Part shown: positions 1-32,000 of the stretch, piece after piece
Layout: each line of letters begins with the position of its first letter
Numbering within the stretch: position 1 is the stretch's first letter
Origin: Pasteurella multocida
GTDB lineage: Bacteria > Pseudomonadota > Gammaproteobacteria > Enterobacterales > Pasteurellaceae
NCBI RefSeq assembly: GCF_900187275.1
Contig: NZ_LT906458.1
Location: 1,740,001 to 1,772,000, forward strand
Reading direction: 5' to 3'
DNA length: 32,000 bases
Program-made: the position numbers and the translations under genes
The notes under the pieces: generated by a model
Told to the model about the DNA's origin: nothing
Databases searched by the model: none
What the model saw: the letters and a program-made list of their open reading frames with translations, nothing else

Positions 1-849
1 TGCATTCGCGGTGATTGCACGACCCGGCTCAAGAATAATCTCAAGTTCATGATAGGCTTTTAATTTATCTAACAATGCACTGGCATATTCACTCGGATGC
101 GGTGGGTTTTCATTAGTATAAGGTACGCCCAAACCACCACCTAAATCTAAATGTTTAAGCTGAATACCATCTTGTTTCAACTGTTCCATTAACACAATTA
201 GACGATCTGTGGCATCTAAGAAAGGTTGTAATTCAGTCAATTGTGACCCAATATGGCAATCCATACCTGTGATTTGAATATGAGGTAATTGATTTGCTAA
301 TTGATAAACGTTACGGGCTTCCGCCACACTAATACCAAATTTATTTTCTTTTAAACCGGTTGAAATATAAGGATGCGTGCGCGCATCCACATCAGGATTA
401 ACGCGCAATGAAATAGGCGCAGTTTTCCCCATTTCACCCGCCACCTGATTAATTCGATACAACTCAGCAACCGATTCCACATTAAAACAGCGTATGCCCA
501 CCTCTAATGCACGAGCAATTTCTGTTTCTGTTTTCGCCACACCAGAAAACACTATTTTACTCGGCTCGCCACCCGCCGCTAGGACACGTTCCAATTCACC
601 TTGGGACACAATATCAAAACCTGAACCTAACCGCGCCATAATATTCAAAATCGCGATGTTAGGATTGGATTTCACCGCAAAGCAAATCAAATGCGGATGA
701 TCGCCAAGTGCGTTATTAAAGGCATGCCAATGACGTTCTAACGTGGCACGAGAATAAATATACAAAGGGGTACCATATTGCTGTGCAATGTGTTTTACCG
801 GCACTTGTTCTGCCATCAGTTGTGCTTGTTGATATTGAAAATAATCCAT
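1..849 (-). CDS. lysA: Diaminopimelate decarboxylase LysA, N-terminal 283 codons (3' end runs off the left edge of the window)
   Basis: Absent from the ORF track because there is no stop codon in the window. Reverse-strand translation from ATG at 849 gives MDYFQYQQAQLMAEQVPVKHIAQQYGTPLYIYSRATLERHWHAFNNALGDHPHLICFAVKSNPNIAILNIMARLGSGFDIVSQGELERV... and ends ...ILEPGRAITANA at base 1. The frame is open throughout, with a PLP-lysine motif (AVKSN) and the EPGR motif of group IV decarboxylases. Confidence 0.9.
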   Translation of the reverse strand, partial: MDYFQYQQAQLMAEQVPVKHIAQQYGTPLYIYSRATLERHWHAFNNALGDHPHLICFAVKSNPNIAILNIMARLGSGFDIVSQGELERVLAAGGEPSKIVFSGVAKTETEIARALEVGIRCFNVESVAELYRINQVAGEMGKTAPISLRVNPDVDARTHPYISTGLKENKFGISVAEARNVYQLANQLPHIQITGMDCHIGSQLTELQPFLDATDRLIVLMEQLKQDGIQLKHLDLGGGLGVPYTNENPPHPSEYASALLDKLKAYHELEIILEPGRAITANA

Positions 850-862
850 TTCTTACCTGCTA

Positions 863-979
863 TTATTGTGTTTTTTGTACTGTCTCATTTTCAGGGAAAT
901 ACAAAGGACCTTTCACACCACAAGCCACACTTAAGGCACAAACCATCCCTAATAAGAAAATTGAAACCCATTTTTTCAT
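863..979 (-). CDS. lptM: Small outer-membrane lipoprotein LptM (YifL family), 38 aa
   Basis: Below the ORF-track size cutoff. Reverse-strand translation gives MKKWVSIFLLGMVCALSVACGVKGPLYFPENETVQKTQ*. It has a signal peptide ending in Cys, followed by the C-G-x-K-G-P-L-Y-F-P signature of E. coli YifL/LptM. It sits just upstream of lysA and divergent from cyaY, as yifL sits next to cyaY in E. coli. Confidence 0.75.
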   Translation of the reverse strand: MKKWVSIFLLGMVCALSVACGVKGPLYFPENETVQKTQ

Positions 980-1100
980 ACCATCATCCTTACTCATTCA
1001 ATTCGATAACACTTTTTACCATTAAATCCGCCTTTGTGCTATCACAATAATGCGAAAATCTTTATAATCCTTATTTTAGGATGACGATAAAGAGGCCTTT

Positions 1101-1409
1101 ATGAACGTAACAGAATTTCATCAAAATATTGAACAGGTATGGGCAAAAATCGAAGAACAATTAGAAGCACAAGACTGTGATGTGGATTGTGATACACAAG
1201 GTTCGGTATTCAGCATTACCTTTCAAGATCGTAGCCAAGTGGTGATCAACAAACAAGAACCTTTATTAGAATTATGGTTAGCAAGCCGTGTGGGTGGTTT
1301 CCATTTTCGTTATCAAAATAACAATTGGACAAGCAATGATGGAAAAGACTTTTGGGCGTGTTTAGAAGAAGCTTGTGCCGCTCATGGTGAAATCGTTCAC
1401 TTTAGTTAA
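1101..1409 (+). CDS. cyaY: Iron-sulfur cluster assembly protein CyaY (bacterial frataxin)
   Basis: 102-aa ORF with an acidic N-terminal helix (EFHQNIEQVWAKIEEQLE) and ...VINKQEPLLELWLASRVGGFHF..., typical of CyaY. AGAGG ribosome-binding site upstream. Confidence 0.9.
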   Translation: MNVTEFHQNIEQVWAKIEEQLEAQDCDVDCDTQGSVFSITFQDRSQVVINKQEPLLELWLASRVGGFHFRYQNNNWTSNDGKDFWACLEEACAAHGEIVHFS

Positions 1410-1422
1410 GGAAGTAATCAGA

Positions 1423-2295
1423 ATGTACAAAGCAAAAGGAATTAACCTGTACAAAAAATGCCTTATCTTAGCAGTGTTAGGCGTCTTTGTTAGCCATGGT
1501 ACACAGGCAAATGAAAGTGACGCGCGTCCCTATAAAAGTAAAGCAGAAGTCTTATTAACTAAATCTGATGCCTTCATCGGCTTACTTGGCTACGAAGAAA
1601 ACTATCTGTTGGGGACCTATTCAAACAGGCATTTTCTTAAACGCGAAAAAACGCAAAAAGATGAGATTAAGTTCAAAATTAGCTTAGCACTTCCCCTTTG
1701 GCGGGGTATTTTGGGCAATAACTCCGTATTAGCCGCCTCTTATACACAAAAGTCCTGGTTTCAGCTAAGTAATGTTGATGATTCTTCTCCTTTCCGCGAA
1801 ACCAATTACGAACCTCAGCTATTTTTGGCTTGGAAAACGCAATATTCCTTACCTTTTGGCTGGACATTACAGGATGTGGAAACCGGGATAAATCATCAAT
1901 CCAATGGGCGCGATGATGCGGAAAAACTCTCTCGCAGTTGGAATCGCCTCTATGTGCGTGCCTCTGCCATAAAACAGAATTGGACAGTTGAAATCAAACC
2001 TTGGTGGCGTATTCCTGAGAAAGCCAAAAATGATGATAACCCAGACATCACTAAATACCGCGGTCATTTTGATATAGCGTTGGGGTACTACTATCGCGAT
2101 CATCAATTTAAACTTTCAGGTCACTATAATCCGATCTCAAACAAAGGGGGATTAGAGGCAAGTTATAGTTACCCAATCACAAAAAACATTCGTTTCTACA
2201 CTCAATACTATAATGGCTATGGTGAATCCTTAATTGATTATCAACAACGTATCCAACGTATTGGTATCGGCATTTCCTTGAACAATGTTTTCTAG
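1423..2295 (+). CDS. pldA: Outer-membrane phospholipase A (OMPLA, PldA)
   Basis: The ORF-track frame 1375-2295 overlaps cyaY. The ATG at 1423 follows an AAGGAAG site and gives the signal peptide MYKAKGINLYKKCLILAVLGVFVSHGTQA. The sequence has the YEENYLL motif, the catalytic INHQSNGR (His-Ser) block and a C-terminal beta-barrel ending ...SLNNVF. Confidence 0.9.
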   Translation: MYKAKGINLYKKCLILAVLGVFVSHGTQANESDARPYKSKAEVLLTKSDAFIGLLGYEENYLLGTYSNRHFLKREKTQKDEIKFKISLALPLWRGILGNNSVLAASYTQKSWFQLSNVDDSSPFRETNYEPQLFLAWKTQYSLPFGWTLQDVETGINHQSNGRDDAEKLSRSWNRLYVRASAIKQNWTVEIKPWWRIPEKAKNDDNPDITKYRGHFDIALGYYYRDHQFKLSGHYNPISNKGGLEASYSYPITKNIRFYTQYYNGYGESLIDYQQRIQRIGIGISLNNVF

Positions 2296-4183
2296 TTCTC
2301 TCCTCTCAAAAGACAATAAAAGTGCGGTGGATTTTCACGAAATTCCGTTAAAACAGACCGCACTTGACATGTTGCATGCTGTTTTCGGTTACCAAAGTTT
2401 CCGTAAAGGGCAAGAGGAAGTCATTGATGCGACGTTAATGGGCAAAGATAGCCTAGTGATTATGGCGACGGGGAATGGCAAATCCTTATGCTACCAAATT
2501 CCAGCCCTCTGTTTTGAGGGGCTTACCTTGGTCATATCACCACTGATCTCGTTAATGAAAGATCAAGTGGACCAGCTGCTTGCGAATGGAATTGAAGCCG
2601 ATTATCTCAACTCTAGCCAAACCTTTACTGAGCAACAACAAGTACAAAATAAACTGATGTCTGGCACCTTAAAATTACTTTATGTGTCGCCAGAAAAAGT
2701 GATGACCACCAGCTTTTTCCATTTGATCTCACACTGCAAAGTGAGTTTTGTGGCCATTGATGAGGCTCATTGTATTTCACAATGGGGGCATGATTTCCGT
2801 CCAGAATATACCCAACTTGGTGGCTTAAAAAGCTGTTTTCCACACGCCCCCATAATGGCGCTCACGGCGACTGCCGATCATGCCACACGGCAAGATATTT
2901 TACGCCACTTAAACTTACAATCCCCGCATGTGTATATTGGCAGTTTTGATCGCCCGAATATCCGCTATACTTTAGTGGAAAAATTTAAACCCATGGAGCA
3001 ACTTTGTCGTTTTGTTTTGGGGCAAAAAGGCAAAAGTGGCATTATCTACTGTAATAGCCGTAGCAAAGTAGAACGTATTGCAGAAAGTTTGCGTAATAAA
3101 GGGGTGTCCGCACAAGCCTACCATGCAGGGCTAGAAACTGCACAACGTGAGCAAGTTCAACGCGCCTTTCAACGCGATAATGTCCAAGTTGTAGTTGCGA
3201 CTATCGCATTTGGTATGGGGATTAATAAATCCAATGTGCGCTTTGTTGTGCATTTTGATTTGCCACGCAGTATTGAGTCTTACTATCAAGAAACAGGACG
3301 AGCGGGACGTGATGATTTGCCTGCGGAAGCGGTTTTATTTTATGAACCTGCAGATTACGCTTGGCTACATAAAATCCTATTAGAGAAACCCGAATCACCG
3401 CAGCGCCAAATCGAAGCATTGAAATTACAAGCGATTGGCGAATTTGCCGAAAGTCAAACCTGCCGACGTTTAGTCTTACTCAATTATTTTGGTGAACACC
3501 AACAAAAACCTTGTCAGAACTGTGATATTTGCCTTGATCCACCTAAACAATATGATGGCTTAATTGATGCACAAAAAGTCATGTCAACCATTTACCGCAT
3601 TGGTCAGCGTTTTGGTGTGCACTATGTGATTGCCGTCCTACGGGGTTTAAGTAATCAAAAAATCAAAGACAATCAACACGAGCAATTAAGCGTTTATGGC
3701 ATTGGTAAAGACAAAAGCAAAGAACATTGGCAATCTGTTATCCGTCAACTCATTCATTTAGGTTTTATCAAACAAGTGTTTGATCATTTTAATGCCACGT
3801 TGCAATTAACCGAAAATGCCAAACCGATTTTACGCGGTGAGCAACCTTTATCCCTTGCGATGCCACGTATTTCATCACTTACCTCCGTGGTAGCGCCTCA
3901 ACGCTACGCCATGGCACAATATGACAAAGACTTATTTGCTCGACTCCGCTTCTTACGTAAACAAATCGCAGACAAGGAAAATATCCCTGCTTATATTGTA
4001 TTTAATGATGCGACCTTACAAGAAATGGCACAATATCAACCCACCACCAAAGCGGAAATGTTAGCAATCAATGGGGTAGGGGCGACTAAGTTTGAACGCT
4101 TTGCGCAACCCTTTATGCAGATTATTCAACAACATAAAAAAGTCCTCACACAACATGAGCCGCCACTCTCTTTAGAGTCATGA
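2285..4183 (+). CDS. recQ: ATP-dependent DNA helicase RecQ
   Basis: Motif 0/I (FGYQSFRKGQEEVI...MATGNGKSLCYQIPAL), DEAH box (AIDEAHCISQWGHDFRPEY), the zinc-binding Cys cluster (CRRL...CQNCDIC) and a C-terminal HRDC-like region are present. The start is uncertain: ATG 2285 overlaps pldA by 11 nt, and GTG 2327 or ATG 2369 are alternatives. Confidence 0.92.
   Translation: MFSSSLLSKDNKSAVDFHEIPLKQTALDMLHAVFGYQSFRKGQEEVIDATLMGKDSLVIMATGNGKSLCYQIPALCFEGLTLVISPLISLMKDQVDQLLANGIEADYLNSSQTFTEQQQVQNKLMSGTLKLLYVSPEKVMTTSFFHLISHCKVSFVAIDEAHCISQWGHDFRPEYTQLGGLKSCFPHAPIMALTATADHATRQDILRHLNLQSPHVYIGSFDRPNIRYTLVEKFKPMEQLCRFVLGQKGKSGIIYCNSRSKVERIAESLRNKGVSAQAYHAGLETAQREQVQRAFQRDNVQVVVATIAFGMGINKSNVRFVVHFDLPRSIESYYQETGRAGRDDLPAEAVLFYEPADYAWLHKILLEKPESPQRQIEALKLQAIGEFAESQTCRRLVLLNYFGEHQQKPCQNCDICLDPPKQYDGLIDAQKVMSTIYRIGQRFGVHYVIAVLRGLSNQKIKDNQHEQLSVYGIGKDKSKEHWQSVIRQLIHLGFIKQVFDHFNATLQLTENAKPILRGEQPLSLAMPRISSLTSVVAPQRYAMAQYDKDLFARLRFLRKQIADKENIPAYIVFNDATLQEMAQYQPTTKAEMLAINGVGATKFERFAQPFMQIIQQHKKVLTQHEPPLSLES
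2320..2328 (+). repeat. Uptake signal sequence core (Hin-type USS)
   Basis: Perfect 9-mer AAGTGCGGT. Confidence 0.9.
2357..2365 (-). repeat. Uptake signal sequence core (Hin-type USS)
   Basis: Perfect ACCGCACTT, the reverse complement of AAGTGCGGT. It is inverted relative to the copy at 2320. Confidence 0.9.
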
Positions 4184-4223
4184 TATGTTTGCATTGAGGT
4201 AAGCATTTCCCAAGTTAAATATG

Positions 4224-4262
4224 AAAAAGCACAGTAGCTGGACTGGCATACTGTGCTTTTTT
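4224..4262. terminator. Bidirectional Rho-independent terminator between convergent recQ and the TonB-dependent receptor gene
   Basis: AAAAGCACAGTA (4225-4236) pairs perfectly with TACTGTGCTTTT (4249-4260). A/T runs on both sides give a U-tract in either orientation. Confidence 0.8.
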
Positions 4263-4281
4263 AGCAAACCAACCTGCTGAT

Positions 4282-6699
4282 TTAGAAATGGATGTTTAAT
4301 CCTAAAGTCACATTACGCCCCATCTGCGGTACAAAGGGTAAAAAAGAAGTATGAGAATAAACTTTACGGTTTAACACATTATTTGCTTGAACAAATAATT
4401 GATAATTTACCCCAGCTATTTGGCGTGAATAATCCACTCCGATATTTAATAAACTATATGCAGCCGTTTGATTTTCTAACGGCGCTACTTTCTTTTGTTG
4501 ATAAACGTAAGTGTATTCGAGTGAACTTGTTAAACTCTCAGTCATCTCCATATTCACACGAAAGCCTAAACGCATTGGCGGGACACGTGGTGCGTCTTGA
4601 TCAGGTTGAGGAACGGGTTCTAAGCTATTCACCACATGATCGACACGGTACGTTGGCGGTAAATCATACAGTTTTCCACGCACATAATCACCAAAAAGTC
4701 CCATGTGCAGTTCAGGTGTCAACGCATAGTCAATACGCCCTTCCACACCATAATATTTCGCTTTGGATTGATTATAACGATTCAAAGATAAATTACCGGA
4801 TTTGTTCAATGTTTGATTAAAAATCCGATTTTTAAAATCATTGTAATATACATTCACTTTATAACTTAGCTTGTCACCAAGATACGCAAGACCGACTTCC
4901 CAGTTATCAGAAACTTCTTTTTTCAGATTACGATTGCCATGTTCAAATGACACCGTCGCTAAATGTTTGCCGTGGTAATACAATTCCATCGGTGTTGGGT
5001 GACGTTCGTTATGTGAGTAAGTCAAAGAAAGGGTGTAGTCAGGCGTCATATTCCAACTGATAGCACCAGAATAAGAGGTCGCGCGATCATGATAAGAGGC
5101 AAAATCAGGTGCTGGATAACTGCCTTGACGACATCCTGATGGGCTATAAAAGAACGAATTCGGATCACAGCCTTCTAGCTTTCGCTTTACTTTAAACAGC
5201 CAAGCGCGATCATATTCAATATCAATGCGTTGTTTTTCCGTACGTACACCAATTTCAAATAAAAAATCTTGCCAACGCAATTGTTCTATAGCAAAAAAAC
5301 TCATTTGTGATTGAGTATTTTCAATCAATGCCCATGACTTACGATCACCCTTAGTGATTTTGGACGGATCGCGTTGCTTTTTCTTATGACAAGGATCGCT
5401 TGCATTATTTGAGCATGGTGCAATACGCGGAATATTCGCACTGCTGGTTTGTGTTTGATACTGCGCCCCTATAACGCCACTCAACCCCGCTATGGGCGTA
5501 TGGAAAATTTCTACGCGCAGGTTATATCCGTTATTTTTAAATAAATTCACGGCGATATTGCCATCTTTTTCATCGTGTTTATAACGGGTTTCCGAATAAC
5601 TGAGTTTGATTTTCTCAATCGCTTTCATCGGCTGTTTGACTTCAGCACGTATGTCATAACGTTTAGCATAAGAATCAATCAATGGACCGGCAATAGAATG
5701 GTCATGATCGTGACCGTACGGATGATCATGACTGTGTTTTCCATCCATGTCATGATTTGATCCACAATGGAAATGCGTATTTACTAGATCCGTATCATGC
5801 ATTAAATGAGGATAAAGCCCTAAATAATAGTCATTACGTACATTGCCACCCCAAATATGCGCAGCACAACTATCTAGCTTATGGTTATGTCCCGGTAACC
5901 CATATTTCTCACGACGAAGATTGTAGGCAAAACCGACATAACCTCGCTCACCGATAAAAGCCACACCATAGTTACCTGACTTCGTTTTATTTTGAGTATC
6001 GGGGACATAATTTAATGTTTTGTCTAGCTTAAATGCTGGCACATGGTAATTATTTGAGCCACGTAACAGTTCTTCTACCCGTAAAGCAATGTGCTTACCT
6101 AACCCGAAAGTCAGTGCAGCCGTTACCAATTTTTCATGACTATTCGTGTTATAACGCGTGTTGAAATCCACTTCATAGCCCTTTTGAGGAAGCTGTGTTG
6201 GAATGCGTTTATCTACTACATTAATCACACCAGCAGGTGACGCATTGGCATATAACAATGTTGAGGCACCACGTACAATTTCGACTTGCTCTGCCAATAA
6301 CGTATCGACACCAATCGCATGGTCAGGAGAAAGTTGAGACATATCAATGACATCAGAACCATTTTGTAAGATTTTTAAACGCACGCCTTCCTGTCCTCGA
6401 ACGACAGGTGCACTGGATCCACCACCAAATTGATTACTATGTACACTGAGTTCACCCGCTAACGCATTACCTAATGTACTGGATCCTGTTTTTAATTTTT
6501 GCTTACTGACTAAAATGTCATTTTGTTTTGGTAAGCCGGAAAGGGGATCGCTACGAAAAGCAGCACCTTTCGACTCCACACTAATTTCATCTAAAAAAAC
6601 AATTTGCTTCTTTTCTGTATTTGCCCAAACTACTTGCGGAATGCAACACATCATCAAAACAGCAAAAAATTTATTTACTTTACAACCTCTTGAAATCAT
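4282..6699 (-). CDS. TonB-dependent outer-membrane receptor with a His/Asp-rich surface loop (ZnuD-like, candidate zinc or other metal receptor)
   Basis: 805 aa with signal peptide ...CCIPQVVWA-NTEKK, a TonB-box-like QIVFLDEISV and a plug domain (SAPVVRGQEG...IEIVRGASTLLY). The C-terminal barrel ends ...TLGLNIHF. The His/Asp cluster is HLMHDTDLVNTHFHCGSNHDMDGKHSHDHPYGHDHDHS. AAGGAG ribosome-binding site before ATG 6699. Confidence 0.88.
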   Translation of the reverse strand: MISRGCKVNKFFAVLMMCCIPQVVWANTEKKQIVFLDEISVESKGAAFRSDPLSGLPKQNDILVSKQKLKTGSSTLGNALAGELSVHSNQFGGGSSAPVVRGQEGVRLKILQNGSDVIDMSQLSPDHAIGVDTLLAEQVEIVRGASTLLYANASPAGVINVVDKRIPTQLPQKGYEVDFNTRYNTNSHEKLVTAALTFGLGKHIALRVEELLRGSNNYHVPAFKLDKTLNYVPDTQNKTKSGNYGVAFIGERGYVGFAYNLRREKYGLPGHNHKLDSCAAHIWGGNVRNDYYLGLYPHLMHDTDLVNTHFHCGSNHDMDGKHSHDHPYGHDHDHSIAGPLIDSYAKRYDIRAEVKQPMKAIEKIKLSYSETRYKHDEKDGNIAVNLFKNNGYNLRVEIFHTPIAGLSGVIGAQYQTQTSSANIPRIAPCSNNASDPCHKKKQRDPSKITKGDRKSWALIENTQSQMSFFAIEQLRWQDFLFEIGVRTEKQRIDIEYDRAWLFKVKRKLEGCDPNSFFYSPSGCRQGSYPAPDFASYHDRATSYSGAISWNMTPDYTLSLTYSHNERHPTPMELYYHGKHLATVSFEHGNRNLKKEVSDNWEVGLAYLGDKLSYKVNVYYNDFKNRIFNQTLNKSGNLSLNRYNQSKAKYYGVEGRIDYALTPELHMGLFGDYVRGKLYDLPPTYRVDHVVNSLEPVPQPDQDAPRVPPMRLGFRVNMEMTESLTSSLEYTYVYQQKKVAPLENQTAAYSLLNIGVDYSRQIAGVNYQLFVQANNVLNRKVYSHTSFLPFVPQMGRNVTLGLNIHF

Positions 6700-6759
6700 T
6701 TAAATAGAACTCCTTTCTCGATTTCAGGATAAAACAAAGGAAATCACTTTACTTAAAGC

Positions 6760-6796
6760 GATGAATCTTATTTTTCAATAAAAAATAAGATTCATC
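6760..6796. promoter_or_regulatory. Perfect AT-rich palindrome (16-bp arms, 5-nt spacer) in the receptor promoter region; candidate operator
   Basis: GATGAATCTTATTTTT-caata-AAAAATAAGATTCATC lies 61-98 bp upstream of the receptor start codon. It is separate from the upstream gene's terminator at 6865-6888. Confidence 0.4.
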
Positions 6797-6864
6797 ATAT
6801 TACAAGCCTAAAACAAGAAAGGAAAGGGAAGATAATCAGATTGCTTTTTTATTCGCTAAAAAGC

Positions 6865-6888
6865 ACAAAAAAGGCACAATACTGTGCC
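6865..6888 (-). terminator. Rho-independent terminator of the SDH-L gene
   Basis: The minus-strand transcript reads GGCACA-gtat-TGTGCC followed by TTTTTT, 23 nt after the stop codon at 6911. Confidence 0.7.
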
Positions 6889-6910
6889 CTATTGAATCAG
6901 AATGTAAAAA

Positions 6911-7723
6911 TTAACGGATTGAACGCGCAAACTCAGCGGCTTCGGCAATCAAAGTTTCACTTGGTCGTTGATGCGTGTAGAGTTCGAATTGTTCGACCGC
7001 TTGCAAGACAATCACTTCCGCACCTGAAATGGTCTGCTTATTTTGCTGTTTCGCATATTGAATTAATGGTGTTTCTGCGGGCAAAGCAACAACATCAAAT
7101 ATGCTGCTGGCTTGCTCAATCAGACTTTCAGGGAAAGCGAGCGTATTTTCCTCTCCACCAGACATCCCAATCGGGGTTGCATTCACTAAAATCGATGCTT
7201 CATTGCCTTCTAAATGATTGATATATTGATATCCATATAAATTCGCTAAATACTGTCCTGTGGTTGCATTACGTGCATACACACTCAAATTGTGAAAGCC
7301 CGCATTTTTAAATGCTGCAACAACGGCTTTCGCCATACCACCACTCCCCTGCACAATCACCCTGTGATGTTTATCAAGTTGATACTGTTGAATCAATTTG
7401 CTGATCGCAATGTAATCGGTGTTATAGGCTTTTAAATAGCCATCTTCATTCACTATCGTATTCACCGACTCAATGGCTTTGGCTGATGCCGATATTTCAT
7501 CGAGAAACGGCATACAACTTTCTTTAAAGGGCATGGATACCGCACAACCCCGAATCCCGAGCGCACGCACACCTTTTACGGCATGTTCAATATCGGAGGT
7601 GGTAAATGCCTTATAAATATAGTTTAGCCCTAGCTTTTGATATAAGTAATTATGGAACGCCGTGCCAAAATTACCCGGTTTACCCGCCAGTGAAATACAA
7701 AGCTGCGTTTCTTTATTAATCAT
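6911..7723 (-). CDS. Shikimate 5-dehydrogenase-like protein (AroE paralogue, SDH-L type as in H. influenzae HI0607)
   Basis: 270 aa. N-terminal substrate domain (LCISLAGKPGNFGTAFHNYLY...CAVSMPFKE...NTIV...AYNTDY) and a Rossmann motif (VIVQGSGGMAKAVV). Size and sequence pattern fit the SDH-L subgroup rather than canonical AroE. Confidence 0.8.
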   Translation of the reverse strand: MINKETQLCISLAGKPGNFGTAFHNYLYQKLGLNYIYKAFTTSDIEHAVKGVRALGIRGCAVSMPFKESCMPFLDEISASAKAIESVNTIVNEDGYLKAYNTDYIAISKLIQQYQLDKHHRVIVQGSGGMAKAVVAAFKNAGFHNLSVYARNATTGQYLANLYGYQYINHLEGNEASILVNATPIGMSGGEENTLAFPESLIEQASSIFDVVALPAETPLIQYAKQQNKQTISGAEVIVLQAVEQFELYTHQRPSETLIAEAAEFARSIR

Positions 7724-7756
7724 AAAATATCCTTGTGCTCACGTGTCTTCAGTAAG

Positions 7757-7787
7757 AAAAAAGTGCGGAAAATGACCGCACTTTTTA
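7757..7787. terminator. Terminator formed by an inverted pair of uptake signal sequences, downstream of cysE
   Basis: AAAAAGTGCGG (7758-7768) pairs with CCGCACTTTTT (7776-7786) across a 7-nt loop. There is a U-tract in both orientations. Confidence 0.8.
7775..7783 (-). repeat. Uptake signal sequence core (Hin-type USS)
   Basis: Perfect ACCGCACTT. It pairs with an 8/9 copy at 7761-7769 to form a terminator. Confidence 0.9.
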
Positions 7788-7800
7788 ACTCACTGCTAAA

Positions 7801-8595
7801 TTACACCTTAGAGGCATGATCGTCATTAAAATATTGGTTCATATCAAAAGCGGGTTTCGCCGCTTGATCGCGAGCAATCACACGTGCCGGTACCCCCGCT
7901 GCGGTGGTATATTCAGGGACAGGTTGTAAAACAACCGAGTTTGCCCCAATTTTGGCATAACGTCCCACTTCAATGTTACCCAAGATTTTTGCCCCAGCAC
8001 CAATCATCACACCTTCGCGTACTTTAGGATGACGATCGCCACACTCTTTACCCGTACCACCCAAGGTGACGCCTTGTAAAATCGACACATCATTTTCAAT
8101 CACCGAGGTTTCTCCCACCACGATGCCTGTCGCATGGTCAAACATAATGCCACAACCAATTTTAGCCGCAGGATGGATATCCACATCAAAGGCGACCGAG
8201 ATTTGGTTTTGTAAATAAACAGCTAAGGCTTTCCGCTCTTGTTGCCATAAATAATGGGTAATCCGATAACTTTGCAAGGCATGAAAACCTTTTAAATATA
8301 ACAGTGGCGTAGAATATAATTCCACCGCGGGATCGCGTTGACGCACCGCACGGATATCACAGGCAGCACTGGCAATGATGTCAGGATCCGCCTGATAAGC
8401 TTCCTCAATAATTTCTCGCAAAGCAATGGCGGGCATAATCGTATTTGCCAATTTGTTGGCTAAAATATAGCTTAATGCATTACCAAGATTATGATGTTTC
8501 AAAATCGTTGCGTGAAAAAAGCTGGCCAAAATTGGCTCATTTTCTGCTAAGGTTTTTGCTTCCTGACGGATGTCCGTCCAAACCGCTAATGGCAT
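7801..8595 (-). CDS. cysE: Serine O-acetyltransferase CysE
   Basis: 264 aa. It has the N-terminal SATase helical domain (WTDIRQEAKTLAENEPILASFFHATILKHHNLGNALSYILANKL) and the left-handed beta-helix hexapeptide repeats (IHPAAKIGCGIMFDHATGIVVGETSVIENDVSILQGVTLGGTG). Confidence 0.93.
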   Translation of the reverse strand: MPLAVWTDIRQEAKTLAENEPILASFFHATILKHHNLGNALSYILANKLANTIMPAIALREIIEEAYQADPDIIASAACDIRAVRQRDPAVELYSTPLLYLKGFHALQSYRITHYLWQQERKALAVYLQNQISVAFDVDIHPAAKIGCGIMFDHATGIVVGETSVIENDVSILQGVTLGGTGKECGDRHPKVREGVMIGAGAKILGNIEVGRYAKIGANSVVLQPVPEYTTAAGVPARVIARDQAAKPAFDMNQYFNDDHASKV

Positions 8596-8622
8596 GTTAC
8601 TTACCTCGTTCTGCTTTCCTTA

Positions 8623-9636
8623 TTATTCCCCTTTGCGCTCACGTCCAAGTAGGCTTGCCGCCACGTCTTGTGCATTTTTACCACAGAATAAAACTTGATA
8701 AACTTGCTCTGTGATCGGCATTTCTATCCCTTGACGTTGCGCTAATAAATAGGCTTCTTTCGCGTTATAAAAGCCTTCTACCACTTGCCCGATATTGTCC
8801 ATTGCTGTTTGGGCTGAAAAGCCCTGACCGAGCATGATACCAAATCGGCGGTTACGCGATTGATCGTCAGTACAGGTTAACACTAAATCACCTAAGCCAG
8901 ACATGCCCATAAAAGTATTTGGATTCGCGCCTAATGAGGCGCCTAAACGGCTAATTTCCGCAATACCACGAGTAATCAAGGCTGTTCGTGCATTAGCACC
9001 AAAGCCCATACCATCCGACATCCCAGCACTGATCGCAATCACATTTTTAATCGCACCACCTAGCTGCACACCGATCATATCTTGATTAATATAAACTCTG
9101 AAATGTTTACTGCAATGGATACGTGCTTGGAATTCCAAAGCAAATTGTTCATTATTGGAGGCTAGGGCAATTGCGGTCGGTAAACCGGCAGCAAGCTCTT
9201 TCGCAAATGTCGGTCCAGATAATACCGCTAACGGGTGTTGTGTACCGAGCTTTTCCTCAATCACTTCTTGCAATAAACGCCCCGTATTGCGCTCTAACCC
9301 TTTCGTCGCCCAAGCAATGCGATGATCAGGGCGTAAATAAGGCTTAATTTTATCAATCACTTCCCCAAATACATGACTTGGCACCACAATTAACAGATCA
9401 CGTGATTGGCTTAAGGCACTGGCTAAATCAAATTCAATATGCAAGGCATCTGGAAAAGCAATATTCGGCAAAAAAGCGTTATTCTGACGTTCTTCACTTA
9501 AGCGTTGCATGTGAACAGGATCATGTCCCCAAAGATAAGTAGGGAAACCATTTCGAGAAAACGCAATCGCTAATGCGGTACCATAAGAACCTGCACCAAG
9601 TACCGTAATTGGAGAAGTGGCTACAGTCGTATTCAT
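8623..9636 (-). CDS. gpsA: NAD(P)H-dependent glycerol-3-phosphate dehydrogenase GpsA
   Basis: 337 aa with an N-terminal [10 protein letters not shown] dinucleotide fold. The GpsA blocks [26 protein letters not shown] and [20 protein letters not shown] are present. Confidence 0.93.
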
Positions 9637-9703
9637 GTTATACTCCCGAAAAATGATGAAACTAAGTGAGGCAATTGGACATCATCTTAATAAATTAAGT
9701 GAT

Positions 9704-9732
9704 AAAATTTCGCTCTCACAGCGAGAGCGAAA
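9704..9732 (-). terminator. Modest hairpin terminator or attenuator between secB and gpsA
   Basis: The minus-strand transcript reads TTTCGCTCTC-gctgt-GAGAGCGAAA followed by TTTTATC. It begins 10 nt after the secB stop codon. Confidence 0.45.
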
Positions 9733-9741
9733 AGAGATAGA

Positions 9742-10254
9742 TTAATGAACGTCTTTATTTTCTTCTTCTGTGGTTTGTTCAGCTTGTTCTTGACGCTGTA
9801 AATAGTCCATAAACAACGCATCAAAATTCACAGGGGAAAGATTCAATGCAGGGAATGTACCGCGATTCACTAAGCTTGATACTAATTCACGCGCATAAGG
9901 GAAAAGCATATTTGGGCATTGTGAAGTTAAACAATGTGCCATTTGCATCTCTTCTAAACCACTAATGGTGAAAACCCCAGCTTGTTTGACTTCGCAGATA
10001 AAAGCAACATCACCTGAACTTTCCATGGTGGTTTCCACAGAAATATTTAAGCAAACTTCGTATAAATCATCACCGACTTGTTTCGCTTCTGTACTTAAAT
10101 CAAAACTGAGTTTTGGCTCCCAATCTTGTTGGAAAATATGTGGAAGATTAGGTGCTTCAAACGACACATCTTTCACATAAATGCGTTGGATTTGAAGTAC
10201 TGGTTGCTGTGTTGCTTGTGTATCTGCCGCATTCACTTGATTTTCTTCAGACAT
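9742..10254 (-). CDS. secB: Protein-export chaperone SecB
   Basis: 170 aa. [22 protein letters not shown]..., ...[13 protein letters not shown]..., ...[36 protein letters not shown] and the acidic C-terminal tail match SecB. Confidence 0.93.
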
Positions 10255-10271
10255 GTTTAAATCCTTATGAT

Positions 10272-10712
10272 CTATTTTTTAATTAAAGGTAAATTTGCAG
10301 AACGCCAACCTGTAATGCCTTCTTTTAAGGTATAAACACGGTTAAATCCTTGTTTACTTAATAACTCGGCAGACGCACCGGCACTCATACCGGTTGCACA
10401 AGCCAGAATCACAGGCGTGTCTTTATGATGATGAATTTTACCGACATTATTCTTTTTGATTTCTGCGGGTAAAATATTCAAACTGTTAATAATATGACCA
10501 CGCTCAAACTCATCAATAGAGCGTAAATCCACCACAACGGCATCTTCATTATTCATCAAGCTTACCGCTTCCGCATTTGTCACCACTTTGACTTTTGAGG
10601 TGAAATCTTTCACAAAAGTATAAATGACCATAAAAAAGACCATTACCCACGCAAGTACCATTAAAGTATGGTTTTGGGCAAAGGCTTTTGCCATTGGAAT
10701 AAATTCTTGCAT
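10272..10712 (-). CDS. yibN: Membrane-anchored rhodanese-domain protein (YibN-like)
   Basis: I place the start at ATG 10712 ([11 protein letters not shown]...), which parallels the E. coli YibN N-terminus MQEIMQF. It has one N-terminal TM helix and then a rhodanese domain with an active-site-like loop ([11 protein letters not shown]). It lies next to secB-gpsA-cysE, as in E. coli. Confidence 0.8.
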
Positions 10713-10753
10713 TTTTTTCTCAGGATTAAGTTTAAAATAAGAGCTTAAGTATA

Positions 10754-10762
10754 ACCGCACTT
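10754..10762 (-). repeat. Uptake signal sequence core (Hin-type USS)
   Basis: Perfect ACCGCACTT. Confidence 0.9.
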
Positions 10763-10797
10763 TAAATATCTTTCAAAGCAAAGTATTCAAATTTTAA

Positions 10798-10839
10798 TTG
10801 ATCTACATTATAGATAGCCTACCTATTTATTGCTATATT
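10798..10839 (+). promoter_or_regulatory. Candidate class II FNR-dependent promoter of dcuB
   Basis: TTGAT-ctac-ATTAT (10798-10811) matches 8 of 10 positions of the FNR consensus TTGAT-N4-ATCAA. A TATATT -10 hexamer lies at 10834-10839, which puts the FNR-site centre about 42 bp upstream of the predicted start. Confidence 0.35.
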
Positions 10840-10923
10840 AATCCCGATTCTACGAAAGTAGGAAGGTAACGGATCATTTCTTTTCTGCAATCTTCATTCA
10901 AACTTATCACATAAGGATACATT

Positions 10924-12237
10924 ATGTTCTTCATTCAATTTGGCATAGTTTTACTATGTATTTTAGTCGGGGCACGTATTGGCGGTATCGGGCTCGGAGT
11001 TATGGGGGGCTTAGGACTTGCTATTCTCTCCTTTGGGTTTGGTTTAAAACCAGCCGGCTTACCTATCGACGTTATGTTTATGATCATGGCAGTCGTCTCT
11101 GCCGCCGCAGCGATGCAAGCGTCAGGCGGTTTAGATTATATGATCAAAATTGCGGCGCGTATTTTACGTAAAAATCCTAAATACATTACTTTTATGGCAC
11201 CTGCTGTCACTTGGACTTTCACCGTATTAGCGGGTACCGGGCACGTAGCTTATTCTGTACTACCGGTTATCGCGGAAGTCAGTCGCCATAATGGCGTACG
11301 CCCAGAACGCCCACTGTCTATGGCTGTGATTGCTTCACAATTCGCCATTGTGGCTAGTCCTATCGCGGCAGCCGTGGTTGCTGTAGTGAACTTTCTCGAG
11401 CCACAGGGCATCACCTTAGGGAATGTCTTATCTGTCACCATTCCAGCCACGGTATTAGGACTTTTTGTGGCGTGTTTATTTGTTAATAAAATGGGGAAAG
11501 AATTACATGAAGACCCTGTTTATTTAGCCAAATTACAAGATCCAGAATACGTTAAAGAAAGCCAAGCACAATCTACCATTGGTGAAGCTGACATCTCAGA
11601 TAAAGCAAAAGTATCTGTAGGTATCTTCTTGTTTGCTGCATTATTAGTAGTATTAATGGGGACGTTCCCAAGCTTACGCCCAACCTTTGATGGCAAAGCA
11701 ATGGGGATGGCACACACCATTGAAATCGTGATGCTTTCTGCAGGTGCACTCATTATGTTATTGTGTAAACCTGATGGCACAGCGGTAACTAAAGGATCGG
11801 TCTTCCATGCAGGTATGCGTGCTGTCATTGCGATTTTCGGTATCGCATGGCTAGGTGACACGCTTATGCAAGCCCATATTGTGGAAGTCAAAGATTCAGT
11901 AAAATACCTCGTTGAAACGGCACCATGGGCGTTTGCATTTGCACTCTTTGCCTTATCTGTATTAGTGAATAGCCAAGGGGCAACAGTCGCCACCTTATTC
12001 CCACTTGGTATTGCATTAGGTATCCCAGCACCGATCTTGATTGGTACCTTTGTGGCAGTAAACGGTTATTTCTTTATTCCAAACTACGGTCCAATCATTG
12101 CTTCTATTGATTTTGATACCACTGGAACAACACGCATTGGTAAATTCATTTTCAACCACAGCTTTATGCTCCCTGGTCTATTAAGCATGGCATTTAGCTT
12201 AGGTTTTGGTTTACTGTTTGCCAATTTTATTCTCTAA
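10924..12237 (+). CDS. dcuB: Anaerobic C4-dicarboxylate transporter (Dcu family, closest by eye to DcuB)
   Basis: 437-aa polytopic membrane protein. Dcu family blocks are present: [56 protein letters not shown] and [24 protein letters not shown]. The central [13 protein letters not shown] segment resembles DcuB more than DcuA. Confidence 0.85.
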
Positions 12238-12253
12238 GTAAACATTAGAAGAC

Positions 12254-12292
12254 AAAAACGCGGTTTGATATTGAATAAAACCGCGTTTTTTT
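12254..12292. terminator. Bidirectional terminator between dcuB and the convergent DUF853 gene
   Basis: AAAACGCGGTTT (12255-12266) pairs with AAACCGCGTTTT (12278-12289). It is flanked by A- and T-runs. Confidence 0.75.
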
Positions 12293-12334
12293 GTCGATGA
12301 CTTCAACAAGTCTCGTAAAACTTGCTTAAAAATG

Positions 12335-12343
12335 ACCGCACTT
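12335..12343 (-). repeat. Uptake signal sequence core (Hin-type USS)
   Basis: Perfect ACCGCACTT. Confidence 0.9.
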
Positions 12344-13842
12344 TATTTCTTCAATGCCCCCAAAATACCACGCATGATTTGCTTGGTCACTTGAGTACGG
12401 ATGTTACGTCCAACTGATTTCGCCACACCACTAACAATTTCTTCTGTCACAGTCAGTTTCTCACCGCGTTTTTTCGTACCAAAAATCATGCGACTTAAAC
12501 TGCCCATTAAACCACTTTCCTCTTCTTGTTGTGCTTGCTCTGCTTGCTTTTGCGCAACAGCAGCAAGATCTGCTTGTTGATTTAACACTTCAAAGGCAGA
12601 CTCATTATCAATCAATTCACGGTAAAAAGGATAAATATCATCGTCTTTAACCCAAGCATCGCGTTCTTCTTGTGCAATCGGTTTTAGCTGGCTACGTGGC
12701 GGGAAAATAAACGCTACTTCGACGGGGGTCGGCATCCCTTTTTCATCCAAAAAAGACACCAACGCTTGTCCCACACCAAGACTGGTGATCGTTTCCGTCA
12801 CATTAATCTTTGGATTAGTGCGGAACGTTTCGGCGGCAGCTTTTACCGCTTTTTGATCTCGTGGCGTGAAGGCACGTAAGGCGTGCTGTACACGGTTACC
12901 AAGCTGACCTAACACCGTATCCGGCAAATCTAACGGGTTTTGCGTCACAAAATACACACCAACGCCTTTAGAACGAATTAAACGCACCACTTGTTCCACT
13001 TTATCCACCAACACGGCGGGGGCGCCATCAAACAATAAATGTGCTTCATCAAAGAACATCACAAATTTCGGCTTTTCCGGATCACCAACTTCAGGTAAAG
13101 TCTCGAATAACTCTGACATGAGCCAGAGTAAAAAGGCACTGTACATTTTTGGTGAATTAATTAATTTTTCTGAATTCAGCACATTGATGACACCACGCCC
13201 ATCTCGTGTTTGTAACCAATCTTCTAAATTCAAAGCCGGCTCGCCAAACAAATTTGCGGCCCCTTGATTTTCAAGGGTAAGCAAGGCACGCTGAATCGCC
13301 CCCACACTGGCAGCTGAAACATTACCGTATTCCAATTGGAACGTTTTGGCATTGTCTGCTACATATTTCAACATCGCGCGTAAATCTTTTAAATCTATCA
13401 GCAATAGCCCTTTATCATCTGCAACACGGAACACTAAATTCAATAGCCCTTCTTGCGTGGCATTCAGATTTAAAAGACGCGATAACAGTAAAGGTCCCAT
13501 TTCTGAAATTGTAGTGCGAAGCGGAATACCCGTTTCGCCAAACACATCCCAAAATGAAACAGGATAGCCATTAAGGTAGCCTTCGCCACCCAAGCCAAAT
13601 TGCTCAATACGCTCAGCAATTTTTCCTTGAAATTGACCGGCTTTGACTAAACCAGATAAATCGCCTTTGACATCCACTAAAAAGACTGGCACACCGTCAT
13701 CACTAAAAGCTTCTGCCATAGTACGTAAGGTAACCGTTTTCCCAGTCCCGGTTGCTCCCGCAATTAAACCATGTCGATTTGCCATTTTGGCGGTGATCCC
13801 CAGTTGTTGTCCTTGTTCTGTTTGCGATAAAAGATATTGCAT
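12343..13842 (-). CDS. HerA/FtsK-like P-loop NTPase of the DUF853 (E. coli YjgR) family
   Basis: The start is placed at ATG 13842 (MQYLLSQ...). MANRHGLIAGATGTGKTVTL (Walker A) parallels the E. coli YjgR N-terminus. The Walker B-like block is KFVMFFDEAHLLF. The C-terminal tail is Gln/Glu-rich and then basic. Confidence 0.8.
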   Translation of the reverse strand: MQYLLSQTEQGQQLGITAKMANRHGLIAGATGTGKTVTLRTMAEAFSDDGVPVFLVDVKGDLSGLVKAGQFQGKIAERIEQFGLGGEGYLNGYPVSFWDVFGETGIPLRTTISEMGPLLLSRLLNLNATQEGLLNLVFRVADDKGLLLIDLKDLRAMLKYVADNAKTFQLEYGNVSAASVGAIQRALLTLENQGAANLFGEPALNLEDWLQTRDGRGVINVLNSEKLINSPKMYSAFLLWLMSELFETLPEVGDPEKPKFVMFFDEAHLLFDGAPAVLVDKVEQVVRLIRSKGVGVYFVTQNPLDLPDTVLGQLGNRVQHALRAFTPRDQKAVKAAAETFRTNPKINVTETITSLGVGQALVSFLDEKGMPTPVEVAFIFPPRSQLKPIAQEERDAWVKDDDIYPFYRELIDNESAFEVLNQQADLAAVAQKQAEQAQQEEESGLMGSLSRMIFGTKKRGEKLTVTEEIVSGVAKSVGRNIRTQVTKQIMRGILGALKK

Positions 13843-14018
13843 AAAATTGCCCTTAAACAAAAAATGATCGGTTCATCATAAGGAAAAAAAACAAGCGGGT
13901 CAAAATGTGAAAAGCAAAAATCACGAATGACTCACAAATTGAGTGCACTCTTGTCATTTTGTCTTTCGCAAGAAAAATGTTATATTGCCGAACTTTTAAA
14001 CATCAACGAAAAATCATT

Positions 14019-14342
14019 ATGTCTGCATTCTCTGAAATTTCACCACAACAAGCTTGGCAACTGGTGCAACAACACGCTGCTGCTTTGTTAGATATCCGCA
14101 ATGAAACACACTTTGCTCTCGCTCATCCAGCCCAAGCATTTCACTTGAGTCATCAATCCTATGGCGAATTTGAGATGCAATATGAAGATGATCATCCCGT
14201 CATTGTCATTTGCTATCATGGCGTCAGTAGCCGTGGTGCAGCAATGTATTTGATCGAACAGGGTTACACCCAAGTGTACAGTGTAACCGGCGGGTTTGAG
14301 GCTTGGGAACGAGATGGGTTACCAATCGAACGCATAGGTTAA
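14019..14342 (+). CDS. glpE: Thiosulfate sulfurtransferase GlpE (single-domain rhodanese)
   Basis: The start is placed at ATG 14019, giving 107 aa. [22 protein letters not shown] and the active-site loop [11 protein letters not shown], followed by GGFEAW, align with E. coli GlpE. The longer ORF-track start at 13959 adds a non-homologous leader. Confidence 0.85.
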
Positions 14343-14650
14343 TGAAACCCACCTGCTACATAGTACAGCATCCCATAAAACGCCACCGCACTAAGCCCTA
14401 ACAGCCCGCGTGCAAAAGGTGGTTTGTGTTGATTAAGACGATACGCAAGCCGTGCGATTAACGCTAAGCCAAAAGGATATGCCCATAAAAAAACGGACAT
14501 CAACGTGGTTTCCGTTTCACTCAGGCGAGGATTTTTCAACAAATTCGGTGAAATGGTTAAGGCTAACGGCCACAGCAAAATTGGCAAACAAAATAGTGCA
14601 ATCCCCCAACTAAACCCACTAAATCCTTTTGGCTTATTTTCTCTTTCCAT
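14339..14650 (-). CDS. Small integral membrane protein (three predicted TM helices), unknown function
   Basis: 103 aa with a GGAG ribosome-binding site 7 nt before the ATG. Three hydrophobic segments are present: [39 protein letters not shown] and [19 protein letters not shown]. Its stop codon overlaps the glpE stop codon on the opposite strand. Confidence 0.65.
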
Positions 14651-14707
14651 TCTTTACTCCATCTCGTTACAATAATGACATCTCAATACAGCTATGGAAT
14701 ATAACAA

Positions 14708-15583
14708 ATGCGATATTTATTTGGTAGTGAAATCCCCACATTGGCTTTTCGTTTTCGAGATTATATTCGTGCACAATTTAACGTAGAAGTGGAACTGCGC
14801 GAGATACAAGACGAAAACGGTCAACAAATTCAACTTTTTTTACCTCAACATGCACCGCACTTTGAGGCTATCCTTGCAGAAGTACCGCCTTTTCTCGCAG
14901 ACCCTTTTCATACCAAATATGAACAGGCAAGTTGGCAACGTGGAGATACACAGTCAACCACGACCTCACTAAAAGGAATGTTGCAGCAATCTGGACTCAC
15001 CCTCAGTGCATTACGTAGCCGATCGCGTACAGGTCCTTTCACCCTTTTTATTACTACGCTCTGCCTTGTGATCTATATTTTCCAGCTGACAGGCTATCAA
15101 GACAGTATTCTCACCTTGATGCATTATCCTGAGAATACACAGCAAGATACACAATTTTGGCGTTATTTATCACATACTTTCGTGCATCTTTCTCCCCTGC
15201 ATATTCTGTTTAATTTGTTATGGTGGTGGTTGTTTGGCCATACAATTGAACACCATTTTGGTACAGGAAAATTATTTCAGCTCTTCTTAATCGCCGGTTT
15301 ACTTAGTGGTTTTGCGCAAAATATTGCCTCCGGACCTTACTTTTTTGGCTTATCTGGCGTGGTGTATGCCGTCTTAGGCTATGTGTTAATTTATGATAAG
15401 TGGGGGAAAAACGCGGACTTCACTCTCCCTAGCGGGTTTTCCTTAATGCTGATTGTCGGGATTGTCAGTGGATTTATCAGCCCATTCTTTGGGGTTGAAA
15501 TGGGTAATACAGCCCACATTACTGGCTTAATTGTCGGCTTACTGCTCGGTTGGGCAACGATAAAGCCCACACTAAAAAGATGA
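14708..15583 (+). CDS. glpG: Rhomboid intramembrane serine protease GlpG
   Basis: 291 aa with a cytoplasmic N-terminal domain and then the rhomboid core. The core has WRYLSHTFVHLSPLHILFNLLWWW, the catalytic GLSGVVYA (Ser) and AHITGLIVG (His). Confidence 0.9.
   Translation: MRYLFGSEIPTLAFRFRDYIRAQFNVEVELREIQDENGQQIQLFLPQHAPHFEAILAEVPPFLADPFHTKYEQASWQRGDTQSTTTSLKGMLQQSGLTLSALRSRSRTGPFTLFITTLCLVIYIFQLTGYQDSILTLMHYPENTQQDTQFWRYLSHTFVHLSPLHILFNLLWWWLFGHTIEHHFGTGKLFQLFLIAGLLSGFAQNIASGPYFFGLSGVVYAVLGYVLIYDKWGKNADFTLPSGFSLMLIVGIVSGFISPFFGVEMGNTAHITGLIVGLLLGWATIKPTLKR
14854..14862 (-). repeat. Uptake signal sequence core (Hin-type USS)
   Basis: Perfect ACCGCACTT inside glpG. Confidence 0.9.
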
Positions 15584-15642
15584 TCAGCAAATAAAAATAG
15601 CATAAAATGCAATCAAAACTAGCCACAACATGAAGGCACTAC

Positions 15643-16272
15643 ATGAAACAATCTATTCGCCACCAAAAAATTCTTGATCTCGTTACACAAAAAGGCTACG
15701 TCAGTACAGAAGAGCTGGTTAGCCTCTTAGATGTCAGTCCCCCGACTATTCGTCGTGATTTAAATGAGCTGGCTGAGAAAAATTTAATTCGTCGTCATCA
15801 TGGTGGTGCTGCCTCGCCCTCTACGGCAGAAAACAGTGATTATGAAGATCGGAAAAACTTCTTCTTGAAAGGGAAAAACTGCATTGCTCAGCGAGTTGCC
15901 AGCTTAATTCCAAACGGTGCTTCCTTGTTTATTGATATTGGTACCACACCAGAAGCGGTAGCGAAGGCACTCTTAAATCATCAAAAATTACGCATTGTGA
16001 CCAATAACATTAATGCCGCTTATATCCTAATGCAAAATGAAACCTTTGATATTATTTTGGCGAGTGGTTCATTACGTCAAGACGGGGGGATTATTGGTGA
16101 GGCAACCGTTGCCTTTATTTCACAATTCCGTTTAGATTTTGGTATTTTAGGTATCAGTGGTATTGACTTAGATGGCTCACTGTTAGACTACGACTACCAT
16201 GAAGTACAGGTCAAACGCGCCATTATCGAAAGTTCTCGCCAAACCTTATTAGTGACGGATCACTCCCTGTAG
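15643..16272 (+). CDS. glpR: DeoR-family glycerol-3-phosphate regulon repressor GlpR, C-terminally truncated reading frame (209 aa; possible pseudogene)
   Basis: The N-terminal HTH (YVSTEELVSLLDVSPPTIRRDLNELAEKNLIRRHHGGA) and most of the DeoR sensor domain (LFIDIGTTPEAVAKALL..., IIGEATVAFISQFRLDFGILGISGID, DYHEVQVKRAIIESSRQTLLVTDHS) are present. The frame stops right after DHS, where E. coli GlpR (252 aa) continues for about 43 more residues. Confidence 0.8.
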   Translation: MKQSIRHQKILDLVTQKGYVSTEELVSLLDVSPPTIRRDLNELAEKNLIRRHHGGAASPSTAENSDYEDRKNFFLKGKNCIAQRVASLIPNGASLFIDIGTTPEAVAKALLNHQKLRIVTNNINAAYILMQNETFDIILASGSLRQDGGIIGEATVAFISQFRLDFGILGISGIDLDGSLLDYDYHEVQVKRAIIESSRQTLLVTDHSL

Positions 16273-16350
16273 TAAGCGATATGGAGGTGATCTTAACCAA
16301 TGCCTACTATGGTTATGATGCCAATCAATACTAATTACCTCTTAACCCCG

Positions 16351-16359
16351 AAGTGCGGT
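16351..16359 (+). repeat. Uptake signal sequence core (Hin-type USS)
   Basis: Perfect AAGTGCGGT in the glpR 3' remnant region. Confidence 0.9.
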
Positions 16360-16406
16360 CAATACTGAAAACGTTTTGATAGCACGTTCACTCAAACAAT
16401 AACAAT

Positions 16407-16430
16407 CCGCCCGTAAAACGGGCGGTTTTT
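16407..16430 (+). terminator. Rho-independent terminator, probably the original glpR terminator
   Basis: CCGCCCG-taaaa-CGGGCGG is followed by TTTTT. It starts at about the position where a full-length (~252-codon) glpR would end. Confidence 0.75.
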
Positions 16431-17119
16431 AGGCCACCCTATAAGGGCCTAGTACTTCACATGCCCCTCAAGGGGCATGTGAATTCTGACAACCGTTCAA
16501 TAACTCTGTTGCCTACCCCTTAAAGGGGTCCATATATTCTTTCTTCGATAAATTATCCTGAATCATATCTTCCTTTTCCTGATTTCGGATATATTCCTCT
16601 ACAATTTTTGTATTTAAACCTACTGTACTTACATAATAGCCTTTCGCCCAAAAATTTCGATTCCCATACTTATATTTCAAATTTGCATGTCTTTCAAATA
16701 TCATTAGCGATGACTTACCTTTTAAATACCCCATAAAACTTGAAACGGCCAGTTTCGGAGGTATCCTTAACAGCATATGGATATGCTCTTTCATTGCATA
16801 TGCCTCTATTATCTCTACATTCTTGTAGTGACATAATTGTCTTAGTATCCCTCCTATATCAACTCGCAATTTTCCATAAATTGCTTTTCTCCTATACTTA
16901 GGGATAAAGACTATGTGGTACTTACAGTTCCATCTTGTGTGTGATAGACTTGAATCGTCATTGGATTTACTTGCCATGACTTATCCTCCTATATGTTGAA
17001 TTTTGGTTGTCAGCCTTGTTCATTATAGGAGGATGTTTTGTTCTGCTCACCGCTTAAGCTTTTCTGTTCCATACGCAAAGCGTATGGTTTTTATAGCTAG
17101 ACTTTGTCTAGCTATAATG
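16431..17119 (-). mobile_element. IS200-like insertion sequence (IS200/IS605 family, tnpA only); ends approximate
   Basis: This ~0.69-kb unit contains only a Y1-transposase gene. Subterminal hairpins occur on both sides: TTCACATGCCCC-tcaa-GGGGCATGTGAA at 16456-16483, CCATACGC-aaa-GCGTATGG at 17069-17087 and TATAGCTAGAC-ttt-GTCTAGCTATA at 17092-17116. A 10-bp stem (16984-16993 / 17024-17033) sequesters the tnpA Shine-Dalgarno sequence. There are no terminal inverted repeats, as expected for this family. Confidence 0.75.
16513..16977 (-). CDS. tnpA: IS200/IS605-family Y1 (HUH) transposase TnpA
   Basis: 154 aa. The sequence CKYHIVFIPKYRRK, the HUH motif in EHIHMLLRIPP and the catalytic-Tyr block AKGYYVSTVGLNTKIVEEYIRNQ are present. 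AGGAGGA ribosome-binding site upstream. Confidence 0.92.
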   Translation of the reverse strand: MASKSNDDSSLSHTRWNCKYHIVFIPKYRRKAIYGKLRVDIGGILRQLCHYKNVEIIEAYAMKEHIHMLLRIPPKLAVSSFMGYLKGKSSLMIFERHANLKYKYGNRNFWAKGYYVSTVGLNTKIVEEYIRNQEKEDMIQDNLSKKEYMDPFKG

Positions 17120-17148
17120 AAAAAAAGCGCTGTCTTTACAGCGCTTTT
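17120..17148 (-). terminator. Rho-independent terminator of the ABC importer operon
   Basis: The minus-strand transcript reads AAAAGCGCTGT-aaag-ACAGCGCTTTT followed by a T-run. It begins 15 nt after the stop codon at 17163. Confidence 0.8.
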
Positions 17149-17162
17149 ATTTGTCCAAACCG

Positions 17163-18224
17163 TTACTCCACGGGATACCAATGTAATCGAGTAAATACGA
17201 GTTGGCAACTTTCACCCTCTTTTGGTCCGGGATCTCGACGCCCTTTCTGCACACGGAGTTCCTGATCACCCACAACAATATTGTAATCAATTACTTCGCC
17301 TAAATAAGAACGCCGTTTCACAACGCCTGTTACGCCGCCTTCATTGACAAAATCAATTTCTGACGGGCGCGTGGCTAAAATCGCTTTCCCTTGTTGCACC
17401 AGTGCTATTGGAGGCGAAGGTTGAATATGAAAAGTACCATCCAGTCCTGCAAAAGACACCCCTTGGGGAGATAAATTGACCTGTAATTGATTCGATAACC
17501 CAATAAAATTAAACACAAATTTATTGCTTGGGTTATTGTACACATTCAATGGCGTATCAATTTGTTCAATAAGTCCTTTCCTCATCACCAAAATCCGATC
17601 CGATAACGCCATTGCTTCGGCTTGGTCGTGAGTCACATAAATAATGGAAAAACCAAATTTACGTTGCAGGGCTTTAATTTCAAAGCGCATCTCTTCCCTT
17701 AAATGGGGATCTAAACTGGATAACGGCTCGTCAAGTAGCATCACATCTGGATTTAACGCCAAAGCACGTGCTAATGCCACACGCTGTTTTCCCCCGCCGG
17801 ATAAATCATCTGGGCTTTTTTGTGCAACGTTCAGCAAATTAGTGTGTTTTAACGCGTCATTCGTCCGCTTTTCGATTTCCTGTCTTGACACATTTTTCAA
17901 GGTGAGAGGAAATGCCACATTGTCATATACCGTCATATGCGGCCAGACCGCAAAAGCCTGAAACACCATCCCAAAATTACGTTTCTCTGGCGGTAAATAG
18001 AAATTAGTGATTTTGGAAGAAAGTAAACGATCGCCTACACGAATTTCTCCGCCGTCTAAATCTTCAAATCCTGCGATCATACGTAATGTCGTGGTTTTAC
18101 CGCAACCAGACGGTCCTAACATAGAAAAACATTCCCCTTTTTCAATACTGAGGCTCAGATCAGGAATGGCAATGACATCGCCGAATTTTTTCATCACATG
18201 ATTAAGTTGAATATAGCTCATCAT
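17163..18224 (-). CDS. ABC importer ATP-binding protein, copy 2 (PotA/FbpC/MalK-like with a C-terminal regulatory or TOBE-like domain)
   Basis: 353 aa. Walker A is GPSGCGKTT, the signature is [15 protein letters not shown], Walker B is MLLDEPLSSLD and the H-loop is YVTHDQ. It is the last gene of the operon. Confidence 0.9.
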   Translation of the reverse strand: MMSYIQLNHVMKKFGDVIAIPDLSLSIEKGECFSMLGPSGCGKTTTLRMIAGFEDLDGGEIRVGDRLLSSKITNFYLPPEKRNFGMVFQAFAVWPHMTVYDNVAFPLTLKNVSRQEIEKRTNDALKHTNLLNVAQKSPDDLSGGGKQRVALARALALNPDVMLLDEPLSSLDPHLREEMRFEIKALQRKFGFSIIYVTHDQAEAMALSDRILVMRKGLIEQIDTPLNVYNNPSNKFVFNFIGLSNQLQVNLSPQGVSFAGLDGTFHIQPSPPIALVQQGKAILATRPSEIDFVNEGGVTGVVKRRSYLGEVIDYNIVVGDQELRVQKGRRDPGPKEGESCQLVFTRLHWYPVE

Positions 18225-18242
18225 TTTCTCCTTAATATTCGG

Positions 18243-19937
18243 CTATTTCTGTGTTTTCTTCTCGGCATAACGTTTAATCACGGTTTGCCCAAACACAATA
18301 ATAATTAATGCAATACCCGCTAATGCTGCAGAATAAACCGTTTCGCCATCTTCATTCAGGGTATAAATCGCCACCCCGATCGTACGTGTTGACGGACCAT
18401 ATAACATGACCGAAACCGTTAATTCTCTTAATGCCGGTAAGAAAATGAGGAAGAAAGCAGCAATCATTCCCGGACGCACTAACGGCACGACAATATCTTT
18501 CAGCGATTGCCACATACTTGCACCACAAGCACGTGCTGCTTCAACTAAAGAGTCATGTACTTGTTCTAGCGCTGCGGAGTTGGCTTTTAGTGAGAACGCC
18601 ATGTAACGCGCAATATAGGCAATCAAAATAATCCATACTGTGTTGTATAAATTAATACCAAATTTACCGCTCCACGCTAAAATAACCCCTAACGCAATCA
18701 CCGAGCCGGGTACTGAGAATGGCAACATACCCAAGAATTCAAGAATTCCTTTGCCTTTCACTCGCATCTTCACAATGACATAAGAGATCATTACCCCAGC
18801 AAACATCGTTATCACTGCCGCGGCTAAACCTAATAGCACACTATTGCGGATCGCATCTTTAGTGAGCTGCCAGTCAAACAAGATAAATTTGTAGTTATCA
18901 AAGGTGAGATTTTCCCAAGTAATTGGCAGACCATAGGTTTTTAACCCTCCCACGATAAAAATCGTGACCGTTGGTAACACAATGGTAAACGCGATATAGA
19001 ACACACAAATAAACAATAATGGCATTCTTAATCCTCTGAGTTTCACCTCAACAGGACGGAAACTTTTACCCGCAATAATTTGGAAACGTCCACGATTAAG
19101 AATTTTATTTTGCAACCAAATAATCAACGCAGCCGTCACCACTAATACTGTCGCTAACACCGTTCCGGTCCGAATTGCCTCAAAACTCCCCGCACTTTGA
19201 TGGATACGTTCATAAATTAAGGTCGGAATATTGAAAATCCCATTTTCCACCCCTAATACAGCCACCGTACCAAAGTGAGCCATAGAGTAAAGCATAATCA
19301 ATAACGCACCCGACACGATACTCGGCATCACTAATGGAATCGTGATTTTACGTGTAATGGTAAAAAGACTGGCGCCAGAAATACGCGCTGATTCTTCTAA
19401 CGTCGGGTCCATACGCTCAAGTGCACCACATACTTGAATAAAGACGAAGGGGAACAAATACATGGTTTCTACCGCCATAATGCCCGTATAACTGTAGATA
19501 TTGAAAATCGGTTCCTCTAAACCAAACGTATCCATAAAGAAACGGTTAATATAGCCGGCACGAGGGGAAAGTAACATTTTCCAAGCTAACGCCCCAATAA
19601 AAGACGGCAACATAAAAGGCACGAGAAACATCACTTTCATCAGCCCTTTATAAGGCAAATCGGTACGTGTCACTAACCAGGCAAAAAATGTCCCCACGAT
19701 CGTACTCATGATCGTCACACCAACGGCAATGAATAATGAGTTCAATAAGGCTTCGTAGGTTTCTTTCTGTTTCAAAATATTGACGACATCGGTAACATTA
19801 AATTGCCCATTTACCCAAAAGGAATTAATAAAAATTAATAACACAGGGACAGCAACCACAATCACCAAAATCCCAATTGATAACGCTAAAATCGCATTCG
19901 CCACATTAAATGGACTTTTTTGAATCACTGCGGCCAT
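18243..19937 (-). CDS. ABC importer permease with fused double transmembrane domain (FbpB/AfuB/ThiP-like)
   Basis: 564-aa polytopic protein. It has two EAA-loop motifs: LEESARISGASLFTITRKITIPLVMP and LVEAARACGASMWQSLKDIVVPLVRPG. Confidence 0.9.
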   Translation of the reverse strand: MAAVIQKSPFNVANAILALSIGILVIVVAVPVLLIFINSFWVNGQFNVTDVVNILKQKETYEALLNSLFIAVGVTIMSTIVGTFFAWLVTRTDLPYKGLMKVMFLVPFMLPSFIGALAWKMLLSPRAGYINRFFMDTFGLEEPIFNIYSYTGIMAVETMYLFPFVFIQVCGALERMDPTLEESARISGASLFTITRKITIPLVMPSIVSGALLIMLYSMAHFGTVAVLGVENGIFNIPTLIYERIHQSAGSFEAIRTGTVLATVLVVTAALIIWLQNKILNRGRFQIIAGKSFRPVEVKLRGLRMPLLFICVFYIAFTIVLPTVTIFIVGGLKTYGLPITWENLTFDNYKFILFDWQLTKDAIRNSVLLGLAAAVITMFAGVMISYVIVKMRVKGKGILEFLGMLPFSVPGSVIALGVILAWSGKFGINLYNTVWIILIAYIARYMAFSLKANSAALEQVHDSLVEAARACGASMWQSLKDIVVPLVRPGMIAAFFLIFLPALRELTVSVMLYGPSTRTIGVAIYTLNEDGETVYSAALAGIALIIIVFGQTVIKRYAEKKTQK

Positions 19938-19939
19938 TG

Positions 19940-21028
19940 CTACCCCCTTGTTTGCTGAACATGTTGTTGATTATCAGTAAACCAAAGCAAATCATGGAAA
20001 TTAACGTAACAGTCTTCCCCCTCTTGGAACATCAAATCATGTTGCAATGCTTTATTGGTGGAAATTTCTGTTCGTAAAGACACGCCGTCAATATTAATCA
20101 TGTAATCCATTACGGCGCCAAGAAAACTGGCTCGCGCCACTTTACCTTTTAATCCTTCCCCAGATTTGCTCAAAATAATATCTGAAGGGCGACAACCTAA
20201 TTTGCCGGATTCCGCAGGCAGATTTTGCCATTGTAACGCTTGCTTACCTTGTCCAATAAAATGCTGTCCTTCTTCATAGCGCACATGGATAAAATTAGCT
20301 AACCCCATGAATTTAAACACCATTTCATTAGCAGATTTTTCATAAATCTCCCAAGGGGTACCAATTTGTTGAATATCACCGTTTTTATCCATAATGGCTA
20401 AACGATCGGAAATCGCGAGAGCAATCTCTTGATCGTGAGTCACATATAAAATCGTAATGCCCAGTTTCTTTTGTAACTCTTTGATTTCAAAACGCATTTC
20501 TTCTCGTAAATTCGCATCGAGATTATTTAATGGTTCATCTAATAACATCAAAGAGGGCTTCGCCACTAACGCACGTGCTAGCGCGACACGTTGTTGCTGT
20601 CCACCGGAAAGTTGGGAAGGTAAACGTTTTTCCAATCCCGTCAAATTGACCAAATTAACCACTTCCATCACTTGTTGCTGAATTAAGGCTTTATCTAAAT
20701 CCTTCAGCTTTAATGGATACGCAATGTTGTCGAAAACGGTCATGTGCGGCCAAACCGCATAATCTTGAAATACCACCCCCAGACTTCGTTGATCAGGGGG
20801 GATATCAATGCCTTCTGCTGGATCAGACACCACATGTTCGTCAATTAAAATGCGTCCGCTATCAGGCACGTCAAACCCGGCTAACAAACGAAGTAAGACC
20901 GTTTTACCACAGCCAGATGGTCCAAGTAAGGTAAAACATTCACCATCTTTCACTACAAGAGATAAATCTTTTAGCACTTCATTCGAACCAAACGCTTTAC
21001 TGACCTTTTCGAATGTGATTGTTGCCAT
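19940..21028 (-). CDS. ABC importer ATP-binding protein, copy 1 (PotA/FbpC/MalK-like)
   Basis: 362 aa. Walker A is GPSGCGKTV, the signature is [15 protein letters not shown], Walker B is [11 protein letters not shown] and the H-loop is YVTHDQ. It is clearly a paralogue of 17163-18224 and not an identical copy. Confidence 0.9.
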
Positions 21029-21042
21029 AGTGCACTCCTGTT

Positions 21043-22032
21043 TTATTGACGTCCTTGGAGGATTTGGGTGAATTTCTTCACAATCTCTTCTTTCTCCGTC
21101 AAGATTGCTTGATAATCAATCGGAATAGCACGACTAATCGCATCTTCTACTGTTGGCATACCTTCTAAGGTTGCAACACCTTTTCTCACTGGTAACGTAC
21201 CTTCATGCGCAATAATGTGTTGTGCTTCTTCAGACAATAAGAAATCAATGAATTTTTTAGCCGCAGCTGGGTTTTTGGTGCCTTTGAAAATCGCAGCAGG
21301 GCTTGGAATCACTAACATTTCTTTTGGATAGACCAATTTAAGCTGCGCACCTTTTTTGATTTTGTCGTTGGTAATATAATCCACCGCTAACGACGCTAAT
21401 AAGTCACCCGAGGCAGTATCATCCACGACTTGACCCGATCCTTTCCCCACTTTACCTTTATTAGCTTTGATTTTTTCAAAAAACTCCCAGCCAAAAGTCG
21501 ATTTCAACAAGGCAACACTCATATACGCCGTTCCCGATAAAGCCGGGTTAGCAATACCAAAAGCCCCTTTGTATTTTGCGCCCGTAATATCATCCCAGCT
21601 TGTCGGGGGCTCTTTCACAAAACGCGTGTTATAGGCAATACCTAAGGTACCTAAACGAATCGGTGTAAAGGAACCATCAAAATCTGGAATCGGGTTCACA
21701 ATATGCTCAACTTCAGGTGACACATACGCATCTAGCATGCCATTAGCTTTCATTTTAAAGAAATCCGGTACTTCACTGGTCCAAATGACATCTGCCATAA
21801 TTTGTCCTGATTCTTTTTCTGCAGCAATTTTTGCCATGAGTTTGCCTGCACCAGCAGATTGATAATCCATCGCAATGTCAGGATGCTTTTCGTTAAATTT
21901 TGTTTTTAACGCACCAATTAACGATTCTTTCATCGAGGTATAAACAATGAGTTTTTCATTTGCATGCGCAACACCTGCAATTGTCATACTTAATCCGAGT
22001 GCAATCAGGGCTGAAGAGAATGTTTTTTTCAT
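21043..22032 (-). CDS. Periplasmic substrate-binding protein of the ABC importer (Fbp/Afu/PotD-type, family 1 SBP); ligand unknown
   Basis: 329 aa with signal peptide MKKTFSSALIALGLSMTIAGVAHA-NEK. The start is typical of the SBP class (KLIVYTSM...SAGAGKLMAKI...ADVIWTS). It lacks an obvious Tyr-Tyr ferric ligand pair. Confidence 0.85.
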   Translation of the reverse strand: MKKTFSSALIALGLSMTIAGVAHANEKLIVYTSMKESLIGALKTKFNEKHPDIAMDYQSAGAGKLMAKIAAEKESGQIMADVIWTSEVPDFFKMKANGMLDAYVSPEVEHIVNPIPDFDGSFTPIRLGTLGIAYNTRFVKEPPTSWDDITGAKYKGAFGIANPALSGTAYMSVALLKSTFGWEFFEKIKANKGKVGKGSGQVVDDTASGDLLASLAVDYITNDKIKKGAQLKLVYPKEMLVIPSPAAIFKGTKNPAAAKKFIDFLLSEEAQHIIAHEGTLPVRKGVATLEGMPTVEDAISRAIPIDYQAILTEKEEIVKKFTQILQGRQ

Positions 22033-22176
22033 GATCTGATCCTTCCTATTTTGTGATGTATGAGAATGATTATGAGGGGGAGTTACTACTAAACTGATTT
22101 CATCTATCGTATGAAATTTAACCTACAATACCCCCCAAAAACACAAAATAAAAGTCTCGTCAATGTGCGACAAATC

Positions 22177-22226
22177 AGTCAAATTTAACTCATTTTGACA
22201 TGATATGGCTGTCAAAATTGACACAT
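22177..22226. promoter_or_regulatory. Cluster of four GTCAAA/TTGACA-type half sites forming nested inverted repeats; candidate response-regulator binding sites in the divergent control region
   Basis: The sequence is aGTCAAAtttaactcatTTTGACAtgatatggcTGTCAAaaTTGACAcat. It includes the perfect palindrome TGTCAA-aa-TTGACA (22210-22223) and ATTTTGACA-N9-TGTCAAAAT (22192-22218). Confidence 0.4.
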
Positions 22227-22411
22227 TTTCTCAAGCGATACGTCGCTTCCAATGATTTATGAAAAAAAGCCCTATAAATGACTCAAAATATCCGATAAGT
22301 CTTTAAAATATAAATTCTCTTTTTTTGAGATAGATCACAAAAAAAAGCCCCTATTCCGCCACTATTTTGGGTAAGATGACACAGTAAGATGGGTTAATCG
22401 ATGTGATCACT

Positions 22412-23647
22412 ATGCGCTCCAAAAGACAAAATTACATCATATACTTTGTCGTCACCTTATTGGCTTTTATTCACCCAATAAAAGCAGAGGAGCTCGTGAT
22501 CGGTACAACATTTGCTTTAGAGGGCGTGCAACATCTCATCAAGGAATGGAATAAACAACCCGATAGTTTCCCAATTACTACTTTAAACCGCACGAGTGCC
22601 TCATTAAATCAGCTGCTCTCTACTGAAAAAGCGCGTGAAGTTGATCTCATTCTGAGTTCATCTCCGATGCTGTTTTATAATTTACAGCATAAAAACAAGC
22701 TAGCCCCCTTACCTCCTAACATTGAGCATGACACACGCTTCCTCCCCGATCTCCTGCAACCGACCACGGTTGCTTTTGCACTGTCAGGTTACGGCATGCT
22801 TTTTAATATCCCGTTATTACAACAAACTCACTTACCTTTCCCGCAATCTTGGCAAGATCTTACACATCCGGATTTACAAGGGCTCGTGATTATCAGTAGC
22901 CCTACGCGATCAGACACAAATCACATCATGGTAGAAGCGCTATTACAGCGCTATGGTTGGCAACAAGGGTGGGAATTAATTGAAAAAATTATGTTGAATG
23001 TGGGGACAATTTCATCACGCAGTTTTGGGGTGGTGGATAAAGTGCAAGCGAATTTAGGCGCGGTGGGCATTACTATTGATAACTATGCACATATTTTAAC
23101 AACACAAGATCAATCACATTTAGCTTTTCATTATTTTCCTGATTTTCCAATTTCGCCAACCTTTATTGCTGTCGTAGCAGAAAGTCGCAAAAAGCAACAC
23201 GCATTCCGCTTTATTCGCTTTTTACTCAGTGCCACAGGTCAACAAATCCTAACCGATCCGCAGATGAGCAAATACCCGATTACCCCACTGCCTGCAAGTC
23301 ATCCTCAAGCCGCACTACAACAGCAACTCTTCGCTCAGCCTCCACTGAACTATCATCTGTTAATTAAGCGGCAAGAATTAGTCAAATTATTATTTGAACA
23401 ACAAATTACTCACCGTTTAAGCTTATTGAAAGAACATTGGCATCTATTACACCAAAAAGAACGCGCGTTGAATCGACCGCTTCCTGAGCTACGCCAAATT
23501 CTCACTGCCTTACCAGTATCCGCAGAACAAGCAGAAAATGATGATTACTTAACCCATTTTAATCGCAGCCAAGAATTACTTAATTGGCAACATTTTTTTA
23601 TTGCCCAGCAACTTGCTTTCGTTAACGCATTGGAAAATCAAGAATGA
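22412..23647 (+). CDS. Secreted binding-protein-like sensor component (PgtC-like modulator) with a C-terminal helical extension
   Basis: The start is placed at ATG 22412, giving signal peptide MRSKRQNYIIYFVVTLLAFIHPIKA-EE. The body follows the same SBP pattern as the transporter SBP (ELVIGTTF...W...DLILSSSP...). It is followed by a ~110-aa Gln/Leu-rich tail. Its stop codon overlaps the kinase start codon (ATGA at 23644-23647). Confidence 0.7.
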   Translation: MRSKRQNYIIYFVVTLLAFIHPIKAEELVIGTTFALEGVQHLIKEWNKQPDSFPITTLNRTSASLNQLLSTEKAREVDLILSSSPMLFYNLQHKNKLAPLPPNIEHDTRFLPDLLQPTTVAFALSGYGMLFNIPLLQQTHLPFPQSWQDLTHPDLQGLVIISSPTRSDTNHIMVEALLQRYGWQQGWELIEKIMLNVGTISSRSFGVVDKVQANLGAVGITIDNYAHILTTQDQSHLAFHYFPDFPISPTFIAVVAESRKKQHAFRFIRFLLSATGQQILTDPQMSKYPITPLPASHPQAALQQQLFAQPPLNYHLLIKRQELVKLLFEQQITHRLSLLKEHWHLLHQKERALNRPLPELRQILTALPVSAEQAENDDYLTHFNRSQELLNWQHFFIAQQLAFVNALENQE

Positions 23648-25626
23648 AAAAATGGTTGAAACATTTAGATTTGAGCACTGGCTTACAACTGTCTTTTCTG
23701 ATCAGTGGGCTACTTTGTCTGTTTGTCGGTGGCGTGGGGCTTTATACTTGGCAGCAACAACGCACGGAAATCAATTTCGCACTCGATAAAGATTTTCCTA
23801 AAGTGCAAGCCGCGTTTCAAACAGAAGAACAAATTAATATCCTCCATCATGCCTTTATCCATTTGGTCAATGTCAAAAACACCAATGAGAAAGTCGAACG
23901 CTACAACCATGCAAAGCAACAGCTTTCGACGTTAAAGGAACTGATCATTGAATTAGATGAAAATTTAGATGAGGATTTGATGGCATTATTACAGCAACAA
24001 GCCTCACTTTTAGAACAAATATCACAAAATATCACAGGTACGCTCACGTTAAACGATGAACTGAATAAAACCATTTCTCAAATCAACTGGTTACATAATG
24101 ATTTTCACAATGAATTCACCGCACTTTTGCAAGAAATGAGCTGGCAACAATCTACTCTGGCTAACAATATTGTTCAACAGCCACACAACAAACAAAAAAT
24201 CGAACAATTAAAAAAACTGCAACAAGAATTATTGTTAGTTTACGATTTCACTACTTATGAAGAGCAAATTATCACAGAATTACGCACTCAGATAACAGAG
24301 CCAACTGAAAGCAATGTCATTCGACTACACAATTATTTGAGCTATTTATCGTTATTAATTACTAACCGAATTCAGTTGCTTGGTCTTCATTCCTCCACGT
24401 CAACCATTAAACAAATTTTAGATGAACTGATTAACTTTGGCTTAAACCCACAAGCACTCCCCGCCCTGTTTGCAATCCGTACCGAACTGAACCAACAACG
24501 AGAACAGCTGATTCAACAAAGTGATAAGATATTCGAGGCATTTCGCGAGCAAATCAGTACTCAAATTGGTAACAGTAAACAACAATTACATTTACTGCAT
24601 AATATTGTCGAAAAAAGTACTACATTCAACGGCGCATTAATTTTATTGGTGATGCTATTTGCGGGAATTTTTGTCATCGGTATTAACTTCTTTTATATTC
24701 GTTTACGTCTCTTAAAACGTTTTCAACAACTTAACCACGCCGTAGTTCAATTAACCAATGGCGAGCCCAACGTCAAAATCGCCATTTATGGCAATGATGA
24801 ATTAGGGCGGATTGCTAAATTATTGCGCTTATTTCTGTTCGAAATGAATCACAAAACAGAAGAGTTAAAATCGCGTAATCAAGTTCTCTTAGAGGAAATC
24901 GAACACCGTATTGAAGTACAAACCGCATTAGAAAATGCCCAAAATGAACTAACCCAAGCCGCAAAACTGGCTGCTGTCGGTAAAACCTTGACTTCGATTA
25001 GCCATGAAATTACACAACCACTTAATGCCATGAACGCTTATTTGTTTAGTGCGAAAAAAGCCGTGAGTAAACAAAACAGTGAGGCAGCACTTGAATACTT
25101 AAATAAAATCAATCATTTAGTTGAACGCACGGCGCTGATTGTCAAACGCTTACGGCAATTCTCACGCCAAGGGAGCGGCAAAATACAAGCTGTCAATTTA
25201 ATGGATTGTATTCAAAGCGCGTGGGAATTATTGGAATCACAACATAAACCGCGTCAAAGTCAGCTCATCACGCCCACAGATTTACCACTCGTATTAGGTG
25301 AAGATGTCCTTATCGAACAAGTGTTTGTCAATCTCTTCCTCAATGCTTTAGAAGCCATTGAACACACACCGCCCCAAATTCATATTGACGTTGACAGCGA
25401 TAATGCGGAAGACCTCTGTTTATGGATCACCGACAATGGTCAAGGTTGGCCCTTAACTGACAAGTTATTGCAACCTTTTTCGAGCAGTAAATCGATCAAT
25501 TTAGGTTTAGGACTATCCATTAGTCAATCCATCATGGAGCAATGTCAAGGATCATTGACCATTGCCTCTACTCTCACCCATAATGCATTAGTGATATTAA
25601 AATTTAAGGTGGCTCAACATGTTTAA
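23644..25626 (+). CDS. Sensor histidine kinase with a large periplasmic domain (PgtB/DctB-type, partner of an NtrC-family regulator)
   Basis: 660 aa. TM1 is at about aa 14-36 and TM2 at about aa 329-352, bracketing a ~290-aa helical periplasmic region. A HAMP-like linker follows. The H-box is SISHEITQPLNAMNAYL (His454), and the N/G boxes are NLFLNALEA, DNGQGW and GLGLGLSISQSIM. Confidence 0.88.
   Translation: MKKWLKHLDLSTGLQLSFLISGLLCLFVGGVGLYTWQQQRTEINFALDKDFPKVQAAFQTEEQINILHHAFIHLVNVKNTNEKVERYNHAKQQLSTLKELIIELDENLDEDLMALLQQQASLLEQISQNITGTLTLNDELNKTISQINWLHNDFHNEFTALLQEMSWQQSTLANNIVQQPHNKQKIEQLKKLQQELLLVYDFTTYEEQIITELRTQITEPTESNVIRLHNYLSYLSLLITNRIQLLGLHSSTSTIKQILDELINFGLNPQALPALFAIRTELNQQREQLIQQSDKIFEAFREQISTQIGNSKQQLHLLHNIVEKSTTFNGALILLVMLFAGIFVIGINFFYIRLRLLKRFQQLNHAVVQLTNGEPNVKIAIYGNDELGRIAKLLRLFLFEMNHKTEELKSRNQVLLEEIEHRIEVQTALENAQNELTQAAKLAAVGKTLTSISHEITQPLNAMNAYLFSAKKAVSKQNSEAALEYLNKINHLVERTALIVKRLRQFSRQGSGKIQAVNLMDCIQSAWELLESQHKPRQSQLITPTDLPLVLGEDVLIEQVFVNLFLNALEAIEHTPPQIHIDVDSDNAEDLCLWITDNGQGWPLTDKLLQPFSSSKSINLGLGLSISQSIMEQCQGSLTIASTLTHNALVILKFKVAQHV
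24118..24126 (-). repeat. Uptake signal sequence core (Hin-type USS)
   Basis: Perfect ACCGCACTT inside the histidine kinase gene. It is the only perfect USS between 16360 and 28068. Confidence 0.9.
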
Positions 25627-26872
25627 TCCTGCCTATAACGTACTCTTAATTGATGACGACATGGATATTCTCGATTCTTATCAGGATTTATTACGACAAG
25701 AAGGCTATCAAGTGATCACCTGTGCAGACCCGATAGATATTGTGGCGCAAATTCCAGAAAACTGGATTGGGATCATCCTTTGTGATGTCTTGTTGCCCAA
25801 TATTTCAGGTTTAAAAATCTTAGAAGATATCATTCAACGCGATGCACAGATTCCTGTGATTATGATCACGGGTCACGGTGATGTTCCCATGGCAGTGGAG
25901 GCTGTCAAAAAAGGCGCCACAAATTTTCTTGAAAAACCCATCTCAGCAGAAAATTTACTGATTCAAGTCGCACAAGCATTAGAAAAACGCGCTGCCTTAA
26001 TGGAAAATCGCCAATGGCAATTAGAAAAGCTGAGCGAAAGCTTTATTGGTCAAAGTGAATGGATTATCGCTATGCGCCACCAGCTACAAAAACTCGCCGA
26101 CATTGATGTCCCCCTCTTTTTATGGGGAGAAACGGGCACTGGACGTTATCTTTCTGCCACTTACTTACATAAACTCAGTGCCCGTCAGAACGCTCCGTTT
26201 ATTTATCATGAATGTTTACCGCAAGCACAATGCAACCTAGACAAATGCCTAGACGATGTACAGCAGGGCACACTGGTGTTAAAAAATATCCACCATTTAG
26301 CACAAACGGAACAGCAACATTTAGCCAAAGCCTTAAATATGGAAGGATGCGCCTTTAGGCTGATCTTAATCAGTGATTTTGCACTGCTCACGCTCATTCA
26401 AGAACAACGGATTTGCTCAGAACTGTATTATTTATTTTTACATACGCAATTTGAATTATTGCCACTCAAAAAACGCCCCAGCGATATTCTGCCTATCTTC
26501 TGCCATTATGTGCATAAAAGTTGCGCCAGATTAAATAAAGAGTACGTCGAACCTAATAAAAAATTAATACAACATTTACTCACACAAACTTGGCAAGGCA
26601 ATGTCAAAGAGCTTATCCATGTGGCAGAATTATATGCGATTGGCTTATTGGCAGAACAAACGCCAATGAGCAATCCCCTTGCCCTTAAAACAGAGCATAT
26701 CAAACCGCTTGATGAACAGATCAATGAATATGAAAAACAAATCATTGAAGATGCGTTAATTTTTTATCAAGGGCGAATTAATGATGTGGCGACTTATCTG
26801 AATATTCCACGTAAAAAACTCTATTTGCGTATGAAAAAACACCATATCGATAAAAAGCACTATAAATGTTAG
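25619..26872 (+). CDS. NtrC/PgtA-family response regulator with a degenerate (apparently ATPase-dead, GAFTGA-less) AAA+ central domain
   Basis: 417 aa. The receiver is intact (DD12-13, D56, K105). The central domain has GETGTGR in place of GxxGxGK and TLVLKN in place of hhhhDE, and there is no GAFTGA. A C-terminal Fis-type HTH is present (INDVATYLNIPRKKLYLRMKKH). It overlaps the kinase stop codon by 8 nt. Confidence 0.85.
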   Translation: MFNPAYNVLLIDDDMDILDSYQDLLRQEGYQVITCADPIDIVAQIPENWIGIILCDVLLPNISGLKILEDIIQRDAQIPVIMITGHGDVPMAVEAVKKGATNFLEKPISAENLLIQVAQALEKRAALMENRQWQLEKLSESFIGQSEWIIAMRHQLQKLADIDVPLFLWGETGTGRYLSATYLHKLSARQNAPFIYHECLPQAQCNLDKCLDDVQQGTLVLKNIHHLAQTEQQHLAKALNMEGCAFRLILISDFALLTLIQEQRICSELYYLFLHTQFELLPLKKRPSDILPIFCHYVHKSCARLNKEYVEPNKKLIQHLLTQTWQGNVKELIHVAELYAIGLLAEQTPMSNPLALKTEHIKPLDEQINEYEKQIIEDALIFYQGRINDVATYLNIPRKKLYLRMKKHHIDKKHYKC

Positions 26873-27036
26873 GCAAAAAACTAAGAAAATAGGATGTGAT
26901 GCCTGCGCTCAATGTGGGCTATTCTTTGTTCGCGTCCTGCATAAATATAAATCCTGCTTCTTATCACAATCTATTTTACATCTCGCCAAAATCACTTTAT
27001 CCTTTTTAGCTCCCATAGCTTGTATCAAAAATAACG

Positions 27037-28050
27037 ATGATGAAAAAAAATACACTCTTTCTTGGCTTAGTTTTTATTGGCATCTTAACTTTTCTAGTGA
27101 ATCTTTTGGCGAAAACGCCTTTCGCTCTCAATGCCAACCTCAGTGCACTGACGATTGCGATTCTGTTAGGTATTTTATTCGGCAACACTTTTTACCCCAA
27201 AATTTCTCAATACACCGCGCAAGGCGTGATTTTTGCCAAAGGCACCTTATTACGCTTAGGTATTATTTTGTATGGCTTTCGCCTCACGCTACAAGACATT
27301 AGTAACGTTGGCATAAATGCTATTGCGACGGATACCATTATGCTGATTAGCACTTTCTTGCTCACCTTGTGGCTAGGGATTCGTTATTTAAAAATGGATA
27401 AACAAATTGTGTATTTAACTGCCGGTGGTTGTAGCATTTGCGGTGCTGCCGCGATTATGTCCATGCAACCGGTCACCAAAGCGGAATCCCATCAGGTGTC
27501 GATTGCGGTAGCCGTCATTGTGATTTTTGGCACCCTTTCCATGTTCTTGTACCCGTTAATGTACCCTTATCTCACTACTTGGCTAAGTGAACATCAATTT
27601 GGCATTTATATTGGTTCAAGTGTGCATGAAGTGGCGCAAGTGTACGCGGCGGGTGGCAATATTAGTCCTGCGGTGGCAGATACCGCCGTGATTTCCAAAA
27701 TGATCCGGGTGATGATGCTCGCCCCATTCTTACTATTGGTGTCTTGGTTACTGGCGAAGCAAAGTGACAATCCACAAAATAGCAAAATCACCATTCCCTG
27801 GTTTGCCTTTTTATTTATTTTCATGGCGGTGATCAATTCCTTTTCTCTCATCCCCGCCCATATCGTCGCTTGGATTGTGGAAATTGACGGCTTATTACTG
27901 ATCGCCGCGATGACCGCTCTAGGCTTAACCACACATATCAGCGCCATTAAACAGGCTGGCATCAAACCACTGATTTTGGGCGCACTCGTACTATGCTGGT
28001 TGGTCATCGGTGGATTTTTCGTGAATGTGGGCATTAGCCAACTACTCTAG
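27037..28050 (+). CDS. yeiH: YeiH/UPF0324-family integral membrane protein (putative sulfate-exporter-family transporter)
   Basis: 337-aa polytopic protein. Family-typical blocks are present: [38 protein letters not shown] and [13 protein letters not shown]. Confidence 0.8.
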
Positions 28051-28068
28051 CCAGCCGAAAAATCAGAA

Positions 28069-28077
28069 AAGTGCGGT
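28069..28077 (+). repeat. Uptake signal sequence core (Hin-type USS)
   Basis: Perfect AAGTGCGGT. Confidence 0.9.
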
Positions 28078-28194
28078 CGATTTCAAAAACGTTTTCGCTT
28101 TGAGAGATTGACCGCTTTTGTATTAGATAAGGTGATATCATCAACTCGGATCACGCTCGAGCCCACACGAGTGCGGTTTGTTTTTCTCAAGAAG

Positions 28195-28761
28195 TTAATT
28201 TTCCAGCCAATTGCGTAATAGCTGTTCGCCATGTTCCGTCATAAAGGATTCTGGGTGAAATTGCACCCCGTAAATGGGTAGGTGGTTATGCTGAAATGCC
28301 ATCACTACTTCTTCGGCACAATGCGCGGTAATAGTGAGCGCTGCGGGGAAATTGTGCTCACGAATTGCCCAAGAATGGTATAGCCCAATTTGAAACTCGG
28401 TGGGTAGTCCTCGAAATAGGACAGAAGGTGAGCGCACTTGTAGGCGTTGACTACGCCCATGACGTACCTTGTCTAAATTGTATAATTCGCCGCCAAAAAA
28501 TTCACACAGCGTTTGGTGACCCAAACATACCCCTAAAATGGATTTTGATTGGTGGTAGCGTTCCAACAGCGCAAACAATTGCGGATAGGCGCGTGGCACA
28601 TCAGGACCAGGGGAAATCAGAATATGACTGTAATTAGCGACCTCGTCCACATCCAATTCTTGCACGTTGACCACGTCAAAAGGCACCGCTAATCGGCGGA
28701 TCATATCCACTAAATTGTAGGTAAAAGAATCTTGATTATTGATGATAAGAAGTCGTTTCAT
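28195..28761 (-). CDS. pabA: Aminodeoxychorismate/anthranilate synthase glutamine amidotransferase subunit (PabA/TrpG type)
   Basis: 188 aa with the class I GATase triad blocks: IINNQDSFTYNL, GVCLGHQ (Cys) and GVQFHPES (His/Glu). It is divergent from pabB. Confidence 0.88.
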   Translation of the reverse strand: MKRLLIINNQDSFTYNLVDMIRRLAVPFDVVNVQELDVDEVANYSHILISPGPDVPRAYPQLFALLERYHQSKSILGVCLGHQTLCEFFGGELYNLDKVRHGRSQRLQVRSPSVLFRGLPTEFQIGLYHSWAIREHNFPAALTITAHCAEEVVMAFQHNHLPIYGVQFHPESFMTEHGEQLLRNWLEN

Positions 28762-28870
28762 ATCTGCGCCATATTCTGTGGAGAAAGAGGCAAAGTATAA
28801 AGGAAAATGCGGATTTTTGTTTCATTTTCCGTTAAACTTTCCCTAATTTTTTTTCAAATGTAGATAACTT

Positions 28871-29845
28871 ATGTCCTTCCATGCTTTTATTCAACAGGCG
28901 AATCAGTTTGGTGAACAACGTCAGCCGTTTTTCTTTCTGATTGATTTTGAACAGCAACAGCCGATTATTTGTCCGTTAGCTCAGGCGGCAGAATTAGGGT
29001 TATTTTTTGCGATACGAGGGCAGCAGAATGTCAATTGGCAGACTGAAATGCCTCACAAGCCTTTTGAACTGCACAAATTTCCTATCTCAAAAGCAGCTTA
29101 TCAGCGTGGCTTTGACTTAGTGCAAAAAGAGCTACAAAAAGGCAATTCTTATTTGTTGAATCTCACCTATCCGACCGAAATTAACATGAATTGGCGTCTG
29201 GAACAGGTTTTTCAACAAACGACAGCTCCCTATAAATTGTACTATCGGGATCGCTTTGTGTGCTTTTCGCCTGAATGCTTTGTCAATATTCATCACAATC
29301 AAATTTATACTTACCCGATGAAAGGCACCATTGATGCTACGTTGCCTGAGGCGGAAAAACGCTTGTTAGATTCTGACAAAGAGCGACAAGAACATTACAC
29401 CATTGTGGATTTAATGCGCAACGATTTGGCAACGGTCGCCGAGAAGGTGGAAGTGACGCGCTTTCGTTACGTGGAAAAGATTCAGACACAAAAAGGGGCG
29501 ATCTTGCAGACAAGTTCTGAAATTCGCGGCGATCTTGCAGACAATTGGCAAGCACGCATTGGTACGATGTTAGCCACCTTGTTGCCTGCAGGCTCGATTA
29601 GTGGGGCACCGAAAGAAAAAACCGTGCAAATTATTCACGCCGCAGAACAGCAGCCACGCGGTTATTACACGGGGATTTTTGGTCTGTTCGATGGTGAGTC
29701 GTTACAAAGTGCGGTGGCAATTCGTTTTATTGAGCAAGTGGACGAGAAATTGATTTTCCGCAGCGGTGGCGGGATTACGATCTTAAGCGAGCTAGAAGAC
29801 GAGTACCAAGAATTGATCCAAAAAGTGTATGTACCAGTAGGATAA
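28871..29845 (+). CDS. pabB: Aminodeoxychorismate synthase component I, short form (PabB-like chorismate-binding enzyme)
   Basis: 324 aa. It contains the chorismate-binding core: SPECFV, YPMKGT (the Lys-containing PIKGT-type motif of PabB), EHYTIVDLMRNDL, PAGSISGAPK, RGYYTGIFG and IRSGGGI. It has no long N-terminal domain. Confidence 0.82.
   Translation: MSFHAFIQQANQFGEQRQPFFFLIDFEQQQPIICPLAQAAELGLFFAIRGQQNVNWQTEMPHKPFELHKFPISKAAYQRGFDLVQKELQKGNSYLLNLTYPTEINMNWRLEQVFQQTTAPYKLYYRDRFVCFSPECFVNIHHNQIYTYPMKGTIDATLPEAEKRLLDSDKERQEHYTIVDLMRNDLATVAEKVEVTRFRYVEKIQTQKGAILQTSSEIRGDLADNWQARIGTMLATLLPAGSISGAPKEKTVQIIHAAEQQPRGYYTGIFGLFDGESLQSAVAIRFIEQVDEKLIFRSGGGITILSELEDEYQELIQKVYVPVG
29707..29715 (+). 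repeat. Uptake signal sequence core (Hin-type USS)
   Basis: Perfect AAGTGCGGT inside pabB. Confidence 0.9.
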
Positions 29846-29848
29846 GCG

Positions 29849-30430
29849 ATGACATTTCCTTTATTTGAGACGATCGCTATTGTGAACGGTGAAATTCAGC
29901 ACCTTGCCCTGCATCAACAACGTTATGCGGCAAGTTTGGCGACCTTTTACGGCGAGAAAGGAGCGAAAGTACAGGATCTTGCGAAAATTATTCAGATTCC
30001 GACCGCACTTGAACACACTCAACATGCGCCGATAATCCGTTGTCGGATTGATTACAATCAGCAAGACTGTGACGTGCATTATTTTCCCTATCAACGCAAA
30101 ATTTACCGCACTTTTCAGCCTGTCATTTGCGATGAAATTAACTATGATCTGAAATATGCTGATCGGGCATTATTAAATCAGTTATTTGCTCAGCGTAGGG
30201 ATTGTGATGAGATTATGATTATCAAACACGGCAAGGTGACGGATTGCAGTATTGGTAATCTGGTGTTTCGCCAAGGTGAGCAATGGTTCACGCCAGATAG
30301 CCCGTTATTTTACGGCACACAACGAGCCTGGTTATTACAACAAGGCAAAATTCAAGCCCGTTCCATCTTATTGCAAGAGATCGCACAATTTGAAGAAATT
30401 CGGTTAATTAATGCACTAAATCCGCTGTAA
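29849..30430 (+). CDS. Aminodeoxychorismate lyase-like protein (short class IV aminotransferase-fold protein, PabC-like)
   Basis: 193 aa starting 4 nt after pabB. The beginning LFETIAIVNGEIQHLALHQQR is typical of fold-type IV PLP enzymes. The later blocks KYADR, DEIMII..GKVTDCSIGNL and TPDSPLFYGTQR also fit. Confidence 0.6.
   Translation: MTFPLFETIAIVNGEIQHLALHQQRYAASLATFYGEKGAKVQDLAKIIQIPTALEHTQHAPIIRCRIDYNQQDCDVHYFPYQRKIYRTFQPVICDEINYDLKYADRALLNQLFAQRRDCDEIMIIKHGKVTDCSIGNLVFRQGEQWFTPDSPLFYGTQRAWLLQQGKIQARSILLQEIAQFEEIRLINALNPL
30002..30010 (-). repeat. Uptake signal sequence core (Hin-type USS)
   Basis: Perfect ACCGCACTT. Confidence 0.9.
30105..30113 (-). repeat. Uptake signal sequence core (Hin-type USS)
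   Basis: Perfect ACCGCACTT. Confidence 0.9.
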
Positions 30431-30492
30431 ATTTTCCTTGAACAGCGTAAAATAAAACAACTTTTTCAGTCAGATAAAAGGAGATAAACGAC

Positions 30493-30882
30493 ATGACGAA
30501 AGTAATTCATACTGACAATGCACCAGCCGCCATTGGTCCTTATGTACAAGCGGTAGATTTAGGTAATATGCTGTTAACCTCTGGGCAAATTCCAGTGAAT
30601 CCAAAAACCGGTGAAGTGCCAGCGGATATCGTAGCACAAGCACGTCAATCGTTAGAAAACGTGAAAGCGATTGTGGAACAAGCGGGATTACAAGTCGCAA
30701 ATATCGTGAAAACCACGGTGTTTGTGAAAGATTTAAATGACTTTGCAGCGGTCAATGCGGAGTATGAACGTTTCTTTAAAGAGAACAATCACCCTAGCTT
30801 CCCTGCTCGTTCATGTGTGGAAGTGGCACGTTTGCCGAAAGATGTGGGGATTGAAATCGAGGCAATCGCTGTAAAAGCCTAA
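30493..30882 (+). CDS. ridA: RidA (YjgF/TdcF family) reactive enamine/imine deaminase
   Basis: 129 aa. The sequence reads APAAIGPYVQAVDLGNMLLTSGQIPVNPKTGEV...TTVFVKDLNDFAAVNAEY...PARSCVEVARLPKDVGIEIEAIA. Confidence 0.93.
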   Translation: MTKVIHTDNAPAAIGPYVQAVDLGNMLLTSGQIPVNPKTGEVPADIVAQARQSLENVKAIVEQAGLQVANIVKTTVFVKDLNDFAAVNAEYERFFKENNHPSFPARSCVEVARLPKDVGIEIEAIAVKA

Positions 30883-30968
30883 TGAATAGCTTGCATTTAT
30901 CTTAGTCGTAGCAAAACAATCTCTTTTCACTTGCTCTCTTCAAAGCAAGTTGATAAGTGATTTTTATT

Positions 30969-31003
30969 GGGCGTTTTTCTATTGATAGCCAAAAACGCCC
31001 TTT
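30969..31003. terminator. Hairpin terminator downstream of ridA
   Basis: GGGCGTTTTT (30969-30978) pairs with AAAAACGCCC (30991-31000) across a 12-nt loop, followed by TTT. Confidence 0.6.
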
Positions 31004-31021
31004 ACTGATAGAGAATAAACT

Positions 31022-31366
31022 ATGCAAAATCAAGTCATCGAGATTCTACAATACCGTTTAAAACCACAATCAGGACAAACGTTTCACCAAATTATGCGTG
31101 AGATCAGTGTTCCACTCCATAAACAACATGGGATTGATGTCATTGCGTATGGAAATTCATTACATGATATTGACAGCTATTATTTAATCCGTGCATTTGA
31201 GACAGAAACCAAATTGCAACAGCAGCTCGATGCTTTTTATGCCAGTGATGATTGGCGTGATGGACCAAGAGAAAGTATCATTCGCCTGATTGAAAGCAGT
31301 TTAAAATCGGTGATCATGCTCCCGACACAGGCAATCCATGCACTACGCAACCATTATCCTCAATAA
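31022..31366 (+). CDS. Small cytoplasmic protein, possibly NIPSNAP/dimeric alpha-beta-barrel-like; function unknown
   Basis: This 114-aa ORF has its own terminator. The beta-alpha-beta-style pattern (VIEILQYRLKPQSG..FHQIMREISVPLHKQHGIDVIAYGNS...YYLIRAF) suggests the fold. The family assignment is by eye only. Confidence 0.6.
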   Translation: MQNQVIEILQYRLKPQSGQTFHQIMREISVPLHKQHGIDVIAYGNSLHDIDSYYLIRAFETETKLQQQLDAFYASDDWRDGPRESIIRLIESSLKSVIMLPTQAIHALRNHYPQ

Positions 31367-31374
31367 AATCAACA

Positions 31375-31404
31375 ACCGCACCCAATCAGTGCGGTCATTT
31401 TTTC
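31375..31404 (+). terminator. Rho-independent terminator built on a USS-like hairpin
   Basis: ACCGCAC-ccaatca-GTGCGGT is followed by CATTTTTTC. Confidence 0.7.
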
Positions 31405-31418
31405 TTACTTTTTCAGTG

Positions 31419-32000
31419 CTAAGGGAAAAACAACGATAGTGGACGTTGTTTAATCAATTTCCAAACACATTGCGCGATATCACACCAACTCTCAATTTCT
31501 GTTTCTAAAGAACGCAGCGCAACCCATAACGCGATAAAGAAACTGACAATCAAATTCACCATACCAATCAATAACACGAACACTAAACCTTGTAAGAACA
31601 TCTGCCAAGTAAACGCGCCACTGATCGCCATATAGCCCAAATTCGCAGAAGAAAACGCCACATGGCGAATATCTAACGGTAAATTAAGCAAATACCCGAC
31701 TAACCCCGTTAAACCAAGCAATAAACCAAAACACAGATTTCCCATAATCGAACCGTAATTATCATGCCAGTATTCTGCAAATTTGTAGCGCATATTACGG
31801 GTCAACAGACGGCGTAAAATAGGGTGATTTCTTAGTCGCATTTTTAAGTTCAAATAATTACTACGATTATCAAAATAACCAGAAATAATCCCAGAAAAGA
31901 ATAACCAGAAACCCGCAATGGCGGCAAACCATAAGGACCCTTTCATCGGATCAAGGGATTTTTGTTGGTAGGCAATCTCCGCGTCACTCAATAAAGGTGT
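31419..32000 (-). CDS. Multi-pass inner-membrane protein, C-terminal 193 codons (5' end beyond the right edge of the window)
   Basis: The frame stays open to base 32000. The ORF-track M at 31991 is a TTG codon preceded in frame by T-P-L. Several hydrophobic helices are present (LWFAAIAGFWLFFSGIISGYF, LCFGLLLGLTGLVGYLL, LVFVLLIGMVNLIVSFFIALWVAL). I could not assign a family by eye. Confidence 0.7.
   Translation of the reverse strand, partial: TPLLSDAEIAYQQKSLDPMKGSLWFAAIAGFWLFFSGIISGYFDNRSNYLNLKMRLRNHPILRRLLTRNMRYKFAEYWHDNYGSIMGNLCFGLLLGLTGLVGYLLNLPLDIRHVAFSSANLGYMAISGAFTWQMFLQGLVFVLLIGMVNLIVSFFIALWVALRSLETEIESWCDIAQCVWKLIKQRPLSLFFP

What the first reader, a model, noticed from the sequence alone, without database searches (positions are those of the whole stretch)
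17163..26872. Divergent locus coupling a PgtC/PgtB/PgtA-like three-component sensor to an ABC importer instead of a PgtP-type antiporter
Seen in sequence: the minus-strand operon is SBP (21043-22032), ATPase (19940-21028), fused double permease (18243-19937) and ATPase (17163-18224). All its junctions are tight and it has its own terminator. A 370-bp control region follows. The plus-strand operon encodes a secreted SBP-like protein (22412-23647), a two-TM histidine kinase with a ~290-aa periplasmic domain (23644-25626) and an NtrC-type response regulator (25619-26872). These three genes overlap at their junctions (ATGA at 23644-23647; 8-nt overlap at 25619-25626). Established knowledge: the only well-known precedent for this trio controlling a divergently oriented transporter is the Salmonella phosphoglycerate (Pgt) system. 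There the trio is a binding-protein-like modulator, a sensor kinase and an NtrC-family activator, and the cargo gene is the MFS antiporter pgtP. Some Fbp/Afu-class ABC importers, first annotated as iron transporters, have been shown to carry sugar phosphates. Inference: this is an externally induced uptake system. The sensing SBP and the transport SBP are related and probably see the same ligand, perhaps an organophosphate such as phosphoglycerate, PEP or a hexose phosphate. The transporter module has been swapped for an ATP-driven importer. Ligand and regulatory logic are unknown.
Basis: partly seen in the sequence, partly recalled or inferred. Interest (0 to 1): 0.8.

Follow-up and report, generated by a model that had tools for sequence, protein, structure and literature searches.

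The report
Phosphoglycerate sensor trio driving an ABC importer
In this Pasteurella multocida locus the three-protein sensor that switches on the phosphoglycerate antiporter PgtP in Salmonella sits next to a four-gene ATP-driven importer of unknown substrate instead. The pairing is conserved in at least 19 other loci and gives the first clue to what a widespread importer family annotated as "iron" carries.

Summary
**Observation.** Confirmed. All seven ORFs, the tight junctions, the 4- and 8-nt overlaps and the terminator are as described.

**The trio.** It is truly PgtC/PgtB/PgtA-like. The kinase and regulator match the NCBIfam PgtB and PgtA models over their full length. PgtC is 45-49% identical to enterobacterial PgtC.

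**Survey.** I examined 80 genomic loci that encode PgtC.
- 63 carry pgtP at the divergent position.
- 15 carry this SBP-ATPase-permease-ATPase operon there.
- None carries both; 2 are cut off by a contig end.
- Four further ABC-linked loci were found separately.

**Shared operator.** Both locus types share a palindromic box, TGwGTCA-N4-TGACwCA. It is about 260-fold enriched in the control region and often occurs as a tandem pair 33 bp apart. It lies nearer the cargo gene than pgtC.

**Sensor pocket.** PgtC shows no re-tuning with cargo type.

**Best reading.** A PgtCBA-induced ABC importer, probably for 3PG, 2PG or PEP.

- PgtA lacks GAFTGA, and the control region has no -24/-12 promoter, so it is probably not sigma-54 dependent.
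- The transport SBP is not an AfuA-type hexose-phosphate binder.
- "Same ligand" remains an inference.

**Wider family.** The ABC cassette also occurs without PgtCBA, for example in Desulfovibrio and Microvirga.

**Verdict.** I found no paper describing this arrangement. It is a new variant of a known kind, of moderate interest.

The parts
17123..17148 (-). Intrinsic terminator of the ABC operon
   Evidence: 11-pair stem with 5 GC pairs and a T-run, 15 bp after the stop codon of the last ATPase gene.
17163..18224 (-). ABC ATPase 2 (353 aa, ABC_tran + TOBE_2)
   Evidence: Pfam. Its best NCBIfam match is PhnT2, at 312 bits against a cutoff of 458. It is 44% identical to ATPase 1 and 84-96% identical in other Pasteurellaceae loci.
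18243..19937 (-). Fused double permease (564 aa)
   Evidence: Two BPD_transp_1 stretches and about 12 hydrophobic segments. It is 93-100% identical across Pasteurellaceae and 81% identical in a Rhodocyclaceae MAG.
19940..21028 (-). ABC ATPase 1 (362 aa, ABC_tran + TOBE_2)
   Evidence: Pfam and NCBIfam.
21043..22032 (-). Transport substrate-binding protein (329 aa, Sec signal peptide ending AHA|N)
   Evidence: - Pfam SBP_bac_6/1/11/8.
- AlphaFold2 model with pLDDT 90.3. It has a cluster D SBP fold; the neighbours are MctA, HitA, P5PA and AfuA at 20-25% identity.
- It keeps the equivalent of AfuA T150 but not H205 or E229.
- The family has more than 2000 members.
22098..22116 (.). Conserved inverted repeat TTTCATCTATCGTATGAAA of unknown role, between the boxes and the SBP start
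   Evidence: Equivalent repeats, TTTCA(Y)-N6-10-(R)TGAAA, occur at the same place in the other Pasteurellaceae control regions. Coordinates.
22175..22192 (.). Putative PgtA box 1 (TCAGTCAAATTTAACTCA)
   Evidence: 2 mismatches to TGAGTCAA-NN-TTGACTCA. The 14-nt core pattern (TCAAAWYTRACNCA) has exact matches only at the two boxes in the 32-kb window.
22208..22225 (.). Putative PgtA box 2 (GCTGTCAAAATTGACACA), 33 bp from box 1
   Evidence: Perfect inner palindrome TGTCAA-AA-TTGACA. The same 33-bp tandem spacing occurs in L003, L028 and L078 and by inspection in L086/L090.
22279..22285 (.). Conserved half-box TGACTCA, 127 bp upstream of pgtC
   Evidence: The block ATAAATGACTCAAAA is conserved in Pasteurella, Bisgaard Taxon 45 and Gallibacterium control regions. 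Its function is not tested.
22324..22339 (.). CRP-like site TTTGAGATAGATCACA upstream of pgtC
   Evidence: - It is the only match in the window to T[GT]TGA-N6-TCACA.
- GATCACAAA is conserved in 13 of 16 ABC-linked and 25 of 63 pgtP-linked control regions.
- Papers report that pgtP needs cAMP-CRP (PMC9306846, PMC7873081) and that pgtC changes in a P. multocida crp mutant (PMC4921010).
22412..23647 (+). PgtC-like periplasmic sensor/modulator (411 aa)
   Evidence: - It is 45-49% identical over nearly its full length to proteins named PgtC.
- The AlphaFold2 model has pLDDT 91.6. It shows an SBP fold at about residues 27-310 plus an all-helical C-terminal extension at 314-408.
- Its best structural neighbour is AfuA with G6P bound.
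23644..25626 (+). PgtB-like sensor histidine kinase (660 aa)
   Evidence: It matches NF047794 PgtB across positions 2-655 of 656, E = 1e-180, 602 bits. It has two TM segments around a domain of about 288 aa.
25619..26872 (+). PgtA-like response regulator (417 aa) with a shortened AAA+ domain lacking GAFTGA
   Evidence: It matches NF047793 PgtA across positions 3-414 of 414, E = 2e-164, 547 bits. No GAFTGA is present here or in 78 homologs, and the HTH is highly conserved.
26901..26919 (+). Terminator-like hairpin after pgtA
   Evidence: The site is weak: 7 pairs and a poor T-run.

Best explanation
This is an externally induced uptake system built from two modules.

**Module 1: sensor.** PgtC, PgtB and PgtA form a Pgt-type three-component sensor. 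PgtC is a periplasmic protein with a binding-protein fold. By homology with Salmonella it recognises an external C3 phospho-acid (3-phosphoglycerate, 2-phosphoglycerate or PEP) and modulates the kinase PgtB. PgtB phosphorylates PgtA.

**Module 2: cargo.** PgtA binds a tandem pair of palindromic boxes at 22175-22225. It activates the divergent four-gene ABC operon from a sigma-70-type promoter, probably together with CRP. The operon encodes an SBP, two different ATPases and a fused permease. It takes the place and the role of the Pi-linked antiporter PgtP, and imports the sensed compound at the cost of ATP rather than by phosphate exchange.

**Shown here**
- Homology of all three regulators to PgtC, PgtB and PgtA.
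- Conserved and mutually exclusive linkage to either pgtP or the ABC operon.
- A shared operator.
- An unchanged PgtC pocket region across the two cargo types.
- Absence of GAFTGA and of a -24/-12 promoter.

**Inferred**
- That PgtA really controls the ABC operon.
- The identity of the inducer.
- That the transporter carries the same compound.
For: **Regulator homology**
- The kinase and regulator match the PgtB and PgtA models end to end. They score higher than bona fide pgtP-linked homologs from Mannheimia (505/522 bits) and Vibrio (328/435 bits).
- PgtC is 45-49% identical to enterobacterial PgtC.

**Linkage**
- Of 80 PgtC loci, 63 have pgtP, 15 have this ABC operon at the same divergent position, none has both, and 2 are truncated.
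- Further ABC-linked loci: Uliginosibacterium L085, a JGI metagenome contig L086, Edaphovirga L090, and Bibersteinia L089, which has PgtA only.
- No species with the ABC version appears among the 120 best PgtP homologs (at least 51% identity). Sister species with the other cassette do appear: Gallibacterium anatis and Necropsobacter massiliensis.
- The window itself has no PgtP.

**Operator**
- The box TGwGTCA-N4-TGACwCA occurs in the pgtC-upstream region of 68 of 80 loci. Its density is 1.36 per kb there against 0.005 per kb elsewhere.
- It is present in both cargo types and in beta-proteobacterial, Vibrio and Bibersteinia loci. It is absent upstream of ABC operons that stand without PgtCBA.
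- The boxes lie nearer the cargo start than pgtC: medians of 148 vs 231 bp in ABC-linked loci and 119 vs 318 bp in pgtP-linked loci.
- The PgtA HTH is nearly invariant across both types.

**Sensor pocket**
- 85 PgtC positions are at least 90% conserved in both cargo groups. These include the motifs aligned to AfuA's ligand contacts.
- Only 3 positions are group-specific, and none lies in those motifs.

**Transport SBP**
- Its nearest solved relatives by sequence bind G6P, PLP or 2-AEP, all phosphate- or phosphonate-bearing ligands.
- The phosphate-binding Thr (AfuA T150) is invariant.
- On one phmmer scale, PgtC of either cargo type is closer to this SBP family (43-63 bits) than to AfuA (22 bits).

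**Co-divergence.** Regulators co-diverge with cargo in NJ trees.

**Published background.** PgtP carries PEP, 2PG and 3PG and is induced through PgtC, PgtB and PgtA (PMC9306846, PMC11077982).
Against: - No expression, binding or transport data exist for any member.
- The transport SBP's pocket-region motifs differ from PgtC's.
- Its structural neighbours include metal-citrate and ferric binders as close as the organophosphate binders. The substrate class is therefore not fixed by structure.
- The same ABC cassette, 65-70% identical, occurs without PgtCBA in Desulfovibrio, Nitratidesulfovibrio, Microvirga and others. Its substrate is thus a family property set independently of Pgt.
- The boxes could serve pgtCBA autoregulation only.
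- PgtB (602 bits against 1000) and PgtA (547 against 650) fall below NCBIfam's equivalog cutoffs.
- The NJ trees have no bootstrap support.
- Absence of pgtP elsewhere in the P. multocida genome was checked only indirectly.
Confidence: 0.58

Rival explanations
1. The regulatory coupling is the same but the ligand differs. In this lineage the Pgt-like sensor and the ABC importer both handle another anionic metabolite rather than phosphoglycerate or PEP. Candidates are another organophosphate or phosphonate, or a metal-carboxylate complex.
For: - The closest curated families for all four ABC components are the putative 2-aminoethylphosphonate PhnS2/T2/U2 models.
- Structural neighbours include the metal-citrate binder MctA and ferric binders.
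- The cassette is widespread without PgtCBA.
- Pocket-region motifs of the SBP and PgtC differ.
- ABC-linked PgtB is only 34-41% identical to pgtP-linked PgtB.
Against: - PgtC shows only 3 group-specific positions between cargo types, none in the motifs aligned to ligand contacts.
- All PhnS2/T2/U2 scores are far below their cutoffs.
- No phosphonate catabolic genes lie nearby.
Confidence: 0.25
2. The two operons are adjacent but not co-regulated. The boxes serve only autoregulation of pgtCBA. The ABC operon is controlled by something else, for example the unexplained inverted repeat at 22098-22116, and PgtCBA controls a target elsewhere.
For: - The boxes lie in a shared 379-bp region, so they could serve either promoter.
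- A separate conserved inverted repeat lies closer to the SBP gene.
- Unlinked copies of the cassette clearly use other regulation.
Against: - The divergent linkage is kept in 19 other loci across three orders, and none of the surveyed loci has pgtP nearby.
- Bibersteinia kept PgtA, the boxes and the ABC operon while losing pgtC and pgtB.
- The boxes are nearer the cargo gene in both locus types.
- No PgtP homolog was seen in species with the ABC version.
Confidence: 0.08
3. It is an iron(III) ABC importer, as most database names say, and is unrelated to organophosphate uptake.
For: - Source names such as "iron(III) transport system substrate-binding protein".
- Ferric binding proteins are among the fold neighbours.
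Against: - There is no Fur box. The best match in the control region is 12 of 19, and scores of 12 or more occur 110 times in the window. The best-match positions are not conserved between orthologous regions.
- The nearest solved relatives by sequence are the G6P, PLP and 2-AEP binders. AfuA itself was an "iron" misannotation (PMC4546632).
- Linkage to a phosphoglycerate-type sensor.
- The FbpA iron-ligand residues were not tested directly.
Confidence: 0.04

Closest known systems
Salmonella enterica PgtP/PgtCBA phosphoglycerate transport system
   Same: - Gene order pgtC-pgtB-pgtA, divergent from the cargo gene.
- A PgtC with a binding-protein fold.
- A PgtB with two TM segments and a large periplasmic domain.
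- A PgtA made of a receiver, a shortened AAA+ domain and a Fis-type HTH.
- The same palindromic box and a CRP-like site in the control region.
   Different: - The cargo is a four-gene ABC importer instead of the MFS organophosphate:Pi antiporter PgtP.
- The regulators are only 34-49% identical to the enterobacterial ones.
- They fall below the NCBIfam equivalog cutoffs.
AfuABC hexose/heptose-phosphate ABC importer (A. pleuropneumoniae, C. rodentium; PDB 4R72-75) and V. cholerae VCA0625 (8X1A)
   Same: - A cluster D binding-protein fold.
- A fused double permease.
- A conserved phosphate-binding Thr (AfuA T150 equivalent).
- Historically annotated as "iron" (PMC4546632).
   Different: - About 25% identity only.
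- AfuA's sugar ligands H205 and E229 are absent.
- Two distinct ATPase genes instead of one.
- AfuABC is not reported to be under a Pgt-type sensor.
UhpABC-UhpT hexose-phosphate system of E. coli
   Same: The logic is the same. An external organophosphate is sensed by an accessory protein plus a histidine kinase, and the response regulator induces the transporter (PMC4546632; established knowledge).
   Different: - The proteins are unrelated: UhpC is an MFS-like sensor and UhpA is a NarL/FixJ-type regulator.
- The cargo is an antiporter.
PhnS2/PhnT2/PhnU2 putative 2-aminoethylphosphonate ABC transporter (TIGR03261/03265/03262)
   Same: It is the best-scoring curated family for the SBP, both ATPases and the fused permease.
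   Different: - All scores are far below the cutoffs: 133 against 393, 312-337 against 458, and 172 against 593.
- No phosphonate catabolic genes are adjacent.
Kinases that depend on a binding-protein-like partner (TorT-TorS, LuxP-LuxQ type)
   Same: A periplasmic protein with a binding-protein fold acts as the ligand-sensing partner of a membrane histidine kinase (established knowledge).
   Different: - Different protein families.
- Here the sensor protein carries an extra helical domain of about 95 residues.
- Its closest non-PgtC relatives among the proteins compared are the SBPs of the very transporter family it sits beside.

Membership tests
Pgt three-component regulatory system (PgtC/PgtB/PgtA) | Full-length homology of the kinase and regulator to PgtB and PgtA | tested here: met
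   NF047794 is matched across positions 2-655 of 656, E = 1e-180. NF047793 is matched across positions 3-414 of 414, E = 2e-164.
Pgt three-component regulatory system (PgtC/PgtB/PgtA) | Scores above NCBIfam's curated equivalog cutoffs | tested here: not met
   - The scores are 602 bits against a cutoff of 1000, and 547 against 650.
- The cutoffs track distance from the enterobacterial seed sequences, not cargo type.
- pgtP-linked Mannheimia (505/522 bits) and Vibrio (328/435 bits) score lower.
- ABC-linked Edaphovirga PgtA passes, at 662.8 bits.
Pgt three-component regulatory system (PgtC/PgtB/PgtA) | A PgtC-type binding-protein-like third component encoded first in the operon | tested here: met
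   - 45-49% identity to named PgtC proteins over 93-99% of its length.
- SBP fold plus a C-terminal helical extension.
- Gene order C-B-A with overlapping junctions.
Pgt three-component regulatory system (PgtC/PgtB/PgtA) | The divergently transcribed cargo is the antiporter gene pgtP | tested here: not met
   The ABC operon sits at that position. tblastn finds no PgtP in the window.
Pgt three-component regulatory system (PgtC/PgtB/PgtA) | Shared cis element in the control region | tested here: met
   Boxes at 22175-22192 and 22208-22225. The same palindrome occurs in 68 of 80 loci.
Pgt three-component regulatory system (PgtC/PgtB/PgtA) | Induction by external 2PG, 3PG or PEP | not testable with these tools
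   Indirect evidence only: the PgtC pocket-region motifs are unchanged between cargo types.
Sigma-54-dependent enhancer-binding proteins (NtrC family) | GAFTGA loop in the AAA+ domain | tested here: not met
   Absent in the window protein and in all 78 homologs. Pfam Sigma54_activat matches only positions 2-58 of 168.
Sigma-54-dependent enhancer-binding proteins (NtrC family) | A -24/-12 promoter (TGGCAC-N5-TTGCW) at the target | tested here: not met
   No match within 22033-22411, even with 3 mismatches allowed.
AfuABC sugar-phosphate ABC importer | Sugar-coordinating triad H205/D206/E229 in the SBP (PMC4546632) | tested here: not met
   E229 aligns to Pro and H205 is not conserved. An Asp lies one column before the H205 column in the multiple alignment.
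AfuABC sugar-phosphate ABC importer | Three-gene operon with a single ATPase | tested here: not met
   Four genes with two ATPases that are 44% identical.
Ferric-ion (Fbp/Hit/Sfu) ABC importers | Fur-regulated promoter | tested here: not met
   The best Fur-box match is 12 of 19, at background level, and its position is not conserved.
Ferric-ion (Fbp/Hit/Sfu) ABC importers | Tyr-Tyr/His/Glu iron ligands in the SBP | not tested
   No residue-level alignment to FbpA was made.
PhnS2T2U2 2-aminoethylphosphonate ABC transporter | Scores above the TIGR03261/03265/03262 cutoffs | tested here: not met
   133 against 393, 312 and 337 against 458, and 172 against 593.

The most novel reading that the evidence does not exclude
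The four-gene cassette of SBP, ATPase, fused permease and ATPase may be an ATP-driven importer of the C3 glycolytic phospho-acids 3PG, 2PG and PEP. The SBP family has more than 2000 members at 65-100% identity, from Pasteurella to Desulfovibrio and Rhizobiales, and most are annotated as iron(III) transporters. To my knowledge no ABC transporter is known for these compounds. PgtC may also have arisen from this family's binding protein, which would make the ABC-Pgt pairing a re-union of sensor and transporter lineages.
Probability: 0.4. Interest if true: 0.65.

Novelty: new variant of a known kind. Interest (0 to 1): 0.55.

Why it matters
- **A substrate hypothesis.** It gives a testable substrate for a large, highly conserved ABC importer family that is currently labelled "iron". 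AfuABC was corrected from iron to sugar phosphates in the same way.
- **Relevance to infection.** 3-phosphoglycerate uptake through PgtP supports Salmonella growth in macrophages (PMC7873081). An ATP-driven, phosphate-conserving equivalent in Pasteurella, Aggregatibacter and relatives would bear on how these host-associated bacteria feed on host glycolytic intermediates.
- **A candidate PgtA operator.** The analysis identifies a candidate binding site for PgtA.
- **Promoter type.** It shows that the PgtA family lacks the sigma-54 contact motif. This affects how the Salmonella system is interpreted.

Tried and rejected
- **Riboswitch or other known RNA element.** Rfam gave no match at gathering scores in the window or in loci with linked or unlinked ABC operons.
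- **Sigma-54 promoter.** No -24/-12 match in the control region.
- **Fur box.** Background-level matches only.
- **Sigma-70 consensus scan.** No hit inside the control region, and hits over 16900-27100 were fewer than in shuffled sequence. The promoter positions I suggest from reading the sequence are therefore unverified.
- **Substrate clues from neighbours of unlinked ABC cassettes.** Neighbours such as ackA-pta, a branched-chain amino-acid ABC system, GS-III, GntR and an MCP were uninformative.
- **The MFS gene near the ABC-linked locus L086.** It is not PgtP, at 21% identity.
- **Fold search of both SBP models.** It places them in cluster D but does not separate organophosphate, ferric and metal-citrate binders.
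- **Literature.**
  - Seven full-text searches found no description of a Pgt-type sensor linked to an ABC operon.
  - P. multocida papers only list pgtC among differentially expressed genes.
  - The classical 1988 and 1995 pgt papers are not held, so I could not compare the boxes with the mapped pgtP promoter.
  - Moisi et al. 2013 is not held.

Full report
**1.

The ORF list reproduces every coordinate in the finding.
- On the minus strand lie a binding protein (21043-22032), an ATPase (19940-21028), a fused double permease (18243-19937) and a second ATPase (17163-18224).
- The gaps between these genes are 14, 2 and 18 bp.
- An 11-pair terminator at 17148-17123 follows the last gene.
- On the plus strand, three genes overlap by 4 and 8 nt: 22412-23647, 23644-25626 and 25619-26872.

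Pfam confirms the domain content. The two ATPases are distinct paralogs, 44% identical. The kinase has hydrophobic segments at about residues 10-36 and 325-357, which leaves a periplasmic domain of about 288 residues. The window comes from Pasteurella multocida, because the binding protein is 100% identical to P. multocida proteins.

**2. The trio is Pgt-like.**

- The kinase matches NCBIfam's PgtB model end to end (E = 1e-180, 602 bits). The regulator matches the PgtA model end to end (E = 2e-164, 547 bits).
- Both scores lie below the curated equivalog cutoffs of 1000 and 650 bits. Calibration shows these cutoffs measure distance from the enterobacterial seed sequences, not function.
  - pgtP-linked homologs from Mannheimia massilioguelmaensis (505/522 bits) and Vibrio anguillarum (328/435 bits) score lower than the window proteins.
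  - An ABC-linked PgtA from Edaphovirga passes the cutoff.
- The first gene's product is 45-49% identical, over nearly its whole length, to enterobacterial proteins named PgtC.
- Its AlphaFold2 model (pLDDT 91.6) shows a binding-protein fold followed by an all-helical extension of about 95 residues. Its best structural neighbour is AfuA with glucose-6-phosphate bound.

**3. The ABC operon stands where pgtP normally stands, and this is conserved.**

A scan of one genome per species returned 80 loci encoding PgtC relatives. I classified their neighbours by BLASTP against the window proteins and against a PgtP that NCBIfam verified at 900 bits against a cutoff of 750.

| Neighbour at the divergent position | Loci | Where |
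|---|---|---|
| pgtP | 63 | Enterobacterales and two Orbaceae |
| The same four-gene ABC operon, same order and orientation | 15 | 13 Pasteurellaceae, Zophobihabitans, one Rhodocyclaceae MAG |
| Both | 0 | - |
| Cut off by a contig end | 2 | - |

Look-ups of individual proteins added further cases.
- More ABC-linked loci: Uliginosibacterium, a JGI metagenome contig and Edaphovirga cremea.
- More pgtP-linked loci: Vibrio anguillarum and Mannheimia massilioguelmaensis.
- Bibersteinia trehalosi keeps the ABC operon with only a PgtA-like regulator. Its pgtC and pgtB are gone.

In NJ trees of PgtC, PgtB and PgtA, the ABC-linked Pasteurellaceae and Zophobihabitans sequences form one clade. The pgtP-linked lineages are basal relative to the Vibrio outgroup (no bootstraps). 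Regulators and cargo therefore travel together as two alternative cassettes, and the ABC pairing looks derived.

A search with a Pasteurellaceae PgtP listed the 120 best homologs, all at least 51% identical. No species with the ABC cassette was among them. Congeners with the other cassette were: Gallibacterium anatis against G. salpingitidis, and Necropsobacter massiliensis against N. rosorum. The window itself has no PgtP.

**4. A shared operator links both cargo types to PgtA.**

- The commonest k-mers in both sets of control regions are the same. TGACTCA and GTCAAAA each occur in 56 of 63 pgtP-linked regions.
- These k-mers are the halves of an 18-bp palindrome, TGwGTCA-N4-TGACwCA.
- With up to 3 mismatches allowed, the palindrome occurs in the pgtC-upstream region of 68 of 80 loci. 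Its density there is 1.36 per kb, against 0.005 per kb in the rest of the 1.6 Mb of those 80 loci.
- It is present in the beta-proteobacterial, Vibrio, Mannheimia and Bibersteinia loci. It is absent upstream of ABC cassettes that lack PgtCBA.
- In the window the boxes lie at 22175-22192 and 22208-22225, 33 bp apart. The 14-nt core pattern has exact matches only at these two boxes in the 32-kb window.
- The same 33-bp tandem spacing recurs in L003, L028 and L078 and, by inspection, in L086 and L090.
- The boxes lie nearer the cargo start than pgtC in both classes. Medians are 148 vs 231 bp in ABC-linked loci and 119 vs 318 bp in pgtP-linked loci.
- The PgtA helix-turn-helix is almost invariant across both classes.

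I infer that these boxes are PgtA binding sites serving the cargo promoter. This is not shown experimentally.

**5. PgtA is not a typical NtrC-type activator.**

- None of the 79 PgtA homologs has a GAFTGA-like motif. The central domain is shortened, and Pfam's Sigma54_activat model matches only its first 58 positions.
- The control region has no -24/-12 match, even with three mismatches allowed.
- Sigma-54-independent activation is therefore likely for the whole family. A recent paper speaks of a sigma-54-interacting domain (PMC11077982).
- A CRP-like site (TTTGAGATAGATCACA, 22324-22339) lies upstream of pgtC, and its right half is conserved in both locus types. This fits reports that pgtP needs cAMP-CRP (PMC9306846, PMC7873081) and that pgtC expression changes in a P. 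multocida crp mutant (PMC4921010).

**6. What the transporter carries is inferred, not shown.**

*Against an AfuA-type or iron function*
- The binding protein's nearest solved relatives by sequence bind G6P (AfuA, 82 bits; VCA0625), PLP (P5PA) and 2-aminoethylphosphonate.
- Alignment to AfuA shows that the phosphate-binding Thr150 equivalent is invariant. Sugar ligands H205 and E229 are not kept, so it is not a hexose-phosphate binder of the AfuA kind.
- Fold search cannot separate organophosphate, ferric and metal-citrate binders.
- There is no Fur box and no known RNA element.

*A wider family*
- The cassette belongs to a family of more than 2000 binding proteins. They are 65-70% identical from Pasteurella to Desulfovibrio and Microvirga.
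- In those distant genomes the same four genes stand without PgtCBA, and their neighbours are uninformative.
- Their pocket-region motifs are identical to the window's, so the substrate is probably the same across the family.

*Three observations favouring a C3 phospho-acid*
- PgtC shows 85 positions at least 90% conserved in both cargo groups, including the motifs aligned to AfuA's ligand contacts. Only three positions are group-specific and none is in those motifs. The sensor was not re-tuned when the cargo changed.
- PgtC of either cargo type is more similar to this binding-protein family (43-63 bits) than to AfuA (22 bits) on the same phmmer scale.
- In Orbaceae and Vibrio, pgtP is followed by a pyruvate kinase gene. 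This fits PEP or phosphoglycerate as the system's currency.

*Points against*
- The binding protein's motifs differ from PgtC's.
- The best curated family match is the putative 2-AEP transporter, though far below its cutoffs.

**7. Comparison with known systems, and novelty.**

The regulatory module belongs to the Pgt family on homology, gene order, architecture and operator. It fails only the pgtP-cargo criterion and the narrow equivalog cutoffs. The cargo is neither AfuABC, nor a demonstrated ferric transporter, nor PhnS2T2U2.

Seven full-text searches found no description of a Pgt-type sensor coupled to an ABC importer. A 2022 review lists only PgtP as the phosphoglycerate/PEP transporter (PMC9306846). 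I rate this as a new variant of a known kind.

**8. Verdict.**

Four corrections apply:
- the promoter type is probably not sigma-54;
- the transport protein is not AfuA-like in its pocket;
- "same ligand" is an inference;
- the cargo exchange concerns whole cassettes rather than a local swap.

Interest is moderate, at 0.55. Module exchange between regulators and transporters is not surprising in itself. The value lies in three products: a concrete and cheap-to-test substrate hypothesis for a large misannotated transporter family, a candidate PgtA operator, and evidence that PgtA does not depend on sigma-54.

Noticed in passing
L089:7367-13880 (Bibersteinia trehalosi): The ABC operon is paired with only a PgtA-like regulator (429 bits to the PgtA model). 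pgtC and pgtB are absent and gidB lies directly behind pgtA. Box-like sites remain in the control region, for example TGAGTCATTTTTCACTCA at 8868. This may be an orphan regulator or a system that has become constitutive.
   Followed up: partly
window 22098-22116: An inverted repeat, TTTCATCTATCGTATGAAA, lies between the boxes and the SBP start. Equivalent repeats are conserved at the same place in other Pasteurellaceae, often followed by AACCTACAATA. It does not fit the CRP consensus, nor by eye those of FNR or Fur. No regulator has been assigned.
   Followed up: partly
window 22324-22339: A CRP-like site, TTTGAGATAGATCACA, lies about 80 bp upstream of pgtC. Its GATCACAAA half is conserved in both ABC-linked and pgtP-linked control regions.
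   Followed up: partly
window 25619-26872 and 78 homologs in L001-L080: The entire PgtA family lacks the GAFTGA sigma-54 contact motif, the Salmonella-type pgtP-linked members included. This is at odds with descriptions of PgtA as a sigma-54-interacting activator.
   Followed up: yes
window 18243-19937 versus L001-L014 and L080: The permease is 93-100% identical across Pasteurellaceae genera and 81% identical to a Rhodocyclaceae MAG. PgtC in the same loci is only 55-87% and 43% identical. This points to unusually strong constraint on the transporter or to horizontal spread.
   Followed up: no
L052:6739-8148, L079:6788-8203, L081:5695-7158: In Orbaceae and Vibrio anguillarum a pyruvate kinase gene lies directly downstream of pgtP. 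The L079 gene was not annotated and is inferred from its size and position.
   Followed up: partly
window 15643-16977: A DeoR/GlpR-like ORF of 209 aa stops at position 137 of 160 in the DeoRC profile. An IS200/IS605 transposase gene (16513-16977, minus strand) lies just downstream, next to the ABC terminator. The repressor gene may have been truncated by the insertion.
   Followed up: no
P0007, P0014: NCBI names the PgtC homologs of Gallibacterium salpingitidis and Actinobacillus succinogenes "pesticidal protein Cry1Aa". This is an evident misannotation.
   Followed up: no
window 233-250: TCAGTCAATTGTGACCCA has 3 mismatches to the box consensus. It is the only other hit in the window at that threshold, and its context was not examined.
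   Followed up: no
window 22412-23647 residues 314-408: PgtC carries a confidently predicted all-helical C-terminal extension that transport binding proteins lack. It contains residues conserved in both cargo groups (R320, R335, W343, W392). It is a candidate contact surface for PgtB.
   Followed up: partly

Follow-up and report, generated by a model that had tools for sequence, protein, structure and literature searches.

Relatives of the sigma-54 activators that lack the GAFTGA motif and work with sigma-70 form a recognized class, represented by TyrR, DhaR, VpsR, NtrX and the NtrC proteins of Rhodobacter and Caulobacter, and Francke et al. 2011 (PMC3162934) treat such GAFTGA-less relatives as non-sigma-54 regulators. 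The PgtA family is still annotated in databases as 'sigma-54-dependent transcriptional regulator'. The Salmonella PgtA orthologue is needed for induction by 3-phosphoglycerate. In a 2024 study of S. Typhi, a G173D substitution in the P-loop of PgtA caused loss of function in vivo, which the authors put down to a presumed contact with sigma-54. PgtA goes unmentioned in a review of enhancer-binding proteins of Salmonella, our literature search pairing PgtA with GAFTGA found no paper, and the search pairing PgtA with sigma-54 terms returned nothing that names it. Here, we analyse the PgtA-family response regulator PM1460 of Pasteurella multocida together with its operon and probable target. A preliminary description of this DNA had suggested that the regulator would be a naturally rewired enhancer-binding protein; the PF14532 family, the 3n70 structure and a 2011 flag on PM1460 itself already exist, and the trait, although real, is largely known. 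Three aspects do not appear explicitly in the searchable literature, namely that PgtA seems, from its alignments, more reduced than most of the GAFTGA-less class, that its loci share a conserved candidate operator, and that sigma-54 is still invoked by present annotation and by the 2024 interpretation.

The pgtA-like gene occupies positions 25619–26872 (+) of a 32,000-nt stretch of P. multocida DNA (hereafter, the window) and encodes a 417-amino-acid protein consisting of a receiver (REC), a short AAA+-like central domain, a lid and a Fis-type helix-turn-helix (HTH). At 100% identity, the product matches P. multocida protein P0001, which is present in many P. multocida genomes, including as PM1460 of strain Pm70, and we use that name throughout. 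The gene is the last in a pgtC-pgtB-pgtA order of overlapping open reading frames (ORFs). The first (22403–23647, +) encodes a pgtC-like, membrane-associated co-sensor of the solute-binding-protein type (Pfam SBP_bac_6), which holds the same place in 9/9 loci. The second (23644–25626, +) encodes a pgtB-like sensor histidine kinase with HAMP, HisKA and HATPase_c domains (Pfam), whose best NCBIfam match is PgtB, NF047794 (602 bits, not reaching the cutoff of 1000), and its stop overlaps the pgtA-like start by 8 nt. These overlaps of stop and start codons among the three ORFs indicate a single pgtCBA-type operon. The best NCBIfam model for PM1460 is PgtA, NF047793 (residues 3–416 aligned to a profile of 414 positions), which it matches with 547.1 bits, short of the cutoff of 650. 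Because both the PgtA and PgtB scores fall under their equivalog cutoffs, 3-phosphoglycerate may be neither the signal nor the substrate transported here.

The receiver (residues 8–116; 25640–25966, +; Pfam PF00072 Response_reg, E 3.5e-27) is intact and carries D12, D13, D56 and K106 in conserved columns of two protein alignments, A1 and A3; the preliminary description had the three aspartates right and placed the lysine one residue too early, at 105. The α5-linker helix that joins the receiver to the central domain (residues 110–141; 25946–26041, +) resembles those of NtrC1 and DctD and is modelled by AlphaFold2 (AF2) with pLDDT above 90, and the phmmer matches of PM1460 to NtrC1 (E 6e-41) and DctD run through this region. 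The central α/β subdomain (residues 141–283; 26039–26467, +) is an AAA+ core from which L1 and L2 are missing, as judged from Pfam PF14532, PDB 3n70, the gaps in A1 and the AF2 model: the Sigma54_activ_2 profile (PF14532) matches residues 143–283 with 77.6 bits, and the canonical Sigma54_activat profile (PF00158) is matched at only positions 2–58 of 168. The AAA+ lid follows (residues 285–340; 26471–26638, +; AAA_lid_14, PF25601, 32.3 bits) and keeps the sensor-II-like motif PLxxRxxDI, in which R286 is R or H across relatives and D289 is invariant. The Fis-type HTH (residues 370–408; 26726–26842, +; HTH_8, PF02954, 28.9 bits) is intact, as had been described, and contains a stretch, IPRKKLYLRMKK, that is near-invariant in the PgtA family, with invariant A3 columns from R398 to K407. 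The AF2 model of PM1460, for which 72 family members were used, averages a pLDDT of 89 and shows a five-stranded AAA+ core free of hairpin insertions, with a 32-residue helix at 110–141. Foldseek searches with this model returned NtrC1 (1ny5) as the top match (E 2e-25), with NtrX and VpsR among the best solved matches, and the closest solved structure by sequence is PDB 3n70, deposited as 'Transport activator', which is the homologous domain of E. coli PgtA (E 1.4e-27).

To assess which elements of the AAA+ engine are left, we used alignment A1, which comprises PM1460, 14 relatives and E. coli NtrC, ZraR, PspF, TyrR and DhaR (MG1655 record). The P-loop remnant reads GETGTGR (residues 170–176; 26126–26146, +), with Arg176 in place of the Walker A lysine of the canonical GESGTGK. 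The Walker B strand reads GTLVLKN (26267–26287, +), where K222 and N223 (26282–26287) replace the Asp-Glu pair of GTLFLDE. PM1460 has a 19-column gap exactly at the canonical ESELFGHEKGAFTGA and the rest of the GAFTGA/L1 loop, and a second gap of 11 columns, relative to NtrC, ZraR and PspF, removes the pre-sensor-I/L2 insertion. The block ICSELYYLF (26411–26437, +) stands in place of FREDLYYRL, and both arginine fingers are absent. The preliminary description had named the P-loop, Walker B and FREDLxYRL replacements and the missing GAFTGA motif, and A1 bears out each of them, with the coordinates of GETGTGR and KN exact; the spacer between PFIYHEC and QGTLVL is short as reported, though it counts 16 residues and not about 17. 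Comparison with NtrC and the other proteins of A1 reveals no catalytic lysine, Walker B acids or GAFTGA hidden by misalignment. The central domain keeps the AAA+ fold. With the loss of L1, L2, the Walker A lysine, the Walker B acids and the two arginine fingers, it is incapable of canonical ATP hydrolysis, of contacting sigma-54 and of remodelling the sigma-54 closed complex.

These losses extend across the family. Among 117 full-length cluster representatives with 43–100% identity to PM1460 (P0001 included), a regular-expression search found a GAFTGA-like motif in 0/117. The Walker B pair is replaced throughout the relatives (K, S, R or Q at position 222 and N or H at position 223), and alignment A3 has 41 invariant columns, with the central domain conserved as strongly as the receiver. 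PgtA proteins of Citrobacter, Escherichia, Klebsiella, Serratia, Yersinia, Providencia and Edwardsiella show the same pattern of lost motifs; at the genus level, these enterobacterial taxa are known to carry rpoN. The degeneracy is therefore older than the split between Pasteurellales and Enterobacterales and unrelated to the loss of rpoN in Pasteurellaceae, and the preliminary suggestion that ties it to the absence of rpoN from Haemophilus-type genomes does not hold. This distribution indicates that the substitutions are an old, family-wide trait fixed over two bacterial orders, and neither chance, decay nor a peculiarity of one genome. The family itself is narrow: of 1.8 billion representatives at 50% identity, no more than 10 clusters hit the central domain with E ≤ 1e-30. 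The best 150 central-domain matches include about 20 with a P-loop arginine, 61 that keep the lysine and lack GAFTGA, and 55 that are canonical, from which PgtA emerges as a small clade within a larger, known GAFTGA-less population.

The probable target of the regulator is a four-gene ABC importer operon (17163–22032, −) divergent from pgtC, which encodes a binding protein (21043–22032, −), an ATPase (19940–21028, −), a fused permease (18243–19937, −) and a second ATPase (17163–18224, −). The binding protein is a remote relative of the sugar-phosphate binder AfuA (4r72, E 4.9e-22) and of the pyridoxal-phosphate binder P5PA (6wce). The MFS phosphoglycerate antiporter gene pgtP is not the divergent gene in the P. 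multocida window; the importer stands in its place. Aggregatibacter, Actinobacillus succinogenes, Gallibacterium and Zophobihabitans share the ABC-importer arrangement, and an MFS transporter gene, as expected for pgtP, takes the divergent position in Citrobacter, Yersinia, Edwardsiella and Actinobacillus capsulatus. With an ABC importer at some loci and an MFS transporter at others, the sensor–regulator cassette is coupled to two kinds of transporter.

The intergenic region between importer and pgtC contains two 19-nt direct repeats, GTCAAATTTAACTCATTTT (box 1; 22178–22196, +) and GTCAAAATTGACACATTTT (box 2; 22211–22229, +), 33 bp apart, each with a 12-bp palindromic core, GTCAAwwTTGAC, within the consensus GTCAAAwTTGACTCATTTT. 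Box 1 is conserved in A2, an alignment of Pasteurellaceae, and is recovered across nine loci. The 19-mer consensus was made from the two P. multocida copies alone, and it matches the transporter–pgtC spacer in 8/8 other loci. In the 17-kb Citrobacter locus it has 2 overlapping matches (0.03 expected), both in the pgtP–pgtC spacer, and in Yersinia ruckeri and Edwardsiella a match with one mismatch is the sole one within 15 kb. Paired TTGACTCA elements 32–33 bp apart also occur in Aggregatibacter and Citrobacter, and a two-box spacing of 32–33 bp is common to Pasteurella, Gallibacterium, Aggregatibacter and Citrobacter; this fixed spacing suggests cooperative occupancy on one face of the DNA. 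A shorter, degenerate pattern, AWWTKACNCAWWW, holds too little information by itself (2 matches against 1.1 expected) and was set aside in favour of the 19-mer. On the basis of the recovery of the 19-mer in these spacers and the near-invariance of the HTH recognition region, we infer that the conserved element is a candidate operator, and we denote it the PgtA box. The same region holds a weaker third box-like element, AAATGACTCAAAAT (22276–22289, +), in a conserved column block of A2, and, upstream of pgtC, the sequence TTTGAgatagaTCACA (22324–22339, +), which we take to be a CRP-like site by the consensus TGTGA-N6-TCACA; its GATCACA and TTGA columns are invariant in the four Pasteurellaceae of A2. 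A sigma-70 consensus scan of the pgt intergenic region gave 0 −35/−10 pairs, and inspection of its minus strand by eye gave no convincing pair.

We consider it probable that PM1460, a two-component response regulator of the PgtA family, does its work without sigma-54, through these boxes and the sigma-70 polymerase. In the mechanism that we propose, the PgtC-like/PgtB-like pair would sense an extracellular organophosphate, and PgtB would phosphorylate D56 of PgtA, rearranging the NtrC1/DctD-like receiver/linker dimer. Dimers of PgtA would then occupy the two quasi-palindromic boxes, which lie three helical turns (33 bp) apart in the divergent intergenic region, and the central domains may mediate higher-order assembly, by analogy with other family members. 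The phosphorylated complex would recruit sigma-70 RNA polymerase to the importer promoter or stimulate it there, and catabolite control may come in addition from the conserved CRP-like site. The arginine-bearing P-loop probably serves the integrity of the domain or the non-hydrolytic binding of a ligand.

No part of the PgtA central domain is conserved more strongly than the P-loop remnant. The three glycines G170, G173 and G175 are present in 116/116 relatives (100%) and position 176 is arginine in 114/116 (98%) and lysine in 2, in a set ranging from 43 to 100% identity, a pattern indicating that the remnant is under strict purifying selection. G173, the residue altered in the S. Typhi loss-of-function allele, lies in this remnant, and its numbering was confirmed on Citrobacter and E. 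coli homologues carrying E141, G173 and H223. The strict conservation and the allele together argue against the central domain being a mere scaffold, as in the preliminary suggestion of a dead module that may serve oligomerization alone, and the P-loop would either bind a phosphate-bearing ligand non-hydrolytically or be structurally essential. A tentative explanation, which we hold to be possible, takes up the first option: the central domain would be a non-hydrolytic ligand-binding module, in which a nucleotide or phosphate ligand bound at the P-loop licenses oligomerization or activation, a part that ATP plays in TyrR and NtrX. The invariant glycines, the near-invariant Arg176 and the G173D allele fit such a module, and NtrX, a GAFTGA-less structural neighbour, has been crystallized with ATP and ADP. 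In other P-loop NTPases, Lys-to-Arg mutants of the P-loop commonly keep binding and lose hydrolysis, which also counts for it. However, the Walker B acids for Mg2+ are missing, with Lys or Arg often at the Asp position, the arginine fingers are gone as well, and G173D could merely misfold the domain. A ligand-binding module would refine the sigma-54-independent mechanism and does not exclude it. In an extended form that we think quite unlikely, the central domain would be a pseudo-ATPase whose Arg P-loop binds a nucleotide or the imported organophosphate, providing a second, cytoplasmic input that gates assembly on the phased boxes and sigma-70 activation; if true, such ligand-gated assembly would define a distinct mechanistic subclass of enhancer-binding-protein derivatives.

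An alternative that we regard as unlikely is that PgtA is a simple dimeric DNA-binding activator or repressor in which the central domain is a spacer and no higher-order assembly takes place. The 12-bp palindromic core of each box would fit a single dimer, and the AF2 model is monomeric and thus uninformative on oligomers. Against this, the two boxes keep their 32–33 bp spacing in all four of the genera named above, from Pasteurella to Citrobacter, and the central domain is conserved like the receiver, which a spacer would not need.

That PgtA is a genuine sigma-54 activator, served by an unrecognized rpoN or using an unconventional contact surface, is very improbable. Database names do call these proteins sigma-54-dependent, but every sigma-54-specific motif is missing from the protein. 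The census of Francke et al. 2011 (PMC3162934, additional file 1) lists 0 sigma-54 genes and 0 true activators for Pm70, marks the two UniProt PF00158 proteins of that strain, 'PM0908/PM1460', as false, and gives zero counts likewise for other Pasteurellaceae. By that census of strain Pm70, the P. multocida host of the window would lack rpoN. The target region agrees: matches to TGGCAC-N5-TTGCW occur in the window at chance level (167 observed, 163 expected), and the intergenic region 22033–22402 has zero. A scan for −24/−12 elements with a GG/GC core and at most 3 mismatches likewise found none in 22033–22402 or in eight orthologous pgt-type regions, three of them enterobacterial, and the same scan recovered the E. 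coli positive controls glnAp2, pspA and zraP/zraS at 1–2 mismatches. These nine regions include those of rpoN-carrying hosts, and the idea is close to refuted; the earlier statement that the regulator is unable to act through sigma-54 is well supported by the missing motifs, the census and the lack of a −24/−12 element.

The degenerate catalytic motifs might also mark a decaying, now functionless NtrC-type remnant, but the chance of this is negligible and the conservation pattern rules it out, since the reading frame is uninterrupted and does not vary among many P. multocida genomes, the same replacements have become fixed in two orders while 41 columns stay invariant, the operon structure and candidate operator are conserved and Salmonella needs its orthologue to respond to 3-phosphoglycerate as inducer.

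Viewed as a sigma-54-independent, ATPase-dead derivative, as its motifs predict, PgtA would correct regulon predictions in Pasteurellaceae and enteric bacteria. G173D falls within the P-loop remnant, and the domain around it has no sigma-54 interface; the sigma-54-contact reading offered for this allele in the 2024 S. Typhi study therefore cannot hold. For the organophosphate uptake systems used in infection, the conserved PgtA box predicts an operator that can be tested directly, and the family may represent a compact natural example of an AAA+ activator turned conventional sigma-70 regulator.

Comparison with known systems places PM1460 closest to the PgtA of Salmonella and other Enterobacterales, the regulator of the PgtCBA–PgtP regulon, with which it shares three-domain architecture, length and 44–47% identity. 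Both have the P-loop arginine and lack the Walker B acids, the GAFTGA/L1 and L2 elements and the arginine fingers, and in both cases the gene belongs to a pgtC-pgtB-pgtA operon that runs divergently from transporter genes, with an operator-like box in common. They differ in that PM1460 scores below the NF047793 equivalog cutoff (547 vs 650 bits) and in the target: Enterobacterales have the MFS antiporter PgtP, and P. multocida has an ABC importer of four genes whose binding protein resembles AfuA and P5PA. With an importer in place of PgtP, the inducer and substrate of the P. multocida system may also differ. Canonical sigma-54 activators of the NtrC1/DctD type match PM1460 in receiver, long coiled-coil linker and overall fold, whereas all of their catalytic and sigma-54-contacting elements are gone from it. 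NtrX of Brucella (5m7n-p), VpsR of Vibrio (7v2b), TyrR and DhaR of E. coli and NtrC of Rhodobacter capsulatus and Caulobacter are built, like PM1460, on a scaffold of a REC or sensor domain, an AAA+-like domain and a Fis-type HTH, and proteins of this type have likewise lost the sigma-54 contact loop, TyrR and DhaR both lacking GAFTGA in A1. NtrX nevertheless binds ATP and ADP, TyrR and DhaR keep the Walker A lysine and TyrR also keeps the Walker B DE, whereas PgtA-type proteins have lost both. The PgtA type is thus reduced further than most of the NtrX/VpsR/TyrR class, combining the loss of the lysine, the DE pair and the arginine fingers with clean deletions of L1 and L2.

All nine loci examined share a conserved 19-nt box, GTCAAAwTTGACTCATTTT, in the intergenic region between the transporter and pgtC; the box is present with either type of divergent transporter, ABC importer or MFS PgtP. 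Copies of the box are paired at a distance of 32–33 bp in several genera; the window holds copies at 22178–22196 and 22211–22229, together with a weaker, box-like element at 22276–22289, and among the pgt-type loci of other genomes the box lies at 4468–4493 in L008, 3638–3656 in L010 and 3463–3481 in L011. The box is a probable operator of PgtA, and the searchable literature yielded no description of it. Elsewhere in the window, GCCAAAATTGGCTCATTTT (8525–8543), at the 5′ end of a cysE-like ORF and inside it, matches the box consensus with two mismatches, probably by chance.

Roughly 70 bp upstream of pgtC lies a CRP-like site, TTTGAgatagaTCACA (22324–22339). Across four genera of Pasteurellaceae the TTGA and GATCACA columns of this site are invariant, a pattern suggestive of catabolite control over the pgtC–importer operon pair.

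Lys takes the place of Arg at the P-loop position in a few members of the regulator family (GEMGTGK, GEHGSGK), namely P0052, encoded at locus L012 of Zophobihabitans entericus, and P0128; these proteins likewise lack the Walker B acids and GAFTGA, and may represent intermediates or reversions. Some P. multocida genomes carry a 455-amino acid variant, P0056, annotated only as a ‘helix-turn-helix domain-containing protein’. P0056 aligns, at 99% identity, with just the C-terminal 47% of the PM1460 regulator, suggesting a disrupted or re-started allele in the strains that carry it.

Two further ORFs in the window are short. The glpR-like DeoR repressor (15643–16272, 209 amino acids) ends in ...VTDHSL, covering the DeoRC profile to position 137 of 160. 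Directly after it, on the other strand, comes a Y1 transposase of the IS200/IS605 family (16513–16977); glpR therefore looks truncated by this insertion element. Downstream of pabB, the ORF for a pabC-like class IV aminotransferase (29849–30430, 193 amino acids) matches its Pfam profile in the C-terminal part only (positions 124–214 of 223), and may have a mis-set start or be a truncated gene.

The predicted target of the pgt regulon is the divergent four-gene ABC importer (17163–22032, minus strand), whose ATPases are encoded by two separate genes and whose binding protein is AfuA/P5PA-like. In the Pasteurellaceae version of the regulon this importer takes the place of the MFS antiporter PgtP.
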